A stretch of DNA of 64,000 nt from an uncultured Candidatus Micrarchaeota archaeon (GTDB lineage Archaea > Micrarchaeota > Micrarchaeia > Anstonellales > Bilamarchaeaceae), in assembly GCA_963714085.1 (NCBI GenBank), contig OY970229.1, positions 480,001 through 544,000 of the forward strand, given 5' to 3'. Of the stretch, positions 1-64,000 are shown one piece after another. The position numbers and the translations under genes were made by a program. The number at the start of each line of letters is the position of its first letter. Positions within the stretch are counted from its first letter, which is position 1. The notes beneath the pieces were generated by a model. The model worked only from the letters and a program-made list of their open reading frames with translations. It made no database searches and was not told where the DNA came from.

Positions 1-645
1 GGCCGGCTCGAGCCCGAGCTCCTTCATGACCATCTCCTGTATCTCCATGCCCTTGGAACCGAAGGTCGCCATGGTTCCTGTGGCTCCGGACATCTTGCCC
101 ACGCCTATCCGCTTCTCCGCCTCTTTGAGCCGCTCGCCGTCGCGGAGCAGCTCCTGGTAATATATCGCGAATTTCATGCCATAGGTCGTCGGGACCGCGT
201 GCTGGCCGTGGGTCCTGCCGATGCACACCGTCCTCTTGTGCTTCTTCGCGAGCTCGCGGAGCACGCCTGAGAGGACCTCGAGCCTGGAATCCAGGACCTC
301 CAGCGCGTCCAGGAAGATCAGCGCCGTGGCCGTGTCCTCGATGTCGTAGCTGGTCGCGCCCAGGTGCACGTATCTGCCCGCGTCCCCGGACTGCTCGGAC
401 AGGGCCTTGACCATGGCCATGAGGTCGTGGTGTATCTCGGCCTCGATCTGCCTGACTCGCCCGGGCTCCACCTTCTTCGCGCCGTCCTCGATCTTCCTCA
501 CCGCGTCTTTGGGTATGGTGCCGAGCTGGGCATGGACCTTCGCCAGGCTGACTTCCACCTGCATCCATTTACGCAGCCTGTTGTCCTCCTCGAATATGTC
601 GTTCATCTCTGTCCTGTACCTGTCCTCGAATGGAGAAATAGCCAT
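1..645 (-). CDS. purB: Adenylosuccinate lyase (N-terminal part; runs off window start)
   Basis: Manual translation from ATG 645: MAISPFEDRY...HHDLMAMV...YVHLGATSYDIEDT...GRTHGQHAVPTTYGMKF...GKMSGATGT; not in the ORF track. Confidence 0.95.
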   Translation of the reverse strand, partial: MAISPFEDRYRTEMNDIFEEDNRLRKWMQVEVSLAKVHAQLGTIPKDAVRKIEDGAKKVEPGRVRQIEAEIHHDLMAMVKALSEQSGDAGRYVHLGATSYDIEDTATALIFLDALEVLDSRLEVLSGVLRELAKKHKRTVCIGRTHGQHAVPTTYGMKFAIYYQELLRDGERLKEAEKRIGVGKMSGATGTMATFGSKGMEIQEMVMKELGLEPA

Positions 646-774
646 CGTTTTCACCAAATAGAGGTTGTCAGGCAGTCCTTTAAAAACCTGGTCTTTCGCC
701 CCAAAAACGATAGCTTTAAATACATCAAAATCCATAATAAATAACAGACAAACATTCCTCCCAGAGGCAAAAAT

Positions 775-1602
775 ATGAAACAGAACACGAAATCAGGATT
801 CCTCGACCTGTTGAGCGCGGGTGACCCGGATACGGCAGCCACGGCGTTGCAGCTGATAGAGAGCGGCAACCTGAAGCCGGCCCAAATCAGCCTCATACTG
901 GAGGCGGCTGCCACCGGAGTGGCGAAGCTGGACGCGCCGAAGATCGAGACCAAAACAATCATGTCGAAGGCTATCGAGGCGGCACGGCACGTCATAGCGT
1001 ACGTATCCGGGGCAAAGGCCAAGGCAGAGACCTTCAAATCAATGACGAAAAGGATCGCATGGAGGATGCCTCCCGAAGCGGTCAGGCATTTCAAGTGGGA
1101 GCTCATAACCGCGCTCAACAACCCGGACAATGCTCATCCGGAGAGGCTCGAATCCCTCGCCGCCGGGGCCGCGGTGCTCATGGAGGAGCGCCTGCTGGCC
1201 AAAGACCACCTCCTGGACGTGGCAGAGACACTCGCCGAGGGACTGGGGAGGACCACGGACGAGACCAGGATAATCATCATGCATGAGCGCATCGGCTCTT
1301 CCTTGGACAGAAGGCTGCCGCACCACCACCAGAGGGTATACGAGGCGGTGTTCATGCTCACGCGCTACCCTGGCGATGTTATTTCAGATGTCGTGCTCCA
1401 GGCGTATATCAACAGAGCCAAACAGGGCGCAGTTGCGCTGGAACCGGTCGTGATCGAAAGGATGTATGCTATCAGGCCTCAGGCTAAGACCGGGCCTTTC
1501 TCTGACGGCGACAGCAAACTGCCGAACCCCATGAGGCCTCAGGCCGTGCATGCCACGAACCTCGCGAAGAAGCCTGCTGCCAACAGGCTGGGCGCGCAAT
1601 AG
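775..1602 (+). CDS. Hypothetical helical protein
   Basis: 275-aa ORF after an AT-rich promoter region; no family recognised. Confidence 0.7.
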   Translation: MKQNTKSGFLDLLSAGDPDTAATALQLIESGNLKPAQISLILEAAATGVAKLDAPKIETKTIMSKAIEAARHVIAYVSGAKAKAETFKSMTKRIAWRMPPEAVRHFKWELITALNNPDNAHPERLESLAAGAAVLMEERLLAKDHLLDVAETLAEGLGRTTDETRIIIMHERIGSSLDRRLPHHHQRVYEAVFMLTRYPGDVISDVVLQAYINRAKQGAVALEPVVIERMYAIRPQAKTGPFSDGDSKLPNPMRPQAVHATNLAKKPAANRLGAQ

Positions 1603-1655
1603 CGCGCTCCGCGATGAACTCTCATTTTTATAATCTTCCGAACAGAAAAAGCCCT

Positions 1656-2447
1656 ATGGCGAGAGCGAGGGTCATAAGGAAGCAGGACCGCTGCTTCATC
1701 GAATTGCCCAAGGAGTTCCTTTCAGTGGAGGAGATAGAGCTCTTCCCGCTCCGCGACGGGTATTATTTCCTCAGCATGCCCCTTGGACAGAGCCAGAAAC
1801 CCGGCTCTAGGCAGGCCGGAGCGACGGGCGAGGAGATCGCGGTGCTCCATAGGCTCCAGTCCATAAAGTTCGGCGACAGGACCCCGGATAACGTGTCCAA
1901 GGCCCTCAGCGGGCCTGAGAAGGAGGTCCTGAAAAGGCTCGAGGAGAAGGGCTGGGTGAACGTCTTCAGGGGCAACAAGTACAAGAACGGCGTCTACAAC
2001 ATAGCGGACGAGGTCTACCCGATGCTCAAGAGCCAGGACGCCCCGCACGCCCGGCCAGCCGCGGAGCAGAGGCCCGAGGCACCGCAGAAAGCGGCTCCGG
2101 CCCAGAGCCTTCCGCCCTCTTACGCGCTTCTCATGAAACAGGGCTACATGGTCATAAAGGACCAGAAGGACGCGAAGGCGCTCTCAGAGATGCTCAAAAG
2201 CGACATGAAGTCCGGCTCCGTGGTGGGCACCAAGGGCTTCGACGGCTCGTTCTACGTGGTGACAAGGGACTATTTCAGCAGCGCCTCCAAGGCCATCCTG
2301 GATTCCATCAGGGAGAAACCCGGCGACGTGGCAGCGATAGCGGAATCCTCCGGGCTCGATGCGGACGGCGCGCGGGCCGTGCTCCAGCATCTGGCCGAAT
2401 CCGGGGATGTCATAGAGAAGAGGAAGGGCACCTACGCCGCGGTGTAG
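1656..2447 (+). CDS. Hypothetical protein, probable DNA-binding (AbrB-like N-terminus, winged-helix-like segments)
   Basis: MARARVIRKQDRCFIELPKEF; C-terminal DVAAIAESSGLDADGARAVLQHLAESGDVIEKRKGTY is wHTH-like; start could be 1614. Confidence 0.6.
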   Translation: MARARVIRKQDRCFIELPKEFLSVEEIELFPLRDGYYFLSMPLGQSQKPGSRQAGATGEEIAVLHRLQSIKFGDRTPDNVSKALSGPEKEVLKRLEEKGWVNVFRGNKYKNGVYNIADEVYPMLKSQDAPHARPAAEQRPEAPQKAAPAQSLPPSYALLMKQGYMVIKDQKDAKALSEMLKSDMKSGSVVGTKGFDGSFYVVTRDYFSSASKAILDSIREKPGDVAAIAESSGLDADGARAVLQHLAESGDVIEKRKGTYAAV

Positions 2448-2451
2448 CGCC

Positions 2452-3561
2452 ATGATGATCAAGGACGAGATATACGGCATGATCGGATTCGACGATTTCG
2501 AGAGGCGCGTAATAGACACCCCCGACTTCCAGCGCCTTCGCCGCATAAAGCAGATGTCATTCACCAACCTGGTATATCCGGGCGCGAACCACACCCGGTT
2601 CGAGCACTCGCTCGGCACCGCGCACCTCTCAGCGCTGATAGCCGGGCGGCTCGGCCTGGACAAGGATGCGTGCGCGAAGGTGAAGCTCTACGGCCTGCTC
2701 CACGACGTCGGGCACACCGCCTTCAGCCATGAGGGCGAGGACGTGCTCGAGCCGCTCATAGGCGACCACGAGAAACTCGGCGAGGAGCGGATGAGATCAG
2801 GCCCTCTGGCGGACGTTTTGAAGGAGAACTACCGGCTGGAGGAGATAATCGGGCTCGGCAAACGGAAGGAGGGGCAGATAGTCGGCTCGGACATAGGCTC
2901 TGACCGGATGGACTACCTCAAGCGCGACGCGCTCAACACCGGCGTGGCCTACGGGGTCATAGACATGGACCGCATCGTCCACACGCTCGCCTTCGCCGGA
3001 GACGAGCTGTTGATAGAGGAGGGTGGGCTCGAGGCCGCAGAATCGCTTCTCATCGCGAGGTTCATGATGTTCTCCGCGGTCTACCTGCACCACACCGTGC
3101 GCATAGCCACCGCGATGCTGAACCGCGCGCTCTCGCTCTCGATAAAGGACGGCACGATTGGCGCCGAGGAGTTCCGCTCATTGACCGACGACGAGGCCGT
3201 GGCGTGCATGCTCCGCTCCGATGAAGCGAGGCCGCACATGGAGGGCATCCTGAGCAGGAACCTCTACAAGGAGGCGTTCTCCTTCCCGGCGAGCGGGAAG
3301 GCAAGAAAAGACGCGGAACGCGCAGCGGGGGAGCTCTCGGCCAGGCTCGGCTGCAAAGTGATCCTCGACTGGCCCCACCATTTCTCGAAATCAGTCGGGT
3401 TCAGGGTGAAGACCGGGTCCAGCCTCAGGCCGATAACCGAATTGTCCGGCCTCGTGCTCTCGCTCGAGAAGGCGGAGGAGGGCAGGATGAGGGCGCTCGT
3501 GCTGGTGCCGGCTGGGAGAAGGGACGACGCAGAGATGCTGGCGCCGGAACTGTTCGGCTGA
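2452..3561 (+). CDS. HD-domain phosphohydrolase (SAMHD1/dNTPase-like)
   Basis: IKDEIYG, FQRLRRIKQ, YPGANHTRFEHSLG, LLHDVGHTAFSH, DRMDYLKRD, VYLHH. Confidence 0.92.
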   Translation: MMIKDEIYGMIGFDDFERRVIDTPDFQRLRRIKQMSFTNLVYPGANHTRFEHSLGTAHLSALIAGRLGLDKDACAKVKLYGLLHDVGHTAFSHEGEDVLEPLIGDHEKLGEERMRSGPLADVLKENYRLEEIIGLGKRKEGQIVGSDIGSDRMDYLKRDALNTGVAYGVIDMDRIVHTLAFAGDELLIEEGGLEAAESLLIARFMMFSAVYLHHTVRIATAMLNRALSLSIKDGTIGAEEFRSLTDDEAVACMLRSDEARPHMEGILSRNLYKEAFSFPASGKARKDAERAAGELSARLGCKVILDWPHHFSKSVGFRVKTGSSLRPITELSGLVLSLEKAEEGRMRALVLVPAGRRDDAEMLAPELFG

Positions 3562-3564
3562 GCC

Positions 3565-3732
3565 TCACTTCAAGAAGATATCCGCTACTTTTACTACCAC
3601 AATCAGGATGAGCGCCGCGGCCACTATGGTCTTCGGCTCTATCTCTATGCCCGCGAGCTTCATGTCCGATGAGAAGCCCACTATGCCTGCGGACGACATC
3701 GGCATGGATACCTGTTCCTGTTTATAAGCCAT
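3565..3732 (-). CDS. Preprotein translocase subunit Sec61-beta
   Basis: Manual translation MAYKQEQVSMPMSSAGIVGFSSDMKLAGIEIEPKTIVAAALILIVVVKVADIFLK (SAG motif, P before a single C-terminal TM); 55 aa, below ORF-track cutoff. Confidence 0.85.
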   Translation of the reverse strand: MAYKQEQVSMPMSSAGIVGFSSDMKLAGIEIEPKTIVAAALILIVVVKVADIFLK

Positions 3733-3785
3733 GGATAGAAATAGACGCTATAGGTATTAAAAGGTTGTGCGGACTAGTATTATCC

Positions 3786-4517
3786 ATGGCCAGCATAGAA
3801 ATCCACAGGACGGAGGCGATCAAGCTCCACGAGCCCACAATCGTGCTCGGATTCCCCGGCACCGGGCTGGTCGGCTCGGTCGCCGCATCGCAGATCGTCG
3901 ACGCCCTCGACCTCAAGTTTTGCGGCTACATAACCTCGCCGGATTTCGCGCCGCTCGCCGCCATACACAACTACATACCGCTGCCCGCTGCGCGCATACA
4001 CTACTCCCAGAAGCACAACCTGGTCGTGATACTCTCCGAGATGTCCATACCGGTCGCCAACTCCATGGAGCTGGCGGACAAGATATTCGCGTTCGCCAAG
4101 TCGCTGCACGCGAAGTCCATAATCTCCATAGGCGGCATATCGCTCAAGGAGGAGGACAGCGCGGTCTACGTCGTATCCACGGACAAGGGAATGGTGAGGG
4201 ATATCATCGCGAGGAAGATCGCGAAACCGATACGCGAGGGCGCGACCACGGGGGTGACGGGCGTGCTGCTCGCAAAGGGCGTTCTTGAGAACTTCCCGGT
4301 GATGACGATACTGGCCGAGGCCGAGCAGGATTTCGTGGACCCGAGGGCCGCCTCCAAGGCGCTCAAGGTGCTCAGCGAGTTCATAAAGACCCCGATAGAC
4401 ACTACGGAGCTGGACAAGGAGCAGGCCGCGATAGTCAAGTCCGCCGGCGACAAGATGATAAAGTCGAAGATATCCAAGAAGGGCCCGATGGCGGGCGAGA
4501 GCGGAATGTACGGGTGA
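3786..4517 (+). CDS. Proteasome assembly chaperone family (PAC2/PbaA-like)
   Basis: VLGFPGTGLVGSVAA, IISIGG, TGVTGVLL, DPRAA; ATG 3786 chosen. Confidence 0.88.
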   Translation: MASIEIHRTEAIKLHEPTIVLGFPGTGLVGSVAASQIVDALDLKFCGYITSPDFAPLAAIHNYIPLPAARIHYSQKHNLVVILSEMSIPVANSMELADKIFAFAKSLHAKSIISIGGISLKEEDSAVYVVSTDKGMVRDIIARKIAKPIREGATTGVTGVLLAKGVLENFPVMTILAEAEQDFVDPRAASKALKVLSEFIKTPIDTTELDKEQAAIVKSAGDKMIKSKISKKGPMAGESGMYG

Positions 4518-4521
4518 TATA

Positions 4522-4830
4522 ATGGCCTGGCCGCCTCCGCCCGTAGAACCGCAGCCGCCCGTTCCCGGACTCTGCCAGAGTTGCGGCATGCCCATGACCA
4601 AGGAAGGCGACTTCGGCACCAACGCGGACGGCAGCAGGAACGCTGATTATTGCGCGCACTGCTTCAGCAAAGGCGCTTTCACGGAGCCCGGCATGACGCT
4701 GGAGCAGATGATAGAGCGCCTTGTGCAGTTCGCGCCCAAGATGAACATGCCGGAAAACAAGGTCCGCGCCATGGCGAAGAAGAACCTGCCCAATCTGAAA
4801 AGATGGCGCGCGTCTGCCGGGAAAAAATGA
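4522..4830 (+). CDS. Putative zinc-ribbon protein
   Basis: CQSCGMPM...GTNADGS...YCAHC...LPNLKRW. Confidence 0.85.
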   Translation: MAWPPPPVEPQPPVPGLCQSCGMPMTKEGDFGTNADGSRNADYCAHCFSKGAFTEPGMTLEQMIERLVQFAPKMNMPENKVRAMAKKNLPNLKRWRASAGKK

Positions 4831-4833
4831 GCT

Positions 4834-5718
4834 TCAGAACAACGACGCGGGCGTCAAATCCGCGCGGCTTCTGACGTATTTTGATTCCAATTTAGCTATT
4901 GAATCGTCCAGACCATCAGCCGGAAGGCCGAGCGCGACGACTGCGTCCTTGAGCTCGTGGAGGTGCTCGCCGTAATCCGGGGATATCGGCAGCATGACGA
5001 ACCTCACCAACGCGTTCTTCGCGAGCGCATCCGCGAGGCCGGGGAGCAGCTTATCCTTGTAGACCGTATTCGCGGCGTTTATGATCCCTGCCAGCTGCGG
5101 GCCTGGCATCGTCGCCTCCTGCTCTTTCCCTACGCAGCGCATGAAGAGCAGCATCTTCGGGTGGTTGAGCGGCACGGTGCCCATCGCCATCCCCCTTCCC
5201 AGGAATATCATCCTTCCGGTATCGTCCGGCTTGGAGACGTCCGGGTGCTGGGAGCGGCAGACGACATAAGTGGGCTTGGCTGCGGCGAGCGCTGCGGAAT
5301 AAAGCAGGAGGTGCATATCCCTCCTGTTGCCGCTGAAGACCTCGGAATGGAGCAGCACGAGGAGCGTGGAGGCCTCCTGCTTGACCACGCAGCCTTCGGC
5401 GGCCGCTGCGAGCGCGCCTGACCTGTCCTTCACGCATACCAGGAGATAACCGGGCAGGGCTGTGTCCTTCGACTTCAGCAGACGCAGGGCTTCTTTCTGG
5501 TCCTTGGAGCCAAGCGAGGGCTGGAAGACCGTGAGACCGGCCTCGTCCATGATGCTTTTCAGGCGCCGCGGGTTCTCCCACGAAGGAAGCAGCTCGAACG
5601 CTGGGACGAGCGGCGGGGCTGCTTCGGGCTGGGGCGTAATCTCCGGCGTTATCTCTTCTTGCGCCTTGGTCGGGCTCGGCTTCGTCTTTTCCGGCGCGCT
5701 GCTTTTCTTCCCTGCCAT
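4834..5718 (-). CDS. Hypothetical protein
   Basis: 294-aa ORF with host-like codon usage. Confidence 0.7.
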   Translation of the reverse strand: MAGKKSSAPEKTKPSPTKAQEEITPEITPQPEAAPPLVPAFELLPSWENPRRLKSIMDEAGLTVFQPSLGSKDQKEALRLLKSKDTALPGYLLVCVKDRSGALAAAAEGCVVKQEASTLLVLLHSEVFSGNRRDMHLLLYSAALAAAKPTYVVCRSQHPDVSKPDDTGRMIFLGRGMAMGTVPLNHPKMLLFMRCVGKEQEATMPGPQLAGIINAANTVYKDKLLPGLADALAKNALVRFVMLPISPDYGEHLHELKDAVVALGLPADGLDDSIAKLESKYVRSRADLTPASLF

Positions 5719-5800
5719 GGGACTGCATAATCAGATGAGATTTAAATAAACTTCTCCAATCCACGCTTTTGGATGGCATGAAAAACGGTTCCGGCAGGAT

Positions 5801-6991
5801 TCATGCCTTCCTGAAAAGGGACCCGAACATCGAGAGCAGCCCGGATTTTTCCGCGCTTTCCGCCTTGCGGTCCGGATTCCCGGAATCCAGAAACTCGATC
5901 AGGCGCGCGACGTCCTTCAGCTCTGCTTCGAGCTCCTTTTTCGAGTATTTGGCGAGCTCTTCCCTGCGTTTGGCGAGGCGCCTGCTTTTCTCGTACTCCT
6001 CTTCGTAAGCGCGCCTCTCCTTCCCCAGGCTCCTCAGGTCTTCGACTGTCTTTCTCTCGCTTTCGCCCATCGCGGAGTAGAAATCCAGCGTCCTCTCGTC
6101 CAGGCCGTCCACTGCCAGGAAGCCGGCCTGGGCGAAGGAGCGCACGGCCTCGAAAAACGCCGCATTGGAGGCGACGATCTTCCTGAACCTGGAGGTCTCG
6201 GGGCAGATGTGCGAGAGCTTCTTCTCGCTGTAGGTCAAGCACTCGCAGAGCTGGCCGACATCGTACCTGCCGAAGGACGGATAATCTGAGAAAAACTGCT
6301 TGAGCTGGGCCATCGCCTCGTTTTCCGGGAAGGACGGGCAGTGCTCTTTCAGGCCCTCCAGCTCACGGAGCAGCTCGGCCACCGGCTTCGAGAGCAGCGA
6401 ATGCAGGTACGCGTCCCTCGATCTCCTCAGCGAGTCCAGGCCTTTCTCGAGCTCGCCGTGCCTGCGGACCTTCTCCTGGTCGATGGTCTCGTTTTCGAGC
6501 TCCGAGATATCGGCCAGCAGCTTCTCAACCCGCAGCTGCTCCCTTCTGAGCGCCCTGCCGCTCTCCTTGAGGTCCTCTTCGGCTTTCTCATAGCTGTCGC
6601 TCAGCTTGATGATACCGTCGAAATACGCGAACTCCTCTTTAGCGGCCGGTATCTTGCCCTCCCGTGCGAGCCTTGCGATGGATGCGAGCCTCTTCCCGGT
6701 GGCCTCAGGCAGATTGCCCTTCTGGAACTCGCTCGCGGCCCACCTTTCGAAATAGACGGAGTCCTTGGACAGTTCCATGGCTCTCTTGGCCATCTTTATC
6801 CGCGTGCTCACTGCCGGGTTCCAGACGGTTTTTCCCTTCTCCTGCACGTCCTCTATCTCGGCTATGAGCAGTTTCAGCTGCTTGGAAAGCTTCACCGTAG
6901 CCGGGCGGTGGCTGGTTCCAATCGTTTCCACTCTCTTTGCCAGGTCCTTGTGCGTTTTTTTAAGCTCGCGTATTTCCTCTTCGCTGATCAT
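5801..6991 (-). CDS. Hypothetical coiled-coil protein
   Basis: 396 aa, E/K/L-rich heptads. Confidence 0.75.
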   Translation of the reverse strand: MISEEEIRELKKTHKDLAKRVETIGTSHRPATVKLSKQLKLLIAEIEDVQEKGKTVWNPAVSTRIKMAKRAMELSKDSVYFERWAASEFQKGNLPEATGKRLASIARLAREGKIPAAKEEFAYFDGIIKLSDSYEKAEEDLKESGRALRREQLRVEKLLADISELENETIDQEKVRRHGELEKGLDSLRRSRDAYLHSLLSKPVAELLRELEGLKEHCPSFPENEAMAQLKQFFSDYPSFGRYDVGQLCECLTYSEKKLSHICPETSRFRKIVASNAAFFEAVRSFAQAGFLAVDGLDERTLDFYSAMGESERKTVEDLRSLGKERRAYEEEYEKSRRLAKRREELAKYSKKELEAELKDVARLIEFLDSGNPDRKAESAEKSGLLSMFGSLFRKA

Positions 6992-7072
6992 CCGGTTCGC
7001 CCGCTCCCCTTAGCTTATTATGATTATTCAGGTATTTAAATTCGTTGCCGTTTGTGTGCAGGCGGCATTGAT

Positions 7073-7085
7073 TGCAGGAGGAAGG
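7073..7085. repeat. att-like core, copy of tRNA-Leu(TAA) 3' end
   Basis: tgcaggaggaagg identical to 18325-18337. Confidence 0.75.
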
Positions 7086-7191
7086 GCCTCAGAACAGCTC
7101 TGAAAGTGCAAGGTAAATTTTTCTATTTTTTTCAAACTTAGTTGCTTGTCCATTTATTAAATTGAAATCAAAAGCTAAAAATAGAAAAAAA

Positions 7192-7470
7192 CTAATCTTC
7201 CGGCATTATTGGGCTTCTCTCATCTGTAAGAGCGAAATATGACTGAAATTTAGCCCGGTATGAAATATATTTCAGGATCCAGCTATGGAGGGCCTTGTTC
7301 CGTTTCCCCGTTATCAAAATATGAAGGAACTGAAAGAGGCAAGTTAAGACACCAATAATAGCAAGTACGATAACGACTATTAGCGATGGTATCATCCATA
7401 AGATCCTTATAATCAGCTCCCACCTGCTTGCTTTTTCAGAGAAGGCCACATTGAATTTAACGTTTTTCAT
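7192..7470 (-). CDS. Small membrane protein, DUF4389-like
   Basis: EKASRWELIIRILWMIP...FLHILITGKRNKALHSW...YFALTDERSP; ATG 7470. Confidence 0.75.
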   Translation of the reverse strand: MKNVKFNVAFSEKASRWELIIRILWMIPSLIVVIVLAIIGVLTCLFQFLHILITGKRNKALHSWILKYISYRAKFQSYFALTDERSPIMPED

Positions 7471-7535
7471 AATCCAAATTAGCAAGTATAAATTTAAATG
7501 ACTCTCGATAACAAATTTTAACGCTGAAATGGGTG

Positions 7536-7607
7536 GCCCTCGTAGTCTAGCCTGGATAGGACGCAACCCTCCGGAGATTGATTGAGGTTTAAATACCCGA
7601 CAAAGCA
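7536..7607 (+). pseudogene. Degenerate tRNA-Arg(CCG)
   Basis: Intact 5' half GCCCTCG-TA-GTCT..GGAC-G-CAACC-CT-CCG-GA; decayed 3' half (GGTTTAAATACCCGACAAAGC) cannot close the acceptor or T stems. Confidence 0.65.
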
Positions 7608-7751
7608 CCCTTTTTAACCTCTGGCCCTCAGACGCTCATTTGGTCGGACGGACACCACTGGTCTGAACTCAGACCAGATCTGAAAGCGCTAGGGCAGGAC
7701 TTCAGATCAGATATGAGTTCCTAAAAAGGCAGGAACTAAGAGTAGATTAAA

Positions 7752-7913
7752 ATGCAGGAGGAAGATGCCGAGACCAGGGCTCGGAACAGAACATTTCCAG
7801 TCCCGAACGATTGGCTCGGTTTCCATGCCTGCACTATCATTTTGGTTCAAGTCAAACCCTGTTTTGACCTCCTAACCGAGGGCTCTTCTGCGGAGAGAAC
7901 TATTTAAAGCTAG
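7752..7913. repeat. att core plus conserved left end of cassette A
   Basis: atgcaggaggaagatgccgagaccag...gttttgacctcctaaccga.ggct.ttctg.ggagagaactat.taaagctag, shared with 9622-9790. Confidence 0.85.
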
Positions 7914-7920
7914 CTCTGAG

Positions 7921-9078
7921 TTATTTTCCATTGCCGTTCAATTCAACCATATCCTCGTCATGAACCGGTCGGAACCACTTTTGCGCTATGAATGTCGGAA
8001 TCACTGCGCTGGTTATGACTACGGCGATAAGGACCGAGAACTGGATCTGATTGACATAACCTGCCTGATAGCCGAAAACGCTGGCAATCGTGCCGAAGGT
8101 CAACCCCGTGCTCATAAGCAGCGTCGTGTACATGCCACCTTCGGGGATGTATTTCTTGGCAAGGAAGTACACGCCTAGGAATTTCGTGATTTGTTTTAGC
8201 AGGAAGAGCGTGACAAACAAGCCGAATGCCGCAACGACCAAGGGAACAGACACCTTCATACCGTCGGTTATGAAGAAGAACGGCGTGATGAGGGCGTATG
8301 CCACGGTTCTGAGCCGATTCCTTACCGCCAGCGTTTCGGGGCTTTCCGTGAAATGCTTCGACATGGCAAGACCTAGTACGAAGGCAGGCAGGACGGCCTG
8401 GCTATCCCCTATCGCCGCGAAATAGCTGAAAATCAGTAAAAGGACAAAGATGTACTTGATTTCCGGCTCTATCACCTTGCCTTTGAGAAGAGGGTTATCG
8501 AAGACCAGATGGGAAAATTTCGTCGCGATCCATATAACTACTATTGAAACGGCGAGGAAAACCCAGGTGTAGAAGGAAGGCTTGATGAAAAGGATGGTGA
8601 GGGCTAGGACCGTGCAAATATCGGTTACAAACGTGGCAGCCATGATGAGTTTCCCCAGCTTCGTTTTCGTCAGGCCTGTCTCGACCAGCACCGAATACAC
8701 GACAGCCAGGGAGGTCGTAGACAGCGCGGCACCCGCGATGAGGGAGGCGTTCAGCGTCCAGCCAGCCATGTAATATGTGTACAGAAACGCGCCCAAGAAG
8801 GGCACGAGAAACGAAGCACAGCCTATCAGCATGCTCTCCTTGAATTTCTCCCGCATCAGGTCGACATCTACTTCGGCGCCTGCGAGGAACGTTAGTAAGA
8901 TGCTGGCGAATCCCGCAAGATAAGTCATCCACGGCTGGGCTTCGATGCCGAGATAGTTGCCTGCGATTACACCTAGGAGAATCTCGATGATGGCAACTGA
9001 AAGCCCAAGTCGAAGAGAGATGAGGCTAGCCAAAAATATCAGCATACCTGCTGCTAAAGGAATCAAAGTCGCATCCAT
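7921..9078 (-). CDS. Cation:proton antiporter (Na+/H+ exchanger family), fluoride-riboswitch associated
   Basis: Multi-TM; FLAGAEVD, ALSTTSLAVV, AATFVTD, TLLMSTGLTFG; ATG 9078 after SD AAGGTG. Confidence 0.9.
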   Translation of the reverse strand: MDATLIPLAAGMLIFLASLISLRLGLSVAIIEILLGVIAGNYLGIEAQPWMTYLAGFASILLTFLAGAEVDVDLMREKFKESMLIGCASFLVPFLGAFLYTYYMAGWTLNASLIAGAALSTTSLAVVYSVLVETGLTKTKLGKLIMAATFVTDICTVLALTILFIKPSFYTWVFLAVSIVVIWIATKFSHLVFDNPLLKGKVIEPEIKYIFVLLLIFSYFAAIGDSQAVLPAFVLGLAMSKHFTESPETLAVRNRLRTVAYALITPFFFITDGMKVSVPLVVAAFGLFVTLFLLKQITKFLGVYFLAKKYIPEGGMYTTLLMSTGLTFGTIASVFGYQAGYVNQIQFSVLIAVVITSAVIPTFIAQKWFRPVHDEDMVELNGNGK

Positions 9079-9102
9079 GGAGAACACCTTTCAACACGGA
9101 TG

Positions 9103-9261
9103 CTAAAACGATTTCAGGAATCCGTCTTTCCCCAATCTGAATTTATGCTCCGGGTTCTTGGGGCAAACGAATACATCGTCCTTCTTGGACAACTGATAGT
9201 TCATGCTGGAATTCATGCGGCATGTCGGACATACCATCGTATACTCACCTGTCATGGGCAT
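9103..9261 (-). CDS. Small putative zinc-finger protein
   Basis: MPMTGEYTMVCPTCRMNSSMNYQLSKKDDVFVCPKNPEHKFRLGKDGFLKSF (CxxC...CxxxxxH); SD GAGGT; start 9261 or 9255. Confidence 0.7.
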   Translation of the reverse strand: MPMTGEYTMVCPTCRMNSSMNYQLSKKDDVFVCPKNPEHKFRLGKDGFLKSF

Positions 9262-9275
9262 CTACCTCTTGAAAA

Positions 9276-9334
9276 GTAGAAGCTATCAGCCCGTTTGGGC
9301 GGTTTGGCTTTTGCCAGGTGAGCTTCATCGCCTA
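9276..9334 (-). promoter_or_regulatory. Fluoride (crcB) riboswitch
   Basis: Minus strand GGCGATGAAGCTCACC-TGGCAAAAGCCA-AACCGCCCAAACGGGC-TGATAGCTTCTAC matches the crcB consensus, including pseudoknot GAAGC/GCTTC. Confidence 0.88.
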
Positions 9335-9459
9335 TCAAAGATTACACAAATAATCTTTAATAGCATTTTGGTTTGATTGGTTTGGATTCCTGCAGTCCCG
9401 AGATTCGTATGGAGTACTACCCAAGAGTCCTGAGACCTGGTCTCTGAACATAAACATAA

Positions 9460-9634
9460 AGATTGGAACCTCGGTTCGAATCTCCAAAACCGCATTTTGT
9501 GTCTTCAGCTACCATAAAATCGTCGAAGAATGCCATTAGGGAACTGAAGAAAATAAAGCAGCAAAACAGAATGGAACCATTGGTTCGGTTCTTTTTCCTG
9601 CGGATTCGAACTAAAATGATGATGCAGGAGGAAG
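9460..9634. repeat. Conserved right end of cassette A plus att core
   Basis: agattggaacctcggttcgaatct...gtcgaagaatg...gaaaataa..cagca...tggaaccattggttcgg.tcttttt..tgc aligns by eye with ~18163-18336. Confidence 0.8.
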
Positions 9635-9790
9635 ATGCCGAGACCAGAACTCGGAGCAGAGCCTTCTCTGCCCCGTCCGTTTGGTTCGAGTCTTCCTTCT
9701 CCAATAACATTTTGGTCCAGGTCAGAACAAACCTCTTGTTTTGACCTCCTAACCGAAGGCTGTTCTGAGGAGAGAACTATATAAAGCTAG
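9622..9790. repeat. att core plus conserved left end of cassette B
   Basis: Homologous to 7752-7913. Confidence 0.85.
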
Positions 9791-9903
9791 GTCTCTGGTT
9801 TCGCTATTTTCCACAATGCCTCGAAATATGTTTCGAAGCTTTTAACCGCTTCCTCGCTTTCGATGAGAAACCCTTTCGGCTCGCGGGTAAAGGAGACCGC
9901 CAT
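9787..9903 (-). pseudogene. C-terminal gene fragment resembling TrmB-type regulator tails
   Basis: ...REPKGFLIESEEAVKSFETYFEALWKIAK; no plausible N-terminus; the stop codon lies within the cassette end sequence. Confidence 0.5.
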
Positions 9904-9977
9904 GGAAGGCGAGGGAGTGCAACGGCCAGTTCTCGCTGAACGTGCTGAAGCCGGATCATTGAGGGTACGCACTGCAC

Positions 9978-10757
9978 CTAAGCTGATCGCAGTAGCGCCG
10001 CATCCGGATACCGATAGGCGCTGCCGATGCCATCCTGCCGTACCAGTTCCGCAAGGGCTTGCGGTGAGAATGCAGCTACTGAGAGGGCCGCCGTCCCCAT
10101 GGCTGATTCTATGCCTTCGAGGTCGTCCACCAGGTGTATCGGCATCGCTGAAAAACTGCCCTTTCTTTTCAGGCATTCGATTATACCCACCTTTTCTAGG
10201 ATGGCGTCGCGGGTCAGTCCAACGCGCCTCAATTCCACGAGCCTGGCGCAAACATCCGGTGGTGCCCTGAAACCAATAACATCCGGCGTCCCTACTGACT
10301 CTGGTCTGTGGATGGTGAATTTCCGCGCCGATAGTCTGTGAACTAATATGTTTCTAAGTACATGCAAGCATCCGCCATCATCGAACAGGCGCTCTATCCC
10401 GTATTCGCCTGATTTGGGCCGATAGGATAGGATTCCGTGGCCAAACTCAGGAAATTCGGCTGCAAGGAAGATGAACAGGTCGGCAATCCCAGGCCTTGGG
10501 TGGAATACTCGCTCCGGCATTTCGAATCCGAGTGTGTTGTCAAGATCCCAGAAAACCATGGCCCGCCCTGCTTTTGCCCACTCTTGGCAGGTCCGGAAAA
10601 CCAGGATGGTGAATCCGATTTCGTTCCCGATGATTCCTGCCTTCGCGTCTTCTTTACGCGTGCAGATAAGCTGCTCCATCAGTGCTTTTTGCCGGCTTAA
10701 GAATTGCCGCAAGCGGGGCTGGACATTTTCGCTTATGGTTGATATGAGCGCACCCAT
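9978..10757 (-). CDS. HAD-like hypothetical protein
   Basis: VFWDLDNTLG (motif I), ILSYR (motif II-like), HLVDD (motif IV). Confidence 0.6.
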   Translation of the reverse strand: MGALISTISENVQPRLRQFLSRQKALMEQLICTRKEDAKAGIIGNEIGFTILVFRTCQEWAKAGRAMVFWDLDNTLGFEMPERVFHPRPGIADLFIFLAAEFPEFGHGILSYRPKSGEYGIERLFDDGGCLHVLRNILVHRLSARKFTIHRPESVGTPDVIGFRAPPDVCARLVELRRVGLTRDAILEKVGIIECLKRKGSFSAMPIHLVDDLEGIESAMGTAALSVAAFSPQALAELVRQDGIGSAYRYPDAALLRSA

Positions 10758-10802
10758 GTTAGTATCAGTGCAATTTCAAGTTTATAAATTATATGGTATT
10801 TA

Positions 10803-11840
10803 TTGTATAGTTATATGTGTTCTCAATCGCGCGCGTGCCGCGCTGGCAGCAGGGAAAAAGTCAAGGTGGCGTTCATCGGAGCCGGGAATATCGCAGCGCA
10901 GCACATGCGAGCGCTTGTCGCATTCCCAGACGTCGCGGTGGAAGGGGTTTGCGACGTCAGTAAAAGCGTCCTTGAGCAAAGGCGTCTGGAGTTCGGCGTA
11001 GGTACGTATTCGTCCGTGGGCGCCATGCTCCGCTCGGTTTCTCCTGACGCCGTGTTCATCTGCCTTCCACCCTACGCCCACGGTGGTGCAGAGCGGGCCT
11101 GCATAAGCCGTGGCATCCCGTTCTTGGTTGAGAAACCACTGTCCAATGACCTGTTCCTTGCCAGGAAAATAGCAGCCGAGGTCCGCAGGACTGGACTGCT
11201 GACCTCCGTCGCCTACATGAACCGTTATAGGCGGAGTGTCCAGAGGGCCAAAGAACTGCTCGGCAAGCATCCCCCCGTTCTGATTGACGCTGGCTGGCGT
11301 ATAGGCACGCCGCTGGGCCACCCTTGGCTGACCCAAAAACGCCTCTCGGGAGGGCAGCTCCTCGAACAGACCACACACTTATTCGACCTCATCAGATACC
11401 TTTGTGGGGAAGCCGCCAGCGTCTATTGCTGCGGCGCTAGGGGCTTCGTTCCAAGGAGCCGCGCATACGATACGGATGATGCGACTGTCGTGAGCCTGTG
11501 CATGAGAAACGGTGCGGTAGCCTCGATACAGAGCTCCTGGTCAAGCGGATTATGCGACATGATACATATCAGGTTCCTCGGACCGGCGATAATGGTGGAA
11601 CTTACTGGCTGGAACCAGGATGCGAGGATAGTCACCAAAAGATCGAGTGTGGAGATAAGCGGCGAAGAGGATATTTTTGCCATCGAGGACAGGGCCTTCC
11701 TGCATGCAGTGAGGAGTGGCGACTCTTCCGGCGTACTCAGCGACTATGGCGAAGGCGTGAGGAGCCTGGAGCTGAGCATTGCAGCCAACATGAGTCTGGA
11801 AACCGGAAAGCCGATCAAACTTCGTGGAGACGGGAAATGA
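10803..11840 (+). CDS. Gfo/Idh/MocA family oxidoreductase
   Basis: KVAFIGAGNIA, LPPYAH, LVEKPL, SGGQLLEQTTHLFD; start may be ATG 10815. Confidence 0.92.
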   Translation: MYSYMCSQSRACRAGSREKVKVAFIGAGNIAAQHMRALVAFPDVAVEGVCDVSKSVLEQRRLEFGVGTYSSVGAMLRSVSPDAVFICLPPYAHGGAERACISRGIPFLVEKPLSNDLFLARKIAAEVRRTGLLTSVAYMNRYRRSVQRAKELLGKHPPVLIDAGWRIGTPLGHPWLTQKRLSGGQLLEQTTHLFDLIRYLCGEAASVYCCGARGFVPRSRAYDTDDATVVSLCMRNGAVASIQSSWSSGLCDMIHIRFLGPAIMVELTGWNQDARIVTKRSSVEISGEEDIFAIEDRAFLHAVRSGDSSGVLSDYGEGVRSLELSIAANMSLETGKPIKLRGDGK

Positions 11841-12315
11841 TCTCCTTTACCGCATCTTCCACCCGTCCGGAGATGTCGATGGTCGTGCCGTAATCTAACC
11901 TGGCAACCAGCCTGTAGACGTCTCTGACAGCCGTTTTTCCGTAAGGCGCGGCCCGCTTTCTGTCCCTTTCGATGCAGATCTCAAGCGGCGCATTCAGGCT
12001 GAATACGAAACCCCGGTAGGGGGACAAGCGGCCCATCAGGTCGTCTATGGCTTCCCTGTGGTAAAAGCAGGCGTCAAAAATCACAATCCGGTCGCCGTCA
12101 AGGTTTTTCCTTGCAGCCGGAGCCATCAGCCTGTCTGCTTTGATGAAGTTTTCAACAGGGATGCAGCCGATTTTCGTATCGATGACGTCCAATCCATTCT
12201 CGGCAAGGACGGCATCAACCGAAACATAAGCGGCTCCCATAGCTGCAGCTATTTTACTTGCAATGGTTGTCTTGCCGCAGCCCAGCGGCCCCCTTATGAT
12301 TACGAAATATGCCAT
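11815..12315 (-). CDS. P-loop small-molecule/nucleotide kinase (AAA_33/gluconate-kinase-like)
   Basis: IIRGPLGCGKTT, VIFDACF, APLEICIERDRKR. Confidence 0.85.
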   Translation of the reverse strand: MAYFVIIRGPLGCGKTTIASKIAAAMGAAYVSVDAVLAENGLDVIDTKIGCIPVENFIKADRLMAPAARKNLDGDRIVIFDACFYHREAIDDLMGRLSPYRGFVFSLNAPLEICIERDRKRAAPYGKTAVRDVYRLVARLDYGTTIDISGRVEDAVKEIISRLHEV

Positions 12316-12478
12316 GGCAGGTCCCAGCGTTCCGGATTGGTTGGTTTCCCTTTTGTATCCCCCTCCCTGGTATTAAATATTCGCCTCAGCCAGCCGCCAC
12401 GGGAGTCCAATTAAAATCTTACACATTTATTTACCTAACAAAACATTATTATACTTTTTCATGGTATAATTAGCAATC

Positions 12479-13660
12479 ATGAATCATTTGGCGTATGCAG
12501 GAAATACTGCAGCTGAAGTTGCGCAGAAAGGCGCTCCGGCAAAGACCAAGATTTCCCTACTGTCGAAAGGCATCGCCTTCGACCTGAGTCTATTCAAGGA
12601 CTTCCCAGGCACTTTCTATGATAACCAGTATGTGTACGGGAGGACCAGCCAGGGTGCCCTGCCTGAGCACAGACTGCCTCAGATACTGAGACTGGGGGAC
12701 GGCGTGGTTACCGCGCTTTTAAGGCGCCGGAACAGCCCCTGGCAACTGAAACTAGAGGGCGAAATTCCGCGGCTGTATTTTGGAGGCAAGTACGTCCAGG
12801 ACGTGGAGCTTCCGGAACGGCCCCCATATTTCGGAAAAGTGCTTGGCGACGGCATTCGGAGCGAATCAGTTATAGCTGTCGCTGGAGAGAGCACGCCAGG
12901 ATTCTTCCTTTATCCGAGATGCTTCTATTTCGGCAGGGGCGAGCCCTGTGGCTTCTGCTCGCTCAAAGGCAACCGTGCGACTTCCGGTAGAGCTATGGCC
13001 ATGGACTTCACGGAAGACCTCGTCGGCAAGGCGACGCGGCTTTTCCAGAATACCGCGTGGAAGGGCATCCCGGTAATATCCATCAGCGCCGGAACCCCAG
13101 CCACGGACGAGGAAAGCATGGAGCAGGTAATCAGGCTGATAAGGGCGGTCTACGACGCCCTCGACCCGAAACTGCCCATCCACGCCCTCGTCCATCCGCC
13201 GAACGACCTGAACCTCATAGAACAGTACAAAAGGGCCGGCCTCACGTCCATCGCTTTCAACCTCGAGGTTTTCGGCAGGGATGCTTTCGCGCGGCTCTGC
13301 CCGGGCAAGGAGAAATTCTATGGTTACGACAGGTGGCTCGAAGCGCTCCGAGTGGCGAGAGACGTTTTCGGCAAGTACTCCGCCTTCTGCGGCCTCGTTT
13401 GGGGTCTTGAGCCTGCCGCCAGCACGATGGAAGGCAACAGGTATTTTTTGGAGAACGGTATCGGCATCGCATCCAACATATTCCACGCGGACCAGCATTC
13501 GCTGATGGCCGCATATTCGCATCCTGCAGAGGAGCTGATACTGGAAGTCGCCATGAACCAGCGGCAGCTATACGCTGAGCATCCTGACGCGAGGACCATC
13601 TTTCCCGTCAGCATGAGGAGCACGCTCGACTGGGAAGTTAAACGGGGTGACCTTGGGTGA
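12479..13660 (+). CDS. Radical SAM protein with CX8CX2C motif
   Basis: RCFYFGRGEPCGFC, ISAGT, AFNLEVF, CPGK, GLVWGLE. Confidence 0.8.
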   Translation: MNHLAYAGNTAAEVAQKGAPAKTKISLLSKGIAFDLSLFKDFPGTFYDNQYVYGRTSQGALPEHRLPQILRLGDGVVTALLRRRNSPWQLKLEGEIPRLYFGGKYVQDVELPERPPYFGKVLGDGIRSESVIAVAGESTPGFFLYPRCFYFGRGEPCGFCSLKGNRATSGRAMAMDFTEDLVGKATRLFQNTAWKGIPVISISAGTPATDEESMEQVIRLIRAVYDALDPKLPIHALVHPPNDLNLIEQYKRAGLTSIAFNLEVFGRDAFARLCPGKEKFYGYDRWLEALRVARDVFGKYSAFCGLVWGLEPAASTMEGNRYFLENGIGIASNIFHADQHSLMAAYSHPAEELILEVAMNQRQLYAEHPDARTIFPVSMRSTLDWEVKRGDLG

Positions 13661-14787
13661 GCGTGTACGTCGATTGCGTGGGCTGCGAGCAGAGGAAACT
13701 GGACGCGCAGAGGCTCGTGAACTGCTTCAGGGCCAATGGGGCGGGGATTGTCAGCTCGGCTAGGAAATGCAACCACGCGGTGCTGGTGACCTGCGCAGTT
13801 GATTCTTCCAACGAAGAACGGTCGCTTTCCATGCTGGACGCAGTATCGCGGGAGTTACCGGAAGGTGCCGGGATGTACATCGGGGGGTGCCTGCCGTCCA
13901 TAAGCCCCGGCAGACTTTCCGGCTATCATCTTCACGGGACATTCTCTCCGCGGACTATGGGAAGCCTTGACGCTATGTTCAACTTTGCAGTGCCAATGGA
14001 TGCAATCGCCAGGCCGAATCGGTCAGTTTTCGATTCCAGTGCGGAACCGATCGGAGTGGTTTCCCCCAGGCAGGCTTACGACGATGCGAAAGCGGGGTTC
14101 AAGGTCGTAATAGACGACGGCTGCCTGATGGGCTGCTCGTACTGCGTGATAAAGCGAGCCACAGGCAGCCTAAGGAGCATGAGCGCGGAAAGCATCCTGG
14201 CGCAAATCAAGGATGGCATCTCAAGAGGCGAGAAGACGATAATGCTCATGGGCGGGGACGCTGGCGCCTACGGGAAGGACATCGGAACCGGGCTGCAGCG
14301 ATTGCTCTCCGACATCCTAGCAATTCCATCAGAGTTCAGGCTCTTCATACACGATTTCAACGTGAACTGGCTGATACGTGGCGCGGAAGAGTACCTCCGC
14401 GTCTTTTCATCCTCTGGCGGCAGGAAAATCGGCGCAATATGCTTCCCCATCCAGTCTGGCAGCGACCGCATACTGGCCTTGATGAAAAGGGGCCACACGT
14501 CCGGGAGCGCGGCCGAGGCGCTTAAGCAGGTCCGCTCTGTTTCGCCCGGCATGGGCCTAGGCACCCATGTGATAATCGGTTTTCCTAGCGAGGCTGACGC
14601 TGATTTTGCAGCTACGATGGGCATGCTCGAATACGTCGGTTTCGATTTCATCACCTGCTTCCCATACTCTGAGCATGCGTTGGCCGGTTCCGCTGCCCTG
14701 GCTGGAAAGGTCGGACCTGAAGCCGTGGAAGCCAGGTTCGAAAGAATATCCTCGGTGTTTGGGGACCGAGTGAAAATAGTGAGATGA
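13657..14787 (+). CDS. Methylthiotransferase-like radical SAM (UPF0004 + rSAM) lacking TRAM
   Basis: GCEQRKLD, TCAV, GGCLP; GCLMGCSYC; PIQSGSDRILALMKRGH; IIGFPSE; ends at 376 aa without TRAM. Confidence 0.88.
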   Translation: MSVYVDCVGCEQRKLDAQRLVNCFRANGAGIVSSARKCNHAVLVTCAVDSSNEERSLSMLDAVSRELPEGAGMYIGGCLPSISPGRLSGYHLHGTFSPRTMGSLDAMFNFAVPMDAIARPNRSVFDSSAEPIGVVSPRQAYDDAKAGFKVVIDDGCLMGCSYCVIKRATGSLRSMSAESILAQIKDGISRGEKTIMLMGGDAGAYGKDIGTGLQRLLSDILAIPSEFRLFIHDFNVNWLIRGAEEYLRVFSSSGGRKIGAICFPIQSGSDRILALMKRGHTSGSAAEALKQVRSVSPGMGLGTHVIIGFPSEADADFAATMGMLEYVGFDFITCFPYSEHALAGSAALAGKVGPEAVEARFERISSVFGDRVKIVR

Positions 14788-14791
14788 CGGC

Positions 14792-16675
14792 ATGGCGGTC
14801 TTGTGCGTTGCCAGGGATTTTACAGCGCTTCACGGTACGAGAAGCGTGAAAAGGGACGGGTTCAGGGCCGAGGTCAGGCTCTCCGGAAATATCTCCAAAG
14901 GTTTTGTCAGCGGCCTGGACCACGCAACGTTGCAGAAAGCCCTGGGTGAAACCGTGGCGCGGCTGGAAGGTTCGTATCTCGACGACGTGGTCGGCAGGGC
15001 AACCAACGAAAACATTGCCCTTTATATAATGCACTCGCTGGCCGGCCTGCCCGTGGGTTCCGTGCTGGTGAGGGAAGGCCAGGGGCAGTCAGTGGAAGTA
15101 TCTTCGTCAGACCTGGATTCAAGCGCTTATCCGGCATACTTATATTTGAGCAGGGCGCAGAGCTTGCTGCTCAGGGATAAGATTCTAGAAGCCACGGCTG
15201 CCGCGGAGGCAGCCATAAGGCTGGACCCCGCCGTGGCCGAAGCCCACAATCTCATGGGCAGATGCCAGAAATACCTTGGGCACAATGACCTGGCTGCTGA
15301 AAGCTATGCGAGGGCTGTGGTCCTGCAGCCTAATTTCGGAGATGCCTACCGTAACCTCGGGAATGCGTACCTTGAACTAGGCCGGTACAGTGAGATGGCC
15401 GAGGCGTTCGCCAGGGCGACGGAGCTGACACCCGGTTCGGCTTTAGCATTCAACAACCGCGGTTTCGGGTATCAGAAGCTTGGTGACCTCAGGCGGGCGC
15501 TTGAGTGCCATTCGAAGGCCATAGAACTTGACCCGCATTACGCTGAAGCCTATGAGGACAGGAGCAAGGTGCACGAGGCACTTGGAAATGCCGAGATGGC
15601 CAGGCAGGACGTCGCGACGGCGAAGGAACTGATATCGTCAGGAACTGACACCTATTCGCCAATCACGCCATATTATGATGGCAATGCCATGCCCAGATAT
15701 GTGCCGCCGGATCTGTATTACGGTATCGCAGTCTATAACGAGGAAGGGAACATTCGCAGGTGCCTGGATTCGCTTGAGCGGCAGAGCTTCGAGGGCAGGG
15801 TCGAGACCATCATCTGCCTCAACGGCTGCACTGACCGGAGCGAGAAGGAAGCCCATGAAGGCAAGGCGAAGTACCCAGGGCTGAACGTAAAAATCATACA
15901 CAGCAAAAAGAAGGGCAAGGCGTTCGCCCAGAACCAGATTATCCGCTCAATCAGGGACAGGACCGTTCCCATAGCCTTCATAGACGCCGATGTGGTGCCG
16001 GAAACTGACTGCATGGCAGTTCTGGAGCGGGAGTTACGCAGCCTGAAGCAGCTCGTTGCCGTGGGCACATGGCCTGAACCTGAACGCGGTCCACGGCAGT
16101 CCCTCTGGCAGCGATTCCTTTACTGGATATTGTATGCCCGGGCCTTTTACCCGCAAGCCGAAGTATCCGGGCATGACGTTTCTGCATACAAGCGCTTTGC
16201 CAGGCAAAACCCACAGCCCCTGGTGAGTCCTGAGTTCGAGATGCGCTCGAAGATATTCTTTCACGGTAGGACGTTCATGCTGAGGAATGCCTCCTTCTTT
16301 CGCCTGCCGGAAGATGCAAACGTGGCAGACGATACCTACCTGCCGAATTTCATCCATACGACATACGGTCCGGGTACCGTAAGGATAAGATACGACGCCA
16401 AGGTGCTCTACAAGCCATATCTCTCGCTAAGGGCGCATTTCAAGGCCTACTGGCGGGTGTACTCAGACCTTCGGAGAATGGACCTGGAAGGCGCTTTTGC
16501 GGAGTCTAGGAAGCTGGAAAAGACGAGGCTTGACTGGAAGTTCATATTTTCAAAAGGCATTGCCACGTCCCTGCAGTTCGCGATATACAGGTTCGTCGTA
16601 GGAGTTGAACGGGCGCTCTACCATATGCTTCCGGAAAAGAAGCTGGGCGAACTCTGGTATTATCAGAAAAAATAG
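14792..16675 (+). CDS. Fusion: degenerate QueD/PTPS-like domain + TPR repeats + GT2 glycosyltransferase
   Basis: N-terminal FTALH...GLDH..LQKAL...LEGSYLDD..RATNENIALYI; several TPRs (AEAHNLMG, DAYRNLGNAY, AFNNRGF, AEAYEDRS); IAVYNEEGNI, NGCTD, GKAFAQN, FIDADV. Confidence 0.8.
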   Translation: MAVLCVARDFTALHGTRSVKRDGFRAEVRLSGNISKGFVSGLDHATLQKALGETVARLEGSYLDDVVGRATNENIALYIMHSLAGLPVGSVLVREGQGQSVEVSSSDLDSSAYPAYLYLSRAQSLLLRDKILEATAAAEAAIRLDPAVAEAHNLMGRCQKYLGHNDLAAESYARAVVLQPNFGDAYRNLGNAYLELGRYSEMAEAFARATELTPGSALAFNNRGFGYQKLGDLRRALECHSKAIELDPHYAEAYEDRSKVHEALGNAEMARQDVATAKELISSGTDTYSPITPYYDGNAMPRYVPPDLYYGIAVYNEEGNIRRCLDSLERQSFEGRVETIICLNGCTDRSEKEAHEGKAKYPGLNVKIIHSKKKGKAFAQNQIIRSIRDRTVPIAFIDADVVPETDCMAVLERELRSLKQLVAVGTWPEPERGPRQSLWQRFLYWILYARAFYPQAEVSGHDVSAYKRFARQNPQPLVSPEFEMRSKIFFHGRTFMLRNASFFRLPEDANVADDTYLPNFIHTTYGPGTVRIRYDAKVLYKPYLSLRAHFKAYWRVYSDLRRMDLEGAFAESRKLEKTRLDWKFIFSKGIATSLQFAIYRFVVGVERALYHMLPEKKLGELWYYQKK

Positions 16676-16697
16676 CTGTGGATGGAGGGTGAGAATC

Positions 16698-18017
16698 ATG
16701 CAAAAGAAGCTGAAACGAGGGCCTCCGGCCCATGAACGTCCGATGTGGCGCCTTGCACGAAACATGACGCCTTGCGCGACGGAGATAGTGAGTGGAAAGG
16801 GCATATATTTCAGGGACAGCAGTGGCAAGGAGTACATGGACCTGACCGCCCAGACACTCAACCTGAACCTCGGCCACCGCCATCCGTCCATAATGCGGGC
16901 CGTGCTTGCGAAGCTGCGTGAAGACGGATTTACCTACTACGTGTCGCCCAGATTCGGAAACCGCCACGTCTCGCAATTGGCGCAGAAGCTGGTTTCGCTG
17001 GCTCCTGAGGGTCTCAACAGGGTGAACCTGCACTTGTGCAACGGAAGCGACGCGAACGAGGACGCGATAAAGCGGGCGAGGAAGTACCACGACGGAAAGA
17101 GGATGACGATAATCTCGTTCAAGGGAAGTTTCCTGGGGACTTCCTGCGAATCCATCAGCGCGTCCGGTGGCAATTTCTACAAGGAGGCGTGCCTTGGTGG
17201 CTCAGGGCAATATGTCTTTCTGGACTCCGTGATGCCGAATAGGATACCGAAGGGGTCCAGCCTCGAAGAGGAGGTCCAATCCAGGCTCATGGACGTGGAA
17301 CAAACTATCAAAAGAAGGAGGGACATAGCCGGAATCATAATGGAGCTAGTCCCTTTCAACGCAGGAGTCATCGTCCTTCCGAGGGAATATGTGAAGGGGA
17401 TAGAGAGGATATGCAAGGAGAACGACGTGGCGCTGCTGGTGGACGAGGTCCAGACCGCCTTCGGCTGGTGCGGCGACGTATTCGCGTCGAATGTATATGG
17501 CATAAGGCCCGACGTGATAACCCTGGCCAAGGGGATGACGGCCGGCTTCCCTGCCCTGGCGGCAACAGTCTTCAAGGCGAAATACGACGTCCTGACGGGC
17601 GGGACTTCCGAGAACACATTCGGCGCTCAAACGCTCGGCTGCGTGGCGACGATCGCGAACATCGACTATCTGGTTTCGTCCGGCATAATGGATGCGATAC
17701 CAGCAAAACACGCCTTGTTCATGGAGCACCTGGAAAGGATGAAAGACGCGTATCCGTTCATAGGCGACGTCAGGGGAATAGGGCTGATGTTCGGAATAGA
17801 CTTCGTTCGCGCTGACGGAACGCCCGACATGGAGACGAACATCGACGTCTACCAGGCGGCGTTCATGCGTGGATTGTCAGTAAACGTCTCGACCTCCCAA
17901 AGGGGAAAACACAACGTGATAAGCCTCAAGCCGCCCCTGACGATAACATTAAGGGAAATAAACGAGGCTATGAGTCGTCTGGGCGATGCCATGCGCTCCG
18001 TAGCGAAGAAAAGATAA
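16698..18017 (+). CDS. Class III PLP-dependent aminotransferase (divergent)
   Basis: GKGIYFRD..GKEYMD, NLGHRHP, LLVDEVQTAFG, PDVITLAKG, GDVRGIGLM, KPPL; ATG 16698 after SD GGAGGGTG. Confidence 0.92.
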   Translation: MQKKLKRGPPAHERPMWRLARNMTPCATEIVSGKGIYFRDSSGKEYMDLTAQTLNLNLGHRHPSIMRAVLAKLREDGFTYYVSPRFGNRHVSQLAQKLVSLAPEGLNRVNLHLCNGSDANEDAIKRARKYHDGKRMTIISFKGSFLGTSCESISASGGNFYKEACLGGSGQYVFLDSVMPNRIPKGSSLEEEVQSRLMDVEQTIKRRRDIAGIIMELVPFNAGVIVLPREYVKGIERICKENDVALLVDEVQTAFGWCGDVFASNVYGIRPDVITLAKGMTAGFPALAATVFKAKYDVLTGGTSENTFGAQTLGCVATIANIDYLVSSGIMDAIPAKHALFMEHLERMKDAYPFIGDVRGIGLMFGIDFVRADGTPDMETNIDVYQAAFMRGLSVNVSTSQRGKHNVISLKPPLTITLREINEAMSRLGDAMRSVAKKR

Positions 18018-18162
18018 TAGAGCTGCACAGTTTTTGGCATGCCTTTGACACGTCAGTTCTTTGCCAAACTTTTTTCCTAAAAAGGTAGGTGCAGAAGATA
18101 CCGAGCCATAAGAAGAACCTTGCCCACGAGATCCCAGACTAGGGCTCGGAGCATCCGCTTAG

Positions 18163-18336
18163 AGATTAGAACCAAAGTTCGAATCTTCAAGAGTGCATTT
18201 CGTTTTGTCAGATACAACAAATATGTCGAAGAATGATGCTAAAATAATTAGAAAATAATTCAGCAGAAAAGATTGGAATCATTGGTTCGGGTCTTTTTCT
18301 TGCAGTCCCGAACCTTTGATTCTATGCAGGAGGAAG
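18163..18336. repeat. Conserved right end of cassette B abutting tRNA-Leu
   Basis: Homologous to ~9460-9634. Confidence 0.8.
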
Positions 18337-18409
18337 GATTTGAACCTTCGAAGGCACTAAGCCAGCGGATCTTAAGTCCGCCGCGTTTTCCGGACTTCGC
18401 TACTCCTGC
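18325..18409 (-). tRNA. tRNA-Leu(TAA)
   Basis: GCAGGAG...GCGGA-CT-TAA-GA-TCCGC, long variable arm, GGTTCAAATCC, CTCCTGCA. Confidence 0.96.
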
Positions 18410-18436
18410 ATGATTAGAAAATATTTATCCAGACTG

Positions 18437-19387
18437 CTATAAAAGCCTCGCTTTTTTGCCGTCGAAATAGATGTCCTCCTCGAACCGGACGCCGAAATCT
18501 TCGAAATACGCGCTCGGCTCTATGGCCATGGTCGCCCCGGCGAGCTTGTCCTTCGACTTCATGCTGAGGCGGGGGTATTCGTGCACCTCCAGGCCGATGC
18601 CATGGCCGATGGCGTGGGGCAGCTCGGGAAGATTGTGCCTCTTGAACAGCTTTCTGGAGAACGCCGTCAACTCCGAGCCGGTGTCCAGCTCCGGCATCGC
18701 GTCGATTATCTCGTTGAACACTTCCTGGAGCTTCAGGTAGACCGCCTTCTTCTTCTCCTCGCCCATGAAGAAGCACCTCGTGAGGTCCGATGAGTAGTAT
18801 TCGGCGCGCACGCCGAAATCCACGAGCACCATGCTGTTTATCTTCGCATTCCCGGTCCGGTAGTGCGGGAAGGAGGAATTGCGGTCTGCGGCCACTATTG
18901 CCTTGAACGACACGTCCAGGTCGCGCTCCAGGGTCCCGGCCATGAGCTGCTCCCTGACCTGTGATTCGGTCATGCCCTTCTTTATGTCCAGGGATTGCAA
19001 TATCTCCCTGGCGCTGTGCACCGCCTTCTTTACCTTGTCCACCTCCTCCATGGTCTTGGCCATGCGGCGCCTGCAGAGCTCCTCCGAGACGTCCACCGGC
19101 GTGCAGAATTTCTTGAGATGCTCCGTGAGGCGGAAGTACATGCTGCTGCCGTCGACGCCCACCTGCCTGCCCTTGGCCAGCTTCCGCAGCTCGGCTATCG
19201 GGTCCTGATATGGGACGACGCTGCCGCTGAACTGCTCCTTGGCTATCTTGAGGTTCATCCGCGGCACGAGCAGCACCTGCGTGCTGCCGTCCACGAAAAG
19301 GAAGGAGTGGTCGATGTCCACGTTCGAGTAATGGTAGAAGTTGGCGTTGAAATGCTCGTCCCTGTAGAGAAGCAGAGGGTATTTCAT
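18437..19387 (-). CDS. Xaa-Pro aminopeptidase (M24 family)
   Basis: PHY, VDFG, SDLTR, HAIGHGIGLEVHE, AIEPSAY, GVRFEED. Confidence 0.93.
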   Translation of the reverse strand: MKYPLLLYRDEHFNANFYHYSNVDIDHSFLFVDGSTQVLLVPRMNLKIAKEQFSGSVVPYQDPIAELRKLAKGRQVGVDGSSMYFRLTEHLKKFCTPVDVSEELCRRRMAKTMEEVDKVKKAVHSAREILQSLDIKKGMTESQVREQLMAGTLERDLDVSFKAIVAADRNSSFPHYRTGNAKINSMVLVDFGVRAEYYSSDLTRCFFMGEEKKKAVYLKLQEVFNEIIDAMPELDTGSELTAFSRKLFKRHNLPELPHAIGHGIGLEVHEYPRLSMKSKDKLAGATMAIEPSAYFEDFGVRFEEDIYFDGKKARLL

Positions 19388-19476
19388 GGTGGAGAATCCC
19401 GCCTCAGGATTAAATTGCTTGCGGTCGGGCCGTGCTCACGCATCCATCTCGTGGGAGCCGGAATCGTCCTCGAGGA

Positions 19477-19860
19477 TCATACGAACCCCACCTTGGCCTT
19501 AGACCTCAGGCCCACGACCCTCAGGCGCTCGGCTTTGAGCCGCTGCTTGAGCCCGCGGTCGTTGGTGCACACCACCGCGCGGTTCTGCCTGGCGTACTCG
19601 AAGAGCCAGTCGTCCACCGGCAGCTTCGACTCCACCTGCTTCGCCTTCTCCCCCCTGGATTCTAGGATCTTCAGCGCGAAGCGCGCCGCGGCCCCGGTCC
19701 TGCCCGGATTCCTGGCGATGCCCCGGAGCTCGCCGACGACCTTGGAGGGCACCACGAGCGTGAAGGGCCCGTCCAGCAGGCGCTCGAGCTCGGTGAACAC
19801 GTCCACCTTGAACTGGTAGGGTACGAGAAGGAAATTGGTGTCCATAATCACTTCGGTCAT
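19477..19860 (-). CDS. PIN-domain ribonuclease (Fcf1/Utp24-like)
   Basis: IMDTNFL, VVGEL, VDD, VCTNDRGLK. Confidence 0.9.
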   Translation of the reverse strand: MTEVIMDTNFLLVPYQFKVDVFTELERLLDGPFTLVVPSKVVGELRGIARNPGRTGAAARFALKILESRGEKAKQVESKLPVDDWLFEYARQNRAVVCTNDRGLKQRLKAERLRVVGLRSKAKVGFV

Positions 19861-20045
19861 GGCAGTTATTAGAAGCTAATGGGATTAAAATAGAATAGGT
19901 GGAATATATACGTTACGGGAGCGAAAATGGCATTTGTTGGTATATACGGTTAGAAGAGGAGTTAAAAGGAATGTTTAAAAATGTTTTGGTTCATAAACAC
20001 TTTAGTACAAAAATTTAAACAACAATAGAGAGCGGGTGATGAGGG

Positions 20046-21587
20046 ATGAAAACAATGAAAACTGAACAAACAGGATGTAAAGTTGCTGAAAGGACGACTG
20101 GACCGACGACATCAACTCGTGGGTTCAAGAATAGAATGCTTATCACGACTGTCGGCGCCGCAGGCCTTGCGATATTATCGACGGCGTCGTGCAGCAAAAA
20201 TTCGGGAACGAGCGAAGACGCGGGCGCGTGCCAGACACTGAAGGACGATGCCGGCTTTACTACCTGCTCTCCGGGTTGCGAGATGGGCTTGGTTCCGACA
20301 AGCTCGAATGATGGCGCGGTGTCCACGGCTAAATGCGTGCCGAAGAAGGCTGTAGACGCTTCTACCAGTGAGGCTTCCGCCACGGATGTTTCAGGAGGCG
20401 AGGCTGCGGAGGAATCAGAGGCAGGATTAGTTTCACCGCAGGATGCAACTGCACTGGATGCTACTAATAAGAGTGATGCTGCAGGTCCGATGTGCAGCAC
20501 TGCGACCAAACTCAGGGCCAATGCATCGGTCGGTGGCGCCTGGGAGATGAACGGCTTCCCGTGCAACACCAATGGGAGCCCGTCTGAATTCACTGACGGC
20601 GATAGCCCCAAGTTGAAGACTGATACAGGCGAGAAAGTGCCTTGTTCCGCCGCAGTCACGAATCAACCGGAACTGACGGTCAATGTCACATGCGAGGTAC
20701 CGTCGCAAGATGGAGGCGTGGTGCAGGTGGTATTCACTGCGGTTCAAGGCGGATGCGTAAAATCTGCGGGCGGAGTTAGCCAGAAGTGCCCCGATGACCA
20801 GGACATAGCATTGGATGGCAACAGCACTCAAGTCTCCCAGAATGGTTCTGAGTCGGTGATGAAGGTCACCGGATCACAGCAGTCCGATAGGCTGATGCTA
20901 TCGACCTCCGGCTCTGCTGCTGGCTCTGCGGCCACCACGAAGGGCCTGGACTCGACGGGCAACGTCAAGGCGACGGGATCTTCGTGTGGTGTCGGTGCCG
21001 ACGGCTCAGTGGCCTTCGGAGGCCAGATTGCCGGCCCGACAAGCATGACTTTCTGCTGCGCTCCATTGCCGCTCGGGCAGTCAGTGCCTGCGGGCGCTGT
21101 CGCGCTCCAAGTAGAGGGCAGCCAGACCAATATGGGACCCAACTCCGCGGCGACTGCAAGCCCGGTATTCGGTGGCGCTGTCTTGCCGGACATCCCGGTG
21201 GGCGGTTCATTCGTAGTGGCCGGCCAGGTGACGACGCTCAAGGCCGCGATGACCAATGGCACTTATGGCGCGATCGAGATCGACGGCCAGGCGGGAACCT
21301 GTGTAATCCCAGCTGGGCAGGACAGCAACACTGCATGCGGTCAGACGTTCAATGGCGGTGCGTTGGCACTGCCTGCGGCGAGTGCGGTACACTCGACTGG
21401 CGCATGCCCGGTGACGGGCCAGGACGGGGGAGCTAAAGACGCCCCGAAAGGAGCAGACGTTGCTCCAACCGGACCGGTCGCTGATGCGAGCGCGGCGAAA
21501 CCGGCGGATGCGAGCACTGCTCCGGCACCCGTGGTCGACGCCACCGCAGTTCAGAGCGCGGCCCCGGTTGATGCAGGATCGGACTGA
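20046..21587 (+). CDS. Secreted or lipoprotein-like Cys/Gly/Ser/Thr-rich protein with DAG/DGG/DAS motifs
   Basis: Hydrophobic stretch ending in LAILSTASC; many Cys; low-complexity C-terminus. Confidence 0.7.
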   Translation: MKTMKTEQTGCKVAERTTGPTTSTRGFKNRMLITTVGAAGLAILSTASCSKNSGTSEDAGACQTLKDDAGFTTCSPGCEMGLVPTSSNDGAVSTAKCVPKKAVDASTSEASATDVSGGEAAEESEAGLVSPQDATALDATNKSDAAGPMCSTATKLRANASVGGAWEMNGFPCNTNGSPSEFTDGDSPKLKTDTGEKVPCSAAVTNQPELTVNVTCEVPSQDGGVVQVVFTAVQGGCVKSAGGVSQKCPDDQDIALDGNSTQVSQNGSESVMKVTGSQQSDRLMLSTSGSAAGSAATTKGLDSTGNVKATGSSCGVGADGSVAFGGQIAGPTSMTFCCAPLPLGQSVPAGAVALQVEGSQTNMGPNSAATASPVFGGAVLPDIPVGGSFVVAGQVTTLKAAMTNGTYGAIEIDGQAGTCVIPAGQDSNTACGQTFNGGALALPAASAVHSTGACPVTGQDGGAKDAPKGADVAPTGPVADASAAKPADASTAPAPVVDATAVQSAAPVDAGSD

Positions 21588-21623
21588 AGTTTCTTTTTTA
21601 TTTTCCTTTAATTATCTGGCGCC

Positions 21624-22019
21624 CTACTCTTTTATGCCCAGAACCTCGCGAGCCTTGTCCATGTCGAACTGGGCTGGCTTGAAGGCTACCTCGGTGTAGT
21701 CGTTCTTCTTGGAGACGATGTAGAGCGATTCGAGGTTCACGCCCCTGTTGGCGAGCTTCCTCGTTATCTTGCCCAGCTCCCCGGGCCTGTTGAGCATCTT
21801 CATCACGATGATCTCAGACTCCTGGACCTTGACCTCCGGGATCTTGGATAGCGCCTTGGTGGCGCTGGCCGAGTCCGCCGTGAGCACCCTGAAGAAGGCC
21901 TTCTCTGCGAAGCCGTAGCAGGAGATGGCCTCGATGTTGACCCCGACGCCGCCGAGCGCCTCGGCGACCGTGGCGAGCGAGCCGACCTGGTTCTTCGCGA
22001 TGATGATGAGCTCTTTCAT
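21624..22019 (-). CDS. Double ACT domain protein
   Basis: NQVGSLATVAEALGGVGVNIEAI and NRPGELGKITRKLANRGVNLESLY. Confidence 0.9.
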   Translation of the reverse strand: MKELIIIAKNQVGSLATVAEALGGVGVNIEAISCYGFAEKAFFRVLTADSASATKALSKIPEVKVQESEIIVMKMLNRPGELGKITRKLANRGVNLESLYIVSKKNDYTEVAFKPAQFDMDKAREVLGIKE

Positions 22020-22090
22020 GGGAAATCACCGAGAAAGCTATCCGAAACAAAGATTAAATAGGTTGCTATGGAGAAAGGAGCAGAAGACAG

Positions 22091-22417
22091 ATGAAAAGCA
22101 TGGCAGTGACGAAAAAGCAGATAATGGGGAAATTGTCTGGTGTCGTGGACCCGGAACTCGGGGTAAGCATCGTCGACCTCGGGCTGATTTACGAAGTGCA
22201 CGTGAAAAAGGCGCCGAAGAAGGGCAAGCAGAAGGCCGAGATAGTGATGACACTGACCACGCCGGCGTGCCCTTTGGCGGACTACCTGCTCGGGCAGGTT
22301 GAATCCAGGCTGAACGAGCTGCCGGACATAGACATAAACGTCCGGGTGGTGTTCCAGCCTGCCTGGAGCCCGGACAGGATGTCTGAGAAGGCGAAGATCG
22401 CATTGGGAATGAAATGA
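22091..22417 (+). CDS. DUF59/SufT-like Fe-S cluster assembly protein
   Basis: VVDPELGVSIVDLGLIY, MTLTTPACPL, PAWSPDRMS. Confidence 0.93.
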   Translation: MKSMAVTKKQIMGKLSGVVDPELGVSIVDLGLIYEVHVKKAPKKGKQKAEIVMTLTTPACPLADYLLGQVESRLNELPDIDINVRVVFQPAWSPDRMSEKAKIALGMK

Positions 22418-22433
22418 GCATAGGAGTGATATA

Positions 22434-23777
22434 ATGAGACTGACTTTTTACGGGGGCGCGGGCGAGGTTGGAAGGTCCTGCGTGCTCCTCGAGGACCAGA
22501 ACAAGAACCTTATGATGGACGCCGGCATAAAGCTCGGCGAGAAGACGGAGTATCCGCTGATAGGGGACCTGGAGCTCAAGCGCATCCATGACATAGCGAT
22601 AACCCACGCGCACCTGGACCACTGCGGCTACCTTCCGCACGTGTATTCGAAGAACGCGAAGCCCAGGATATGGCTCACCAAGCCCACCCGCGACCTCATG
22701 GGCATACTGCTCTCCGACTATCACAGGATACAGAATGACAAGATCGCGCGGAACTTCGCCGGGCGCGACGAAGCTACGCCGCGCAAGGACACCCAGAGGC
22801 TCTTCAGCATCAAGGACGTGAACGCGGTGATGCAGGACGCCAGGATACTGGAGCCCGGCGAGGAGGCCAAGGGCGCGGACTTCCACTTCACGCTGCACCC
22901 GAGCGGCCACATCATGGGCAGCACCATGATCAGGGTGCCGGACGCCGGAGGGATAATCTACAGCGGCGACATCTGCATGCGGAAAACGCGCATACTGGAC
23001 GGCTGCGTACAGGGGCTCTCTGCGCGCACTCTCATAATTGAGAGCACGTACGGCAAGAGGGAGGACGTGATACCCAGCTACAAGGAGTCCGCCATGAAGC
23101 TGGTTGCCACCGTGAACAAGACCCTAAACGAAGGCGGCCATGTGATAATACCATCCTTCGCCGTGGGCAGGGGCCAGGAGATACTCATGATACTGGACGA
23201 CTACATGCGCTCCGGCGCGCTCGCCCAGTCCAGGATATACATAGAGGGCATGATAGGCAAGGCCACGCGCATATACAGGCACAACGCCTACTATGCCAAC
23301 GACGACATCAAGAGGCGCATACTGATGTCCGAGGACGACCCGTTCAAGTCCCCCGCGTTCCACACGCCGAAGAACAAGGACCGCGAGGACGTGCTCAAGG
23401 AGCCGTGCATAATCGTGACCACCTCGGGCATGCTGAGCGGAGGGCCGGTGCTGTTCTACCTCGAGAAGCTCGGGGGCGATCCGAGGAACAAGCTCGTCTT
23501 CGTAGGTTTCCAGGCCCCCGGCACGCGGGGTGCGAAGATACTCGAAGGGGAGCGGAAGATACAGATAAAGGATAAGGAGATAGAGCTGAAACTCCAGGTC
23601 GAGCAGATAAAGATATCTGGCCACGCGGACTTCGGAGAGCTGGTGCAGTTCGTGAAGGGTATAAAGGGCCTCAAGCGCGTGTTCGTAGTCCACGGGGAGG
23701 AGACCGACCTGCCGGAGGCGCTGGGGAACCAATACGAGGTCATAGTGCCGAAGCTGCTTGAGACGTACGGGGTTTGA
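22434..23777 (+). CDS. MBL-fold beta-CASP ribonuclease (aCPSF-like, no KH domains)
   Basis: GGAGEVGRSC, THAHLDHCG, GHIMGS, ESTYG, FAVGRGQE, SGML.GGP, SGHAD, VHGE. Confidence 0.93.
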   Translation: MRLTFYGGAGEVGRSCVLLEDQNKNLMMDAGIKLGEKTEYPLIGDLELKRIHDIAITHAHLDHCGYLPHVYSKNAKPRIWLTKPTRDLMGILLSDYHRIQNDKIARNFAGRDEATPRKDTQRLFSIKDVNAVMQDARILEPGEEAKGADFHFTLHPSGHIMGSTMIRVPDAGGIIYSGDICMRKTRILDGCVQGLSARTLIIESTYGKREDVIPSYKESAMKLVATVNKTLNEGGHVIIPSFAVGRGQEILMILDDYMRSGALAQSRIYIEGMIGKATRIYRHNAYYANDDIKRRILMSEDDPFKSPAFHTPKNKDREDVLKEPCIIVTTSGMLSGGPVLFYLEKLGGDPRNKLVFVGFQAPGTRGAKILEGERKIQIKDKEIELKLQVEQIKISGHADFGELVQFVKGIKGLKRVFVVHGEETDLPEALGNQYEVIVPKLLETYGV

Positions 23778-23857
23778 GACGCAGCTTTAAGATGCTTACT
23801 TGATTTTTTAGTGGCCCGCAGGATAAGGGATGGAAAAGTGAAAAGAAACGAACCCTT

Positions 23858-26800
23858 CTAGGTGTACTGCAGGCACTGGTATATGGACGAGCCGGTGAGG
23901 TCGAGCTCGCATGCCTCGCCGTGCGGGCCTACGGTGGCCACCAGATGGCCAGATGAGGAAAGCGGCACCGTGCAGTGGGTCACGCCGGTACAGGTCTCGC
24001 CTGGGAATGTCCATATCACGTTGGAGGCCGTGCATGGCCTCAGATTGTCGGGCTCGCCGCACTTCACGTAGTAGTCCGGGGCGTCCGCCGGGCTTATCGT
24101 GCAATACTTCGAGACCCCCGGGCCGCAGCCTGCGCCGGTGCACTCCGGAGGCAAGGGCGGCGTGCCGACGGTTATCCCGGTGGTGTTGCACGGGGGCGGA
24201 ACCATGTCGAAGGCGCATGCCCAGAGCGCGGTGCTCACATTGTCGGTGGTCGCCGTGTACACAGTATAAGGTCCGCTGGTCGGGTCTATCGAGCCGATGA
24301 CCTGCGGGAATCCAGCCATGTTCCATTGCACTCCGGTGCATGGAACTGGGATGCCGTTGCTGGTGCAGGTCGTGTTGAACGACTGGTTCTCCATGAACAC
24401 CAGGTTCACGGATGGCGGGATTATGGCGAGCGTGTTGTTCGGTGGGACGACGGTCAGGTTGGACACGCAGGATGTGTTCCCGACCGTGGCATTGAGCTGT
24501 CCGGTGGTGCCGATGTCGGATGTCGGGACTACGGATGCGCCCGTAGGGCTGGTGTCGAACAGTATGCCGTCTATGCCATAGAGCTCCCAGTCCGCGCTTG
24601 CGCAGGGCACGATATCGCTGCTTTCGTTGAAGCATTGCAGACCGAATACCGCGACCTCAAGCTGACCGATATCGGCAACCGAAGGCGTCACATTGCAGCC
24701 CGCAACACCGGTCACCGGCTTGGCGCCCACGGTTATGGAGGTGTAGTTGCACGGCGAGGGCGAGACGCCCGTCGCGCATGCCCAAAGCTCGGTGTCGACG
24801 TCGGGCACGGTAGCTGTGAAGTTCGTGACCGGTCCGCTGGTCCGGTCTATGGAGCCCTCGACCTGAGGGAAGTCCGGGGGATTCCATACGACCCCGTCGC
24901 ATGCGACCACGTCGCCATCGTGGGTGCAGTTTGCGGTGAATACCTGGCTGCCATTGTACGGCAGGCTCACGGATGGCGGGTCCACGAAGAGCGTGTCGGT
25001 TGGCGGGGTAACCGTCAGGTCCGAGGAGCATGATACTGGCCCGATGGTGGCGTTAAGCTGGCCCGTGGTGCCTATCGGGGATTGCGTGAACACGGATGCA
25101 CCCGTCGGCCCTGTGTTGAACACCCTGCCGTCTATGCCATAGAGCTCCCAGTCCACGTCGCCGCATGGCACGCTATTGCCGTTGTCGGTGCACTGCAGGG
25201 TGAACGAGGTTATCTCGGAGTAGCCCAGATCGGCAGGAGAAGGCGTTATGCTGCAGTTGTTCACGTCCTGCACCGTGACGTTCTGGCCGTTGTCCGAATA
25301 CGCGCAGACGGCGTTGAAATCGCCGCTCACCGACGCGGTCACATCGCCGGTCCCGGCGCTCGGGAAAGTCACCTGCGCGCTCTGGTAATCGTTGGCCCCC
25401 AGAGTGCTGAAGCCCGGAGGCGTGGTGTCCCATGAAACCGTGGAGCCTGAGCAAGGGCCCAGGTCGCCGTTGAGATGGCTGCACTGGATGCCGAATGTCC
25501 TGGTGTCTCCGGTGGAGACCGGCATCGTGCCGTCGGTGATGTTGCAGCTGTCGCCGCCGCCAACGTTGACCTGCAGGACGCCTGCGCTGCAGGAGAGAGC
25601 CTGGCTCGCGGCCGCATTGCACGCCGACTGGTCAGAGCTGAATGAGAATGCGAGATTCGCCGTATACGTGCCCGCGGTCGTGCCATCAGGAACCGCGACC
25701 TGCACGTATACCGTCCTGCTGCCGCCCGCGCTTATGGATTGGGATGGGCCGAAGCCGTTGGACGGCGGGGAATCGCACGACGGCGCATTCGCGCAGCACT
25801 CGGGATTCGTGGACGGCCTGTCGCCACCGTTCTGCGCGCACAGCGTGCTGTCGAACGGAGCCACGGTAACCACTGGATTGTCGCTGGTTATTCCGGTTAC
25901 GTAATTGACCGCCTGGCCGCTGTTGCTTATGGTGATCGGTATGACGATGTAGCCGCCAGGGGGCACGGTCAGCGGCTGCGCGACCCCGGAGAGACCGCAG
26001 GAGAGCGCGTTCTGCTTGTTCTGCACCGTTATGTCATAGGTGTTCTTGCCGAGCGGGGCGTCGTATGCCGGTGCACTGGTACCAGCCTGGGCTGAGGTCC
26101 TCGAGTAGACCTCCTCGCCCTGGTAGCTCCCGCACGTCGGGTGCCTCACGGTCGCAGCGCAGCCCTTCACCTCGTATGAATCCCCGATGACATAGCTGCC
26201 AGGATCGTTGAGCGTGAGCGTGTTCTGGAACGAGGTGCCGCTGTCCGAAGAGGACAGACCAGGATAGGACGAACCTGAGGGCATTGTCGCTGAAGGCGTC
26301 ATGGTGCCCCAGCAGGTCACTGCGACGCTTCCGAGCCTGTTGGAGATCTTGACACCGTAATTATCGTAGAAGTTTATCTGCTTATCGTGGAGAGTGCCTT
26401 CATAACCCCAACACGCCGGGTTGTTGTAATCGCATATCTTCCAAGCGTTCATGGCATTGTAGTCGCCCTGGCTCCAGAAAACCGGGAAGTTGCCTCCTGT
26501 CGCGGAGGAAGCCCCGGGGGTGCATGTTTCCCAGACCGTGGCGTATGCGTAGAAGTTCGGCGCAGACCACGAAGCGCTCAGTGACGAATCCAGCGATGCG
26601 GTCGTGCCCGGGCACACCACCGCGCCATCGAGCGAGCCTCCCGGGCCGTATGAGAGCACCTTGGAGTCGTCGATGGAAAGCGTGGATGTGAAGGTACCGT
26701 CGAATCCCGGTTGCAACTTGAAGTAATCGTAGCCGGACGTCGTGAGCGTCTCGTAAAGGTAAGTCGACTGGTCATTCCATGTGAGCGTTTTCTGCTGGCT

Positions 26801-26872
26801 GGCTGGCCACGCTGCTCCGACCATGAGCAAAAAAATGAAAACTGTTAGCGCCTTGGCGTGCATCGGGGTCAT
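23858..26872 (-). CDS. Large secreted Cys-rich surface protein with Ig-like repeats
   Basis: Signal peptide; duplicated ~185-aa unit (WELYGIDG...IGTTGQLNAT...FPQV.GSID.TSGP...LWACA); many NxS/T sequons. Confidence 0.8.
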   Translation of the reverse strand: MTPMHAKALTVFIFLLMVGAAWPASQQKTLTWNDQSTYLYETLTTSGYDYFKLQPGFDGTFTSTLSIDDSKVLSYGPGGSLDGAVVCPGTTASLDSSLSASWSAPNFYAYATVWETCTPGASSATGGNFPVFWSQGDYNAMNAWKICDYNNPACWGYEGTLHDKQINFYDNYGVKISNRLGSVAVTCWGTMTPSATMPSGSSYPGLSSSDSGTSFQNTLTLNDPGSYVIGDSYEVKGCAATVRHPTCGSYQGEEVYSRTSAQAGTSAPAYDAPLGKNTYDITVQNKQNALSCGLSGVAQPLTVPPGGYIVIPITISNSGQAVNYVTGITSDNPVVTVAPFDSTLCAQNGGDRPSTNPECCANAPSCDSPPSNGFGPSQSISAGGSRTVYVQVAVPDGTTAGTYTANLAFSFSSDQSACNAAASQALSCSAGVLQVNVGGGDSCNITDGTMPVSTGDTRTFGIQCSHLNGDLGPCSGSTVSWDTTPPGFSTLGANDYQSAQVTFPSAGTGDVTASVSGDFNAVCAYSDNGQNVTVQDVNNCSITPSPADLGYSEITSFTLQCTDNGNSVPCGDVDWELYGIDGRVFNTGPTGASVFTQSPIGTTGQLNATIGPVSCSSDLTVTPPTDTLFVDPPSVSLPYNGSQVFTANCTHDGDVVACDGVVWNPPDFPQVEGSIDRTSGPVTNFTATVPDVDTELWACATGVSPSPCNYTSITVGAKPVTGVAGCNVTPSVADIGQLEVAVFGLQCFNESSDIVPCASADWELYGIDGILFDTSPTGASVVPTSDIGTTGQLNATVGNTSCVSNLTVVPPNNTLAIIPPSVNLVFMENQSFNTTCTSNGIPVPCTGVQWNMAGFPQVIGSIDPTSGPYTVYTATTDNVSTALWACAFDMVPPPCNTTGITVGTPPLPPECTGAGCGPGVSKYCTISPADAPDYYVKCGEPDNLRPCTASNVIWTFPGETCTGVTHCTVPLSSSGHLVATVGPHGEACELDLTGSSIYQCLQYT

Positions 26873-28845
26873 CTCTTTTGATTCAGTAAGTCCGAAACGT
26901 TAAGGTTGAATATCACCAGGACGTTCCCAGGGCCCGTGATCGGAAGGCCGGATATTGCTTCTACCGTGCGGTAGCGCACTTCGGTGCCTACCCTGACACC
27001 GTATATCTTGAGATCCGCGCCCCCTCCGATGGTGCTTTCGGTTTTGATCCCCAGCGGAGTCGGTTCCCCTCCGGAGCTCTGCACGTAGTAAAACTTCATT
27101 GGGAAATCATGACCGCTTTTAGTGCTCGGAGTTATTCCGATTCCGGCGCGCCAGATGAGGCTTGAGATGGACTGCGGATAATCGCTGCTGCCTGGCTTTA
27201 ATTCGCCGCCTATGTCTGCCACGAGCATAATCGGCATGCCCTTCAAGCTGCCGAGTCCCAAGCCCGCGGCGCCTGTCAGCGAGAAAGAGTTGCTGGGGGT
27301 CAAAAGGGTCCCCCTGAGCGCGTAGTAAAGCGGAAGTTTCAGGTACCCCGCGGTCCTGCCGCTCTGGTCCACGAAGGATGCCTCGAACAGCCCCTGCGTC
27401 TTGCCCAGGGCTATGAGCTGTCCCTGCCCGCTCGCGTCCCCGCTCTGCACCACGTCGTACTGGGACAGCGCGCCGATGTCGAGCTGGACAGTCGCGTACT
27501 CCCACGGATGGTATTTCGCTGTGCCTCCCAAGCGAACCGCCATCTGCTTGCCGGTGTAGCCGGTCGGAATCATTCTTAGGGAATATACCGTATTTCCACT
27601 GGCGTCGGTGCTTGCTTTTAGATCAGGCTGGTACTGCTGCGATGTGATGTGCGAGAGCCAGGCATTCGGCCCGAGCGTGAGCTTTCCGCCTTTGAATTTG
27701 AATAATTCAAGGTCTCCCCCCATGGTGGCTATCTCGATAGGTATGCTCGTCAGCATCTGGGGGCATGTCTGCTTGATGCTGTCGAATATGAACCCTTTCA
27801 GGCGCGACCCGTCAGGGAGCATGTTGAGGCCCTCGAGATAGTTGCCCCTACGGAACGCGTTAAGGGTGTCGACAGTGGCCTGCCGCCCAGTTTGGGTCCC
27901 TGCGTTAATCCCGGTGAGCTGGCTTATCAGGTTCCAGCGTGGGTCATTGGCATTGGCTGGATTGAGGTCGCCGCTCTGTCCCGTAGCGTTATTTGCCCAG
28001 TTTATGATAACGGTGTAATAAGTTGTGCCTGCCGTGCTATTCCTGGTTGGTTGGAAATAACCGAGCCACATTTGCCCTCCGGAAGAAACCAGCGTCGCTA
28101 CGTTTTGGTTTCCGAGCATCGAATTAAGCGCGGTGCTGGGAACGATATTCGGAGTCTTCACAGACGTGCCGACCGCTCTTTCTGGACTCGGAAGGAGGTT
28201 TATCTCGGTGTGCCGGGTCTTTGCCCTTGCGCTTGCTGAGCCCCTTTCGATTTCAGCCTCGCCTTTAGCATCGGTACTGCTTATTTCGTGCTCATCTTCC
28301 TCGCTTGGGGCGGACGGTTTCTCTACGGGCGGTTTCTCTGCGGACGGTTTCAGATTAGGTGCCTGTTTCTCCGGTTTCGGAACGACCAACGGCGCGCTGT
28401 TCACGAACGCCAGTTCGGTAGGAGTCAGTTGGCGGTTTATGTCTTTCGCTATTTTCGTGCCCTTGAGCTCATCACCGAACTTATGGTAGAGCGCTTGTAC
28501 CTCAAGCTGGTACATCAGCGGGGTCTTGGAGAACTCGCGGAGCGTCCAAGTGGCATCTTGCAGTTCCTTAATCCGTGACATGTCCACGGCGACGTAACCT
28601 TTTGCGGAGCTTAGATCGTAAAGCGCGCGGCGCTGCGTGGGGTCGAGCTTCTCGTAGACGTTTTTTTCCACGGCTGCCAATTTGTTTCTCTGCGGTATGG
28701 TTATATGCGTGGAGGCGAGACGGACGAGGATTGCGTTCATACGCTCGAGATTATTGACCGGATCGTCGGAGAGTTTTCTCAGCTCTGCCAAATCCTTGTT
28801 CACGGCGTTCGCACTACCAACCTTAGCGACGGTTTGTGATCCCAT
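26869..28845 (-). CDS. Hypothetical protein with beta-strand-rich C-terminal domain
   Basis: 658 aa; helical N-terminus, Pro-rich linker, amphipathic beta-strand pattern in the C-terminal part. Confidence 0.75.
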   Translation of the reverse strand: MGSQTVAKVGSANAVNKDLAELRKLSDDPVNNLERMNAILVRLASTHITIPQRNKLAAVEKNVYEKLDPTQRRALYDLSSAKGYVAVDMSRIKELQDATWTLREFSKTPLMYQLEVQALYHKFGDELKGTKIAKDINRQLTPTELAFVNSAPLVVPKPEKQAPNLKPSAEKPPVEKPSAPSEEDEHEISSTDAKGEAEIERGSASARAKTRHTEINLLPSPERAVGTSVKTPNIVPSTALNSMLGNQNVATLVSSGGQMWLGYFQPTRNSTAGTTYYTVIINWANNATGQSGDLNPANANDPRWNLISQLTGINAGTQTGRQATVDTLNAFRRGNYLEGLNMLPDGSRLKGFIFDSIKQTCPQMLTSIPIEIATMGGDLELFKFKGGKLTLGPNAWLSHITSQQYQPDLKASTDASGNTVYSLRMIPTGYTGKQMAVRLGGTAKYHPWEYATVQLDIGALSQYDVVQSGDASGQGQLIALGKTQGLFEASFVDQSGRTAGYLKLPLYYALRGTLLTPSNSFSLTGAAGLGLGSLKGMPIMLVADIGGELKPGSSDYPQSISSLIWRAGIGITPSTKSGHDFPMKFYYVQSSGGEPTPLGIKTESTIGGGADLKIYGVRVGTEVRYRTVEAISGLPITGPGNVLVIFNLNVSDLLNQKR

Positions 28846-28858
28846 ATATAGTCACCTT

Positions 28859-28996
28859 CTAGAGAGTGAAAGCTACTGGAACGGGCGCGCTGACTAGCGG
28901 CGCCCTGGTTTTGCCAAATCCCGTCGCTGGTGCCGAAAGGCTTGTTAACAATGCTGCCGTTGCCACCACTTTCGCGGTCGTTTGTCTCCATCCCAT
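28859..28996 (-). CDS. Small signal-peptide-like ORF (45 aa)
   Basis: MGWRQTTAKVVATAALLTSLSAPATGFGKTRAPLVSAPVPVAFTL; SD GGTGA; fills the gap between two co-oriented genes. Confidence 0.45.
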   Translation of the reverse strand: MGWRQTTAKVVATAALLTSLSAPATGFGKTRAPLVSAPVPVAFTL

Positions 28997-29010
28997 AATG
29001 TCACCATGCA

Positions 29011-32000
29011 TCATTTTATCTTGAATTTCGCACGCTCGTACATGTTCATGTATGCTCCCGGCGGATACTTATCTCCTCCGCTTGCGACTTCTCTCTCGAT
29101 GCTGTAGGAGGTCTGGCCAGGTTTGAGGTTTTTCGCCAACTCAGTGCCGTCGATGGGCACCCGGAACGCATCCCGCAGCCAGCGCACTTTGATAGCCAGG
29201 AAATCGAACTTTAAGTCGTTCATGCCGGTTTCTTGGTTCGGGATCGGCGTATAGGTATGTTCGAATACGAACCTCTTGACTCCTGTCCTCTCGAGTTCGG
29301 CATCCGATGTCTTGGAAGCTGCCCCATACCTGGCCCATCCGTCCTGGGCGTCGATCCATCCAACGAACGCACCCTTGTTGTAATCCCACTTCGCATAGAA
29401 GTACGCGGTTCTGCTGTCGTCGTCGCTGAGCCTCGCGACGCGCTTCACACCATGGGTCGACTCGTTATTAGACATCACGTAATAGCAATGCGGAGAAGAC
29501 GTCAGGTCCTCCTCAAACGCCGTGTAGGAAAACGTTTTGCCTTCGAAAAGCGGCGCCAGCGGAGTCTTCGCAGACCATGACAAGATGACGGATCTGCGTC
29601 CGGCATTTCCGGATTCAGGACCCATCTGGATAGAGTAGAACCTGGCGACTGGCGCGGGCGGCACCACCTTCTCCTCTTTCTTCGGCAGCCTGCTCCCCGC
29701 GTCCTGGAGGTCCTTGAGCGCGGTGGTCATCAGCTGGATGGCCCTCACCGGGTTGGCCCATGCGCCAGCGGCCGAGCAGTCGTAGAGGTTCTCCGATGCG
29801 TTGGATCGGTAAACCTCGGCGAGACCGGCAACGAGCTTGTATTTGGTGAACGCGCGGTTGTAGAGCAGCCCGGCCGCAGAACCCGATTTTTTCGATTCTT
29901 CTGCAAGCCTTGCGCTGATGCCTGACTGGTCCTGCCTTTTCTTAAGCGCGTCCCAGTCCGCCGCAAGCCTGGATAGGGGCTTGAGCAGGGCTGCATTGCC
30001 TGCGGCAACCTGCTCGGCATATTTCGCCCTGAGCGACTCCGGAGAAACACCCAGCTGTTTCACGTCGACCTTGCCGTATCCTTCTGCGGCTGCCTTCTTC
30101 GCATCGGAGAATCCGCTGAGGTCGAGTTCGGAGATTGAATATTTATCTTTCCTGAGGCTGGCCACGTATGGGGCCCAGGTCTCCTCGATGTACGGAAGCA
30201 TGCCTCTGGAGAGGTCGTCCATCGCCGCCGTATCCGCGGTCCTGCGGTAGCGCGGGTCGCGCCTTATCCCCTGCGGGACGGATTCGTCCAGCAGCTCGCG
30301 CGCCGCGGACAGGCCGGATTTGTCAGAAACCGCATCCGTCCATGGGAAGAATAGGTCCTTCTTCGCGCTCAGCGCTGATACCAGGACGCGCTCCGTCTTG
30401 TTCAGATCCCCATAGACGGCTTTCCTGTTGACCTCCTTCTGGTCGCTGGGCACGGTCGAGCTGACAGTACCCCAGTATGCGGAGTGGTGCCATCCGAAGA
30501 ACGAATTCTCCATGTTGATCAGGGAACGCGGATATATCGTCACCAGTGATTCCAGCGTGAGGTCCGGCATGGTGGCCGGGTGGGCCTCCGGGCAGTCCGG
30601 GTTGCCGAATGCGAACCTGAATAGCTCGAGCTCGTGCTCATAGGCAGCCTTCGCGTTCTTGAACTGGGCCGTGTCTTTCCCGGGCAGCTGCTTGAGCGCC
30701 TCGGCCTCTTCGTAAAGGGAGATCGCGTGCACGACACCAGCCTCGAGCTGCTCGGTCAGGCGGAACATCTCATCCGACGTGGTCGCCTTTTCCTGCGACG
30801 CCTTCTTGCAGCGCTCCACGAGCCTGTTCGCCACGTCGAGCAGCGGGCCGGCGTTCACGTGCTTGGCGGCATCCTCGGCGTAGCCTATGAACTCGTCGAA
30901 ATCCTTCTTTGCCATCACCGGGGAATCTTTTGTGAGGTTCTGGCTGGTGCTGGAGTAGTACTCCCACCTCGCCTTCATGAGGAATATCGCCACCCTCGGG
31001 GCTATCATGAGGTCCGCGGCATCGTCCTGATGGAGTATCCTTTCGAGCTGCAGCATGGCGTTCTTGCGCGGGTCCTCGGGCTTCATCTTGCGCGGGTCGT
31101 CCTTCATCGTGGAGAGCAGGAGCGCCAGGTTGTAGTTCAGCGCGTCCACCACCGCGTCGCAGGTCTTCTTGTTTCCGCCATTGCGCCGGTATTCATCGGC
31201 CACTTCCCTCGCATCTGTCAGGGCCTGGAGCGCGCTAGCGAGGTCCTCGAGCCTTATCACGGTCATGCCCGGCACGGTCGTACCTTGGGTCTTGGCGTCC
31301 TGGGCCTGTTTCACAAGGTGCTGCAACGCCGTCACGGTGTCTTTCTTCAGATCGTATTTCACTTTCACCGGCTTGCCGCGGGGGTTCGTGGACTTTAGCG
31401 TATAGGACCCTTTGAAGGCAGACGCATTGATGAGCGCTACGTACTTTTCACCTATGACCTGGGCAAGATCCCGCTGGCGTTCATTGATATCCCCCTGGTA
31501 AGGGACGTACCAGGCCTCGCCCGCGGCCGCGGTTTTGGGTGCTTCGGCTTCCGCTTTCTTGGGCACTGCTCTCACTACTGCCGCGGCCCTGGCGGCTTCT
31601 ATCTCGCCTGGAGCTGCCTGGGCCTTTTCCTGCGCCTGCCTTATCATGGCCTCCCCTTTACCGGTCGGGGCTGCTGGTTTGGAAGCGGCTTCGGAGTCTT
31701 TCTGTATCGCAGCGAGCTTGAGCACGATGTTGGTGGTGACTTCCGTCCTTGGCGAATCGCCGAAAAGCTTATCCCTGGAGATATCATCGGTGGTTCCGAA
31801 CACGCTGTTATAGCGCGCTTTCGGGGTTCTGCCTTCTGCGATACCAAGCTGTGCCATGGTGTCCAGGAATTCCTGCACGCGTTTCATGCTCGGGTTTATC
31901 TTGAAATCTTTATCTTCAAAGGAAGGGAAAGCGACCTTATTCTTAGGGTCGAAAAGCAGCTTTCTTATTCCGTCCCATTGTTCATTCGCCGTTCTTACGA

Positions 32001-32265
32001 GTGCGAGTTTCGCTACCGCCAAGTCTGTTTCGCTAACCTGTTTCTTTTGAGCAAATGCCGCGGCCACAGATAACACCCCATCCGTATTGTTTTCATTACC
32101 CCGATAACGCTTATAAAGGTGCTCAACGGAGGGGAGCAGAGTGGACCAAAGTGTCACGGCTGCGGTCAGACCCGCAAGGGCGGGCCTGCGCCTGCTCTTG
32201 TGCCGGAATTGACTGCCGTAACTGATACTCCCTGCCTCTCCCATCATTACACCACTATATCCCAT
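29011..32265 (-). CDS. Large hypothetical protein (1084 aa), N-terminal basic + hydrophobic segment
   Basis: RHKSRRRPALAGLTAAVTLWSTLL then a mostly helical body. Confidence 0.75.
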   Translation of the reverse strand: MGYSGVMMGEAGSISYGSQFRHKSRRRPALAGLTAAVTLWSTLLPSVEHLYKRYRGNENNTDGVLSVAAAFAQKKQVSETDLAVAKLALVRTANEQWDGIRKLLFDPKNKVAFPSFEDKDFKINPSMKRVQEFLDTMAQLGIAEGRTPKARYNSVFGTTDDISRDKLFGDSPRTEVTTNIVLKLAAIQKDSEAASKPAAPTGKGEAMIRQAQEKAQAAPGEIEAARAAAVVRAVPKKAEAEAPKTAAAGEAWYVPYQGDINERQRDLAQVIGEKYVALINASAFKGSYTLKSTNPRGKPVKVKYDLKKDTVTALQHLVKQAQDAKTQGTTVPGMTVIRLEDLASALQALTDAREVADEYRRNGGNKKTCDAVVDALNYNLALLLSTMKDDPRKMKPEDPRKNAMLQLERILHQDDAADLMIAPRVAIFLMKARWEYYSSTSQNLTKDSPVMAKKDFDEFIGYAEDAAKHVNAGPLLDVANRLVERCKKASQEKATTSDEMFRLTEQLEAGVVHAISLYEEAEALKQLPGKDTAQFKNAKAAYEHELELFRFAFGNPDCPEAHPATMPDLTLESLVTIYPRSLINMENSFFGWHHSAYWGTVSSTVPSDQKEVNRKAVYGDLNKTERVLVSALSAKKDLFFPWTDAVSDKSGLSAARELLDESVPQGIRRDPRYRRTADTAAMDDLSRGMLPYIEETWAPYVASLRKDKYSISELDLSGFSDAKKAAAEGYGKVDVKQLGVSPESLRAKYAEQVAAGNAALLKPLSRLAADWDALKKRQDQSGISARLAEESKKSGSAAGLLYNRAFTKYKLVAGLAEVYRSNASENLYDCSAAGAWANPVRAIQLMTTALKDLQDAGSRLPKKEEKVVPPAPVARFYSIQMGPESGNAGRRSVILSWSAKTPLAPLFEGKTFSYTAFEEDLTSSPHCYYVMSNNESTHGVKRVARLSDDDSRTAYFYAKWDYNKGAFVGWIDAQDGWARYGAASKTSDAELERTGVKRFVFEHTYTPIPNQETGMNDLKFDFLAIKVRWLRDAFRVPIDGTELAKNLKPGQTSYSIEREVASGGDKYPPGAYMNMYERAKFKIK

Positions 32266-32367
32266 TTATGACGAATACTTTAAAAAGGTGCCGGCGAAGC
32301 CACTAATCTAGAACAAGGATAACTTTGTCGTAAGTGTTTATAAACGGGTGCCTGGGGGGTGTTGCAG

Positions 32368-32532
32368 TCACTCTTTTTCGTCGTTGAGGAAGCGCTTCAC
32401 GTCGTCCTTCCGGTCGCGGAAGCACCTTTCGCAGAATACATAACTGTACCCGATCAGGCTTTTCCCGAAAACAGTTTCCTTTTCTGAGAGCGTCTTCCCG
32501 CAGAGGTTACACGCCCGGTCGCCATCGAACAT
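32368..32532 (-). CDS. Small zinc-finger protein
   Basis: CNLCG...FCERC; SD GAGGTG before ATG 32532. Confidence 0.65.
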   Translation of the reverse strand: MFDGDRACNLCGKTLSEKETVFGKSLIGYSYVFCERCFRDRKDDVKRFLNDEKE

Positions 32533-32666
32533 ACCCGCCACCTCGGAAGCATAACGCAAAGAAGGAATATAATGCTATCATGCCGCCAGGAGCCCGGTTT
32601 GCTCGGCTTGCAAAAAGACAACGGTTATAATAGTAAGCGAGCAAAGTCAGATTTCACTGCTCTTAA

Positions 32667-32750
32667 GCAGGGGTGGCGGAGCGGCCAAACGCGTCAGGTT
32701 CAGGGCCTGATGGCTTAGTGCCTTCAAGAGTTCAAATCTCTTCCCCTGCA
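32667..32750 (+). tRNA. tRNA-Leu(CAG)
   Basis: GCAGGGG...TCAGG-TT-CAG-GG-CCTGA, variable arm, GTTCAAATC, CCCCTGCA. Confidence 0.96.
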
Positions 32751-32878
32751 TTTTCCCATTCCGCCAGTGCAAAGCTTTACATACTTATCATGCAAATTAG
32801 CCCCAAGACAATCCGGTTCTTTCGAGCCGGGCGTCGTTTGAGGCGCAGGAAGCGCCTGGAAAAAAATAGGTGAAATGA

Positions 32879-33019
32879 ATGGCATATGAAGGCGGAGACA
32901 GGCCCATGTACGATGCGGTCTGCTCTAAATGTGGCCAGCCCTGCCAGGTTCCCTTCAAACCGACTGAAGGAAGGCCTGTCTATTGCAGGAACTGCTACAA
33001 ACCGAAATCGAGATTCTGA
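32879..33019 (+). CDS. CxxC-x17-CxxC domain small protein
   Basis: MAYEGGDRPMYDAVCSKCGQPCQVPFKPTEGRPVYCRNCYKPKSRF; SD AGGTGA. Confidence 0.9.
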   Translation: MAYEGGDRPMYDAVCSKCGQPCQVPFKPTEGRPVYCRNCYKPKSRF

Positions 33020-33068
33020 AACCCGCCAAAACCGGGCTTGACGAATTTCCATTAATTTTTTGGGTTTT

Positions 33069-33779
33069 TTATAGGACTTGTTCTCGGCTTATTTGTATGC
33101 TCTGGGATACCCCGAGCAACCCCATCGCGAGCTTCATCTCATCGATCGTCATCTGGCCCGGAGCCACCTCACCTGAGAGCGAGCAGTAGGCGAGAGGCGA
33201 GCCGAGCGCCAGGGACGCTATGCGCGTTATCCTCCCTTGCTCGCCCATGGCGAACGCGACGAGCTTCACACCCCTGTTTTCCGCTATGTCAAGCAGGTGG
33301 AGGATGTCTATGCAATCACGGTGGTTCCTCGCCATGGTCGCGATTTTCACCATGTCGCCCAGCTCCGCGGCTTTTTCCAGCCATTTGACGAGCACGCTGA
33401 AGCTCGGCGTTCCTTCAAATGAGTGTTTCGACACCATGGTCTGGCAGTTTTTGCGCTCTGCCATCCTCCTCAGGCGTCGTATGGCCTCTGCGCCGGTCTC
33501 GAGCTCTATGTCTACGTAAGCGGCGCCTGCATCGATTGCGAACCCGAGTGTTTCCAGCCTTTTGTTTTCCAGGCCCTTATACTGGCCGCCGTCGCGTCTT
33601 TTCCTGCAGGTCGCGATCACCGGAAGCGCGCTATCCCGGGTTATCCTGGTTATATTGGGTTCGTAATCAAGAAAATCTATCCTGACCTCTGCGAAATCCG
33701 CGCCCCGCTGCCTGGCATTTTTGATCGCGGCCACGCACGCACGCGCGTTTCTCTCTTTTATGCAGGCTACAAGCGCCAT
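33069..33779 (-). CDS. aroD: Type I 3-dehydroquinate dehydratase
   Basis: EVRIDFL, IATCR...GG, YVDIEL, SKHSFEGTP, VKIA, FAMGEQG.ITR, APGQ. Confidence 0.93.
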   Translation of the reverse strand: MALVACIKERNARACVAAIKNARQRGADFAEVRIDFLDYEPNITRITRDSALPVIATCRKRRDGGQYKGLENKRLETLGFAIDAGAAYVDIELETGAEAIRRLRRMAERKNCQTMVSKHSFEGTPSFSVLVKWLEKAAELGDMVKIATMARNHRDCIDILHLLDIAENRGVKLVAFAMGEQGRITRIASLALGSPLAYCSLSGEVAPGQMTIDEMKLAMGLLGVSQSIQISREQVL

Positions 33780-33844
33780 GTCATCAGCCTTTCAGTTTTC
33801 ATACCCACTAGTATACATGGCTATAAACTTTTAACCTTTTCTGC

Positions 33845-34130
33845 CAAGAAGTCCCCTTCCTTGCCGTAAGGCAGGGAGGGGATGAATTGGCTACCGTTAT
33901 AAATTTTTCTTCCATAAAGGAATCTGCCGCTGACCCGTAGGCAAAGATAAGAACGTCGCAAAACGAACTATCTGCACAAATCCATGTATTTGCGTAAAGC
34001 CGTCTTGGATGCAATGCAGAGGCGGAATACCGTCGGGAGGACGGGACTGCAAGCCTGACCGAGAATCCATCGGGTATTCGATGAAGCAGGAAGCCACGAC
34101 TTCGGCGAAAACCAAGTCGCGGTACTTCAC
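33845..34130 (+). mobile_element. Non-autonomous IS200/IS605-family miniature element
   Basis: Left-end hairpin CAAGAAGTCCCCTTCCTTGCC-GTAA-GGCAGGGAGGGGATGAATTG; right-end GAAGCCACGACTT...AAGTCGCGGTACTTCAC ending in TCAC; no transposase ORF. Confidence 0.7.
34025..34130 (+). ncRNA. TnpB omega-RNA/HEARO-like scaffold
   Basis: TACCGTCGGGAGGACGGGACTGCAAGCCTG...GATGAAGCAGGAAGCC..hairpin..TTCAC resembles the 3' region of tnpB elements. Confidence 0.65.
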
Positions 34131-34316
34131 AGCCAACTATGTATCCGTATTACACCTTGATAAAACAGCAATGGCCAGGCATCAGAGAGAGTCCGAGCGC
34201 GGGATTACGGCCCGGACACGGATTTTGGCTGAAGAAGGATTAGTACATGGATTACCTTAAATAAGCACAATTATAAATATAAGCCCGCATAATATAATTA
34301 CTTATACAGGTGCACA

Positions 34317-34994
34317 TTGATGAGAATTAGCGAAATGGAGAGAATGGTTGCCGTAGCCCATGCCAAAACGGCCAGGTCAGGCTTGAGCCATACCCGTGCG
34401 GCTCTGGGCAAGCTGATGCCATTGCTGTCGCAGTGGAATGGATCAAAGGATTTTTCTGACGCTGTCGAAGCCGTGGAGACGTCCCACAAGAGGGATATCG
34501 AAGAGATCGGACGCAAGCGCAACGAGGCAGAAGCTGCTTTGGCCAGGGCGCATGAAATGGATGGAGGGGCCCTACACCACGATAGCATAGATTTCACAAA
34601 GAAAAGAAGCATGTGTGTCAAAATCGCGCCCGGGAATGTTCCTGTATTCTCGGTTTATCAGGCACCAAAAAGCCACGAGACGAATATCGCGGCTCTGCCG
34701 TGGCTGGCGTTCTGGGCAGGGGCGGGAATAACTTTCGTGGTTAAAAACTCGATGCACGGACAAGGCCAGAAAGCCCCGGACACTGCCCGGGAGGTGGCAT
34801 GCATGGCGCTTGTCGGAGGCATTGCGTTCGCAGTTACGAAGATAGTCAGCGCGATCGCCAGGTTCAACCAGTTCACCCCGAAGGAATTCGATCATAGGGT
34901 GGCCGAAGCAAGCGCGGCCGTGCAATCTGCCTTGATAGCAATCAACCAGGAGCTGGGTGGCGAAAGCGACACGGGGAACGGTTCCGAAAAATAG
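34317..34994 (+). CDS. Hypothetical membrane protein (2 TM)
   Basis: Two hydrophobic segments in the C-terminal half. Confidence 0.65.
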   Translation: MMRISEMERMVAVAHAKTARSGLSHTRAALGKLMPLLSQWNGSKDFSDAVEAVETSHKRDIEEIGRKRNEAEAALARAHEMDGGALHHDSIDFTKKRSMCVKIAPGNVPVFSVYQAPKSHETNIAALPWLAFWAGAGITFVVKNSMHGQGQKAPDTAREVACMALVGGIAFAVTKIVSAIARFNQFTPKEFDHRVAEASAAVQSALIAINQELGGESDTGNGSEK

Positions 34995-35006
34995 CCCTGC
35001 CCGTTT

Positions 35007-35450
35007 TCATTCGCGCTTCTTGAGCACCTTGCCTATCGGATAGCCGCTTATCACCATGTGCTTTAGCATGTCGCGGTCAGGCACGTCCATGCGGTCTATC
35101 TGCCTCAAGCGGTCCGCGTATCTCCGGTACGCTTTCACTGCCGCGGCGTAGGCGTCGCGTATGTGCGGATCCACGATGTCCCTTCCCATCATCCTCTTCT
35201 GCTCCTTGCTGAGCGATTTCCGCGGGTTGAACAACTTGAGCTGGTAGCGTGCCGCGACCTTCTGCACGAAATGCGACGGCGGCGAGGTGTCGGACGCGAT
35301 GAGCGACGGCGTGCCGACCGAGGATATTATCCTGACAATGCGCTCGTCGTTCGCTTCCTTTTCGACTCCGGAACAGACGAGATTCCCGGAGAGGTCGAGC
35401 ATCGCATAGCCGGTCTTTATGCCCGCGTCAACGCCCACGATCAGATGTAT
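35007..35450 (-). CDS. DUF460-like RNase H-fold protein
   Basis: HLIVGVDAGIKTGYAMLDLSG, IASDTSP, PHIRDAYAAA; family-typical start implies ATA at 35450 (track gives GTG 35438). Confidence 0.75.
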   Translation of the reverse strand: MHLIVGVDAGIKTGYAMLDLSGNLVCSGVEKEANDERIVRIISSVGTPSLIASDTSPPSHFVQKVAARYQLKLFNPRKSLSKEQKRMMGRDIVDPHIRDAYAAAVKAYRRYADRLRQIDRMDVPDRDMLKHMVISGYPIGKVLKKRE

Positions 35451-35460
35451 CGAATCAGCC

Positions 35461-36693
35461 TCATTCCAGTTCCTTCGCGAACCTGAGCTCCTGCTTCACG
35501 TAGACGCGCGAGTGGGGCGGGACGTTCTTGTTCACCACCACGCCGGAGCTTATCCAGCTCCCCTCGCCGATGAGCTTGCCCGGCATGGTGCAGGAGAGCA
35601 CGCCGAACCGCACCCCGTCGCCGATCACGGCGCCGAACTTGGTCCTGCCGGTGTTCGCCCAGCCGCGCTCGGTCTGCACGTTCACTGTGGAGGCGTCGAA
35701 CCTGTAATTCGCCAGCTGCGTGCCGGAGCCGAAGTTCACGTCCTCGCCGACCACCGAGTCGCCGATGTAAGAGAGATGCTTCGCCTTTATGCTGTCGAAA
35801 AGCACGGAGTTCTTCACCGTGGTGGACTCGCCTATCTCGCAGTTGGCCCCGATGGCGTTCACGCCGCGCAGGTATGCGTTCGGGCCGATCACCGTGTTCG
35901 CCCCGATGTAGGACGTCCCCTCCACGTAGCTGTTTATTATCCTGGAGCCCGGCTCCATGATGAGCTTGCCCTTGATTGTGCTGTTCTCTATGGTCTCGTT
36001 ACGCGCCTCCATCCTCTCCAGGAGCCACTCGTTGGCGGTAAGAAGGTCCCACGGATGCGCGATGTCCATCCAGAAACCGTCCACGACCACCGCCCTGGCG
36101 CCTAGGAAAATGCTGACGATCTCGTACTCCCCGCGCGCTGATTTGCCGATCGCACGGATCTTGGGGAACACGGACGGATCCATACAGTAGATCGAGAGGT
36201 TCGCAAGATCGGATTTCGGGTGCTGGGGCTTCTCCTCGAACAGGCTCACCGTGTCGCCTGAAAGCTCGACCACCCCGTAGAGGTGGGGATTGGCCACCTT
36301 CTTCACCCCGATGGTCACCCCGCCCTTGTGCGTTTTGAGTACCTGTTTGATGACGCCGGCCTCGGTGACCGTGTCCCCTGCGAGCACGAGGAATGTTTCC
36401 TTCATCTCCTTCTCTGCCGAGAGTATCGCCGCAGCGGTGCCGTTCTGGGGGCCCTGCTCCACGAACGTCAGCTTCATGCCGAGCTCTTTCTCTTCGGCCC
36501 TGAGATAATCGATTATCTTCTCCTTCTGGTAGCGTACGACGATCACCGCCTCGGTGACGCCGGCCTTCTTGGCTTCGACCAGGAGGTGATGCAGGATGGG
36601 TTTTCCGGCAACCGGAAGCATGACCTTGGGCCGCGTGGCCGTGAGGGGGAGCAGCCTCACCCCGTCCCCGGCTGCCATTATCACTGCTTTCAT
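35461..36693 (-). CDS. glmU: Bifunctional sugar-1-phosphate nucleotidyltransferase/acetyltransferase (archaeal GlmU)
   Basis: MKAVIMAAGDGVRLLPLTATRPKVML, EKP, hexapeptide repeats, KHLSYIGDS. Confidence 0.9.
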   Translation of the reverse strand: MKAVIMAAGDGVRLLPLTATRPKVMLPVAGKPILHHLLVEAKKAGVTEAVIVVRYQKEKIIDYLRAEEKELGMKLTFVEQGPQNGTAAAILSAEKEMKETFLVLAGDTVTEAGVIKQVLKTHKGGVTIGVKKVANPHLYGVVELSGDTVSLFEEKPQHPKSDLANLSIYCMDPSVFPKIRAIGKSARGEYEIVSIFLGARAVVVDGFWMDIAHPWDLLTANEWLLERMEARNETIENSTIKGKLIMEPGSRIINSYVEGTSYIGANTVIGPNAYLRGVNAIGANCEIGESTTVKNSVLFDSIKAKHLSYIGDSVVGEDVNFGSGTQLANYRFDASTVNVQTERGWANTGRTKFGAVIGDGVRFGVLSCTMPGKLIGEGSWISSGVVVNKNVPPHSRVYVKQELRFAKELE

Positions 36694-36780
36694 GACGGGA
36701 TTATCACGCTCAGCAATTATATGGTTTTCTGTTGCACATTTTTCCAAACAATTAAATATTCCATGCCAACAATATACGAT

Positions 36781-37824
36781 ATGCTCGACAGGAAGAAATC
36801 GGGGGACATACTCTCTAGTTATAAAGGCAAATTCACCATCGCCACGATATGCTCGCACTCCGCGCTGCAGATATTCAGCGGGGCGCGCCGCGAGGGCGTG
36901 AAGACCATAGGCATCTGCAAGAGGGAGAACCGCAAGCTGTACGAATCGTTCCCTCTCGCCAAGCCGGACGAGTTCTTGATAGTGGACGATTACAAGGACA
37001 TCCCGGTGCCCGAGCTCGTGGCGCGGAACGCGATCGTGGTGCCGCACGGCTCGTTCGTCGAGTACGTGGGCGAGAAGTACGACGACCTGGAGGTCCCGAT
37101 ATACGGCAACCGGGCGTCCATATCCTGGGAGCGCTCCCGCGACAAGATGTTCGAATGGATGAGGAAGGCGGGCATAAGGACGCCCAAGATAATGAAGCCT
37201 GAAGAGATAGCCGGGCCCGCGCTGGTGAAGTTCCCCGGGGCCAAGGGCGGCCGCGGCTACACCATAGTGAGCTCCTACGATGAGTTCCGCAGGCGGGTGG
37301 GCGAAAGGAAATGCATGGTGCAGGAGTTCCTGATAGGCGTAAGGGCATACCCTCATTTCTTCTTCTCGCCGATCTCGCAGATCGGCTACCCGACGGCCCA
37401 TGGCAGGCTTGAGCTGCTTGGCGTGGACAAACGGGTCGAATCGAGTGCAGACGAGATAGCCAGGGCGGTTTCCGCAGGGCTCACGCCCAGGCTGAGCTTC
37501 ACTGTGATAGGCAACGAGCCCATGGTTCTGCGGGAATCGCTGCTCACCGATTACATGGAGATAGGCAGGAGGGTATCCGACATATCGCACCTGCTCTTCG
37601 GCGGCATGATAGGGCCGTTCTGCATAGAGACCATAATCACCGAGGACCTGGAGATATACGCCTTCGAACTCAGCGCGCGCATAGTCGCTGGCACGAACAT
37701 GTACCCCCAGGGATCCCCCTATTCCTCCTTTTACTACAAGGAGCCGATGTCCACAGGCAGGCGCATAGCGCGCGAGCTCAAGGACGCGGTGAAGAAAAAG
37801 AGATTAAAGGAGATAGTGTACTGA
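36781..37824 (+). CDS. purP: PurP-family formate--AICAR ligase (ATP-grasp)
   Basis: ATICSHSALQIFSGARREG, VPHGSFVEY, GAKGGRGY, GNEPMVLRESLL, FELSARIVAGTN, MSTGRRIARE. Confidence 0.93.
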   Translation: MLDRKKSGDILSSYKGKFTIATICSHSALQIFSGARREGVKTIGICKRENRKLYESFPLAKPDEFLIVDDYKDIPVPELVARNAIVVPHGSFVEYVGEKYDDLEVPIYGNRASISWERSRDKMFEWMRKAGIRTPKIMKPEEIAGPALVKFPGAKGGRGYTIVSSYDEFRRRVGERKCMVQEFLIGVRAYPHFFFSPISQIGYPTAHGRLELLGVDKRVESSADEIARAVSAGLTPRLSFTVIGNEPMVLRESLLTDYMEIGRRVSDISHLLFGGMIGPFCIETIITEDLEIYAFELSARIVAGTNMYPQGSPYSSFYYKEPMSTGRRIARELKDAVKKKRLKEIVY

Positions 37825-37833
37825 TTATAGCGG

Positions 37834-38576
37834 GTGTTCGACATCTCCGAAAACATCGTACCTAAGCACATCGCCATCATCCCGGACGGAAAGAAGGCCT
37901 TTCGGTTTTTTTAAGAAAGGCTGGAACCGCAAACCGGAGATGGGCGCAGAAGAGGGGCATAAGCAAGAGAGAGGGCTACGCCACGGGAATCCAGAAAATA
38001 GGCGACGTCCTCAAATGGTGCAAGGAGATGGACGTCCGCATGCTCACCATGTGGGGTTTCTCCACCGACAACTTCAAACGCGACAAAGACGAGGTGGACG
38101 AGCTCTTCGGGCTCTTCAAGGAGAACCTGAAGAAGGCGCTGGATTCCGACGAGAAGAACAGATACGAGGTGCGCGTGCGGTTCCTGGGCAGGATAAACCT
38201 GTTCCCGAACGAGATCCAGGAGATGATAAGGAAGGCGGAGGAGATAAGCGCCAAGAACTCCGCCTACCAGCTGAACCTCCTGCTATCCTACGGCGGCAGG
38301 GAGGAGCTGGTGGACGCAGTGAACTCGATGCTCAAGGAGGGGCTCAAAGAGGTGGACGAGAAGGCGATATCGGACCATCTCTACACCGCGGGACTGCCTG
38401 ACCCGGACATCGTGATACGGACATCCGGCGAGCAGAGGCTCTCGGGCCTCATGCCCTGGCAGTGCACGTATTCGGAGTTCTACTTCTGCGACAAATTATG
38501 GCCGGATTTCTCGAAAGATGATTTCATCGACGCGCTCGACACGTTCGCGAAGAGGAAAAGGAGATTCGGGAAATAG
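37834..38576 (+). CDS. uppS: Cis-prenyltransferase (UppS), split by a 41-nt intron; exons 37834-37891 and 37933-38576
   Basis: PKHIAIIPDG|NRRWAQ restored on removing the insert (702 nt = 233 aa + stop); FSTDNFKR, SYGGREE, DPDIVIRTSGEQRLSG, LWPDF, RRFGK. Confidence 0.88.
37892..37932 (+). other. Putative archaeal bulge-helix-bulge/loop intron in mRNA
   Basis: Exon helix CCGG/CCGG, two AAA bulges flanking the ACGG/CCGC central helix, internal hairpin GCCTTTC..GAAAGGC; carries an in-frame TAA and a frameshift. Confidence 0.75.
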
Positions 38577-38585
38577 CATGCGGAT

Positions 38586-38996
38586 TTATAAGTAGGCTCT
38601 TGCCGGAATCCTCGCCTGCGGCGAGTCCCAGTGGCGCAATCTTGTCTTCAGGGAGCTCTTGTATGAGAACGCTCTGTGAACGATATAAGCCCGCTTCTCC
38701 GAACAATGCGTTATGTGCTTTTGAGAAAGTTGGCACAGGACCAAGCCGACATCCCTACGTACTGCTTTAGAAAGATTGTTCTCGCTCCTGGATGCATCCG
38801 CTTCCAGTATAGCCTCAAGCTTCTGCGCCGTCTCCGGACCGCCGTTTGCCCGCAGCCACAGCGCAGCGCGTGCCCTCGCCACGGGGACATCTGAAAGAAG
38901 GCTTCTTATCCGCCGCTGCTCCATGGAAGTACCAGCCCTATCGACCGCGAGTGGTGGTTCGAGAATTGGTCGTTCACAAATGGCCGACGTTGGCAT
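38586..38996 (-). CDS. Hypothetical protein (HEAT-like helical pair)
   Basis: LLSDVPVARARAALWL...VRRDVGLVL. Confidence 0.55.
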   Translation of the reverse strand: MPTSAICERPILEPPLAVDRAGTSMEQRRIRSLLSDVPVARARAALWLRANGGPETAQKLEAILEADASRSENNLSKAVRRDVGLVLCQLSQKHITHCSEKRAYIVHRAFSYKSSLKTRLRHWDSPQARIPARAYL

Positions 38997-39077
38997 GGGC
39001 GCACCTGTGTTAGAATCGACGTGCAGATTTATAATTGTTGCGTTTTTTCACGATTTCCCACCTTGAAAGGGGAAATA

Positions 39078-39166
39078 TGCCGCAGGCCAGATTTGAACTA
39101 GCGACCCCACCGTGTCCGAAATGGTTTTCCTTCAGCGGTGTGCTCTCCCAGCTGAGCTACTGCGGC
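39078..39166 (-). tRNA. tRNA-Phe(GAA) with 16-nt intron at 37/38 (39114-39129)
   Basis: GCCGCAG..CACCG-CT-GAA-G[GAAAACCATTTCGGAC]A-CGGTG..GTTCAAATC..CTGCGGCA; mature length 73. Confidence 0.93.
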
Positions 39167-39252
39167 GTCAGCACGGGAGTTAAAGTGGATAAGGATTTTA
39201 AACGAGTTGGTGGGTGATTGCTTGCCTGCGGGCAAGGCTCACCTTTTTGGTG

Positions 39253-39473
39253 GGTGAGGGGCATAGTCTGCCTTCTGTGGCCCGGAAACCGGGGCGGCAT
39301 TGTACTGAGCGTAGGAAAACCTACTTGCTCCGTCATCAGGAGGGAAGCGCTCGTTTCATCCCTTGCGGGTATCGTTTCTGTACCGCTTCCAAGGCCCTTG
39401 AAGCCTTCGCTCCCTCGCGGAGGGCAGAACTTCCTCACTTCCTCGCGGAAGCGTGAGCCGCCTGCCCCTCACC
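39253..39473 (-). ncRNA. rnpB: RNase P RNA (compact, ~221 nt)
   Basis: P1 GGTGAGGGGCA/TGCCCCTCACC; GAGGAAGTTCTGCC (CR I) pairs with ACAGAAGGCAGACTA (CR V); ACAGAAA and TGAAAC flank a CCC-GCAA-GGG hairpin. Confidence 0.9.
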
Positions 39474-39527
39474 TGCGTATACTAGGCACAGGCAGCAATA
39501 AAATCATTCCGTTTCCCAATCCCACCC

Positions 39528-40115
39528 ATGAGGTACGAGCTGGTCATATTCGATTTCAACGATACCATCGGGCACCTCACCGTGCGCTGGTCCGACGTCA
39601 AGAGAGAGCTGGTGGAGTGGGCGAAAGCCAACGACGGGAAGATAGACCCTGCGGACCATATAATCGTCATCGCGAACGAGCTGTCCATGCGGCCTGACGG
39701 CAAGAAGAAGGTCGTGGAGCTGTTCGACAGGTACGAAAGCGAGTGCGTGGGGAAGAAAACGTATCTCCTCTTCCCGAGCATGGTCGGGCTGATGAAAGAC
39801 CTGAAGAAAGCCGGATACCGGCTTGCGATAGCGACCGGGAACGAGGTCGGGACCGTATCAAGCATACTCGAAATAGGAGGCCTGGACGGCCTGGTCGAGT
39901 GTATATCGGGCATCGACACGGTCAGGATAAGCAAGCCCGACCCTGAAACCCTTGACAATATCGTCACGAAGCTCGGCGTCGACAAGAAACGGGCTCTTTT
40001 CATAGGCAACAGCGATTTCGACGTGCTGTGCGGGAAGAACGCGGGGATAGAGACGATAAAAATCAGGACGCTCTGGGAGGACGACGTGTCGATGCTGAGG
40101 GAGATGCTGCTCTGA
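39528..40115 (+). CDS. HAD family hydrolase (phosphoglycolate phosphatase-like)
   Basis: IFDFNDTI, IATGN, SKPDP, FIGNSDFDVLCGKNAG. Confidence 0.85.
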   Translation: MRYELVIFDFNDTIGHLTVRWSDVKRELVEWAKANDGKIDPADHIIVIANELSMRPDGKKKVVELFDRYESECVGKKTYLLFPSMVGLMKDLKKAGYRLAIATGNEVGTVSSILEIGGLDGLVECISGIDTVRISKPDPETLDNIVTKLGVDKKRALFIGNSDFDVLCGKNAGIETIKIRTLWEDDVSMLREMLL

Positions 40116-41438
40116 TCAGGCCATCTTCATGTTCCCCATCTTGCCGCCCTGGAGCATCTGCTCCACCTTCTTCCTGAATCCGCGGTTCTTCTGGAACTGG
40201 TGCATCATCTTCTCCATCTTCTCGAACTGCGAGAGGAACTCGCGCACGTCTTTTTCCGTGCATCCGGAGCCGGACGCGATGCGCGCCATGCGGGACGGGT
40301 GCGCGCGTATGAGCTTGGCGTCCTTCTTCTCGGCCGGGGTCATGGAGTTTATCATGGACTCGAACTTCTTCAGCTTCTCCTCGGACTGCTGGACCATCTC
40401 CTTGGGGACATCGGCCGCGCCGAGCATTGAGAATACGTTGCCGAGGGGCCCCATCTTCTTCGCGGCCTTGAGCTGCTCGTAGAACGTGTCTATGGTGAGC
40501 TCTTCTGTGGCCAGCTTCTCCAGGTCCTGCTCCTTGGAGATCTTCTCGACCTTCTCCATTAGGCCTTTGAGGTCCGGGACCCCGAGCAGCCTGCCCACGA
40601 ACCGCTGCGCGTCGTAGGCCTCGAAGTCGCCCATCTTCTCGCCCATGCCGATGAACGCTATCCTCGCGCCTGTCGCCGCCACCGCGCTCAGGGCGCCGCC
40701 CCCCTTACCAGAGCCGTCCATCTTAGTGACTATCACTCCTGATAATGGTACCGCGGAGTTGAACTCCTCTGCCTGCTTGCCCGCCACCTGGCCGATGTCA
40801 GCCGAGACCACCAGGTACGCCTCCTCCTGCTTCAGCTCCGATGCGATCGCTTTTAGTTCGTCTACCATCTCTGCGTCGAAGGCCGAGCGGCCGGCGGAGT
40901 CCACGATTATAACTTCATCTTTCGAGCGCGAGAGCGCATCCTTGACGATCCTGGCCGCGTTCTTCTCCCCCTTGATGGTGTAGAAATTGGCGTTCACCTG
41001 CTTCGCGAGCTGCTCGAGCTGCTCCTGGGCAGCCGGCCGGTCCACGTCCGCTGCCACCATCCCTACGGAGAGGCCCTTGGACTTGTAGTAGTTGGCTAGT
41101 TTGCCAACGGACGTCGTCTTCCCGCTTCCGTATAAGCCGCAGACCAGTATCCTGTGCCTGTCGAGCCGTGGACTGTAGCTCTCGCCCATCATCCCGGCGA
41201 GCTCCTCGTATACGACCTTCATCACGTGCTCGCGCAGCGTGAGGGCCTCGAGCTTCTGGCTCTTGAGCGCGCGCTCCTCTATCCTCTTGGAGAGCTGGAA
41301 CACCAGCTTGACGTTGACGTCCGAGCTGATGAGCACCCTCTGGAGGTCTTTTATGAGGGAGCGGACCGCGTCCTCGTCGACGTAAGGGCGGTTGGTGAGT
41401 TTCGCGAGCGCCTCGCGGAGTTTCTTTCCCAGGTCCAT
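40116..41438 (-). CDS. ffh: Signal recognition particle protein SRP54
   Basis: LISSDVNV, GLYGSGKTT, DVDRPAA, DSAGR, TKMDGSGKGGGALS, M-domain SMTPAE...RIASGSG. Confidence 0.96.
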   Translation of the reverse strand: MDLGKKLREALAKLTNRPYVDEDAVRSLIKDLQRVLISSDVNVKLVFQLSKRIEERALKSQKLEALTLREHVMKVVYEELAGMMGESYSPRLDRHRILVCGLYGSGKTTSVGKLANYYKSKGLSVGMVAADVDRPAAQEQLEQLAKQVNANFYTIKGEKNAARIVKDALSRSKDEVIIVDSAGRSAFDAEMVDELKAIASELKQEEAYLVVSADIGQVAGKQAEEFNSAVPLSGVIVTKMDGSGKGGGALSAVAATGARIAFIGMGEKMGDFEAYDAQRFVGRLLGVPDLKGLMEKVEKISKEQDLEKLATEELTIDTFYEQLKAAKKMGPLGNVFSMLGAADVPKEMVQQSEEKLKKFESMINSMTPAEKKDAKLIRAHPSRMARIASGSGCTEKDVREFLSQFEKMEKMMHQFQKNRGFRKKVEQMLQGGKMGNMKMA

Positions 41439-41497
41439 TTTTGCATCACTGGGCAATAGTTAGGATATCGCATAATTAAAACCATTCCACCAAGCCC

Positions 41498-41992
41498 CTA
41501 GCCATGGTGGATTTTGGCTTCCTGGGAAAAAGGGTTGAAACTGTCCGGCTCCTTGTAAGCGTAGAGCACTATGTGGCTCAGGGTCTTTGACACGCTGGGA
41601 TTCCCAGCGAGCTGCCGCAGTATGTCATTGAGATGCTCCCTGTCCTTCACCCTCCACATGGAAAAGACGTCCCAGACCCCGGTGGTGGCATAGAGCGCTT
41701 CCAGCTCCTTCATCTTCATGATGCTGCTCAGCTGGAGCGTGTCGCCTGGCCGGCCTTTCTTCACCTTCATCAATATGATCATGTGGAGGCCCATGCCGGC
41801 GTTCTCGTAGTTCATCGCCGCGACGTATTTCGTTATCACCCCCGTTCTCTCCAGCCGCCTCACCCTCTGGAGCAGGGTGTTGTGATGGAGGCCAATCTCC
41901 CTCGCAATCGCCTTGAGCGGTTTTCTGGCGTTCTCGCGTATGTGCGCCATTATCTTGAAGTCCGTGTCATCCAGCTTGATTTTCATGGCCAC
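41498..41992 (-). CDS. Lrp/AsnC transcriptional regulator
   Basis: LDDTDFKIM...NARKPLKAIAREIG...RVRRLERTGVI; TGVWD. Confidence 0.9.
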   Translation of the reverse strand: MAMKIKLDDTDFKIMAHIRENARKPLKAIAREIGLHHNTLLQRVRRLERTGVITKYVAAMNYENAGMGLHMIILMKVKKGRPGDTLQLSSIMKMKELEALYATTGVWDVFSMWRVKDREHLNDILRQLAGNPSVSKTLSHIVLYAYKEPDSFNPFSQEAKIHHG

Positions 41993-42249
41993 CCTCCCGA
42001 GACGATTTACACAATATCAATTGATTTTCCTGTGTTAAAGCACAGGTTTTATATAGAATATGTATGGAACTCTTTATATAATTTACTGTTTTTGCAGGCA
42101 AAAATCAGATTTCCCGCATGATAGCTGGGAGCGGGCGCGTGTAGAAGTTTTTTAAACCTTTTTCGTGAAAAGGGTCTTTAATCAAATTTTAGTATAGGCG
42201 GAAGGACTTAGAGATTCTGCTAGATTGAATGGATTTGAGAGGTGAAATA

Positions 42250-43893
42250 ATGGCAAAACAAGTAAGCGGAGACCAGGTTTATGTGCTCCCGGAAGGGTCG
42301 CAGAGGGTTATCGGCCGCGATGCGATGAGAGTCAATATCGCGATAGGATATGCGGTCGCCAACATAGTCAAGACCACGCTTGGCCCCAAGGGCATGGACA
42401 AGATGCTGGTATCGGATCTCGGCGACATCGTGATAACCAACGACGGAGCCACCATACTCGAGGAGATGAACGTCGACCACCCTGCTGCCAAGCTCATGGT
42501 GGAGGTCGCCAAGACGCAGGACAAGGAGGTCGGTGACGGCACCACGACCAGCGTCGTCATAGCGGGGAACCTGCTCTACCGAGCCGGCGAGATGCTCAAC
42601 CAGAACATCCACCCTACCGTGGTGATAAAGGGCTATGAGCTGGCCGCCAAGAAGGCCGAGGAGACGCTCAACAAGCTGGCTGAGCCGGTCACGCCCACGG
42701 ACAAGGAGATACTCAACAAGATCGCGCTCGTGGCTATGGGCTCCAAGGGCATAGGCAGCGAGGACGAGAAGAAGAAGATCGCGACGATAATATCCGATGC
42801 GGTCATGCAGGTGTCGACAACGCAGAATGGCAAGCACCAGGTGGACCTTGAGCTGATAAAGATAGAGAAGAAGGCCGGCGGCGAGGTCATGGACACCGAA
42901 CTCATCCGCGGAGTGCTGGTCGACAAGGAGATAGTCCACGCGGGAATGCCCAAGTCTGTGAAGGGCGCGAAGATTTTATTGCTCGACGCGGCGCTCGAGA
43001 TAGAGAAGACGGAAGTGGACGCTAAAATAGAGATAACCTCCCCTGACAAGATGGAGGCGTTCCTCCAGCAGGAGGAGAAGATGATGAAGGATATGGTGGA
43101 CAAGATTGCGGCCACCAATGCCAACGTCGTGTTCTGCCAGAAGGGCATAGACGACCTGGTGCAGCACTTCCTCTCCAAGAAGGGCATCGTCGCAGTCAGG
43201 AGGGTGAAGAAGAGCGACATGGAGAAGCTCTCCAGGGCTACTGGCGCTACGATGGCTTCCACCCTGGAAGACCTCAAAGAGGCGGACCTTGGAAACGCTG
43301 GCCTGGTCGAGGAGCGCAAGGTCGGCGGAGAGGCGATGGTGTTCGTCGAGAAGTGCAAGGACCCGAAAAGCGTCACGGTATTCGTGCGCGGCGGGACCGA
43401 CCACGTGGTGAGCGAGGTGGAACGCGCGGTCGTCGACGCGCGCGGGGCGGTGTCCAGCGCGCTGCAGGACGGCAAGTACGTCATAGGCGGCGGCAGCGTG
43501 GAGATGGAACTCGCGAGGGAACTCCAGACTTATGCGGTGCAGATCGGCGGCAGGGAACAGCTCGCCATCCAGGCGTTCGCAGAGGCCCTCGAATCCATAC
43601 CGCGGGCGCTCGCGGAGAACGCGGGCATGGACGTCATCGACACGATCGTCGCGCTGCGGAACAAGCACAAGGAGAGCAACGGCAAGACCATCGGCGTTGA
43701 CGTCGTCGCGGGCAAGGTCGGGGACCTCAAGGCGTTGGGCATCTACGAGCCGGCCAAGGTCAAGAAGCAGGCCATCGTGTCCGCCACAGAAACCGCCAGG
43801 CTGATACTCAGGATAGACGACATAATCAGCTCGAGGGGCAAGGGCGGCGGCATGCCCCCAGGCGGAATGCCCGGCGGAATGGACATGGAGTAG
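42250..43893 (+). CDS. ths: Thermosome (group II chaperonin) subunit
   Basis: [30 protein letters not shown] tail; SD GAGGTGA. Confidence 0.97.
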
Positions 43894-43906
43894 CCTTCTT
43901 TTTTTA

Positions 43907-45217
43907 TTATATCTTTTTCCTTATCAGCGACGAGAGTTCCTGTTTCCTTTTTTCAAGCTTCTCTTTGGATTTGTACTCCATGGTGAGACGCACGAACGGC
44001 TCTGTGCCTGATGCGCGTATGAGGAACCAGCCGTCGTCCTCGTCCACGCGGATGCCGTCCTCCTCCGAGCGCCGGCCTTCGATACGGATTTCTTTCTTGA
44101 CTGAATCGACTACTTCGTATTTCTTATCGCAGGGGAATCTCTCGCGCGCCATCGGATTTGCCTTGAATCCGGAGGCCAGCGCGCTTAGCGGCCCGTTCTC
44201 CACGAATATCTCGATGAGCTTGGCAGCCGCGAGCGGGCCGTCCGGTACGCGGACGCCCTTCTCGTAGATGTATTCCCCGCACGGCTCGCCCCCGAAAAGC
44301 GCGCTCTGCCGCTCCATCTCCTGTGCGACATAAAGCGAACCGACAGGGGTGATGGTTATCTTCCCACCCTGGAATTCCACGGCTTCCCGCACCGCGAGCG
44401 AGGCCTCCATGGTGGAGACTATCTTCTTGTTCCTGCTATTCTTCAGCTCGTGCCGGCACATCATGGCTAATTGTATGTCCAGGGGAAGGACGCGGCCCTT
44501 CTCATCCACCGCGATGGTGCGGTCAGCGTCGCCGTCGTGGGCGAGCCCGAGGTCGGCCCCCGCCTTCAGCACCAGCGCGGACAGATCGGACAGGTTCTTT
44601 GCATTTGGCTCCGACGGCCTGCCGAAGCCCAGTGTGTCCCCGTTGAGCACCACGACCTCGCAGCCCAAATCCTTCAATAGGTTCGGCGTCATTGCAGTGC
44701 CGGCGCCATTGCAGTCTATCACGACTTTCGGCTTTCTTTTCCTGATCGCGGCTGCGTCCACCAAAGATGCCACTAGCCGCATGTGCTCGAATATCGCTCC
44801 CTTATCCACGGAGGATTTCCCGACCTTGTCCCACTGGCAGACCTGGAAGGCATTGCCCGTGTACGCCTTCTCGACCTCCGCCTCCTCCTTGCGGGAGATC
44901 TCCCTGCCGTCCGTGAAGAGCTTGAGCCCGTTGTACTCCGGAGGGTTGTGCGATGCGGTCACCATGATGCCGTTGCAGCCGCGCTTCCGCGTCGCCAGGG
45001 CCAGTGTCGGCGTGGGGACCAGGCCGAGCGAGATCGCATCCTTCCCACGCGCCATCACTCCGGCCATCACCGCGTTGGACAGGGGCATCCCGGTCTGGCG
45101 CGTGTCCCTTGCGACCACCACGTCGCGCTCTGCGAATATATTGGCGATCCCCAGGGCGAGCTCCTCGGTGACGTCTTTGCCGTAGATGCCCCTGATGCCC
45201 GATGTCCCGAATAGCAT
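43907..45217 (-). CDS. glmM: Phosphoglucosamine mutase / phosphomannomutase family
   Basis: FGTSGIRG, TASHNPPEYNG, HDGDADR, RASGTEP. Confidence 0.9.
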   Translation of the reverse strand: MLFGTSGIRGIYGKDVTEELALGIANIFAERDVVVARDTRQTGMPLSNAVMAGVMARGKDAISLGLVPTPTLALATRKRGCNGIMVTASHNPPEYNGLKLFTDGREISRKEEAEVEKAYTGNAFQVCQWDKVGKSSVDKGAIFEHMRLVASLVDAAAIRKRKPKVVIDCNGAGTAMTPNLLKDLGCEVVVLNGDTLGFGRPSEPNAKNLSDLSALVLKAGADLGLAHDGDADRTIAVDEKGRVLPLDIQLAMMCRHELKNSRNKKIVSTMEASLAVREAVEFQGGKITITPVGSLYVAQEMERQSALFGGEPCGEYIYEKGVRVPDGPLAAAKLIEIFVENGPLSALASGFKANPMARERFPCDKKYEVVDSVKKEIRIEGRRSEEDGIRVDEDDGWFLIRASGTEPFVRLTMEYKSKEKLEKRKQELSSLIRKKI

Positions 45218-45281
45218 GAGAAGGTCTTGCCGACGAAAGCTATTTATTGGTATTCTTGTTATTTAAACCAGAGGTGGTATT

Positions 45282-46652
45282 CTGACAGCTATAGATGACG
45301 TACTGAAGTACATCGCGACGAACGAAATCAGGTGGGTAGACCTCCAGTTCTTCGACATAACGGGCATGCTCCACAAGACATCCTTATCCAACAGGAAGAT
45401 ATCAGAGGACATGTTCGGCAAGGGCACATACGCCGCGGACCTCAATGAGGTTTTCGGCAGCTCGCCCCAGGGCGACCTGGCGCTGCTGCCAGATCCGGAC
45501 ACCATGGCCAGGCTGCCATGGGAGCCCAACACCGTGAGGTTCATCTGCGACATGGTAGCCGCGAGCAGCGGCGACCGGTTCCTCAAAGACAGCAGATACG
45601 TGGCCGAGCGGGTGGAGACCAACCTGGAGGCCGCGGGCCTCAAGATATGCAAGGTCGGCACCCAGGTGGAGTGCTGCATATTCGATACCGTCACCACGGA
45701 CAGGACCGCGCCCGGAAGGGGCTCGGGGACCGTCCTGGACTCCAGGGAAGCCAAATGGGGCCCGTCCCCGCTCTCCTCCGTAGGAAAGGGCGCATGGGTG
45801 TGCCAGCCATTTGACAGCCTGTACGCTGCGAGGACGCAGATATGCGAGACCATGGAGGACAGCTTCGGCATGTCCGTGGACGCGCACATGCACGGCAGGT
45901 CGCAGACCGCCCAGCAGATGTTCGAGCTCAACGAGAAGACGCTCAAGACCTCGGCGGACGCGGTCTCCACGCTCAAGTTCGTGGTTAGGAACCTGGCCAA
46001 CGCTGTGAACGCGTCGTCCACGTTCATGCCATACCCGGTGGAAGGCGAGAAGGGCAACGCGCTCAACATCGCTGTGAGCCTATGGAAGGCGGCGGACAAC
46101 AACGCGTTCTATGAGGGCAAGGAGGACTACGCGCAGCTGAGCCAGGCCGGCTACTACTTCGTTGGCGGGCTCCTTGAGCACGCGGCCGCGCTCTCGCTGT
46201 TCGTGGCCCCGACGTCCAACTCCTACCGCAGGCTGGCTATGGATCCGCCGGTGGTGGGCTGGAGCAGCAACGCTCCCAACGCCCTTGTCAAGGTGCCCAT
46301 GGTCAAGAAGAACGTGAAGGAGAACAAGAGGGTGATGTACTGCGGCGGAGACCCGTCCGGGAACCCGCACCTCGCGATTGCCATGGTGGTGGCTGCTGGC
46401 CTCGAGGGCATAAAGAGCAAGATAGAACCCGGCGAGCCCATAGAATCCGAGAAGAAGGGCAAGAGGGTCGCTAAGCCCCTGCCCTCCACGCTCTACGAGG
46501 CCATGGAGGCCCTGGAGTCGGACAACAAGTTCATCAAGGGCGTGGTGCCCTCCGAACTGCTCGGCGACTATCTGGACATGAAGCTCGCTGAGTACAAGAG
46601 CGAAAGGAAGGCGGTCTCGGGCTACGAGCTGCAGAGATACTACAACGTATGA
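45282..46652 (+). CDS. Glutamine synthetase type I homologue, probably catalytically inactive
   Basis: RWVDLQFFDITG, DLALLPDPDT, TFMPYP, NSYRRL, DPSGNPHL, LPSTLYEA; frame extends upstream to CTG 45282 behind SD GAGGTG. Confidence 0.85.
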   Translation: MTAIDDVLKYIATNEIRWVDLQFFDITGMLHKTSLSNRKISEDMFGKGTYAADLNEVFGSSPQGDLALLPDPDTMARLPWEPNTVRFICDMVAASSGDRFLKDSRYVAERVETNLEAAGLKICKVGTQVECCIFDTVTTDRTAPGRGSGTVLDSREAKWGPSPLSSVGKGAWVCQPFDSLYAARTQICETMEDSFGMSVDAHMHGRSQTAQQMFELNEKTLKTSADAVSTLKFVVRNLANAVNASSTFMPYPVEGEKGNALNIAVSLWKAADNNAFYEGKEDYAQLSQAGYYFVGGLLEHAAALSLFVAPTSNSYRRLAMDPPVVGWSSNAPNALVKVPMVKKNVKENKRVMYCGGDPSGNPHLAIAMVVAAGLEGIKSKIEPGEPIESEKKGKRVAKPLPSTLYEAMEALESDNKFIKGVVPSELLGDYLDMKLAEYKSERKAVSGYELQRYYNV

Positions 46653-46678
46653 ATTATTTTTTTTATATTCTCATTTTT

Positions 46679-47668
46679 TCAGAGCCGGGCCGGAAGATAC
46701 ATCAGTTTCATCTCTTCTGATATGAACGCCGTTTCAATCTTCTTTACTACCCCGGGAAACCGGTTCCTGATGGCTTTGCCCAAGGCATGGAAATCCCGAT
46801 CGGACGTAGTCTCTATTTCAAGCTCTATTTCCCATGGCCCCACGGCTTCTATCAGATGGATTACGTTGGGCTGCATTTTGAAGAATTCGATGAGTCGGTC
46901 ATAATTCTCCTTCTGGATGTCCTGGAGATACACGACCATCTTGTAATACATGTAACCGAGTTTATTGAGGTCAAGGAGGATGCAATAGCCCTGGATGACC
47001 CCGCTCTTCTCCATGCCCCGGATCCGCGAAGCCACGGTCTTGGGGTCCAGTCCGGTCTTCTGCGCCAGCTCGATAAGCCCCATACGGGAGTTTTCTGCGA
47101 TCAGCTTCAGGATTGCCTTGTCTTTCTCGTCTATGGAAGCCTTTTGGTTTCCGGCGATATAGTATTCCTGCCTGTAAGCCTTAGGAAAGCTCCTTGGTTC
47201 AGCCGGATGCAGCAGGTAGCTTCGCTTCAGGATATACACATCCTTGATTATCGTGATGTCGTATTCCGAGATGAAATTGCCGAATTTTCTCAATACCTCG
47301 TCTTTCACCTTGGAAAACTCCACCACGTCTTTGGAATACACCGCGACCATCAGGTCCCAGCGCCCTTCGCATGAAGCCACCCAGATGATATCCGGATTTT
47401 TTACGAGGAACGAGAAGAACTCTTCCTGTTTCTCCTTTGTCAGGCCAGTGAGCTGGAAGAATATCTTGTAGACGAAATACCCGAGTTTTCCTAGCCCGAC
47501 CTCGGTCACGAATTTCTTTATGAGGCCGTATTTCACCAGTTGTTCGAATCGATAGGAGACGACATGGTACGGCTGGCGGATATTTCTCGCCAGGATCTTC
47601 AGCGGGGTTCTGGAATTCTGGTCCAATTGAGCGAGGATTTTCTTGTCAGTGACGTCTATTCGGTACAT
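46679..47668 (-). CDS. Tandem (duplicated) Lrp/AsnC regulator
   Basis: Two HTH+effector units: DKKILAQLDQNSR...EGRWDL and DKAILKLIAENSR...VGPWEI. Confidence 0.9.
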   Translation of the reverse strand: MYRIDVTDKKILAQLDQNSRTPLKILARNIRQPYHVVSYRFEQLVKYGLIKKFVTEVGLGKLGYFVYKIFFQLTGLTKEKQEEFFSFLVKNPDIIWVASCEGRWDLMVAVYSKDVVEFSKVKDEVLRKFGNFISEYDITIIKDVYILKRSYLLHPAEPRSFPKAYRQEYYIAGNQKASIDEKDKAILKLIAENSRMGLIELAQKTGLDPKTVASRIRGMEKSGVIQGYCILLDLNKLGYMYYKMVVYLQDIQKENYDRLIEFFKMQPNVIHLIEAVGPWEIELEIETTSDRDFHALGKAIRNRFPGVVKKIETAFISEEMKLMYLPARL

Positions 47669-47790
47669 GTTGTGATTTTAATACAAAATAATTTATAAAA
47701 TTACCTTTTTTTTAGAAATTTGATTATAAAATTATAAATAGTAGCCATGTGTTAGTAAAAGTACAAAAAAGATAAAATGAGGAGAATAAC

Positions 47791-49014
47791 ATGGCGAAGA
47801 ACATGAGAGTTATGCTATGCAATCCGTATTTTCCGAGGAAAGTGAAGGGGGCGCCGCTTAGCCTTCTTTATCTTGCGGGTTCCCTGAAACACCGGACATC
47901 GGGATTCAAAGGCGAAGTCTGCCTGCTTGACTTGAACATAACCAATGGGCCGGATAAGGAACTGGCGGATGGATTGAAGGGGTTCAAACCAACGCATTTC
48001 GGGATAACCAGGTTCACTCCGAATGCTTCCGAATCTGCGAATATCCTTGCGAAAGTGAAGGAATATGACGAGAGAATAGTCACAATCACGGGCGGAGCGC
48101 ATGAGATAACCTACGGGTCGGACAGCCTCCGGAGATTAGGGAAGACCGCCGACCACATCGTATGCGATTTTGATGGCATCGAAGCGTTTCAAAGGATTCT
48201 CGGGGCCGGTTCGGGCCTTCACACCTTGGACATACTTCCTGATTACGGTTTGATACTGCAAAACAAGGAGAAATACCAATTCGATGACCTTTTCAACAGG
48301 CCCATGACGCAGATGATAACTTCGACAGGATGCAATTGCGCTTGTTCGTTTTGCGGTGTCAAGGCGCTTAAGTTAGGGGATCTCGGTGTCGTGATGCGCA
48401 ATATAGAGCACATCGTTTCACTCGGCTATGGGGCCATTGTTTTTGACGACGGAAATTTCATCGGGGACAAGAACCGGACGCTCGAGCTCGCCAGGAGGAT
48501 AAAGGAAGGCGGCCTTTGCTTCGATTGGAGCTGCCAGACCAGGGCGGATAGCGTCGATGAAGAGGTCCTGGATGCGATGAAAGGAAGCGGTTGCACGTAT
48601 ATCTGCACCGCACTTGAAAGCGCGGATTCGCGTGTACTCAAGGCGATATCCAAGAAACTCGGCGTGTCCGATGTGATCAGGGCCGTCGACCTTATCAAAA
48701 AGTCCGGGATGAAGGTCGGCTTGTATGTGATATTCGGTCATCCTCTCGAGATAAGCCACCCCGAGATAGCGGTTGCCACGCTGGATATGGTCGAAACCCT
48801 CAGACCGGATTTCCTTTCAGTCTCCATATTTGCCAGATACCGGGGCGTATTGCCTATGGAAGATGTTAACCGGGAGAAGGATTGGCTTTATTTTGATGAG
48901 GGATGGGGAGCTCATCATGATGCTTCGCTTGCGTATGCGATAAAGACGAAAGAAATGATTGAGGAGCGAATCGGGAAAAAACCAGAGATATGGGACTCGA
49001 TCAAAAGGTTTTAG
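47791..49014 (+). CDS. B12-binding-domain radical SAM protein
   Basis: PLSLLYLAG, TGGAH, GCNCACSFC, FDDGNF, QTRAD, ALESAD. Confidence 0.88.
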   Translation: MAKNMRVMLCNPYFPRKVKGAPLSLLYLAGSLKHRTSGFKGEVCLLDLNITNGPDKELADGLKGFKPTHFGITRFTPNASESANILAKVKEYDERIVTITGGAHEITYGSDSLRRLGKTADHIVCDFDGIEAFQRILGAGSGLHTLDILPDYGLILQNKEKYQFDDLFNRPMTQMITSTGCNCACSFCGVKALKLGDLGVVMRNIEHIVSLGYGAIVFDDGNFIGDKNRTLELARRIKEGGLCFDWSCQTRADSVDEEVLDAMKGSGCTYICTALESADSRVLKAISKKLGVSDVIRAVDLIKKSGMKVGLYVIFGHPLEISHPEIAVATLDMVETLRPDFLSVSIFARYRGVLPMEDVNREKDWLYFDEGWGAHHDASLAYAIKTKEMIEERIGKKPEIWDSIKRF

Positions 49015-49055
49015 CTGTGCCCGGGTCGAACCTTCAAATGGACGAAGAAAAAACA

Positions 49056-49128
49056 TGGGCCCGCGCGGATTCGAACCGCGGATCTGCTCGGTGTAAACGA
49101 GCCATGCTAACCGCTACACCACGGGCCC
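49056..49128 (-). tRNA. tRNA-Val(TAC)
   Basis: GGGCCCG..GCTCG-TT-TAC-AC-CGAGC..GGTTCGAATCC..CGGGCCCA. Confidence 0.96.
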
Positions 49129-49254
49129 GATGAATGTTCTGTTATTGCCCTGACTGGATTATAATATTACGCACGGTTTTTGCTCACCGAGCACAAGCTT
49201 TAAAAGCACTGCCGACTTCCATTTTAGGGTTTATACGAATGATGAGGTGAATCG

Positions 49255-51219
49255 ATGATAGATGTAGTTACATTCGCGTTCCTGGCAGGGGTGGCGGCGC
49301 TGCTTTATGCCGGGCTGCTGACCTTCCAGGTGCTCAGGTCACCTAAAGGCAATGACAAGATGCAGGAGATATCCGGCGCCATCAGGGAAGGCGCGAACGC
49401 CTTCCTCTCAAGGCAGTACAAGACGCTGGTGCCCATAGTCGTCCTGCTCGCATTGGTTATAGGATATTTCATCAGCGTCAACACCGCAATCGCATTCCTC
49501 GTAGGTGTGGTGTCCTCGGCCCTGGCGGGTTACATCGGCATGCAAGTGTCCGTGCGCAGCAACGTGCGCGTGGCAGAGGCTGCCAAGGGCGGGCTCGGGT
49601 CCGCGCTCTCCATGGCATTCAAAGGGGGCGCGGTGACCGGCATGGCGCTGGTGGGATTGGGCCTGATAGGCCTCAGCATACTCTATAACGTGTTCGGGCT
49701 CGTGCCGCTCATCGGCTACGGGTTCGGAGCCTCGCTCATATCCCTGTTCTCGAGGGTGGGCGGCGGCATATACACCAAGGCGGCGGACGTGGGCGCCGAT
49801 CTGGTGGGCAAGGTAGAAGCGGGCATCCCTGAAGATGACCCGAGGAACCCCGCCGTGATAGCTGACAACGTCGGCGACAACGTCGGGGACTGCGCGGGCA
49901 TGGCCGCGGACGTGTTCGAGTCGTTCGTGGTCACCGTGATCGCGACGATGCTGCTCGGATTTGCTATGGCTTCGAGCGTATTCGAGACATTACCGCTCGG
50001 CATAGCCGCGCTCGGCGTGATCGCCGGCATCGGCGGCTCGCTGTTTGTGAGGCTGGGCAAGGACAAGAAGGTGATGGGCGCGTTCTACAACGGCATAATC
50101 GCGTCCGCGGTCCTGATGCTCATCTTCAGCTACCTGTATCTGGGCAACATGCAGCTGTTCCTTACCGTCTTCCTCGGCATGCTCGTGACATTGTCCATGT
50201 TCATGATAACCGAGTACTACACGGACAAGGACAGCGGTGCTGTCAGAAGGATAGCCGAGGCTGCCAAGACCGGGGCTGGCACTAACATCATATCCGGCCT
50301 CGCCATAGGCATGGAGGCCACCGCGCTTCCTGCGCTGGTGATCGTGGCAGCGATTGCAATCGCCTTCAGCCTCGCCGGCATTTACGGAGTCGCGCTTGCC
50401 GCGGCCGCCATGATATCAATGAGCGGCATCGTGATAGCGGTGGACTCGTACGGACCGATAACGGACAACGCGGGAGGGATAGCCGAGATGGCCGGGCTTC
50501 CGCCAAAGGTGCGCGAGGTCACGGACCTGCTCGACGCCGTGGGCAACACCACGAAGGCGACTACTAAGGGTTATGCCATCGCGGGCGCCGCGCTCGGTGC
50601 TTTGGCCCTTTTCGCGGCGTTCGCCAACGAGAGCCATCTGACGAGCATCAACCTGCTCTCGCCGCCGGTGGTCATGGGCCTCTTCATAGGGGCGATGCTG
50701 CCGTTCGTGTTCTCCTCGCTGCTCATGACCGCAGTCGGGAAGGCCGCGTTCGAGATAGTGGAGGAGGTCCGCAGGCAGTTCCGCGAGATAAAGGGGCTTA
50801 TGCAGGGCAAGGCGAGGGCTGACTACGCCAGATGCGTGGACATCAGCACCGCCACGGCTCTGCGGGAACTGGCGCTGCCAGGGATAATGGCGGTCGTCAC
50901 TCCGCTTATCGTGGGCTTCCTGTTCGGCGCTGCGGCGCTCGGCGGATTGCTAGCCGGAGTGATAGCGTGCGGCTTCCTGCTGGCGCTGTTCTCCTGCACC
51001 GCCGGCGCGGCATGGGACAACGCCAAGAAGCTCATAGAGGGCGGCGAATACGGCGGCAAGGGCTCTGACACGCACAAGGCCGCCGTGGTCGGGGACACCG
51101 TGGGCGACCCGCTCAAGGACACCTCGGGCCCGGCTTTGAACGCGCTGATAAAGGTCGTGAACACGGTCTCTCTCGTGTTCGGCGCGGTGATTGTGGCCAA
51201 GAACCTCGGCCTGATCTGA
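49255..51219 (+). CDS. hppA: Membrane-bound pyrophosphatase, likely K+-independent H+-pumping
   Basis: GGGIYTKAADVGADLVGKVE, DNVGDNVGD, GNTTKA (Lys = K+-independent signature), GDTVGDPLKD. Confidence 0.95.
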   Translation: MIDVVTFAFLAGVAALLYAGLLTFQVLRSPKGNDKMQEISGAIREGANAFLSRQYKTLVPIVVLLALVIGYFISVNTAIAFLVGVVSSALAGYIGMQVSVRSNVRVAEAAKGGLGSALSMAFKGGAVTGMALVGLGLIGLSILYNVFGLVPLIGYGFGASLISLFSRVGGGIYTKAADVGADLVGKVEAGIPEDDPRNPAVIADNVGDNVGDCAGMAADVFESFVVTVIATMLLGFAMASSVFETLPLGIAALGVIAGIGGSLFVRLGKDKKVMGAFYNGIIASAVLMLIFSYLYLGNMQLFLTVFLGMLVTLSMFMITEYYTDKDSGAVRRIAEAAKTGAGTNIISGLAIGMEATALPALVIVAAIAIAFSLAGIYGVALAAAAMISMSGIVIAVDSYGPITDNAGGIAEMAGLPPKVREVTDLLDAVGNTTKATTKGYAIAGAALGALALFAAFANESHLTSINLLSPPVVMGLFIGAMLPFVFSSLLMTAVGKAAFEIVEEVRRQFREIKGLMQGKARADYARCVDISTATALRELALPGIMAVVTPLIVGFLFGAAALGGLLAGVIACGFLLALFSCTAGAAWDNAKKLIEGGEYGGKGSDTHKAAVVGDTVGDPLKDTSGPALNALIKVVNTVSLVFGAVIVAKNLGLI

Positions 51220-51262
51220 TCTTCTTTTCTATTTTTATTCTCTTTCTCTTATCCTAGTCATA

Positions 51263-52534
51263 ATGTGCTATGCGATTCCAGGGAGGATCGTCTCCATAAA
51301 CGGCCGTACCGCCATTATAGACTACTTTGGAGAGAGGAAGGAGGCAATTGTTATTGGGACCCTGGGGTTCAAAGCCGGGGACTACGTCTATGCCCAGGGC
51401 GGGATAGTGGTAGACAAGGTCGCGGAATCCGAAGCGCTGCCAATCCTCAAGGCATGGAAGGAGCGTTTCTTTGAACTGAAGGAAAGGGACGCTGAAACGA
51501 CAAAAACAAAGGATAAATGTGCGTTCGTCCTAGACAAGGCGGAATCCGGGGCCCTGCTCACGAGAAGCGAGATAGAGGCCATACTCGCGATCCAGGACAA
51601 GAGATCGCTCCGCTCTCTTTATTCGGCAGCGAACCGCGTCCGTTCGCGCGAGCTCGGCAATTCCTGCTGCGTCCATGGCATCTTAGAGTTCTCTAACCAC
51701 TGCAGGAACGCATGCGCCTACTGCGGGATAAACAGGGGCAACACCGCGCTGAAGCGCTACAGGATGCCTGCGGACGAGATAGTCGCGGCAGCGGAATATG
51801 CCACGCGCTCACTTGGTTTCAAGGCCCTGGTCCTCCAGTCCGGCGAGGACGACCATTATACGGACGACATGCTCGTGGGCATCGTGAAGCGAATACGCGA
51901 ACGGTGCGGAATCCTGGTATTCATGTCCGTAGGCGAGCGTTCTATCGAATGTTATAAGAGGCTCTACGATGCCGGTGCTTACGGCGTGCTTCTCAGGTTC
52001 GAGACCTCGAACCAGAAAATATACTCGTTGATGCGGCCAGGGAAGAAACTGGAGGACCGCCTGGCCCTCATCAGGAAGCTGAAATCCCACGGCTTCATAG
52101 TGGCCACGGGCTTCCTCATCGGGCTTCCTGGAGCCACGGGGCAGGACCTGATAAACGACGTCCTGCTTACCAAGAGCCTGGGATCGGACATGTATTCCTT
52201 CGGCCCGCTCATCCCCCATCCGCAGACTCCGCTCGCAGGGACGAAGCAGATATCACCTGATTACGCGCTCAAAGCCATCGCGCTCTCGCGTCTGGTCGAC
52301 CCGAAGGCCAAGATCCTCGCGACAACCGCGCTCGAGACGCTCGAGAAGGGAAAGAAGGAAGGGCTTCTCGCAGGCGCGAACTCGCTCATGATAAACGTGA
52401 CTCCGGCGCATTACCGGCGGGATTATGATTTGTACCCTGGCAAGACAGGTGACATGAAGACGCAGGAGGAGATCCGAAAGACGCTTGAGCTCCTGTATTC
52501 GCTAGGAAGGGCGCCCACTGACCTAGGAAGATGA
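51263..52534 (+). CDS. hydE: HypC/HupF-like domain fused to HydE-like radical SAM
   Basis: N-terminal MCYAIPGRI...AIIDYFG...GDYVYAQGG...EA..IL; then CRNACAYC, LQSGED, LLRFETSN, PHPQTPL, ATTALETL, GANSLMINVTP..YR..YDLYPGK. Confidence 0.82.
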   Translation: MCYAIPGRIVSINGRTAIIDYFGERKEAIVIGTLGFKAGDYVYAQGGIVVDKVAESEALPILKAWKERFFELKERDAETTKTKDKCAFVLDKAESGALLTRSEIEAILAIQDKRSLRSLYSAANRVRSRELGNSCCVHGILEFSNHCRNACAYCGINRGNTALKRYRMPADEIVAAAEYATRSLGFKALVLQSGEDDHYTDDMLVGIVKRIRERCGILVFMSVGERSIECYKRLYDAGAYGVLLRFETSNQKIYSLMRPGKKLEDRLALIRKLKSHGFIVATGFLIGLPGATGQDLINDVLLTKSLGSDMYSFGPLIPHPQTPLAGTKQISPDYALKAIALSRLVDPKAKILATTALETLEKGKKEGLLAGANSLMINVTPAHYRRDYDLYPGKTGDMKTQEEIRKTLELLYSLGRAPTDLGR

Positions 52535-53901
52535 CGGATATGTATTCCCACGACGAGAAGAGGATAAACGGCCTGCTCGCAGGCTCAGGAGCCCCGGACG
52601 ACGAGAGGCTTGGAAGGATCCTGAAAAAGGCCGAATTGAAGAAGGGCCTTGACCTGGAGGAATCCGCCGCATTGTTGCAAATCCGTGACAGCGGGCAGCT
52701 GGAGCGCCTCTTCGCATCCGCCGGGAAGGTGAAGAACGACATCTACGGGAACAGGGTGGTGCTGTTCGCCCCGCTTTACATATCCGATTACTGCGTTAAC
52801 GACTGCGCGTACTGCGGGTTCCACCGCAGGAACAACGCCGCGAGGACACGGCTCACGCTGGAGGAGATAGGGAAACAGACCGAACGCATAATAGGCATGG
52901 GGCACAAGCGCATACTCCTCGAGGCCGGCGAGCATCCGGACACGACCATAGATTACGTGTGCGATGCCATAAGGCAGATATACAGGACGAAGCCGAGCAA
53001 GGGCGAGATCAGGCGCGTGAACGTCAACATAGCGGCCACCACGAAGGAGAACTACGCGAGGCTGAAGCAGGCGGGGATCGGCACCTACCAGCTGTTCCAG
53101 GAGACGTACCACCGCAGGACCTATGAGGCGTTGCATAAGGGGCCCAAGGCGGACTACGAGCGCCAGGTCACGGCGCACGGGCGCGCGTTCGAAGCTGGGA
53201 TAGACGATTACGGCATGGGCGTGCTGTTCGGACTCTACGACCACAGGTTCGAGGTCCTCTCGCTCCTGGCCCATGCGAAATATATGGAGCAGCACTATGG
53301 CGTGGGCCCGCACACGATATCCGTGCCCAGGTTCCGCCCGGCGCCATCCGTGGATTTCAGCCCGGCCTCCCTGGTCTCGGACCAGGACTTCCTCAAGCTA
53401 ATCGCTGTGATACGGCTCTCGCTCCCTTACACGGGAATGATAATCTCCACGCGCGAGACCCCGGAAATCAGGAAAAAGGCGTTCGGGATAGGCATATCCC
53501 AGGCCAGCGCGGGCTCCTGCACCTCGGTCGGCGGATACGGGGGCGGCGGCATCGCGGGGCAGTTCGAGATCGGCGACCACCGGGACGTGGACTCGGTGGT
53601 ACGCTCGCTCATGTCCCAGGGCTGCATACCCTCGTTCTGCACCGCCTGCTACCGCTCGAAGCGCACCGGAGACGCGTTCATGCGCCTGGCCAAGGCAGGT
53701 GACATCCACTACCTCTGCAAGCCCAATGCCATACTGACGTTCAAGGAGTTCGTCACTGATTATGCGGGCCAGGAGACCAGGAAGATGGGCGATGCGCTCA
53801 TAAGAAGGGAAGTCGAGAAGATAGAGAGCGACGAGAGGAGAACCGAGACGAAAAAACGCCTCGTGAGGATAGAAAAGGGCGAGCGGGACCTGTTCTTCTA
53901 G
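52531..53901 (+). CDS. hydG: [FeFe]-hydrogenase maturase HydG
   Basis: FAPLYISDYCVNDCAYCG, IRRVNVNIA, GTYQLFQETYH, GPHTISVPR, PSFCTACYR...LCKPNA. Confidence 0.93.
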   Translation: MTDMYSHDEKRINGLLAGSGAPDDERLGRILKKAELKKGLDLEESAALLQIRDSGQLERLFASAGKVKNDIYGNRVVLFAPLYISDYCVNDCAYCGFHRRNNAARTRLTLEEIGKQTERIIGMGHKRILLEAGEHPDTTIDYVCDAIRQIYRTKPSKGEIRRVNVNIAATTKENYARLKQAGIGTYQLFQETYHRRTYEALHKGPKADYERQVTAHGRAFEAGIDDYGMGVLFGLYDHRFEVLSLLAHAKYMEQHYGVGPHTISVPRFRPAPSVDFSPASLVSDQDFLKLIAVIRLSLPYTGMIISTRETPEIRKKAFGIGISQASAGSCTSVGGYGGGGIAGQFEIGDHRDVDSVVRSLMSQGCIPSFCTACYRSKRTGDAFMRLAKAGDIHYLCKPNAILTFKEFVTDYAGQETRKMGDALIRREVEKIESDERRTETKKRLVRIEKGERDLFF

Positions 53902-56645
53902 CGGTACATACCCTCGGGCTTTTTAGCCGGGGGCGGTGGCGGGGGCTCCTCGCCGCCTTCGCCGCGCTCGCCATAGACCGAGAGGAACTCGTCGTATTCG
54001 CCCAGCATCCCCTTCGTGATGGACGGCTTCCTCTTCCTGAGCAGGGAGAGCACGTTCTCAGTAGCGAGCTTCCCCTCCTGGCCCGCTATCCTGCCCCTGA
54101 GGACGACCATCTTCGCGTCGCGGCAGACGAGCGCTATGTCCGCGCCGCTGAAATCCGGGGACGCGTCCGCCAGTGCATCCAGGTTCACTCCGGAAGCGAA
54201 CTTACCCAGATACAGCCTGAACAGGTCCACCCTCCCCTTCCTGTCCGGCTGGGGTATGTAGAATATCTTGTCGAACCTGCCGGGTCGGAGCAGCGCGGGG
54301 TCGAGGAGCCCGGGCTTGTTGGTCGCGGCTATGACGACCACGCCTTTTAGCTCCTTGAGCCCGTCCATCTCCGTGAGGAACTGTCCGACTATCTCCGAGG
54401 ACGTCACGCCCCTGGCAGGCGCGAACGTCTCGATCTCGTCTATGAATATTATGGCCGGCGGGTTCTCACGGCCCCTGTTGAAGGTCTCCTTTATCACCGA
54501 GACCGCCTGCGTGTAGCCCCGCTGCATTATCTCGGCCCCTGAGAGCGTCTGGAACGAGGCTTTGAGCTCGTTGCAGGCCGCCTTCACTATGAGCGTCTTT
54601 CCAGTCCCGGGCGGACCGAATAGCAATATGCCCTTGCTCGGCTTGATCTTCATCTCCTTCATGAGGTCCTCGTGCAGCAGCGGGACCTCTATGGTCTCAA
54701 GGAGCGCCTTCTTGACCTCGTCCAGACCGACAACGTCCTCCCATCTCACGACATCCTCCGCCGGCTTCACCTCTTTCTCAGCGCCCACCCTGCGCTCGAA
54801 GTCCAGCCTGAACTGCTCGTACTGGTCCAGCGCCGCCAGGGATGTGCTAGGCTTCACCGCCTCGATGACGGCCATGAGGTGGGCCATGCTCACGGGCACG
54901 ATGGCGTTAGCCTTCAACGCGTCCTTGCTGGCCAGCTTCACCGCCTCGTTCACGATGTTCTTTATGTCCGCGCCCGAGAAGCGCTCGGTCTTCTGGGCGA
55001 GCCTGTCGAAATCCACGTCCTTGTCATAGGGGAGCTTCTTCAGGTCCACCCTGAATATCGCCTCCCGCGCCTTCTTGTCCGGGAGGTGCATGTATATGAT
55101 CTTGTCCAGCCTGCCCGGGCGCAGAAGGGCGGTATCGAGCTGCGCGGGCAGGTTGGTCGTGCCGATCACCAGTAGCGGGACCTTGGTCTTCGTCGCCCCG
55201 TCCATCTCGGTCAGGAGCGTGGAGAGCACGCGGGGCGCTACGTCGTCCGAGGAGTACGCCTCCCTCTTCTTGCCTATCGCGTCGATCTCGTCGAAGAACA
55301 GGATCGTGGGCTTCCCCGACTTCCTAGCGTCGTCGAAGGCGTCCCGGACGTTCTTCTCGCTCTCCCCGAGCCATTGCGACATTATCTCCGTGGTCTTGAT
55401 CTCTATGAAGAAATACCCGATCTCCCTGGCGAGAGCGCGCATGAGCATGGTCTTGCCGGTCCCTGGCGGGCCGAATAGCAATATGCCGGAGGGCGGCTTG
55501 ATGTTGTACGCGAATGCGAGCTCCTTCTTGTCCAGGGGCATGGCTATGGAGTCGCGGAGCTCCTGCTTGACGTCCTCGTAGCCGCCCACGTCGTCCATGG
55601 ATTGCTCGGCACCGCCGACGGACATGTCCTTGAATCCGAACTTCCCGAAGCTTTTGAGGCGCTCCTGGCTCTGCGCCTCCTTCTCCCTGCTTATATGCAG
55701 GCCGAACTGCTCCAGGACGCCAAGGACTATTATGGAGACCACGACCGCAGAAGCGAGGCCTAGCGGCGGACCCTGGTTTGAGAACGCACTTATGATGTAA
55801 TAGAAAGGCAGGACGCTGAGAAGGGCGAGCGAGGACATCAGCTGCGGCCTGCGCTTTATCAGGCCCGAAAGGTAGGATGTGAGCCAGAGCGCGACCGCCC
55901 AGGCGATCATCTGGAGGAAGCCGGAATCCGAGAGCAGGATGAGCGACAGGTTCTTGATCACCTGCGCGATGGCGCTGTCCATCTCGTTCAGCACAGTTAT
56001 CTGCACCATGGAGGAAAGCGTGTTGGAGAAGGTCGCTGGCAGCGACATGATGTCCACGGCCGGGCGGCTGAGCATGAGCGGCTGGTATCCTGGCTGGTAT
56101 AAGGTCGTCACTATGGGCATGTAGGCCGAGTTCGAGACCAGCCAGATGGAGGAGAGCAGGAGTATGAGGAGGACCGACGGTACGGATATCAGTATGGATT
56201 TCTTCGACCCGAAGTGCATCGCGGCCATTGCCATGCCTAGGATGGTTACCCAGCCGAATATGGGGATCTGCGGGAAGAAGAAGGGCGCGAGCACGAGGAC
56301 CTCCAGGGCCGCAATCACCATCCAGTTGTCCCACACCTCGAACATGGCTATTGCCAGGAAAAGCAGGAACACCCAGCCGAACACGGCGGACTGGAACGAC
56401 ACCGCGGGCAGCGCCATGAGCATGCCCAGCACGACCGCTATGGGCGGATGCCTGTATGCCACCGCGCCGCACACGAGGGCCAGCACGGGCACGAGATAGA
56501 ACGGATAGAACGGCACCGTGCCCAGCAAGAACAGGGCGCCGAAGAAAACCAGCACGGCGGCCCAGAACTTCTCGTTCTCCTGGGCGAGTTTCACGTAGGC
56601 CCTGACCTTCTGACCGGCCATGGTCTTGGTTTCGACTACTGGCAT
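53898..56645 (-). CDS. Membrane-anchored double AAA+ ATPase (CDC48-like) with multi-TM N-terminus
   Basis: ~320-aa hydrophobic N-terminus; two GPPGTGKT / DE / LRPGR modules. Confidence 0.9.
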   Translation of the reverse strand: MPVVETKTMAGQKVRAYVKLAQENEKFWAAVLVFFGALFLLGTVPFYPFYLVPVLALVCGAVAYRHPPIAVVLGMLMALPAVSFQSAVFGWVFLLFLAIAMFEVWDNWMVIAALEVLVLAPFFFPQIPIFGWVTILGMAMAAMHFGSKKSILISVPSVLLILLLSSIWLVSNSAYMPIVTTLYQPGYQPLMLSRPAVDIMSLPATFSNTLSSMVQITVLNEMDSAIAQVIKNLSLILLSDSGFLQMIAWAVALWLTSYLSGLIKRRPQLMSSLALLSVLPFYYIISAFSNQGPPLGLASAVVVSIIVLGVLEQFGLHISREKEAQSQERLKSFGKFGFKDMSVGGAEQSMDDVGGYEDVKQELRDSIAMPLDKKELAFAYNIKPPSGILLFGPPGTGKTMLMRALAREIGYFFIEIKTTEIMSQWLGESEKNVRDAFDDARKSGKPTILFFDEIDAIGKKREAYSSDDVAPRVLSTLLTEMDGATKTKVPLLVIGTTNLPAQLDTALLRPGRLDKIIYMHLPDKKAREAIFRVDLKKLPYDKDVDFDRLAQKTERFSGADIKNIVNEAVKLASKDALKANAIVPVSMAHLMAVIEAVKPSTSLAALDQYEQFRLDFERRVGAEKEVKPAEDVVRWEDVVGLDEVKKALLETIEVPLLHEDLMKEMKIKPSKGILLFGPPGTGKTLIVKAACNELKASFQTLSGAEIMQRGYTQAVSVIKETFNRGRENPPAIIFIDEIETFAPARGVTSSEIVGQFLTEMDGLKELKGVVVIAATNKPGLLDPALLRPGRFDKIFYIPQPDRKGRVDLFRLYLGKFASGVNLDALADASPDFSGADIALVCRDAKMVVLRGRIAGQEGKLATENVLSLLRKRKPSITKGMLGEYDEFLSVYGERGEGGEEPPPPPPAKKPEGMYR

Positions 56646-56688
56646 GAGGGGGACTACTCGGATACGGTTTTTAATCAGTGGGGTTTTC

Positions 56689-56949
56689 CTATTCTATCTT
56701 CGGGTCCGGCTCTATGCGCCTCCAGCTGCCGTTCATGTACTGCCAGAGCTGCTTGAAGCGGGAGTCGTAGACCAGGCTGTACTTGGACGCGTCGTCCATG
56801 GGCCGGTCGATCTCGATCAGGACGAACCTGCGCATCCAGTCTATCTCGTCCCGGAACACATTCCTCTCTATCGCGTAGATGCGGGCGCGCTCCTTCTTGG
56901 TCTTCTCGCACCAGTCCACGACCTTCTTTATCTCCTCCGCGGTCGGCAT
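56689..56949 (-). CDS. Small hypothetical protein
   Basis: 86 aa, host-like codon usage, tightly packed between co-oriented genes. Confidence 0.7.
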   Translation of the reverse strand: MPTAEEIKKVVDWCEKTKKERARIYAIERNVFRDEIDWMRRFVLIEIDRPMDDASKYSLVYDSRFKQLWQYMNGSWRRIEPDPKIE

Positions 56950-56954
56950 GACGA

Positions 56955-58037
56955 TTACCTCTTCACGATGCTTATTATGTCCCCGTCGACGAGGACGTGC
57001 TCCAGCCCCACGCGCTGCGACGCGTGCTTCACGCTCTTGCCCCAGACAAGCGCGTAGCGGAAGTTCTCCTTCAGGTCCCTGTGCAGCAGGGCGCAGAACT
57101 CGGCGACCGTGATGCCGGACTTCACTATCATCGGCTCGTCCAGGTCCGCCTTCTCCCTGCGCTTCTTGGTGAATATCTTTATGAAGCGGAGCTTGTCGTA
57201 TATGGCTTCTTTCAGCTGCTCCATGCCCTCGTTCTTCTCGGCGGATATGATCACATAGTCCTTGGGGAACTTCGTCAGCTCCCTCTTATCCACCAAGTCC
57301 GCCTTGCTCACCACGTAGACCGACGGTATGTAGACGCGGTTGCCTTCAAGCACGTCTATGAACTCGTCGAGCGTCACGTCCTCCCGGAGCACGACGTCCG
57401 CGTTGAATATGCGGTACTCGTTGAGCGCCGCGGTTATCTCGTTGTTGGTTATCCTCGTGATGGGGACCGTGGCGTTGATGGTTATCCCGCCGCGCAGCAT
57501 CTCCTTCACAACCACCGATGGCGGGCGCTTGTTTATCCTTATGCCGAACCCGTAGAGCTCGCTCTCTATGACCTTGTGCTGCAAGGGGGCGGCGGCCTCT
57601 AGCATGATCAGGACGAGGTCCGCGCTGCGGGCCACCGCGATCACCTCCCTTCCGCGGCCCCTGCCGTCCTTCGCGCCCTCGATTATGCCCGGAAGGTCGA
57701 GCAGCTGTATCTTGGCCTGCTTGTATTCCATGATGCCCGGGATGCACTTGAGCGTGGTGAACGCGTACGCCGCGGTCTTGGACTCCGCGTTCGTTATCCT
57801 GTTTAGGAGAGTGGATTTCCCGACGCTGGGCAGCCCGATTATGGCCACCGTGGCGTTGCCGGATTTCTTTACGTCGAAGCCGCCGCTCGCGGCGCCGTGC
57901 TTCCTGGGGCTGACAAGCTCGCGCCGCAGCTTGGCGAGCTTGGACTTGATGATGCCGATATGGTACTCCGTGGCCTTGTTCTTCTGCGTGCGCCCGAGTT
58001 CGTCCTCGAGCTCCTTTATCTTGTCCTGTATCCCCAT
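56955..58037 (-). CDS. DRG/OBG-family GTPase with TGS domain
   Basis: TQKNKATEYH, GLPSVGKST, YAFTT, DLPGIIEGA, VWGKSVKH..QRVG. Confidence 0.95.
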   Translation of the reverse strand: MGIQDKIKELEDELGRTQKNKATEYHIGIIKSKLAKLRRELVSPRKHGAASGGFDVKKSGNATVAIIGLPSVGKSTLLNRITNAESKTAAYAFTTLKCIPGIMEYKQAKIQLLDLPGIIEGAKDGRGRGREVIAVARSADLVLIMLEAAAPLQHKVIESELYGFGIRINKRPPSVVVKEMLRGGITINATVPITRITNNEITAALNEYRIFNADVVLREDVTLDEFIDVLEGNRVYIPSVYVVSKADLVDKRELTKFPKDYVIISAEKNEGMEQLKEAIYDKLRFIKIFTKKRREKADLDEPMIVKSGITVAEFCALLHRDLKENFRYALVWGKSVKHASQRVGLEHVLVDGDIISIVKR

Positions 58038-58198
58038 GAGCGTCTCCTGGGTTTGTTTCGTGCGCTACCTTTTAATTGACTGAGCCCCGCGCCTTAGGAT
58101 ATGCCCACCCATTATAAATATTGCGGGCGAGTATGTTCAACGAGAAGCCCGTACCATCAGGCATGGGCAGCTCACGAGAAATCAGAGAGGTGAGGTTT

Positions 58199-59017
58199 TT
58201 GGGAGATGAAGGCGCTATGACGCTTAGCAAGGACTATATCTATGGCATAGTGATAGTGGTGCTTGTGGCACTGCTCACCGTGTCGGTGTTCACGAACGGC
58301 TTCGGCATAATGCCGGTGAAGGTCAACAGCACGGCTGTAAACTGCACCGTCAACACCACGGTTGACCAGTTTGCTGGGTTGCAACAGATGCCGCTCACGG
58401 TCGGCAACCTGCCCGCACAGGGACAGGCCAGCGCTCCGGTGACCTGGGTCGAGTTCAGCGACTTCGAGTGCCCGTACTGCCAGATGCTTTATAGCCAGAC
58501 GGACGCGCAGGTGATAACTGCTTACGTCAACACCGGGAAGGTGAAGATGTACTTCAGGAACTTCCCGCTGGTCTCCATCCATCCAAACGCCGAGGCTGCG
58601 GCCGAGGCTTCCAGATGCGCGAACGAGCAGGGCAAGTTCTGGGCCATGCATGACAAGCTGTTCGACCAACAGGGCACGTGGGGTTCTGCCAGCGCCACGG
58701 ACGCGCAGACGGACTTCGTCGGCTATGCGACCGGGCTCGGGCTTGACGCCACCAGCTTCACGTCCTGCCTGACGTCGAGCAAGTACGCCAACGACATCCA
58801 GACCGACCTGCAGGACGGCCAGAGCTTCGGAGTCCAGGGCACGCCCGGCGTGTTCATGATGCTGCCAAAGGCAAAGACGGACTTCAACGCGCTGAGGAAC
58901 GTGGTGGCTGCGGCCGGCTTCAAGCTCTACCAGGACAATGACAGCCTGATAGTGTTCGTGCCTGGCGCGGACTCGTATTCCGCGTTCTCCCAGGTGCTGA
59001 GCACGGTCACGTACTAG
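58199..59017 (+). CDS. Membrane-anchored DsbA-family thioredoxin
   Basis: TM anchor; EFSDFECPYC, FRNFPL, GVQGTP; start TTG 58199 (SD GAGGTGA) or ATG 58217. Confidence 0.9.
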   Translation: MGDEGAMTLSKDYIYGIVIVVLVALLTVSVFTNGFGIMPVKVNSTAVNCTVNTTVDQFAGLQQMPLTVGNLPAQGQASAPVTWVEFSDFECPYCQMLYSQTDAQVITAYVNTGKVKMYFRNFPLVSIHPNAEAAAEASRCANEQGKFWAMHDKLFDQQGTWGSASATDAQTDFVGYATGLGLDATSFTSCLTSSKYANDIQTDLQDGQSFGVQGTPGVFMMLPKAKTDFNALRNVVAAAGFKLYQDNDSLIVFVPGADSYSAFSQVLSTVTY

Positions 59018-59053
59018 AGACAGCCCTTCTTTTTTTTCCTCTTATTATTTCAA

Positions 59054-60568
59054 CTATTTCTTCTGTTTCAGAGGGCTTAGCGCAGGATGAGGGGTCCTGG
59101 GCAGGAGTGGTTTTTTATTTGCTATCCTGTGAAGCAACTCGAGTGTGAGATGCCTGTCCGGCAGGCTCGGCTCGTCCCTGCCGAACATCTGGCCCTGCAG
59201 CGAAAGGAACACGTCGGCACTGCGCATGATGTCCTGGGCGGACTTAAAGTCGTCTGGCAGAAATGCCTTGCCAAGGCAGTTGCGCGCTATCCTTGCGATG
59301 AAGGCGTTTTCAGCGCCCGTCCTTGCCGAAACCACGGCTACGCGGCACATGAGAGGCGCTAGGCGCAGAAGGTAGCTGCGGCCGACCTCGTCCGGTGAAA
59401 TCCACTCCGGATGGCCGAAAAGCAGCGAGGAGGCCACTCTGGCCTGGAAGGGCTGCAGGGCGGGATTGCGATTCAGAAGCTCGTAGATCAGTTCGCTCAG
59501 CCTCACCATGGCCTTTCTCACGTTCGATTCAGGGGTAGCGACCCCGTCTGGCCGTATGCCCGAGACATGTGGCACCACCAGCTGGGCTAGACCGTCAACG
59601 GCAGTTAGAAGCGCGGCAGGGGAGGACGGTATCCTGGCGAGAGACGAGAACGCGGCCATCTGTATGCCATGCTCGTCAAGCCGCGGGACCGGCAGCCGGC
59701 TCAGTCTTCCAGGAGTTTCGAGGAACCATGGGTGCGGAAGGGGTTTGATTCCCAGTATTTCCCGGAACCCGCCCATGACTTGGTGGTATAGCATGTTATC
59801 AGGGGAAGCATCGGGATTGCCGTACGCCAGCGCCAATATCATGTCCTTCCCCTCCCTGGGGTCGGCTGCGGCTCCGGCCTCGATGAGCCTGTCGATTATC
59901 CAGGGGGACGGCATGGTCGAGGTCAGGGTACGCGCCACGAAAGCCGCCAGCACCATGTCCCGGTCCAGGCAGGCCAATGCGGAAACTGCCCGGCATTCGC
60001 GCCTCCGATCCCCGGAGAACATCGCGCCGGAGAACGTATCCACTGCAAACGCGACTTTGCTCGCGCCTGCGGATATCTCCATAGAAAGGTCGATTTTCTT
60101 CTGATCCCCGCACGCGCGGATGTTGCTGAGGCAGGATATGGCGAGCTTTTCCCTGAACTCGCTCCTCATGCTTACGTTGTATAGCGGAACCGCGAGCGTG
60201 TTCATGGCTTCACGCCACACTGCTTCGTTCTCCGAGCGTATGGAGATCTCTTCAAGAAGCTTGTAGAAGACGAGAAGCTTTGGGGCGGGAATGTCGTCTC
60301 TCTTCGCTTCCGAGGTCAGCGCTGCCAGGTCCTTGACGCTGAAATTCCTGGACTTGGCTACTCTTACTATGTCTTTGAGGAGGTTGGAGAACGGGGCTTC
60401 CTGCACTTTCTTGAATAACCGCTTTTCCGGATCGGTCACAACAACGACTCCCGGTATGGAGACGATGCTCGCCTCCAGCGTGCGCTCGGAGCCTGCGTCG
60501 TTGCCCGGCGCGAGTTCTATGTTGAAGCGTCTGAGTTCCGCTATGCTGCTGCTGAACGTGTTGTCCAT
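59054..60568 (-). CDS. Hypothetical helical protein
   Basis: 504-aa ORF, no family recognised. Confidence 0.7.
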   Translation of the reverse strand: MDNTFSSSIAELRRFNIELAPGNDAGSERTLEASIVSIPGVVVVTDPEKRLFKKVQEAPFSNLLKDIVRVAKSRNFSVKDLAALTSEAKRDDIPAPKLLVFYKLLEEISIRSENEAVWREAMNTLAVPLYNVSMRSEFREKLAISCLSNIRACGDQKKIDLSMEISAGASKVAFAVDTFSGAMFSGDRRRECRAVSALACLDRDMVLAAFVARTLTSTMPSPWIIDRLIEAGAAADPREGKDMILALAYGNPDASPDNMLYHQVMGGFREILGIKPLPHPWFLETPGRLSRLPVPRLDEHGIQMAAFSSLARIPSSPAALLTAVDGLAQLVVPHVSGIRPDGVATPESNVRKAMVRLSELIYELLNRNPALQPFQARVASSLLFGHPEWISPDEVGRSYLLRLAPLMCRVAVVSARTGAENAFIARIARNCLGKAFLPDDFKSAQDIMRSADVFLSLQGQMFGRDEPSLPDRHLTLELLHRIANKKPLLPRTPHPALSPLKQKK

Positions 60569-60615
60569 GGATATACCTATGCATGGTTGTTTTTATAAAG
60601 CTACTTTTTACCATT

Positions 60616-61548
60616 CTAGGCAACTTTACGCCCAGGCTGGTCCGGCCCTATGTCGATTATTTGGCGCTGGTCGATCGCTCTGATGAACTCCTCGGCAGCG
60701 GCCCCGTTCATGTGCGAAATTTCACAGCGCAACTGGAAGATTTCTTCCGCATGGCGCCTCCCGAGGCTGTTGCACATCCGTGCGAACAGCTTAGCAGCTT
60801 CCAGCTTCTTCGCATCACTGCCTTTGGAGATCGCATCGGGCGCGTGTTTGACGTAATCGCTCATATAGTCAGGAGACAATTTAGGAATGAGGTCGTTCAT
60901 GAGCCTGATGGCATCAAGCACCTGGGAGTTGTTGAGGCGGGTCTCCCGGGATTTAGAATCGGCGTCTTGCAGCAGCGCGAATGCGGCGCTGAACAACCGC
61001 TCTACTTTCTTGTCCGGTTGGGTGACGGGAGTCCCGCAAAACACGTACTCGTGCTCGAGGCCACGGACCGCTTTGCCATCCGGTTTGAGGGCAAGCACTT
61101 CGCCACGGAACTCGGCTGAATAGCCTTCGCGTAGGAGCACGGCTTCCAAGCCCGTTCCCATCGCGCGCGCCCAGTCGGTGGTCTTCTGCCTCAGGAATGT
61201 GCGCTCAAGCCGTGCCATCGGGCTCGCGTGTATTCCGAGTCTTTCCTTGAGCTCATCGTATCCTTCCACGAGCGCGTTGGATATGCGGAAGGCTAGTGAC
61301 CCATGACGTAAAGGAACGGCGTCATCGAGTTCCGCGGTGATCGGTTCATCTAACTTGCCGCTGGGGGCATTGGGGATTTGGCGGCGGTCCAACGGCGTCT
61401 CATGATCCTTAGGCTTTGCGTCGGGCACCTTGAGCGGTCTGAATATACGAAAGAATTTTCGGCGTCCGGATACTGGGACAGGCGTCGGCGTAGTCTGACT
61501 GGTAGATACATGCAGCAATTGGCGATTCTGAACTGGTAAACCCGCCAT
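60616..61548 (-). CDS. Hypothetical protein
   Basis: 310-aa ORF, disordered basic N-terminus. Confidence 0.65.
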   Translation of the reverse strand: MAGLPVQNRQLLHVSTSQTTPTPVPVSGRRKFFRIFRPLKVPDAKPKDHETPLDRRQIPNAPSGKLDEPITAELDDAVPLRHGSLAFRISNALVEGYDELKERLGIHASPMARLERTFLRQKTTDWARAMGTGLEAVLLREGYSAEFRGEVLALKPDGKAVRGLEHEYVFCGTPVTQPDKKVERLFSAAFALLQDADSKSRETRLNNSQVLDAIRLMNDLIPKLSPDYMSDYVKHAPDAISKGSDAKKLEAAKLFARMCNSLGRRHAEEIFQLRCEISHMNGAAAEEFIRAIDQRQIIDIGPDQPGRKVA

Positions 61549-61602
61549 GATTATATTACGATTTTCTTATTTATAATGGTTGGTATTGGTGCCATCTGGG
61601 GA

Positions 61603-62166
61603 CTATTCCAGCCTCTTGAGCCCGGCCCACCAGGAGTTCGACTTCGTCGTCTTGAGCTTCGAATGGAGCTTTTTCGCGCTTGCGGTCCTGAGCTTTTTGC
61701 CTATTATGCTTATCCAGTTCCCTGTTCCGGAATTCCCCGCGTCCGCGTACTCCTTGGCCTGTATGGCGCACTCCAGGTAATCCGCGTCCTTTAGGATAGT
61801 CTTCTCTTTCTCGCTCAGCTTCCGGACGGACGCGAGCGCCTTACGTATCTCCGTAGGCAGGGCCTGCGCCTGATCGGCCTCAATCCTGCGCTCGAGCTCT
61901 TCCGTGGTGTGGACGTACCTGGCGGTTATCTTGTTCATGTCGCCCAGCCGGGCCTCGAGCAGGTCGTGGAACACCGCGGCGCTGCATAGCCTCTCAGAAT
62001 CCGCGCCCTCCATCTTGGCCAGCACGAATGCGATCACCGCTGTCCGGAACGAATGGTCCGCCACGCTCTCCGGGTTCTTTATCCCCTCTGCCCACCACCC
62101 GCTCCTGGCCGTCCTTTTCAGCATTCCCGCCTCGAAGAAATATTTCAGAACAGGGTCGTCAGACAT
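61603..62166 (-). CDS. HD-domain 5'-deoxynucleotidase-like (HDDC2/YfbR)
   Basis: LKRTARSGW, ESVADHSFR, FHDLLEARLGD, KDADYLE. Confidence 0.9.
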   Translation of the reverse strand: MSDDPVLKYFFEAGMLKRTARSGWWAEGIKNPESVADHSFRTAVIAFVLAKMEGADSERLCSAAVFHDLLEARLGDMNKITARYVHTTEELERRIEADQAQALPTEIRKALASVRKLSEKEKTILKDADYLECAIQAKEYADAGNSGTGNWISIIGKKLRTASAKKLHSKLKTTKSNSWWAGLKRLE

Positions 62167-62238
62167 AGAAAAAATCACCTATTTGCCCTCTTGCGCTAAG
62201 CGTGTTTAAAAATCTAACTTGATAGAAGAAGTTAGGTA

Positions 62239-62625
62239 ATGGATATGCCCGTGGCTGCTTTGAAAAGACGCGAGATGGAACCAGGTCCACAGCGGATTCG
62301 GTCATTCGGTGGAGGAGACCCGCTTGAGGAAGGACGCAGTGGCAGGAGACTGCGCAGCATCAGGCGCAGGATAGACCGGGTGGACGGCAGGCTGGTGAAA
62401 CTGCTGGCGCAAAGATGCGCCGTTGCCATGGAGGCCGCGGCGGAAAAAACGAAACTCGGCAAAGGCGTGGTTAACCGGAAGCGCGAACAGGAGGTGCTTT
62501 CGATTGCAATGGGCAATGCCAGGAAACTAGGCCTTGACCCGGACATCGTAAAGAGCATATTCACGGAAATAATCAGGCTCGCCAAAGCCTGCGAGAATAG
62601 ATTTTTGTCGGGCAAGCACGAGTGA
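62239..62625 (+). CDS. Chorismate mutase type II
   Basis: LRSIRRRIDRVD.RLVKLLAQR..A...K...V...REQEVL; start uncertain. Confidence 0.85.
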   Translation: MDMPVAALKRREMEPGPQRIRSFGGGDPLEEGRSGRRLRSIRRRIDRVDGRLVKLLAQRCAVAMEAAAEKTKLGKGVVNRKREQEVLSIAMGNARKLGLDPDIVKSIFTEIIRLAKACENRFLSGKHE

Positions 62626-62665
62626 CCTACTCAGGATTATTAATATTGCCTGCCTTGTTGAACCG

Positions 62666-63220
62666 ATGGTCCAGCACGAGAAGGCGATTCTCAGGCAGGA
62701 GATGCTCGCGAAGAGGAATTCGCTCAGTGATGATGAGCGGAAGGAAAAAAGCGATGCGATAATGGCTAGGCTCTTTGAGGAGCATCATTTCCGCGAGGCC
62801 AAATGCGTCGCGTTCTACATGCCCATCGGCAACGAGGTGGACACGCGGCAGATGATAACCCGCTCCGTCGCCGCGGGAAAGGAGGTGCTCCTGCCCTTCG
62901 TGGCGTCCGACCACCACCTGGAACTGCGCAAATTCGAGTCGTTCGAGAGCCTGAAAAAGGGCAGGTTCGCGATATTGGAGCCGGTCGGCGAGGAGCGGCC
63001 CGCGGAAGACCCGCACGTCATAATCCTGCCCGGCGTGGCGTTCGGCCTGTGCATGCACCGCCTGGGCTACGGCAAGGGGTACTACGACCGGCTGCTCGCA
63101 AGGCTCCCTTCATTCCGCATAGGAATCTGCTTCGATATCCAGGTCGTGGAGCGGCTGCCGAGGCACTCCGACGACCAGCGGATGAACATGATCATAACCG
63201 AGAAACGGGAAATACTCTGA
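62666..63220 (+). CDS. 5-formyltetrahydrofolate cyclo-ligase
   Basis: EKAILRQ, NEVDT, ILEP, PGVAF...RLGYGKGYYDR, HSDDQRM. Confidence 0.93.
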   Translation: MVQHEKAILRQEMLAKRNSLSDDERKEKSDAIMARLFEEHHFREAKCVAFYMPIGNEVDTRQMITRSVAAGKEVLLPFVASDHHLELRKFESFESLKKGRFAILEPVGEERPAEDPHVIILPGVAFGLCMHRLGYGKGYYDRLLARLPSFRIGICFDIQVVERLPRHSDDQRMNMIITEKREIL

Positions 63221-63278
63221 TGAACGGTTATGAGGAAGTTTTATAATCCTTGAACGAGAAGGGACGCATGGCGATTCT

Positions 63279-63578
63279 ATGGTCGAACTCCGAAGAAGCA
63301 TAAAATGTTCTAACTGCGGCACGGAAACCACGTTCTACCTCAGCAGCGAGATGGTCCTCAGCGAGCTGCTCGTGCACGGGAAGTGCCAAAGGTGCGGCAA
63401 CTCCTTACAGCTCAACTTCAACATAATCGATTCCAGCGGCCAGCCCGTGAAATCCGAGGCCTCCGCATCATCGTCTTCCCAGAGCGCCGAGACGCCAACG
63501 GTGAACTTGGACGAGACGCTCTTCAACGAGCCGGCGGACCTGCCAAGCGACACAATAAGGGACCTGATAGAGAGCTAG
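63279..63578 (+). CDS. Zinc-ribbon protein with acidic tail
   Basis: CSNCG...CQRCG. Confidence 0.7.
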   Translation: MVELRRSIKCSNCGTETTFYLSSEMVLSELLVHGKCQRCGNSLQLNFNIIDSSGQPVKSEASASSSSQSAETPTVNLDETLFNEPADLPSDTIRDLIES

Positions 63579-63580
63579 GT

Positions 63581-64000
63581 TCACAGCCTGGAAACCAGTT
63601 CCGGAAGATCGACGACGGATTCCAGGACGAAGTCCGGCCGCTCGTGCTTCTTCAATCTCTTTATATCCTTTTTTTTCGAGGCTCCGGTGAGCACCAGGAC
63701 GCTCCTTATCCCAGCGCGCTTGCCGGTGAGCACGTCCGTCTCGATCCGGTCCCCTACGATCAGCGCCTCGCCTTTTTTCAGCCCGTTCTCCCCGAGCATG
63801 AGCTCAACGCCGTACCTGTTCGGCTTGCCCAGGACGACTGGCTTTTCCCCAGTGCTGCGCTCCACGGCAGCGACCATGGCGCCAGCCCCGGGGAGGAAGC
63901 CGTCCTCCACCGGGAACGATATGTCCTCGTTGGAGGCTATGAAGAGCGCGCCGCGGCTTATTGCCCTGAACGCGATGGCGAGCTTCTCGTAGGTCAGCGT
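63581..64000 (-). CDS. HAD-IIA hydrolase (NagD-like), C-terminal part
   Basis: FIASNED..FPVEDGFLPGAG, LGKP, VGDRIETD, VLVLTG; 5' end outside window. Confidence 0.9.
   Translation of the reverse strand, partial: TLTYEKLAIAFRAISRGALFIASNEDISFPVEDGFLPGAGAMVAAVERSTGEKPVVLGKPNRYGVELMLGENGLKKGEALIVGDRIETDVLTGKRAGIRSVLVLTGASKKKDIKRLKKHERPDFVLESVVDLPELVSRL

Follow-up and report, generated by a model that had tools for sequence, protein, structure and literature searches.

Three integrase-less units probably accreted in tandem at the tRNA-Leu(UAA) 3' end of a Micrarchaeota genome

The 64,000-nucleotide stretch of an uncultured Candidatus Micrarchaeota genome analysed here (the window) carries, at positions 7073-18336, three att-bounded units without an integrase that probably accreted one after another at the 3' end of a tRNA-Leu(UAA) gene, and the known elements to which these units come closest are CIMEs. 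The ends of the units are attP arms of a tRNA-specific tyrosine-integrase element family. For the two larger units (units 2 and 3) we lean slightly towards a lineage of non-autonomous cassettes, in which a conserved pair of ends is retained and the cargo is replaceable, rather than two in-place losses of an integrase, and we infer from the sequence that such units would be mobile in trans.

The array is delimited by a short repeat, TGCAGGAGGAAG, which is the reverse complement of the tRNA-Leu(TAA) 3' end and occurs in four exact copies, with a fifth site at 552 on the minus strand carrying one mismatch. Against a chance expectation of 0.36 matches, five matches were reached in 0 of 100 shuffles. 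The target gene and the exact copies are:

18324-18410, minus strand: tRNA-Leu(TAA), the integration target (ARAGORN tRNA gene call; Rfam 60.8 bits)
7073..7084, plus strand: core copy 1, the direct repeat farthest from the tRNA gene (reverse complement of the tRNA-Leu 3' end)
7753..7764, plus strand: core copy 2
9623..9634, plus strand: core copy 3
18325-18336: core copy 4, inside tRNA-Leu(TAA)

An earlier, sequence-only reading of the window had placed the repeat at 7073, 7753, 9623 and 18325, splitting the region into parts of about 0.7, 1.9 and 8.7 kb, and all four positions proved exact, with distances between cores that define units of 0.68, 1.87 and 8.70 kb. Every unit is bounded by a crossover core of 12-13 bp in the form of attL/attR-type direct repeats, and the same core flanks integrase-bearing elements of three other genomes (G012, G026, G032). 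The array is bordered by the tRNA gene on one side and by a DUF7118 gene (5801-6991, minus strand) on the other, where the chromosomal flank meets the array at core copy 1.

Units 2 and 3 share one pair of ends, here called type B:

7765..7920, plus strand: type B left end, unit 2 (nhmmer, full-length profile, E 4.7e-51)
9405..9622, plus strand: type B right end, unit 2 (blastn; inner hairpin module at 9428-9496, nhmmer E 5.4e-5)
9635..9797, plus strand: type B left end, unit 3 (nhmmer E 5.2e-52)
18108..18323, plus strand: type B right end, unit 3, immediately downstream of the tRNA gene (blastn; nhmmer E 2.3e-3 for the inner hairpin module, 18133-18199)

In blastn searches of the whole 1.57-Mb genome, the left ends (7752-7920 and 9622-9794) aligned at 79.4% identity over 175 nt (E 4e-35) and the right ends (9420-9634 and 18123-18336) at 71.1% over 218 nt (E 7e-22), so that the left end of about 160 bp and right end of about 175 bp earlier proposed as common to the two larger units are both significant on alignment. 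The wider proposal of three cassettes with shared ends holds for the 1.87- and 8.70-kb units and fails for the 0.68-kb unit, which has a second end type (type A). An identity of just 71-79% between the arms of units 2 and 3 gives no sign of recent movement. Within the type B left arm the tRNA-Leu 3' end is present twice, the copies being inverted relative to each other: the 12-nt reverse-complement core and, about 50 nt away, a forward copy; in unit 2 this forward copy is degenerate and spans the T-loop to the 3' end, and it is accompanied by a hairpin, CCGAG-N7-CTCGG, and by a conserved 'box' arm with a TATA-like element at its end. The right end of unit 2 carries GGTTCGAATC-type motifs. Two other identities for the left end were considered and rejected: as a gene, the ORF beginning at the core's ATG (7752-7907) shows inter-copy substitutions that by eye are mostly non-synonymous, and as a functional tRNA the segment received no ARAGORN call at default settings, the T-stem being broken and position 33 of the anticodon-like loop being a C in the copies read. 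The inverted tRNA-like segment may have originated as a displaced target tRNA, through integration at a tRNA 5' end or by inversion.

Unit 1 has type A arms and a single identified cargo gene:

7085..7110, plus strand: truncated type A left end with the CCTCAGAACAGCTCTGAAAG motif (read against G050:C40, L033 and the G000 284.6-kb element)
7192..7608, minus strand: 138-aa DUF4389 membrane protein (Pfam PF14333, E 5.8e-15)
7600..7752, plus strand: type A right end, the tRNA-proximal arm (assigned by identity to the arms of an integrase-bearing element)

In intact elements the type A left arm, roughly 115 nt long, precedes the integrase gene; in unit 1 about 25 nt of it remain, and with most of this arm lost the unit is probably dead. 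Its right end matches, at 81.5% and 77.1% identity, the arms that lie to the left of the two cores (genome positions 284456 and 304437) of a 20-kb integrase-bearing element; this element sits at tRNA-Leu(GAG) in the same genome, and the type A right end was also found in G050, G049 and G032.

The earlier reading's statement that the units and the window have neither integrase nor transposase was upheld by each search applied to it. The ORFs of the units yielded no recombinase or transfer gene in Pfam and NCBIfam, the three matches to PF00589 in the genome all lie outside the window, a tblastn search of the window with seven family integrases gave a best E-value of 0.47 and no integrase remnant, and none of 41 further ORFs of at least 90 aa outside 4800-21600 belongs to an integrase or transposase Pfam family. 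The genome's three family integrases sit at tRNA-Leu(GAG), tRNA-Glu and tRNA-Asn, and since none of them adjoins type B arms, units 2 and 3 may be stranded in this genome. The same architecture recurs at several tRNA genes here and in relatives; one such unit, at tRNA-Leu(CAA) outside the window, has kept the integrase promoter arm with the integrase gene gone, and looks like a plain deletion derivative.

The cargo of units 2 and 3 is unrelated, a putative fluoride-response unit in one and a biosynthetic operon in the other, as had been proposed and as Rfam, Pfam and NCBIfam agree:

9270..9341, minus strand: fluoride riboswitch aptamer, unit 2 (Rfam RF01734, 41.6 bits against a gathering score of 34)
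9103..9261, minus strand: 52-aa zinc-ribbon-like ORF between riboswitch and antiporter (weak Pfam match)
7921..9087, minus strand: 388-aa cation:proton antiporter (Na_H_Exchanger / CPA2), unit 2 (Pfam E 8e-38; NCBIfam TIGR00932)
9798..18017, mixed strands: cargo of unit 3 (Pfam, NCBIfam), made up of the following
9800-10800: ORFs with no family matches
10803-11840, plus strand: GFO/IDH/MocA oxidoreductase
11815-12315, minus strand: small P-loop kinase
12479-13660, plus strand: variant radical SAM protein
13657-14787, plus strand: MiaB-family radical SAM protein
14792-16675, plus strand: TPR-GT2 glycosyltransferase
16605-18017, plus strand: class-III aminotransferase

In unit 2 the riboswitch lies upstream of the 52-aa ORF and the antiporter gene. 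Among 98 other family genomes, two contain the fluoride module with its antiporter. The module is 78.8% identical over 1412 nt, a stretch (79% in round figures) that includes the 52-aa ORF, to DNA carried by a 5-kb integrase-bearing element that occupies tRNA-Leu(CAG) in G011, a member of another genus; its occurrence in an integrase-bearing element at a different tRNA-Leu gene could be an example of cargo swapping. The aminotransferase of unit 3 has no ortholog in the 98 family genomes, where its best matches are 24-34% identical.

The same ends recur elsewhere with other cargo and with a recombinase, the kind of copies that the sequence-only reading had proposed to search for. The relatives carrying these elements are Candidatus Micrarchaeota by their record titles, and their family tyrosine integrases, of about 400 aa, target tRNA genes, mostly tRNA-Leu, and occur in 32 of the 98 other family genomes. 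An intact tRNA lies just upstream at 10 of 30 integrase loci examined with ARAGORN, seven of them Leu (including three intron-bearing genes that the program mislabelled Ser) and the others Glu, His and Asn. The type B left end was found in 13 of the 98 genomes. It forms one end of a 24-kb element (G012:C29) that lies beside an intron-bearing tRNA-Leu and encodes T4SS pilins, a TraG/VirB4-like ATPase, Cdc6, pAgo, RM genes and an integrase, and it also closes a 3.6-kb integrase-bearing element (G026:C2); in G056:C28 and in one metagenome contig, integrase, P' arm, core and left end are contiguous in an attP-like junction. The junction with an intact tRNA-Leu is formed by the reverse core in the window, G012, G026 and G030, and by the forward core in G056:C15.

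For the type B right end the distribution is narrower: five copies were found in four genomes (two in the window, the others in G028, G030 and G023), and each belongs to an integrase-less unit that also has a type B left end and carries cargo different from that of the others. Aligned along their full length of about 230 nt, the five copies are 55-73% identical and hardly interrupted by indels. No autonomous element with this right end was found in the 98 other family genomes; among 175 other genomes of the order the end occurs in two, in integrase-less units both times, G030 having come from the family search. A search with the exact IUPAC box-arm pattern likewise returned no autonomous element with a type B right end from genome, metagenome or viral contigs: the pattern matched seven loci in genome contigs, six of them in relatives (five at places already examined) and one in a bacterium that is probably a chance match, two loci in metagenome contigs and none in viral contigs. 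In the arrays examined, integrase-less units outnumber autonomous elements.

Comparison of the same tRNA locus in the congeneric genome G050, a check suggested with the sequence-only reading, showed different content at the same site. In one contig (G050:C40) the sequence is conserved from the flank through the core and for roughly 20 nt beyond it (77.7% identity over 318 nt); past the outer core comes an integrase-less unit other than those of the window, and behind it an integrase-bearing element cut off by the end of the contig. Another contig begins in a type A right end and runs into tRNA-Leu(TAA). Gene order in relatives is thus not identical, the end homologies are significant and other copies of the ends exist, which is the reverse of the outcomes named as counting against the earlier reading.

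Sequencing data came from three runs of one study in the form of Logan contigs. Independent contigs of run X1 give depth in all 30 bins of the stretch, and over 6500-19000 the assembled contigs show no joints. The sequence of loose ends at 7751, 7792, 18324 and 18370 resembles the paralogous tRNA-Leu(CAA) unit, and these ends are therefore attributed to cross-mapping, not excision. Neither excision products nor circles nor empty sites were seen, and contig-level data of this kind weigh neither for mobility nor against it.

Under the accretion that we favour, the units would have arrived through ordinary attP x attB recombination at the tRNA 3' end, and with each arrival the older units would have been displaced farther from the tRNA. 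To move, units 2 and 3 would need an integrase provided in trans, or else would have to travel in cis with an autonomous neighbour, and the cargo, namely the fluoride-riboswitch antiporter module, the biosynthetic cluster and the DUF4389 protein, would be accessory DNA carried along. The units could instead be inert fossils in the manner of a classical CIME origin, autonomous elements that lost the integrase and most of their genes in place and whose ends are alike by descent and have no present function. The reduction of the unit 1 left arm, the divergence between the arms of units 2 and 3, the lack of a cognate integrase beside type B arms in this genome and the finding of no junction reads (contigs only) all agree with such decay, as do the units at tRNA-Leu(CAA) and in G056 and G050, which keep the integrase-proximal arm up to the promoter with the gene missing, as a deletion would leave them. 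For units 2 and 3, however, independent deletions would have to share their endpoints five times, since all five units with a type B right end are without integrase or remnant; moreover, at 55-73% identity the 230-nt arm still has a constant length and distinct blocks of motifs, unlike free decay with indels, and the cargo is wholly different between copies. We regard inert fossils as possible, if rather unlikely. The distribution of type B units could also be explained by ancient vertical inheritance with local cargo replacement, which would fit the confinement of the three other units to one other genus and the position of the G030 unit at a tRNA-Leu(TAA).

The same evidence bears on the integron-like gene-capture array that the sequence-only reading had proposed. 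Integrons comprise an IntI-type platform integrase, an attI site, attC sites and mostly promoterless cassettes in one orientation, and archaeal integrons were reportedly described in 2022. A capture platform that took up cassettes singly at a fixed site through a dedicated recombinase and expressed them from the platform would account for exchangeable cargo units with conserved boundaries stacked at one site. Unlike an integron, however, the array adjoins no integrase and has no intI platform, attI, attC or cassette promoter; its recombination sites are tRNA 3'-end cores in direct repeat, its boundaries are attP-type arms of 160-230 bp common to ordinary integrative/conjugative-type elements, its cargo lies on both strands with its own riboswitch leader and promoter regions, and identical architecture is found at several tRNA genes of this genome and its relatives. 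We consider such a platform very improbable, and of the earlier proposal it is the notion of ends with exchangeable cargo that was borne out, for two units and for copies in other genomes. No more credible is the idea that the ends are not mobile-element arms and arose instead by local duplication of regulatory or small-RNA genes, or through faulty assembly. The hairpins and TATA-like box of the left end, and the paired changes of the end hairpin (CCGAG/CTCGG to CTGAG/CTCAG), would suit a regulatory or RNA function, but the ends adjoin integrases and tRNA genes in many genomes and contain no Rfam family at gathering thresholds; collapse or duplication in assembly is unlikely because the copies are diverged rather than identical, and the run X1 depth also argues against it.

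Read as accreted att-bounded units, the array is comparable to several described systems. According to PMC5704250, streptococcal CIMEs, found beside ICEs and IMEs, have lost or lack integration and transfer genes and have kept attL and attR, and are proposed to move through the integrase of a neighbour or helper. The window units resemble them in lacking integration and transfer genes, in keeping att sites, in their stacking at a tRNA 3' end, in the movement proposed for them and in having arms related to those of autonomous elements (for type A the 20-kb element, for the type B left end those of G012 and G026). The window array differs in its archaeal host and in consisting of three integrase-less units in a row with no autonomous element among them; units 2 and 3 further belong to an end-pair lineage met only without an integrase, in all five copies, a pattern that points to non-autonomous units spreading or changing cargo and not to one-off decay. 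Tycheposons of Prochlorococcus genomic islands, as presented in bioRxiv 10.1101/2020.12.28.424599, are tRNA-targeting tyrosine-recombinase elements with adaptive cargo, and their arrays share with the window integrations parted only by a partial tRNA copy, newcomers that push older elements inward, degenerate remnants and extra partial tRNAs. This likeness is one of architecture; in contrast to tycheposons, the window has an archaeal host, long conserved arms on both sides of integrase-less units and a left arm with two inverted tRNA 3'-end copies. Putative ICEs and cryptic integrated elements of Thaumarchaeota (PMC6563490) are likewise integrated mobile elements of archaea, whereas the lineage of the window is DPANN-type. 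Autonomous tRNA-targeting islands differ in that all three window units are without an integrase, and related elements elsewhere have one.

Archaea of this group have very small genomes, and how they gain genes is little understood. This locus marks tRNA-Leu genes as turnover hot spots, where short integrase-less units carry useful cargo, a predicted fluoride-controlled antiporter and a biosynthetic cluster without ortholog in the 98 family genomes. An integrase-less hitch-hiker is a known kind of element, in a lineage that has been little studied. Were the units mobilised by helper integrases, they would form an archaeal counterpart of CIMEs and tycheposon remnants and a simple archaeal site-specific recombination system of short arms, a 12-nt core and a defined integrase family; as fossils they would still record repeated invasions and precise loss of integrase genes. 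More tentatively, units 2 and 3 may represent a self-standing integrase-less cassette lineage of DPANN-type archaea in which the end pair is a dual-core attP, so that cassettes could dock either way round at any tRNA-Leu, rely on resident conjugative-type elements for the integrase and exchange cargo modules; this doubtful extension, if true, would amount to a distributed system of gene capture and exchange for very small archaeal genomes. In base composition, units 1 and 2 (40-53% GC) stand below the flanks (57-62%).

Three integrase-less units are stacked at tRNA-Leu(TAA), and they are bounded by a core, the 12-mer TGCAGGAGGAAG, that reads as the reverse complement of this tRNA's 3' acceptor strand and discriminator together with the last four bases of its T-stem. 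Exact copies of the core lie at window positions 7073, 7753, 9623 and 18325, with a fifth, one-mismatch copy at 552; 0.36 matches are expected by chance, and none of 100 shuffles reached the five observed. A blastn search of the full 1.57-Mb genome gives 79.4% identity between the left ends of units 2 and 3 (175 nt, E 4e-35) and 71.1% between their tRNA-proximal right ends (218 nt, E 7e-22). The core repeats and shared ends described in the sequence-only reading are thus confirmed by exact matches, shuffles and significant alignment of both end pairs, and the stacked-unit feature is real. GC content is 40-53% in units 1-2, 49-59% in unit 3 and 57-62% in the flanks.

Target tRNA and units (window coordinates)
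7073-7752, unit 1 (type A arms), 0.68 kb, core-bounded: DUF4389 protein
7753-9622, unit 2 (type B arms), 1.87 kb, core-bounded: fluoride riboswitch (RF01734, 41.6 bits against a gathering score of 34), 52-aa zinc-ribbon-like ORF, CPA2/Na_H_Exchanger antiporter
9623-18324, unit 3 (type B arms), 8.70 kb, core-bounded: ORFs without family matches, GFO/IDH/MocA oxidoreductase, small P-loop kinase, two radical-SAM proteins, TPR-GT2 glycosyltransferase, class-III aminotransferase
18324-18410, minus strand, tRNA-Leu(taa), called by ARAGORN and Rfam

The claim that neither the units nor the window hold a recombinase stands. A PF00589 search of the genome gave three matches, none in the window (genome 480001-544000); tblastn of these three integrases and four from relatives against the window reached a best E of 0.47; and none of 41 further ORFs (at least 90 aa, outside window 4800-21600) belongs to an integrase or transposase family.

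PF00589 integrase ORFs (genome coordinates)
284707-285906
1287825-1289132
1308419-1309636

The integrases are mutually 40-75% identical, and their family, with membership set at E 1e-60 or better, occurs in 32 of the 98 other genomes of the Bilamarchaeaceae. An intact same-orientation tRNA lies just upstream at 10 of 30 integrase loci (ARAGORN): seven Leu, a count that takes in three intron-bearing genes mislabelled Ser by ARAGORN, plus Glu, His and Asn. Several further loci show intron-bearing tRNA-Leu 3' ends by eye. None of the genome's integrases adjoins type B arms. At genome 1308139-1315150, an integrase-bearing element sits at tRNA-Glu(CTC), and repeated distal arms follow it at ~1312.5, 1314.1 and 1315.1 kb. 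Twelve nt of the tRNA end are repeated exactly at 1315138 and in degenerate form near 1314.2 kb; the locus resembles a further tandem array. Direct repeats of 14 nt from the tRNA-Asn 3' end, at genome 1258496 and 1289255, enclose 30.7 kb, and the third integrase of the family adjoins this tRNA-Asn.

The nature of the type B left end emerges from its distribution in relatives. A 401-nt probe over the junction of units 2 and 3 matched 13 of the 98 other family genomes and neither of the two congeners. The left end closes a 24-kb element in G012:C29, whose integrase directly adjoins an intron-bearing tRNA-Leu and which encodes T4SS pilins, a TraG/VirB4-like ATPase, Cdc6, a Piwi protein, restriction-modification and GmrSD, and it closes a 3.6-kb element in G026:C2 with an MscS-type channel and an integrase. 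In G056:C28 and a metagenome contig, an uninterrupted run leads from the integrase through its promoter arm and the core into the left end, an order that looks like a circular attP or a tandem junction. Because it closes or adjoins integrase-bearing elements in other genomes, the left end is identified as the attP arm distal to the integrase in this element family.

An alignment of 10 left-end copies from 8 genomes gives the order reverse-complement core, hairpin CCGAG-N7-CTCGG, AACAGAAC, forward tRNA-Leu copy (T-loop, T-stem and 3' acceptor strand) and a 'box' arm (TTTTGACCTCCTAACCGAGGGCTGTTCTGAGG...) that terminates in a TATA-like element. The hairpin carries paired changes to CTGAG/CTCAG in G026, and the same pair recurs in the G023 right-end copy. 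Core sequence tracks the occupied isoacceptor (GCAGGGG in G056 and G001 versus GCAGGAG in the source genome), and the forward segment of the metagenome copy matches the 3' end of the source genome's tRNA-Leu(GAG) at 21 of 21 bases. In each type B left end, the two inverted tRNA-Leu 3'-end copies lie ~50 nt apart (window 7765-7836 and 9635-9707; elsewhere, locus L039 2620-2705 and 4755-4840, and locus L112 1925-2005). Two integrase-less units of G056:C15 join an intact tRNA-Leu(TAG) by way of the forward copy (tRNA / box, cargo, integrase-arm remnant, reverse core, hairpin / forward copy), whereas units in the window, G012, G026 and G030 are joined via the reverse core; both inverted cores therefore appear, from these joints, to have served as crossover sites. 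The box pattern also has one match in a bacterial record (Lampropedia, L104), probably by chance.

The type B right end has a narrower distribution. Searches of the family (98 other genomes) and of the order Anstonellales (175 others) found it elsewhere only in G028, G030 and G023, and all five copies, the two of the window included, lie in units that also bear the type B left end. Pfam and tblastn found no integrase homolog in these five units, and no two of them share cargo: they carry the fluoride module, the biosynthetic cluster, a 307-aa ORF without a family assignment, a SHOCT-domain protein, and a HEPN/nucleotidyltransferase pair accompanied by an AsnC-type regulator. The search for end copies beside other cargo or an integrase, proposed in the sequence-only reading, thus found both, the former in G028, G030 and G023 and the latter in G012, G026, G056 and the metagenome contig. 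All five right ends can be aligned along their full ~230 nt at 55-73% identity with indels nearly absent, and the conserved positions cluster in blocks, namely a hairpin, GGTTCGAATC-type motifs and the core-proximal 20 nt; the left-end hairpin-module profile also matches the inner part of both right ends in the window, in the same orientation (9428-9496, E 5e-5; 18133-18199, E 2e-3). Such units could have arisen by separate integrase losses, but five deletions with the same endpoints seem less likely than one integrase-less ancestor, which favours a non-autonomous cassette lineage; we judge this reading to have an even or slightly better chance of being right. A single integrase-less ancestor followed by cargo turnover would then account for the five type B units.

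Mobilisation of the units in trans is a plausible hypothesis. Units 2 and 3 have arms that are old copies, and both may be stranded in the source genome. Assembled Logan contigs from three runs of one study held no joints, and their loose ends are cross-mapping from a paralogous unit; a 0.9-kb paralogous unit lies at tRNA-Leu(CAA) in the source genome. Unit 1 has a right end that resembles the arms to the left of the two cores in a 20-kb integrase-bearing element at tRNA-Leu(GAG) (genome 284578-304590), at 81.5% and 77.1% identity. The left end of unit 1 is shortened to ~25 nt, and this unit is probably dead.

The fluoride module exemplifies what appears to be passage of cargo between element backbones. 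Just 2 of the 98 other family genomes have the antiporter. One stretch of G011:C15, running from the riboswitch to the antiporter end, shares 78.8% identity over 1412 nt with window 9332-7932; in G011:C15 the module sits within a 5-kb element beginning with tRNA-Leu(CAG) and an integrase, and homology ends at the module edges. This identity exceeds the 65% between the source genome and the congener G049 over a query that takes in the tRNA together with its neighbour, the housekeeping M24 peptidase gene. Family matches to the unit 3 aminotransferase are only 24-34% identical and represent paralogs. In G011:C15 (L116, 4540-5200), the gap between integrase and fluoride module holds several iteron-like repeats (GAGGTCGTAATT..., GAGGTCAAA...), which may mark a replication origin in the 5-kb element.

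The congener G050 matches the window at this site through the DUF7118 flank and outer core and for ~20 nt more (77.7% over 318 nt). Beyond them lie an integrase-less type-A unit with ATPase-like and deaminase-like ORFs (named by reading the sequence), a core, and an integrase start at the contig end. A second G050 contig begins in a type-A right end and continues to tRNA-Leu(TAA) and the M24 peptidase gene; in G049, too, a type-A right end follows this tRNA. Since G050 differs in content after the shared flank and core, close relatives do not have identical gene order, the outcome on which the sequence-only reading would have foundered, and the content of the site turns over between congeners. 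The tRNA-Leu(TAA) gene is intron-free here and has at least one intron in both congeners (L047, L048), G030 (L035) and G012 (L032). In the other genus (L035 = G030:C7, L032 = G012:C29), gene order is HD-PAC2-tRNA-Leu(+)-elements-...-M24 peptidase. In the source genome (window 2452-4517, 18437-19387), the tRNA is on the opposite strand and adjoins the peptidase gene, so the tRNA plus array seems inverted between genera.

The further proposal of an integron-like gene-capture array is not supported: tests for the features of an integron came out negative. The closest concept is the cis-mobilizable element (CIME) combined with tandem accretion: PMC5704250 describes CIMEs as elements that have lost integration and transfer genes, keep attL and attR, and gain neighbours by further site-specific integrations at the target gene's 3' end. 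Tycheposon islands are similarly stacked, with partial tRNAs and degenerate remnants (10.1101/2020.12.28.424599). The array is a CIME-like accretion in a DPANN-type archaeon, a kind already known. What the locus adds is a stack three deep without an autonomous member, an end-pair lineage found solely without an integrase, a cargo module shared with an autonomous element at another tRNA-Leu, differing content between congeners, and paired inverted cores.

Several minor features were also noted in the window. Within unit 1, a fragment resembling a tRNA-Arg 5' half (7536-7576) overlaps the DUF4389 ORF start; over 41 nt it shares ~80% identity with the tRNA-Arg(GCG) gene at genome 337293, and it may be left over from another att site. 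Three large neighbouring minus-strand ORFs (1004, 658 and 1084 aa) at 23858-32265 have no Pfam family at E 1e-5. An Rfam tRNA at 39078-39166 escapes ARAGORN unless its intron option is on, in which case the call is tRNA-Phe with a 16-nt intron; this tRNA adjoins an archaeal RNase P RNA at 39253-39473.

Follow-up and report, generated by a model that had tools for sequence, protein, structure and literature searches.

The operon described here carries a conserved core, consisting of genes for a CX8CX2C radical SAM protein (rSAM1), a TRAM-less methylthiotransferase (MTTase)-like protein, a (QueD-)TPR protein and a GT2 glycosyltransferase. This core is spread over DPANN archaea, Bacteroidales, Alphaproteobacteria and Bacillota, and in the window (the whole stretch of 64,000 nucleotides that was analysed) it lies on a mobile element beside a tRNA-Leu gene. 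Our preferred explanation, to which we give a probability of roughly 40%, is that this horizontally moved cassette draws a purine nucleotide from the host pool and converts it to a nucleoside or nucleotide that bears both a methylthio group and a sugar, and that probably serves in chemical defence. No description of the cassette or its core was found in the literature, and the combination of genes, which a sequence-only reading had not recognised from any described pathway, could not be mapped to one. The parts of the locus are the following.

9622-9794, minus strand: tRNA-distal end of the element, an arm of about 175 bp plus the duplicated core of the tRNA 3' end (79% identical to 7752-7917)
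9978-10757, minus strand: HAD-like ORF seen at this locus only, with DxDxT-like and DD motifs in its sequence
10842-11840, plus strand: Gfo/Idh/MocA NAD(P) dehydrogenase, accessory (PF01408; longest ORF from 10803)
11815-12315, minus strand: P-loop small-molecule/nucleotide kinase, accessory, divergent from the operon (AAA_18/AAA_33)
12479-13660, plus strand: CX8CX2C radical SAM protein rSAM1, NF045502 family, 393 aa
13657-14787, plus strand: TRAM-less MTTase-like radical SAM protein, 376 aa (UPF0004 and Radical_SAM)
14792-15118, plus strand: degenerate QueD/PTPS-like (T-fold) domain (profile match to PH0634 (2dj6), E 3.9e-10; to E. coli QueD, E 1e-4)
15119-15660, plus strand: TPR domain with invariant Asn, Arg and Tyr residues (PF00515)
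15701-16675, plus strand: GT2 domain of the 627-aa fusion, soluble GT-A type with DxD (PF00535, E 3.4e-15)
16698-18017, plus strand: class III PLP aminotransferase, accessory (PF00202, E 1.6e-75)
18123-18336, minus strand: tRNA-proximal end of the element, the att core and an arm of about 218 bp with inverted repeats (71% identical to 9420-9634)
18324-18410, minus strand: host tRNA-Leu(TAA), whose 3' end is the integration site (ARAGORN and Rfam)

The four co-oriented ORFs at 12479-13660, 13657-14787, 14792-16675 and 16698-18017 are joined by a 4-bp overlap followed by gaps of 4 and 22 bp, and the tight four-gene operon proposed for 12479-18017 agrees with these coordinates. The last gene may in fact begin at 16743, since aminotransferase homologs have their start some 15 codons downstream of 16698. 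The sequence-only reading had also set the dehydrogenase, the kinase and the HAD-like gene ahead of the operon in the same cassette. They do share its att-bounded element, all seven ORFs falling within one 8.7-kb element of low GC3 in an archaeal host, but they do not form one unit with it: the minus strand carries the HAD-like and kinase ORFs, the plus strand the dehydrogenase ORF, which overlaps the kinase tail by 26 nt.

A 12-mer of the tRNA-Leu 3' end at 18336 has exact copies at 9634, 7764 and 7084, all downstream of the tRNA, and the segments that match the two arms, 9420-9634 and 7752-7917, are the corresponding ends of the next element. GC3 within the element is 0.59-0.72 against 0.80-0.91 in nine host genes, a range from which the host gene at 59054-60568 was left out. 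The direct repeat of the tRNA 3' end and the atypical composition mark the stretch as a tRNA-integrated genomic island. Among the scanned ORFs between 7073 and 18336 none encodes an integrase, and thus the element is either non-autonomous or has lost its integrase. The Rfam scan gave no RNA family inside the element and no conserved RNA was seen upstream of the operon, the upstream DNA matches coming mainly from loci that have the kinase gene at that place; a scan for sigma-70 promoters and terminators, with models not apt for an archaeal host, stayed at chance level.

A synteny check had been proposed on whether these genes ever co-occur elsewhere, and they do. The CX8CX2C radical SAM gene (NF045502) was found in 21 GTDB loci, 14 of which also have the TRAM-less MTTase-like gene and the TPR gene, and GT2 is present in all 21, within 8 kb in 20 of them and about 10 kb off in L016. 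In an independent test, 41 of 88 MTTase homologs lay on a contig of the same length as one carrying an rSAM1 homolog (null mean 0.46, maximum 4). Chance assembly of unrelated genes on the island would fit a HAD-like gene unique to this locus and the varying order of the accessory genes; however, the core genes keep one order and lie close together in 14 archaeal and bacterial loci, and co-occurrence is far above the null, so that synteny refutes it and leaves it a negligible probability. In six bacterial loci (type B) a purine phosphoribosyltransferase (PRTase) takes the place of the MTTase and TPR genes, the xanthine/guanine PRTase-like gene following rSAM1 directly in 6/6; these loci form one clade and count as one event, on the basis of a quick tree. 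Type-B clusters are known from Nostoc sp. NIES-4103 and Pyxidicoccus fallax. Carriage of the cassette by phages or plasmids was considered and rejected: rSAM1 matches in the phage and plasmid collections reach at most 29% identity, with one weak partial match in 50,697 phage records, GT2 has no match in either collection, and the phage MTTase matches look ordinary (one inspected).

The call of a CX8CX2C radical SAM protein proved correct. The cysteines are C148-x8-C157-x2-C160, the protein scores 293.7 bits against NF045502 (cut-off 125), and the motif is present in 118 of 120 homologs. Its structural model (pLDDT 94.6) is nearest to PylB, LipA, HydE, HydG, MqnE and BioB, tied at Z 16-17, and no reaction is singled out; a sequence search against the PDB gave no match. 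The protein falls outside the MSMEG_0568 family (TIGR04043; 63.1 bits against a cut-off of 303.7). CX8CX2C subgroups are noted in the available part of an account of RadicalSAM.org, within Megacluster-4-6 (PMC9477430), and for the subfamily of rSAM1 we found no described function in the literature. With the operon, candidates for the partners and substrates of this uncharacterised subfamily come into view.

The second protein is likewise TRAM-less and methylthiotransferase-like, as read from the sequence, with UPF0004 (PF00919, above cut-off) and Radical_SAM domains. All six cluster cysteines, C10, C46 and C78 for the auxiliary cluster and C156, C160 and C163 in the CX3CX2C motif, are kept in 88/88 full-length members. 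The auxiliary spacing is X35/X31, the second gap being one residue shorter than in the CX35-36CX32-33C given for the N-terminal UPF0004 domain of MTTases (PMC5352715, in part). The protein aligns with residues 1-354 of 438 in RimO and 19-382 of 457 in MiaB, and members of the family, which are 363-385 aa long, end about 8 residues past the equivalents of RimO 354 and MiaB 382; no PF01938 (TRAM) was found in the family rows, and the next gene encodes the QueD-TPR protein, not a TRAM protein. The model resembles MtaB, MiaB and RimO (TM 0.74-0.79), and among solved structures the family profile matches RimO best (E 4e-58; MiaB 3e-46). It reaches 197 of the 251 bits demanded by TIGR00089, a shortfall due in part to the missing TRAM, and stays far below the cut-offs of the MiaB, MtaB, e-MtaB and RimO models. 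In a quick tree the family is one clade (SH-aLRT 99). The characterised MTTases in the excerpted sources carry TRAM (PMC10702137, PMC5352715), and the first of these, as far as excerpted, names no known substrates other than tRNA and S12. The present enzyme may act on something else.

These features bear on the possibility that the cassette hypermodifies a DNA or RNA base as a self/non-self mark, like Dpd or the phage base-glycosylation systems. The QueD-like fold would suit such a function, as would the kinase and HAD genes, which resemble nucleotide-end processing, the position of locus L005 directly behind a Druantia system, and the adenine in tRNA that MTTases natively modify according to the excerpt of PMC10702137. 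On the other hand, besides the loss of TRAM the family is less basic than canonical MTTase cores (median pI 6.3, n=88, against 8.2, n=23), the loci have no DNA-binding, DpdA, FolE, QueC, QueE or nuclease partner in common, and the phage records yielded next to nothing for rSAM1 and GT2; we therefore regard base modification as quite unlikely. PADLOC 2.0 (Dpd, pVip and others) returned no match for the four core proteins, and for the kinase only a 32-residue P-loop match to VakA.

The third protein had been read as QueD-TPR-GT2. Its 627 aa do hold a QueD-like N-terminus, TPRs and a GT2 domain, although the QueD part is degenerate and the fusion is rare: a single further full-length example, P0242 (67% identity), was found, and in the 14 MTTase loci fetched the QueD-TPR and GT2 genes are separate. 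An assembly error is ruled out by P0242, which carries the fusion independently. QueD and PTPS enzymes use three zinc histidines plus a catalytic Cys/His. The domain is recognised by the T-fold profile, and PF01242 (PTPS) is matched by 9 of 12 members (E up to 1), the window copy remaining below the cut-off (16.4 against 22.4 bits). The first His and TxE are kept in 12/12, whereas HGH has become non-His and LDH has become LDD, with no conserved Cys, and the domain is absent from two of the 14 MTTase loci (L003 and L021). Judged from these residues, the domain is most likely non-catalytic. Synthesis of a pterin or 7-deazaguanine glycoside driven by this domain, for which a T-fold with these constant residues, beside or fused to a glycosyltransferase, could be quoted, is very improbable given the lost zinc ligands and LDH His, its dispensability and the lack of FolE, QueE or QueC nearby. 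The TPR, in contrast to the QueD-like domain, is present in 14/14 MTTase loci, with N188, N191, N221, N222, R223, Y250, E252 and D256 invariant in all of them. A complex prediction of the MTTase-like and QueD-TPR proteins scored 0.00 and carries no weight on binding either way.

Separate GT2 genes in 13 of the 21 loci are 40-54% identical to the GT2 of the window. By hydropathy the window GT2 has no transmembrane segment, while GT2 proteins with such segments occur in 8/21 loci (L009, L012 and the six of type B; hydropathy covered five of these loci), and there a lipid or envelope acceptor fits better. This brings in the main rival, that the target of glycosylation and methylthiolation by the cassette is a membrane lipid or surface protein, either in the manner of hopanoid side-chain synthesis or like a TPR-GT2 protein glycosyltransferase in which the TPR, standing in for TRAM, offers a protein to a RimO-like enzyme. 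Hopanoid side-chain genes comprise a radical SAM, a nucleoside-cleaving enzyme, a GT2, a B12-radical SAM and a class III aminotransferase. Envelope decoration gains from the anchored GT2 proteins, from an invariant Asn/Arg groove in a TPR whose fusion to GT2 is seen in two independent sequences, from the match to the protein-modifying RimO (which also weighs against the purine reading), from NDP-sugar epimerases in L010, L015 and L022 and GT1/GT4 in L020, and from HpnB, HpnI and HpnJ matches that are weak and far below cut-off. Against it stand the soluble type-A GT2, the absence of any conserved gene nearby for a target protein, precursor peptide, flippase or oligosaccharyltransferase, and neighbours (PRTase, nucleotidase-like HAD, LOG and OxsB) that indicate purine nucleotides; on balance we consider it doubtful. 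As to precursor peptides (RiPP/glycocin), 337 intergenic ORFs of 15-111 aa gave no cross-locus match, in a comparison that would miss very divergent or distant ones.

The class III aminotransferase and the Gfo/Idh/MocA dehydrogenase were both confirmed by Pfam and the P-loop kinase by AAA_18/AAA_33, but the aminotransferase is no member of the core. It occurs in 3/21 loci, or in 3 of 10 when only those MTTase loci are counted whose downstream sequence extends for 6 kb or more, and L014 has an 80-aa remnant. The window protein is 61-65% identical to those of L001, L002 and L012, and none of its best 25 matches reached an NCBIfam equivalog cut-off. It is always accompanied by the dehydrogenase (window, L001, L002 and L012), whose homologs in those three loci and in L021 are 46-57% identical, and whose IolG score is 106 against a cut-off of 355. 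The kinase is 34-50% identical to kinases in 8/21 loci, and three loci without it (L003, L015 and L016) have APH kinases. The HAD-like protein shows HAD-type motifs by eye, and it has no Pfam or NCBIfam match and no homolog in the other loci; it resembles unnamed viral HAD/NIF/T5-dNMPase clusters, an Atlas lead only (0.89-0.92). Another HAD family is found in 7/21 loci, one of five scanned members matching NT5C weakly, and a relationship of the window ORF to it was discarded, there being no BLAST or HMM match.

NtdABC is a conserved trio of dehydrogenase, DegT aminotransferase and HAD phosphatase. The idea of such an amino-sugar trio as the main logic was not supported: the aminotransferase is of class III and present in few loci, and the HAD-like gene is unconserved. 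An amino sugar or aminocyclitol made by the trio (NtdABC- or Hyg17/Hyg8-like), with the radical SAM enzymes tailoring it, is accordingly very unlikely as the main product, even though the constant pairing of aminotransferase and dehydrogenase and an IMPase-family gene beside the dehydrogenase in L021 would suit it, as would the hydroxyl-to-amine conversion established for PF01408 dehydrogenases with aminotransferases, for instance Hyg17/Hyg8 of hygromycin A (PMC10949010, in part).

We return to the purine nucleoside cassette, which we prefer since the neighbours lean to nucleotide chemistry: PRTase, HAD/NT5C and kinase, LOG phosphoribohydrolase in L018, CYTH and PfkB in L017, CysQ/IMPase in L021, and OxsB and NUDIX in L022. 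In the last locus an NF045502 member, 28% identical, follows immediately on an OxsB homolog (E 5.7e-74) and is itself followed by a NUDIX gene; in three other loci, OxsB-like and on plasmids, no gene next to the OxsB homolog is annotated as a further radical SAM. The intact Fe-S ligands, the APH kinases, the lack of a precursor peptide, the att-bounded element and the Druantia neighbour of L005 also favour this explanation. Weighing against it, the neighbourhood is guilt by association, the OxsB link comes from one distant locus, no transporter is conserved across the loci, the core is without PADLOC matches, and adjacency to defence genes is clear in 1/21 loci only.

On this purine explanation, accessory nucleotidase, kinase, phosphoribosyltransferase or LOG enzymes would set the substrate as base, nucleoside or NMP, and the CX8CX2C radical SAM would take a hydrogen from the phosphorylated substrate and remodel its sugar or a side group. 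The TRAM-less MTTase, with two [4Fe-4S] clusters and SAM, would then add -SCH3 to the free molecule, most simply at adenine C2 as in MiaB and MtaB; in this family, however, the Arg of MiaB TCSIR has become Asp, GQN has become GGD and the Asp of (S/T)TD has become His, so that adenine-C2 chemistry is not assured. The GT2 would move a sugar from an NDP-sugar, with the TPR protein as scaffold, and the dead QueD domain may bind a purine or pterin-like ring. In loci that have them, the dehydrogenase and the class III aminotransferase would turn one hydroxyl into an amine. Finally, the product would be phosphorylated, whether to activate it or to protect the producer, by the P-loop kinase or, in loci lacking that gene, by an APH kinase. 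The cassette would most likely serve in chemical defence against viruses or competitors.

DPANN archaea are usually regarded as biosynthetically minimal, and the cassette hints at specialised metabolism on their mobile islands. A bolder proposal, which we hold to be rather unlikely, is that the TRAM-less family is a new MTTase class acting on a free purine nucleotide and that, together with the other radical SAM (CX8CX2C) and GT2, it yields a methylthio-nucleoside glycoside not described before; DPANN archaea, for all their reduced metabolism, would use this small molecule as an antiviral or antagonist and exchange it on integrase-less, tRNA-anchored cassettes. About 90 related proteins with both cluster sites, lacking TRAM and encoded in one operon, make a third MTTase substrate class directly testable.

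For rSAM1 the closest known systems are the NF045502 variant radical SAM proteins, MSMEG_0568, and BciD and IsrB. BciD oxidises a methyl to a formyl group (PMC7242693, in part). Some database homologs of rSAM1 are automatically named after it; a point of difference is that no pigment pathway is present with rSAM1. The BioB-like radical SAM AlbA acts with an OxsB homolog (PMC7074753, in part). The albucidin enzymes are AlbA/AlbB (= AlsA/AlsB; AlsA is SACHL2_05525). L022 likewise pairs a radical SAM gene with an OxsB homolog, but neither the type-A loci nor the window has an OxsB homolog, which separates them from oxetanocin (OxsAB) and albucidin. Compared with QueD/6-pyruvoyl-tetrahydropterin synthase, the window's domain shares the T-fold profile, the first His and TxE, yet it has lost two zinc histidines and the LDH His, is fused to TPR and is dispensable. 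Hyg17/Hyg8 and NtdABC likewise pair a Gfo/Idh/MocA dehydrogenase with an aminotransferase, a pair that in the cassette is accessory. We know of no MTTase or QueD-TPR protein in the oxetanocin, albucidin, blasticidin S or puromycin pathways, whose clusters are otherwise alike in combining radical SAM remodelling with tailoring by phosphatase, glycosyltransferase, dehydrogenase and aminotransferase. Five MTTase families are mentioned in the excerpt of PMC5352715. With MiaB, MtaB and RimO the MTTase-like family has in common the three UPF0004 cysteines, CX3CX2C, the QSGS and VGFP motifs and the fold. It differs from MiaB, MtaB, e-MtaB and RimO, the fifth known family being MTL1, in motifs of its own (CEQR, TCAVD, GGD, HDFN and GTH), and from the known MTTases in being encoded in a mobile operon.

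The cluster is real, conserved, mobile and built from known enzyme families, and apparently it has not been described before. The sequence-only reading judged correctly that it is unusual and probably biosynthetic. All four operon genes proposed in the sequence-only reading are present where it placed them, with a 4-bp overlap followed by gaps of 4 and 22 bp, and profile matches agree with its family calls:

9978-10757, minus strand: ORF with HAD-like motifs, no family match
10842-11840, plus strand: Gfo/Idh/MocA dehydrogenase
11815-12315, minus strand: P-loop kinase
12479-13660, plus strand: rSAM1, CX8CX2C radical SAM protein (NCBIfam NF045502, 293.7 bits; cut-off 125)
13657-14787, plus strand: MTTase-like protein (UPF0004 and Radical_SAM)
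14792-16675, plus strand: 627-aa QueD-like fusion (TPR and GT2)
16698-18017, plus strand: aminotransferase (Aminotran_3)

As for the upstream trio, the kinase and dehydrogenase are present, but the HAD-like ORF lacks a family match and, because of their strands, the three genes do not share a transcript with the operon.

The suspected cassette has proved genuine and its limits can now be drawn. Exact copies of the 12-mer at the 3' end of tRNA-Leu(TAA) stand at 9634, 7764 and 7084, with no others in the window (chance expectation, about 0.008 copies). The stretch from the tRNA to the first of these repeats, about 9623-18325, holds all seven ORFs. The cluster element shares end arms with the adjoining element at about 7753-9623 (218 bp at 71% and 175 bp at 79%), and GC3 is 0.59-0.72 in the seven genes versus 0.80-0.91 in nine host genes, a tenth being left out because of a strand error. 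Three tandem elements of 8.7, 1.9 and 0.7 kb stand behind the tRNA at 7073-18336, each terminating in a tRNA 3'-end copy, with long palindromic end arms common to the first two. A scan of ORFs in the element region showed no integrase, and the arrangement resembles a tRNA-anchored cassette array without an integrase of its own. Within the 1.9-kb element, 7921-9341 (minus strand) holds a CPA2 cation:proton antiporter preceded by a fluoride riboswitch (Rfam RF01734, at 9270-9341), and the sole gene of the 0.7-kb element is a DUF4389 gene of very low GC (7192-7608, minus strand; GC3 0.47 across its 3' part). Inside the cluster element's end, a short frame at 9787-9925 (minus strand) resembles by eye a C-terminal fragment of a TrmB-type regulator; an NCBIfam search at 1e-10 gave no match.

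The gene set recurs elsewhere. Among 5,834 candidates, 122 are relatives of rSAM1 (45-73% identity in the 120 listed), and the close, full-length family of the MTTase-like protein numbers 88 sequences of 363-385 aa, itself included. For these relatives, 41 of 88 distinct contig sizes equal that of an rSAM1 relative, against a mean of 0.46 and a maximum of 4 with jittered sizes. A GTDB scan confirmed 21 of 28 candidate loci, which are a sample of the family because two peptide patterns were used. By tblastn, the MTTase-like gene occurs in 14 of the 21, always with the TPR gene; 12 of these 14 have a soluble GT2 and two (L009, L012) a membrane GT2 instead, while L017 has rSAM1 and a soluble GT2 but no MTTase-like or TPR gene. 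The constant part is rSAM1 plus a GT2, joined by MTTase/TPR or a purine PRTase. Eight loci have the P-loop kinase; seven have an NT5C-like HAD family, to which the window's HAD-like ORF shows no match.

The aminotransferase, by contrast, did not hold up as a core gene. Besides the window it is complete only in L001, L002 and L012, each time with the dehydrogenase. These are three of the ten MTTase loci with enough downstream sequence, the other four ending within about 4 kb downstream, too soon for an absence to count. A primary amino sugar as product fits less well and is quite improbable. Signs of decay include an 80-aa aminotransferase remnant (L014:10950-11189), a GT2 split in three pieces or affected by assembly errors (L013:13151-14121) and, by eye only, a possible dehydrogenase remnant (L004:6346-6813). 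In a Bacteroidales genome (L005:2-11094), a Druantia system (DruE, DruK, a cytosine methylase and a Vsr-like gene) precedes the four-gene core almost without gaps. The idea of a defence role draws on mobility and on this single Druantia-adjacent locus; the core proteins match no PADLOC system.

The QueD-like assignment stood in part: the fold signal is clear (E 3.9e-10) and the GT2 fusion is natural yet exceptional, with a second case in protein P0242, but neither the HGH zinc ligands nor the LDH histidine survives, while the first histidine and TxE are invariant. The domain is also missing from two of the 14 MTTase loci, and we read it as a putative non-catalytic binding or scaffold domain. 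A pterin glycoside fits less well and is the least probable product considered.

rSAM1 keeps CX8CX2C in 118 of 120 relatives, and its three cysteines and K277 are retained in nearly all of 121 aligned distant relatives. Its confidently predicted structure (pLDDT 94.6) is nearest to PylB, LipA, HydE, HydG, MqnE and BioB, whose tied Z scores of 16-17 leave the choice of reaction undecided. A number of Arg and Lys residues that hardly vary across the family hint that the substrate may be phosphorylated. The window also encodes neighbouring [FeFe]-hydrogenase maturases HydE and HydG (51263-53901, plus strand), both over NCBIfam cut-offs, in an archaeon marked as such by archaeal RNase P, a thermosome and an aCPSF1-like gene; the host is likely an anaerobe with the means to mature Fe-S radical SAM enzymes, and its named relatives suggest a DPANN affiliation. 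Elsewhere, four large ORFs at 20046-32265 (513, 1004, 658 and 1084 aa) lack Pfam matches, the two inspected in translation being Cys/Gly/Thr-rich and secreted or surface-exposed in appearance, and Rfam places a fourth tRNA, absent from ARAGORN output, beside the RNase P RNA (39078-39166, minus strand).

The distinct TRAM-less MTTase clade is the most striking part of the cluster. All six cluster cysteines are complete in 88 of 88 sequences, and the 20 members sampled form one clade in a quick tree (SH-aLRT 99). The family profile covers RimO 1-354 of 438 and MiaB 19-382 of 457 and stops there, so TRAM is truly absent rather than missed, as the sequence-only reading had proposed. Compared with MiaB, TCSIR has become TCAVD, GQN has become GGD and Asp has become His at 304; the arginine of TCSIR is an important residue in MiaB. 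Further short MTTase-like proteins (P0214-P0217, 388-403 aa) fall outside the clade, and since P0214 and P0217 also stop where TRAM would start, other MTTase-like proteins have lost this domain too. All MTTases are described as TRAM-bearing (PMC5352715), with tRNA and S12 as sole known substrates (PMC10702137). Nucleic-acid modification fits less well here and is improbable. RimO is the best solved-structure match of the profile, which, together with membrane GT2s in eight of 21 loci, the TPR-GT2 architecture and NDP-sugar epimerase neighbours, would suit an envelope lipid or protein as target rather than the purine product favoured below; we consider this unlikely, though the strongest rival. 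No description of the cluster or of a TRAM-less MTTase family was found, judging by listings and the openings of abstracts, in a literature collection that lacks most subscription journals and bioRxiv supplements.

Six loci in cultured bacteria (L010, L011, L015, L016, L018, L019), a single clade nested among the MTTase/TPR loci in a quick tree, combine rSAM1 with a xanthine/guanine PRTase-like gene and a membrane GT2. Variable extras are a B12 radical SAM and an APH kinase (together in two of the six), an NDP-sugar epimerase and LOG; these cassettes offer a tractable entry point. Across loci, accessory genes mostly handle nucleotides (PRTase, nucleotidase-like HAD, P-loop kinase, LOG, CYTH, PfkB, CysQ/IMPase), and one distant NF045502 member lies between an OxsB homolog and a NUDIX gene. 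That operon, on an Agrobacterium pusense plasmid (L022:6762-11677), continues with GalE-like and MFS transporter genes, adjoins a restriction gene and is a candidate oxetane-nucleoside cluster. Further candidates come from plasmids of Streptomyces and Nocardia (L024-L026), where OxsB-like genes stand beside aldo/keto reductase, phosphatase, aminotransferase, formyltransferase or PRTase genes. These accessory genes, the PRTase partner, the OxsB/NUDIX-flanked relative and the albucidin parallel together lead us to favour, at a probability of roughly 40%, a purine nucleoside or nucleotide as product. Its proposed changes are radical remodelling, methylthiolation, glycosylation and, optionally, amination; the kinase may serve self-protection or activation. 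As to the possible parallel, albucidin biosynthesis uses a BioB-like radical SAM enzyme with an OxsB homolog (PMC7074753, PMC13331322); the Agrobacterium operon likewise sets a radical SAM gene behind an OxsB homolog.

Follow-up and report, generated by a model that had tools for sequence, protein, structure and literature searches.

The uppS gene of this Micrarchaeota genome, a single contig of 1.57 Mb, is split by a 41-nt insert (37892-37932) between DG and NRRW of the DGNRRW sequence, presumably the phosphate-binding motif of the enzyme, which raises the question of whether, and by which route, a functional protein can be made from it. All positions refer to the window, the whole stretch of 64,000 nucleotides that was analyzed. 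Exon 1 is read from a GTG at 37834 in a frame that leads into HIAIIPDG and meets a TAA inside the insert (37912-37914), and exon 2 lies in a different frame, which runs to a TAG at 38574-38576. The claim of an earlier note on this DNA, that 41 extra nucleotides break the motif and bring in a stop and a frameshift, holds on the sequence. DGNRRW and a 233-aa protein are regenerated when 41 nt are deleted in any one of four neighbouring registers (starts 37890-37893). In each bulge triplet the archaeal splicing endonuclease cleaves between the second and third bases, and the intron is placed at 37892-37932 because this rule selects among the four registers; removal of this segment gives the full 233-aa enzyme that the note had predicted from the rule. 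The product is assigned to the cis-prenyltransferases by its match to PF01255/TIGR00055 and its conserved motifs. It is the single PF01255 match genome-wide (one contig, 87.65% complete), so that the search for a second intact uppS, which the note had advised, returned this gene only, and a missing paralogue is, at this completeness, strictly conceivable. The features of the locus are these:

37825-37833, forward strand: 9-nt spacer separating uppS from a purP-like gene (last base of the stop codon, 37824); occupied by a LAGLIDADG gene in some relatives and empty here.
37834-37891, forward strand: uppS exon 1 with a putative GTG start; its 19 codons lead up to HIAIIPDG, and one further nucleotide supplies position 1 of the Asn codon.
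37878-37885, forward strand: exon-exon helix, 5' strand, with the inner four bases at 37882-37885, from fold and covariation.
37886-37889, forward strand: central 4-bp helix H, 5' strand (exon 1, ACGG).
37890-37892, forward strand: 5' bulge or loop triplet AAA, predicted cut at 37891/37892, from the cut rule and the register test.
37892-37932, forward strand: predicted BHB/BHL-type intron of 41 nt, 44% GC versus 56% for the coding sequence, kept in independent assemblies.
37896-37922, forward strand: intron-internal hairpin of 8 bp, whose loop carries a run of seven T and the in-frame TAA at 37912-37914.
37927-37930, forward strand: helix H, 3' strand (intron, CCGC), 3 of 4 pairs with one A.C mismatch.
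37931-37933, forward strand: 3' bulge triplet AAA, predicted cut at 37932/37933.
37933-38576, forward strand: uppS exon 2 (cis-prenyltransferase, PF01255/TIGR00055), ending in TAG.
37934-37942, forward strand: exon-exon helix, 3' strand, from fold and covariation.

The insert could be suspected of being an assembly or sequencing artefact since no contig of run X1, the best match overall, lies over it (there is no cover at 37828-37948, which is uninformative either way). However, the earlier note had proposed that the insert be sought in independent DNA, and it is present in contigs of two other runs, X2 and X3, from different studies; the contig of X2 covers the whole stretch (83 differences in ~1190 nt), and among the differences listed for the two contigs those inside the insert are at 37905-37906, in the hairpin loop. 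Moreover, a genus-mate (G001; this genome is G000) carries a homologous insert, likewise of 41 nt, at this position, and same-site inserts occur in 34 other loci, which leaves an artefact with a negligible probability.

A second explanation is that the gene is dead, or expressed as an N-truncated form from an internal ATG at 38028, with the insert as the remnant of a small mobile element. In the databases this uppS is indeed entered as a truncated 182-aa form, some insert interiors look like hairpin repeats, and DPANN archaea can take up host lipids. The note had anticipated that annotation would truncate the gene, and, in addition to this entry, the protein cluster to which it belongs contains truncated or nonsense N-termini (the genus-mate's being a nonsense one), except for P0004, an uninterrupted 232-aa protein of an intron-less relative. 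An ungapped alignment of the predicted spliced protein with P0004 shows identity at 206/232 positions, and exon 1 matches its N-terminus at 16 of 18 residues. Against a dead or truncated gene, uppS is single copy, and exon 2 has a dN/dS of 0.12 for the pair formed by this genome and its genus-mate; five further pairs of insert carriers give 0.04-0.19, and another pair was saturated. The 18 codons of exon 1 compared with the genus-mate show two synonymous and no non-synonymous changes. The exon-1 motif residues H, second Ile, P, D and G, as well as RRW, are invariant in 30/30 insert-bearing loci of the family, and a truncated form would be devoid of the catalytic Asp and of the RRW motif. As judged from these substitution patterns uppS is under purifying selection, and loss or truncation of the gene is a very improbable reading.

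The distribution of the insert was analyzed with a family census anchored on the protein (a search with exon 2) and not on the RNA motif, in which 93/99 genomes matched and 93 loci were read. An insert is present at the identical site in 30 of these (15-114 nt, with unrelated interiors) and absent from 63. In a first sample uppS had been found in 58 of 61 genomes, and 12 matches that started at profile position 5, like this uppS, turned out to be insert carriers. A DNA pattern search identified 15/301 genomes of the class, two of them outside the order, and the reversed control pattern gave no match among the matches listed for the same 301 genomes. Among all species genomes the pattern was found in 23 stretches, 20 labelled Micrarchaeota, one Aenigmatarchaeota and two bacterial; the predominance of Micrarchaeota and the endonuclease match described below both point to the assignment of this genome to that phylum. 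The bacterial ones (L088 and L097) were rejected as chance matches, with no uppS frame following, and those in G015 and G037 were dropped as false upstream anchors. Two further groups of the class, as well as Aenigmatarchaeota, also contain same-site inserts, and the full census comprises 35 insert-bearing and 85 insert-free loci, with two more carriers added afterwards. Overall the inserts are 13-114 nt long and unrelated in their interiors; in the genus-mate the intron hairpin is partly decayed (6/41 positions differ). The longest (63-114 nt; L159, L164, L034, L036 and L171) have hairpin-rich interiors, with repeated short units in four of them, possibly small repeats dropped into the tip of the intron.

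Translation is broken by all 35 inserts, 21 through a frameshift and 14, in frame, each through a stop. A group I or group II intron was rejected on these lengths, 13-114 nt versus a ribozyme core of hundreds of nucleotides, and an Rfam search over 37500-39600 matched no intron family. A full-length protein could also be produced without splicing, by polymerase slippage at the run of seven T, by ribosomal frameshifting or by a gene-60-like hop: one base added to the run opens the frame through exon 2, and a matched take-off/landing codon is found in 16/35 inserts (4 Gly, 12 Asn). Nevertheless, the product of slippage gains 14 residues inside the DGNRRW motif, a run of seven or more is present in just one of the 35 inserts and is shortened in two related assemblies, there are no matched codons for a hop in this genome, and all 14 in-frame inserts contain stops. 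Neither mechanism predicts the two covarying helices or the cut register described below, and recoding is accordingly hardly credible.

The RNA of the insert region folds with a minimum free energy of -29.7 kcal/mol (z -2.99; equally stable shuffles, 1/200), and the MFE and centroid structures agree. The fold contains the exon-exon helix expected of a BHB/BHL intron, the central helix ACGG/CCGC with 3 of 4 pairs and one A.C mismatch, and the intron hairpin at 37896-37922. As folded, the outer helix pairs CAUCCCGG/CCGG.A.GAUG plus four more pairs. The 5' side of the motif opens into a 6x4 internal loop rather than a clean bulge of 3 nt, and the 3' bulge is widened to 1x4 by the A.C mismatch. 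The fold proposed in the earlier note stands as regards the three helices, including the single mismatch, and is refined at the two bulges and in the register of the outer helix, which differs slightly. A strict canonical BHB (hBHBh', with two clean 3-nt bulges and an intron helix at the 5' bulge) is not formed here, and the intron is classed as relaxed, or BHL, because its 5' side is a 6x4 loop and its first inner pair is G.A in this genome (a first inner pair is possible in 24/35 inserts).

The inner four pairs of the outer helix are all Watson-Crick in 30/30 insert-bearing family loci versus 6/63 insert-free ones; in 11 tree-independent pairs, ~9 point in the same direction and none against (median p 0.004). 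Across the 35 loci the second outer pair is G-C in 18 and U-A in 17, every one at synonymous codon positions, with Pro CCG paired to Arg CGG in the former and Pro CCT to Arg AGG in the latter, and non-carriers use all codons; the outer-helix pairing is, by this pattern, built by synonymous codon choice. In the central helix 107/120 cells are paired in the family, versus 7-38 when the partner is slid by 1-3 positions; 14/35 inserts have three central pairs and one has two. Its second pair is C-G in 22 inserts, U-A in 12 and broken in one, and all four combinations of the second central and second outer pairs are seen. Homing with co-conversion might transfer already paired flanks from one lineage to another and so inflate the covariation counts, although the pair types change 7 and 12 times on the tree. 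Both triplets are rich in A, and that on the 3' side is AAA in 33/35. A cut one base past the Gly codon is the sole register that gives PDGNRR in 35/35 loci, the neighboring registers giving it in 34, 34 and 21; its lead over the two upstream ones comes from a single locus, G022, to which L187, needing the same register, was added.

The genome encodes a 392-aa splicing endonuclease whose best match is PDB 4fz2 (E 1e-134), which we take to be the ARMAN-2 epsilon2 endonuclease, and in this alignment Y160 and K161 of the loop and the catalytic Y236, H251 and K282 are all conserved. The chain numbering of 4fz2 is consistent with that of the ARMAN-2 epsilon2 enzyme in the available part of PMC12397907, where this enzyme is described as cleaving BHB and BHL substrates alike. 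The ligase RtcB is also encoded, so the host appears equipped with an epsilon2 EndA suited to relaxed motifs and with a ligase; the statement of the note that some DPANN endonucleases accept relaxed motifs finds its counterpart in the broad-specificity residues of this EndA. Two further observations were made on this machinery: a second, weak EndA-like ORF of 166 aa, below the TIGR00324 cut-off, is present at G000:C1 ~656700-657200 (forward strand; L003), and the profile match of RtcB (G000:C1 1304382-1306085, reverse strand) is interrupted by an in-frame stretch of ~130 residues resembling a mini-intein.

Taken together, the insert is very probably a tRNA-type (BHB/BHL) intron spliced from the uppS mRNA, as the note had proposed, the relatives with same-site inserts and the covarying helices being decisive at the level of sequence. 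Every feature of a relaxed endonuclease-spliced intron that a sequence can reveal is present, and the insert would work like the intron of cbf5. The codons flanking the site would pair with each other in the transcript to give the outer helix, and the last bases of exon 1 with the 3' end of the intron to give the central helix; the epsilon2 endonuclease would then cleave both triplets, each behind its second base, and ligation of the exons by RtcB would follow, rebuilding the Asn codon and yielding the 233-aa cis-prenyltransferase. Splicing would be obligatory for a functional UppS, because the intron breaks the reading frame.

Other introns of this kind were sought genome-wide, as the note had suggested. 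A fold-based filter kept 9/2454 candidates and ranked uppS first by its A-rich bulges; three of the eight others were inspected and looked like ordinary gene junctions or non-genes. Helix-only filters were unspecific: uppS failed the outer-helix filter in one and was 58th of 415 in another. A homology scan with ORFs of related loci, which covered 77 kb of the 1.57 Mb (5%) and has low power, detected no second mRNA intron and returned, besides uppS, the normal rpoB split, in-frame insertions and shadow-frame noise; matches to rnhB, cbf5, gatB/gatE and pcm are continuous and stop-free in this genome. Within its limited power, the search yielded no second clear mRNA intron.

ARAGORN reports introns in 17 of 43 tRNA genes, with several probably mis-called. 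A tRNA-Phe(GAA) gene, overlooked by the tRNA tool unless its intron mode is used, lies at 39078-39166 (reverse strand), 0.5 kb past uppS; its intron, of 16 nt, occupies the customary position in the anticodon loop. The ~500 nt that separate it from uppS (38577-39077) hold a 136-aa antisense ORF, partly kept in the genus-mate (72% nucleotide identity over 292 nt). In the latter (L081 ~11400-12100, reverse strand) a LAGLIDADG-like ORF is directly upstream of a tRNA-Phe gene that aligns with that of this genome and has a longer intron; the ORF is absent here, as seen by comparison with 39166-39253. The tRNA-Phe intron would thus be the second BHB intron within 1.5 kb whose nuclease neighbour was lost. 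Elsewhere, at G000:C1 1195188-1195573 (forward strand), a LAGLIDADG ORF with an open frame of 257 aa extends as far as an intron-bearing tRNA gene, whose type as given by ARAGORN is probably wrong. Between a HAD hydrolase gene and tRNA-Phe there is an archaeal RNase P RNA (RF00373, 101.9 bits; 39253-39473, reverse strand), and an alanine/lysine-rich ORF of 1084 aa is located at 29011-32265 (reverse strand).

A link that the earlier note, otherwise supported in its intron reading, had missed is that in some relatives a LAGLIDADG gene (PF14528) adjoins or overlaps the start of uppS. This arrangement was found in three genomes (G002, G010 and G198) and in the Aenigmatarchaeota locus L095; these four intact genes are 43-57% identical, and in G339 the same slot holds an internally deleted copy. 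In G002 (L022/L091) the nuclease ORF continues in the frame of uppS exon 1 and terminates within the intron, and splicing could yield a nuclease-UppS fusion unless an internal ATG is used; in the tree the uppS of G002 does not cluster with those of its genus-mates, a placement that is weakly supported. A search from the endonuclease side, with a query built from the four genes first found beside introns, gave 4/99 genomes of the family, 3/401 of the class (already among those four), four close orthologues in 10 metagenome loci and 9/351 genomes of the other phylum, two of them close. Ten close orthologues are therefore known, and all nine with downstream DNA adjoin an intron-bearing uppS; in L117 the endonuclease is present without downstream DNA, and it was left uncounted. 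No such neighbour was found in the 63 intron-less loci having at least 900 nt upstream. It is also lacking in 28/35 intron-bearing loci, this genome included (5/35 have less than 900 nt upstream), and on independent pairs, of which there are three, the association of the nuclease with the intron is not significant. No homologue of the uppS-linked nuclease gene was found in this genome, whose eight PF14528 matches are located elsewhere.

These data suggest that the intron has probably spread by collaborative homing and is orphaned in this genome. A free-standing LAGLIDADG endonuclease encoded upstream of uppS would target alleles that lack the intron and cleave them in or close to the conserved DGNRRW codons, and the intron would render the donor allele immune; here the endonuclease gene would be gone, and the intron would persist as an orphan that still requires splicing. 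Alternatively, a spliced intron could be old, vertically inherited and repeatedly lost, the LAGLIDADG neighbour being incidental or having another target. To account for intron presence the tree needs 25 changes, of which strong branches force 12 or more, versus ~30 with shuffled labels, in a quick tree of 119/120 rows (one short row was left out) and with a count that cannot separate gain from loss. The slight clustering of presence (4-9/500 shuffles as low) speaks for vertical inheritance, as do the non-significant association on independent pairs, the perfect outer helix of 6/63 intron-less family loci, as a recent precise loss would leave, and the lineage-specific loss of cbf5 introns mentioned in the accessible part of PMC2738675. 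On the other hand, it fits poorly with a single endonuclease family (43-57% identity) that occupies the same slot in two phyla and lies beside the intron wherever this is visible, and with the internally deleted copy in G339, which is what a homing cycle predicts. Distant paralogues of the uppS-linked nuclease, furthermore, directly precede intron-bearing tRNA genes in 5/8 loci. For these reasons purely vertical descent is a possible but rather unlikely history. The five paralogues in question (L189, L191, L192, L193 and L195) lie just before intron-bearing tRNA-Thr or tRNA-Gly-like genes, and those of L188 and L190 precede an AAA+ ATPase gene that resembles the RFC large subunit.

Collaborative homing at uppS may well be one instance of a wider class of DPANN mobile two-part elements, composed of a free-standing LAGLIDADG endonuclease and an ORF-less micro-intron removed by the tRNA-splicing machinery of the host, which would invade the most conserved codons of essential protein and tRNA genes and leave orphans when the nuclease decays. 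If this is true, such elements would explain the gain of BHB introns, and EndA-mediated splicing of mRNA would recur, unnoticed, in these genomes, about a third of the family needing it for uppS. The uppS introns offer a concrete and testable mechanism for intron gain and loss, and their 37 natural variants make the rules for mRNA substrates of the endonuclease testable, from the minimum length of 13 nt to the mismatches that are tolerated and the helices formed by codons. In these genomes automated gene calling cuts a core lipid gene short or gives it a wrong start, which can distort claims on what DPANN archaea cannot make.

A BHB intron in crenarchaeal cbf5 pre-mRNA was reportedly described by Watanabe in 2002 and by Yoshinari in 2006. 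The uppS gene would be a second host for a BHB intron in a coding region, in phyla other than those of cbf5. In the literature searched, whose coverage leaves out most subscription journals, no report was found of a uppS intron or of Micrarchaeota mRNA introns, nor of a BHB intron that has a free-standing endonuclease as its partner. According to the accessible part of PMC7714728, cbf5 is the only other mRNA with a BHB intron beside the 5' UTR case of HVO_1309; the available part of PMC2738675 (Yokobori 2009) gives 16-44 nt for the cbf5 introns, located at a catalytic codon, and mentions predicted, unconfirmed introns in other protein genes. The two systems have much in common: in both, a short insert without an ORF interrupts the coding sequence in a catalytic motif, has boundaries of the endonuclease type, is scattered unevenly over the relatives and leads gene callers to wrong annotations. 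They differ in that the host gene encodes a lipid-carrier synthase and not an RNA-modifying enzyme, that the phyla are Micrarchaeota and Aenigmatarchaeota instead of Crenarchaeota, with an epsilon2 enzyme, that lengths are wider (13-114 nt) and gains or losses far more numerous, and that some uppS lineages have an adjacent free-standing LAGLIDADG gene; splicing is demonstrated for cbf5 and predicted from sequence for uppS.

HVO_1309 of Haloferax volcanii, as described in the part of Schwarz 2020 (PMC7714728) at hand, is likewise an mRNA substrate of the archaeal splicing endonuclease, although its intron is in the untranslated 5' UTR, whereas that of uppS breaks the reading frame. The BHL tRNA introns of ARMAN-2, going by the accessible text of PMC12397907, share with this system the epsilon2 type with the same five key residues, the relaxed motif and the lineage, but the uppS substrate would be an mRNA, whose exon-exon helix comes from synonymous codon choices. 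Finally, F-CphI and the cyanophage psbA intron, in the available portion of PMC6083498, also combine an ORF-less intron at a conserved site with a neighbouring free-standing endonuclease gene, as nine related uppS loci do, and by analogy with F-CphI the uppS neighbour could protect the donor and ride along; in contrast to that group I intron, the one in uppS would be a protein-spliced micro-intron and not a ribozyme, associated with a LAGLIDADG family on a cellular chromosome, with the endonuclease gene already lost in this genome.

Follow-up and report, generated by a model that had tools for sequence, protein, structure and literature searches.

In canonical [NiFe] hydrogenase maturation, as described for E. 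coli and for T. kodakarensis (HypC structures 2z1c and 3vyr), HypC carries an N-terminal Cys and acts with HypD, HypE and HypF on a large subunit with four Cys ligands, the cyanide coming from carbamoyl phosphate via HypEF. In [FeFe] H-cluster maturation, HydG (4wcx) and HydE (3cix/7o1o) act together with HydF. The HydG product carries Fe(CO)2(CN), and the [NiFe] site requires Fe(CN)2(CO). According to a section of PMC6802093, the aerobic CO source HypX takes CO from formyl-tetrahydrofolate and acts alongside HypCDEF in [NiFe] maturation; the same section assigns HydG to a different machinery, that of the [FeFe] enzymes.

Here we analysed a window of 64,000 nucleotides from a Micrarchaeota archaeon in which a gene for a HypC-HydE fusion runs directly into hydG. 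We consider that this two-gene module probably replaces HypCDEF, with HydG and the HypC-HydE fusion giving the Fe(CN)2(CO) unit of [NiFe] hydrogenases. Its features in the window are as follows.

51220..51262, plus strand: AT-rich spacer of 43 bp between the H+-pyrophosphatase stop codon and the fusion ATG
51263..52534, plus strand: hypC-hydE fusion gene, 423 aa (open reading frame with Pfam PF01455, PF04055 and PF06968)
51263..51457, plus strand: HypC domain, aa 1-65 (Pfam match and alignment)
51266-51268, plus strand: Cys2 codon of the HypC domain
51395-51397, plus strand: Gln45 codon of the HypC domain (His in HypC proteins)
51458..51526, plus strand: linker, aa 66-88, opening with a conserved helix-like WKERFFELK stretch (alignment)
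51527..52516, plus strand: HydE-type radical SAM barrel, aa 89-418 (alignment with T. maritima HydE)
51665-51679, plus strand: family signature CCVHG of the fused HydE
51701-51724, plus strand: CX3CX2C of the HydE domain
51920-51922, plus strand: Phe220 of the fused HydE
51983-51985, plus strand: Gly241 of the fused HydE
52190-52192, plus strand: retained Met310 of the fused HydE
52388-52390, plus strand: retained Met376 of the fused HydE
52531..52534, plus strand: ATGA overlap of the fusion stop codon and the hydG start codon (read in the DNA)
52531..53901, plus strand: hydG, 456 aa (open reading frame with TIGR03955)
52792-52815, plus strand: CX3CX2C of HydG, aa 88-95
53311-53313, plus strand: His261 of HydG, in GPHTISVPR
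53638-53718, plus strand: C-terminal CX2CX22C of HydG, aa 370-396

The spacer contains TTTTTATT about 25 nt 5' of the fusion ATG, which may be an archaeal TATA-like promoter candidate. From the ATGA overlap we infer translational coupling of the fusion and hydG. In the window, the genes on either side of the module encode a pyrophosphatase and an AAA ATPase, and no hydrogenase gene is adjacent.

The first 65 residues of the fusion matched Pfam HupF_HypC (PF01455) over the entire model (1-65 of 65) with 46.0 bits against a cut-off of 28.5, while the score with NCBIfam TIGR00074 (HypC) was 34.9 bits, below the cut-off of 48. Residues 1-67 aligned with T. kodakarensis HypC 2z1c at an E value of 6.8e-12. 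The domain opens with MCYAIPG, and its Cys2 was present in all 34 fusion proteins compared, as in the HypC family. At the position of the conserved HypC His, all 34 carried Gln; here Gln45 aligned opposite the His (VIVH motif; GDxVLVHxG) of 2z1c and 3d3r. This His is reported in a part of PMC10556730 to be important in HypD binding. These results bear out the preliminary description of the window, which had seen a HypC-like N-terminus of about 70 aa with Cys2 retained and His changed to Gln, and had called for a profile check of the HupF/HypC domain. Rather than a stand-alone HypC of about 75-100 aa accompanied by HypD, we found a HypC domain joined to a 340-aa enzyme, and the fusion was the sole PF01455 match in the genome.

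The remainder of the fusion is a HydE-type radical SAM enzyme, as had also been noted together with the 4-bp overlap with hydG. Residues 91-408 matched NCBIfam HydE (TIGR03956) with 259.4 bits, marginally above the cut-off of 254.6, and some other fusions fell under it (244-245 bits); that the score is barely above the family cut-off counts against our main reading. Against the T. maritima HydE structures, the domain scored 240 bits. The CX3CX2C cysteines (C147, C151 and C154) and the methionines M310 and M376, which align with the T. maritima iron-relay residues Met224 and Met291, were present in 34 of 34 fusion proteins. According to parts of PMC11826987, a computational study, Arg54, Thr134, Arg155 and Thr269 of T. 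maritima HydE contact the CN ligands of a modelled di-iron product; residue roles were also drawn from parts of PMC10114646. Whereas five of five canonical HydE proteins had Arg, Thr and Arg at positions 54, 134 and 155, all 34 fused domains had His at the first (His138 here), Phe or Ile at the second (Phe220 here) and Gly or Ala at the third (Gly241 here), which leaves the Thr269 equivalent as the sole survivor of the four polar residues. The fused HydE has also gained a Cys-Cys pair, within CCVHG. In a tree, the 34 fused HydE domains formed one clade (support 99/96), separate from the five canonical HydE.

HydG is near-canonical, with all cluster motifs. It scored 530.9 bits with NCBIfam TIGR03955 (cut-off 312.15) and 536 bits against T. 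italicus HydG 4wcx. It had been described as keeping the dangler-iron His and the C-terminal CxxC...C motif, and His261 and the CX2CX22C at aa 370-396 agree with this. The identification of His261 as a putative dangler-iron ligand rests on the alignment and on a statement, in a part of the PMC10114646 review, that this ligand is a conserved His. Among the fusion proteins there were also 17 HypC-HydE-HydG triple fusions of 805-946 aa. The usual partnership of HydG with an [FeFe] hydrogenase, HydE and HydF was not seen here, as the genome gave no HydA or HydF match.

According to the preliminary description, the window lacks hydF, hydA and other hyp genes; this holds and extends to the whole 1.57-Mb genome, which is a single contig of 1,571,539 bases with a marker completeness of 87.65%. 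Profile searches of the whole genome gave no match above cut-off for HydA, HydF, HypD, HypE, HypF, HypA or HypB, and no match to the HydA family PF02906. With just one contig and no other Hyp or Hyd gene found on it, the genome makes the window a clean case. The inventory of maturases and large subunits, which had been proposed as a check, yielded an intact [NiFe] enzyme. Its large subunit (PF00374), located 364 kb from the module at G000:C1:166336-168113, keeps the N-terminal RxCGxCxxxH motif (as RICGTCSAAH) and the C-terminal DPCxxCxxH motif (as DPCMSCATH) and adjoins a small subunit (PF01058). The separation of the module from the hydrogenase is a further point against our main reading. The best NCBIfam match of the large subunit was ShyA, with 272.6 bits, far below the cut-off of 700, and no beta or gamma diaphorase genes were recognised beside it; we call the hydrogenase group-3b-like. 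A Methanomassiliicoccales methanogen with an Mvh enzyme was considered and dropped, the named relatives of the organism being Micrarchaeota and the hydrogenase being 3b-like. The one protease candidate beside the hydrogenase is a plus-strand ORF with weak similarity to proteases; two minus-strand ORFs upstream of the small subunit (253 and 267 aa) had no Pfam match and probably shadow it. Taken together, the gene content of this genome points to a second, undescribed route to the [NiFe] iron-carbonyl-cyanide centre.

Fusions of this kind occur widely among DPANN archaea and across many bacterial phyla, with 389 fusion-bearing species genomes in all. We surveyed its neighbourhood at 80 species-level loci in addition to the locus described here. 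A [NiFe] large subunit, the commonest neighbour family, was adjacent at 21 of the 80 loci, and other common neighbours were the small subunit (20), the HycI protease (20) and the 3b-type gamma (18) and beta (16) subunits; HypA and HypB were each near the fusion at 6 loci. Twelve common neighbour clusters were identified by Pfam, and HydA, HydF, HypD, HypE and HypF were not among them. In many bacterial loci, the module lies on the same strand, directly after the hydrogenase and protease genes. At other Micrarchaeota loci, as in our window, it lies amid housekeeping genes (pyrophosphatase, AAA ATPase). In a sample of 50 fusion-bearing genomes chosen from the 80 loci, 48 encoded a [NiFe] large subunit and 46 encoded HydG. 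HydG was not found in four drafts (G063, G066, G067 and G071), nor was the large subunit in two others (G044 and G052); both results speak against our main reading. HypD and HypE were each found in one genome, G072 in both cases, and this combination with the fusion argues against our main reading. Ech-type large subunits also occurred among the 50 genomes, and both Cys motifs were kept in 9 of 9 checked (nine of ten regions, L199 being left out).

The housekeeping setting and the two genomes without a detected large subunit would fit a module that provides some unrecognised enzyme with an organometallic cofactor, Fe-CO/CN or another, and whose [NiFe] link is indirect. We give this explanation little chance, as it is opposed by the co-occurrence in 48 of 50 genomes, by the many bacterial loci in which the module directly follows the hydrogenase and protease genes on the same strand, and by the fact that the only known clients of the HypC domain are [NiFe] large subunits.

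The preliminary description had offered two roles for the HypC domain: to act as carrier in place of HydF, in the service of an [FeFe] enzyme, or to route HydG-derived Fe-CO/CN to a [NiFe] enzyme. The second is supported by the gene neighbourhood and the genome co-occurrence; the first found no such support. As maturation of [FeFe] hydrogenase is the only known role of HydE and HydG, and HydA did occur in 5 of the 50 genomes (HydF in 3), a module that serves an [FeFe] enzyme through a HydF-like HypC domain deserves weighing. Parts of PMC11216029 state that HydEFG is mostly lacking in archaea with [FeFe] hydrogenases, so odd maturation routes are to be expected there. However, the three genomes with both HydA and HydF retain a separate canonical HydE besides the fusion, no PF02906 match was obtained in the genome studied here, and HydA was absent from the 12 identified neighbour clusters. 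Those three genomes had a single HydG above cut-off, so that HydG appears to be common to the [FeFe] route and the fusion module where both occur. Among 41 genomes of the same order, [NiFe] and HydA never co-occurred and HypD was found in none; all six genomes with the full fusion were [NiFe]-positive and HydA-negative, and the fusion was absent from all 18 relatives with HydA. Unfused HydE-HydF-HydG operons were located in HydA-positive genomes of the order. We therefore regard an [FeFe] role as very improbable.

Sixteen genomes of the order were clearly [NiFe]-positive; G005, G006 and G010 were excluded from this class, as their PF00374 match, in frames of 520-529 aa, was weak and confined to the N-terminal part. 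Nine of the 16 had intact large-subunit motifs in the absence of both the module and HypD, which means that the absence of HypCDEF alone is no proof that the module supplies the ligands. The module might then have an accessory part, contributing for example CO alone or pre-ligated iron to a core route shared with such module-less, HypCDEF-less [NiFe] archaea, and not be a full replacement. HypA and HypB were also not found in our genome, so further factors must exist anyway, which suits this account. We nevertheless think it unlikely. In seven of the nine genomes DUF6390 adjoins the hydrogenase, and the remaining two have a possible divergent relative (weak Pfam hits at L105, none at L101); in fusion genomes it is near-absent, with 0 of 6 in the order and 1 of 50 in the wider set. 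This pattern looks like substitution, not a shared core, and the module and the EamA-DUF6390 pair are near-exclusive alternatives in related archaea. Moreover, the only known source of cyanide, HypE and HypF, is missing, and HydG produces CO as well as CN. Like the module, the pair of EamA permease and DUF6390 is placed after hydrogenase and protease genes, contains a HypC-like domain and is found in genomes without HypD. Unlike the module, it has a membrane permease and neither a radical SAM enzyme nor HydG, and its HypC-like part is C-terminal and keeps the His. Two ORFs of our own genome considered as EamA/DUF6390 (L011:11334-12248 and 12400-13053) belong to neither family and were rejected.

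If the module replaces HypCDEF, as we favour, four steps can be proposed. Tyrosine would first be cleaved by HydG, as in [FeFe] maturation, to give an Fe-CO/CN-cysteine synthon. The HydE domain would accept this synthon, and its radical SAM chemistry would free the iron unit from the cysteine carrier. The product pocket appears remodelled (Arg54 to His, Thr134 to Phe, Arg155 to Gly, and a new Cys-Cys pair), and we therefore propose that the iron unit stays mononuclear, with no di-iron pairing for HydF. Cys2 of the attached HypC domain would then take the unit, the HydE barrel assuming the scaffold role of HypD; the His-to-Gln change is consistent with the loss of HypD. Finally, the HypC domain would pass its iron unit on to the large subunit in the apo form, here that of the group-3b-like enzyme. 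Other factors, in many bacteria HypA, HypB and HycI, would then insert nickel and process the C-terminus. Against this reading, the route needs a ligand count other than that of the known HydG product.

Compared with canonical [NiFe] maturation, the presumed client would be the same, and HycI, HypA and HypB accompany the fusion in many bacterial loci; HypD, HypE and HypF are missing from our genome, HypC shares its polypeptide with a radical SAM enzyme, and the cyanide cannot come from carbamoyl phosphate via HypEF. From [FeFe] maturation the module differs in having neither HydF nor HydA, in its separate HydE clade and in the attached HypC domain. As with HypX, a CO ligand would be supplied by a route outside HypCDEF, but here CO and CN would both derive from tyrosine, and HypCDEF is absent. 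The architecture had been called one not known from characterised systems, in agreement with our literature searches, which found no description of a HypC-HydE fusion. Matches to "group 3b" with "HydG" concerned the sulfhydrogenase gamma subunit and not the maturase, and a Clostridium acetogen paper considered as a precedent reports HypA/B, not HypCDEF, as missing. A wider claim seems to us evenly balanced: that DPANN archaea and anaerobic bacteria from many phyla use the module as a complete tyrosine-fed, HypCDEF-independent Fe(CN)2(CO) pathway for 3b- and Ech-type enzymes, and that it is one of at least two replacements, EamA-DUF6390 being another. In that case, [NiFe] maturation would not be universal, and these anaerobes would draw the CO ligand from tyrosine.

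If our main reading is true, HydG and a remodelled HydE feeding a HypC domain would join the [NiFe] and [FeFe] pathways. For the CO ligand in anaerobes, tyrosine would be a concrete, testable source. Heterologous production of hydrogenases would also gain a two-gene alternative to the four Hyp genes. The occurrence of HydE and HydG homologues in archaea without matching [FeFe] enzymes would likewise be accounted for.

The module consists of two ORFs on the same strand, which, as read from the DNA, overlap by the four bases ATGA:

51263..52534, + strand, hypC-hydE fusion ORF, 423 aa
52531..53901, + strand, hydG ORF, 456 aa

Pfam recognised three domains in the fusion, HupF_HypC, Radical_SAM and BATS. 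HupF_HypC matched residues 1–65, that is, all 65 model positions, with 46.0 bits against a cut-off of 28.5, and HypC of T. kodakarensis (2z1c) aligned with residues 1–67 (E 6.8e-12), with Cys2 retained and Gln45 lying opposite the His of the VIVH/VLIH motif of HypC proteins. The preliminary description had read this N-terminus as HypC-like, with Cys2 kept and Gln in place of His, and had proposed an HMM search of the domain; the profile and the alignment bear this reading out. For residues 91–408, the NCBIfam HydE model scored 259.4 bits, barely above its cut-off of 254.6, and T. maritima HydE structures gave 240 bits. The HydG protein scored 530.9 bits (NCBIfam cut-off 312.15) and matched T. 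italicus HydG (4wcx) with 536 bits; its radical SAM motif, the His of GPHTISVPR and the C-terminal CX2CX22C are all present, and it appears near-canonical. The fusion to a HydE-type radical SAM domain, the 4-bp overlap and the retained HydG residues, all noticed earlier, thus hold. The 43-bp AT-rich spacer 5ʹ of the fusion ATG includes TTTTTATT and is a putative promoter.

Two further genes of the window were noted near the module:

47791-49014, + strand, 407-aa B12-binding-domain radical SAM protein, two genes upstream of the fusion
53898-56645, - strand, 915-aa protein with two Cdc48-type AAA domains after a hydrophobic N-terminal part of ~330 aa, convergent with hydG

The best matches of the 407-aa protein were to PhpK/AprD4/HpnJ-type families, all far under the cut-offs. 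The gene order pyrophosphatase-module-ATPase was seen again in 6–7 related loci.

The genome that carries the window is a single contig of 1,571,539 bases with zero N and a marker completeness of 87.65%. Six-frame family searches of this genome gave no match to HydA, HypD or HypB, nothing close to the cut-off for HydF and nothing above it for HypE, HypF or HypA, and the fusion was its sole PF01455 (HupF_HypC) match, in agreement with the earlier observation, confirmed here, that the window holds no hydF, hydA or other hyp genes. One [NiFe] hydrogenase was found, at G000:C1:166336-168113, ~364 kb away from the module:

G000:C1:166336-168556 (8337-10559 of locus L011), own genome, outside the window, minimal [NiFe] hydrogenase region including a protease-like ORF

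Its large subunit (432 aa) carries RICGTCSAAH and DPCMSCATH, the latter ending just 7 residues short of the C-terminus, and its small subunit has 160 aa. The best family match was the sulfhydrogenase (group 3b) alpha subunit, far under the equivalog cut-off. An adjoining divergent ORF of 131 aa on the opposite strand gave weak, sub-cut-off matches to maturation-protease families, and no beta/gamma diaphorase subunits, HypA or HypB were recognised with this hydrogenase.

A word-indexed search found 2945 proteins related to the fusion at E <= 1e-10, and PF01455 occurred together with a radical SAM domain in 118 of the best 120. Scanning one genome per species gave 389 stretches that encode a relative; the best 80 of these include the HypC domain, because all match from query residue 1–7. 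Their sources are archaeal (Micrarchaeota, Aenigmatarchaeota, Nano/Woesearchaeota and Altiarchaeota) and, by name, bacterial (Omnitrophota, Gammaproteobacteria, Planctomycetota, Chlamydiae, Patescibacteria, Margulisiibacteriota, Elusimicrobia, Spirochaetota and Thermodesulfobacteriota); close relatives of the fusion that bear a name belong to Micrarchaeota. The existence of 17 HypC-HydE-HydG triple fusions (805–946 aa; P0121-P0137) argues that the three parts probably work as one functional unit. Triple fusions with a source name came from Nitrospirae or Omnitrophota, and three further HydE-HydG fusions had no HypC domain.

Two roles had been put forward for the fusion: replacing HydF for an [FeFe] enzyme, or routing HydG-derived Fe-CO/CN to a [NiFe] enzyme. 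The inventory of hydA, hydF, hypD/E and large subunits proposed with them was carried out on whole genomes for 50 of the best 80 loci, counting matches above cut-off. The [NiFe] large subunit was present in 48 of the 50 genomes and HydG in 46, compared with five for HydA, three for HydF and one each for HypD and HypE, the last two in the same genome. The exceptions (four genomes without HydG, two without a large subunit, one with HypD and HypE) were all drafts. Some of the large subunits were ~390-aa Ech-type (group 4) proteins; CGICSxxH and DPCxxCxxR were retained in all nine inspected, and one annotated Ech-type cluster held HycI and complex-I-like subunits. Since large subunits of both kinds occur in fusion genomes, the module goes with 3b-like as well as Ech-type enzymes.

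To describe the gene neighbourhood, ORFs were called in the 80 loci and the own locus and clustered by BLASTP, and the commonest clusters were identified with Pfam. Of the 81 loci, 51 had another radical SAM gene of the HydE/HydG type, which proved to be HydG in those checked. The other neighbours were the [NiFe] large subunit (21 loci), small subunit (20), HycI protease (20), 3b-type gamma (18) and beta (16) subunits, rubrerythrin (9), a DsbD_2-like membrane protein (7), HypA (6) and HypB (6), and the usual bacterial order was (hypA-hypB)-beta-gamma-small-large-hycI-(membrane protein)-hypC-hydE. HydA, HydF, HypD, HypE and HypF were absent among the 12 common clusters put through Pfam. The membrane protein (239 aa) lies between hycI and hypC-hydE at L031:8417-9136 and in six other gammaproteobacterial loci.

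We also searched 41 genomes of the same order, own genome included. Eighteen encoded HydA and 18 had a [NiFe] large subunit above cut-off (16 of them strong matches in 386–459-aa frames), the two never occurring together in any of the 41, and HypD was found in none. The full-length fusion followed by HydG was present in six genomes, all of them [NiFe]-positive; a seventh, 73% complete, had a HydG-type match only. Unfused HydE occurred in two HydA-positive genomes, within HydE-HydF-HydG operons. Among the 41, HydE and HydG were not found in most HydA-positive genomes.

The three bacterial genomes with HydA and HydF each encoded two HydE-type genes: a canonical one (352–365-aa frames, 308–340 bits), near hydA or hydF in two of the three, and the fusion HydE (244–265 bits). 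Each had one HydG above cut-off. With a single HydG and two HydE, HydG seems to be common to the [NiFe] and [FeFe] routes, HydE having been duplicated and specialised. In one omnitrophotan genome (G088; 6444-20711 of locus L092), a single region contains two Rex genes, NfnAB-like genes, HydG, HypC-HydE, HydF and NuoE/F-like genes. A [NiFe] large subunit, HydA and a canonical HydE are encoded in the 15 kb that follow, so that both maturation routes are grouped around one HydG.

Maximum-likelihood analysis placed 34 fused HydE domains in a single clade (support 99/96), separate from five canonical HydE. Residues were mapped by alignment to T. maritima HydE.

Residues of T. maritima HydE and their counterparts in 34 fusion proteins
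CX3CX2C: retained in 34/34
Met224: Met310 in 34/34
Met291: Met376 in 34/34
Thr269: Thr355 in 31/34, Ser in 3
Arg54: His138 in 34/34
Thr134: Phe220 in 32/34, Ile in 2
Arg155: Gly241 in 31/34, Ala in 3
No equivalent: Cys135 in 32/34 (Ser in 2) and Cys136 in 34/34, shortly before His138

All five canonical HydE have Arg, Thr and Arg at the Arg54, Thr134 and Arg155 positions. According to a computational study (PMC11826987), these three residues and Thr269 contact the cyanide ligands in the di-iron product; that study and PMC10114646 describe the roles of Met224 and Met291. Judging from the tree and these substitutions, the fused HydE appears to be a separate, remodelled paralogue. The [NiFe] role is supported by the large subunit in 48 of 50 fusion genomes, its 21 neighbouring loci and the six [NiFe]-positive fusion relatives, and HydF replacement is not, with HydA in only five of 50 and a separate canonical HydE kept in the three genomes with HydA and HydF.

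Nine [NiFe]-positive relatives among the 41 had neither the module nor HypD, with both large-subunit motifs intact. As their hydrogenase lacks any known CO/CN source, the argument from absence is weaker. In these relatives, an EamA-type permease and a DUF6390 protein adjoin the hydrogenase genes (L099-L107, e.g. L104:11041-12668). The C-terminal part of DUF6390 is HypC-like (PF01455 E 2e-4; profile match to 2z1c E 0.006; Atlas structure rows), and Cys24, His128, Cys152 and His207 are invariant. PF19927 (DUF6390) was found in seven of the 41 genomes, all within these nine, and in no fusion or HydA genome of the order. In the other two, what may be a divergent relative follows the large subunit and a small ORF: that of L105 matched PF01455 and PF19927 weakly, and the L101 ORF, with no Pfam match, was assigned from position and a poor alignment only. 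Among 80 DUF6390 metagenome loci (L114-L193), 42 were at least 6 kb, with a large subunit in 29 and the permease in 34; none of the 80, within the flanks covered, held the fusion or HydG. DUF6390 occurred in one of the 50 fusion genomes. This genome (G055, locus L046; G055:C12:40830-44314), the only one with the fusion as well as DUF6390 beside the large subunit, may truly bear both modules or be a mixed bin. The fusion module and the EamA-DUF6390 pair thus take the same position within hydrogenase clusters and are near-exclusive, which supports a maturation role for both.

No description of the fusion or DUF6390 was found in the full-text literature, where coverage of subscription journals was poor. 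According to a 2024 survey of archaeal [FeFe] hydrogenases, most such archaea have no HydEFG (PMC11216029, main text); that text does not mention HypC, and its supplementary table of archaeal HydE/HydG matches may list these genes.

For [NiFe] maturation by HydG and the fusion, we propose that HydG would produce an Fe-CO/CN-cysteine synthon, and that the HydE barrel would carry out the radical step, its altered product pocket retaining a single iron unit. Cys2 of the tethered HypC domain would then receive this unit, with the barrel as scaffold in place of HypD. Since the His of HypC reportedly matters for binding to HypD (PMC10556730), its replacement by Gln is consistent with HypD having been lost. 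The apo large subunit would finally receive the unit from the HypC domain. A [NiFe] site requires two CN and one CO. The known HydG product holds two CO and one CN, the second cyanide being released (PMC10114646). Two HydG turnovers would give enough of both ligands, and the mechanism would further need a step that partitions them. Sequence, gene context and co-occurrence, from which all these functional claims are drawn, support the view that the module serves a [NiFe] hydrogenase; the HypC-HydE and HydG module itself is real.
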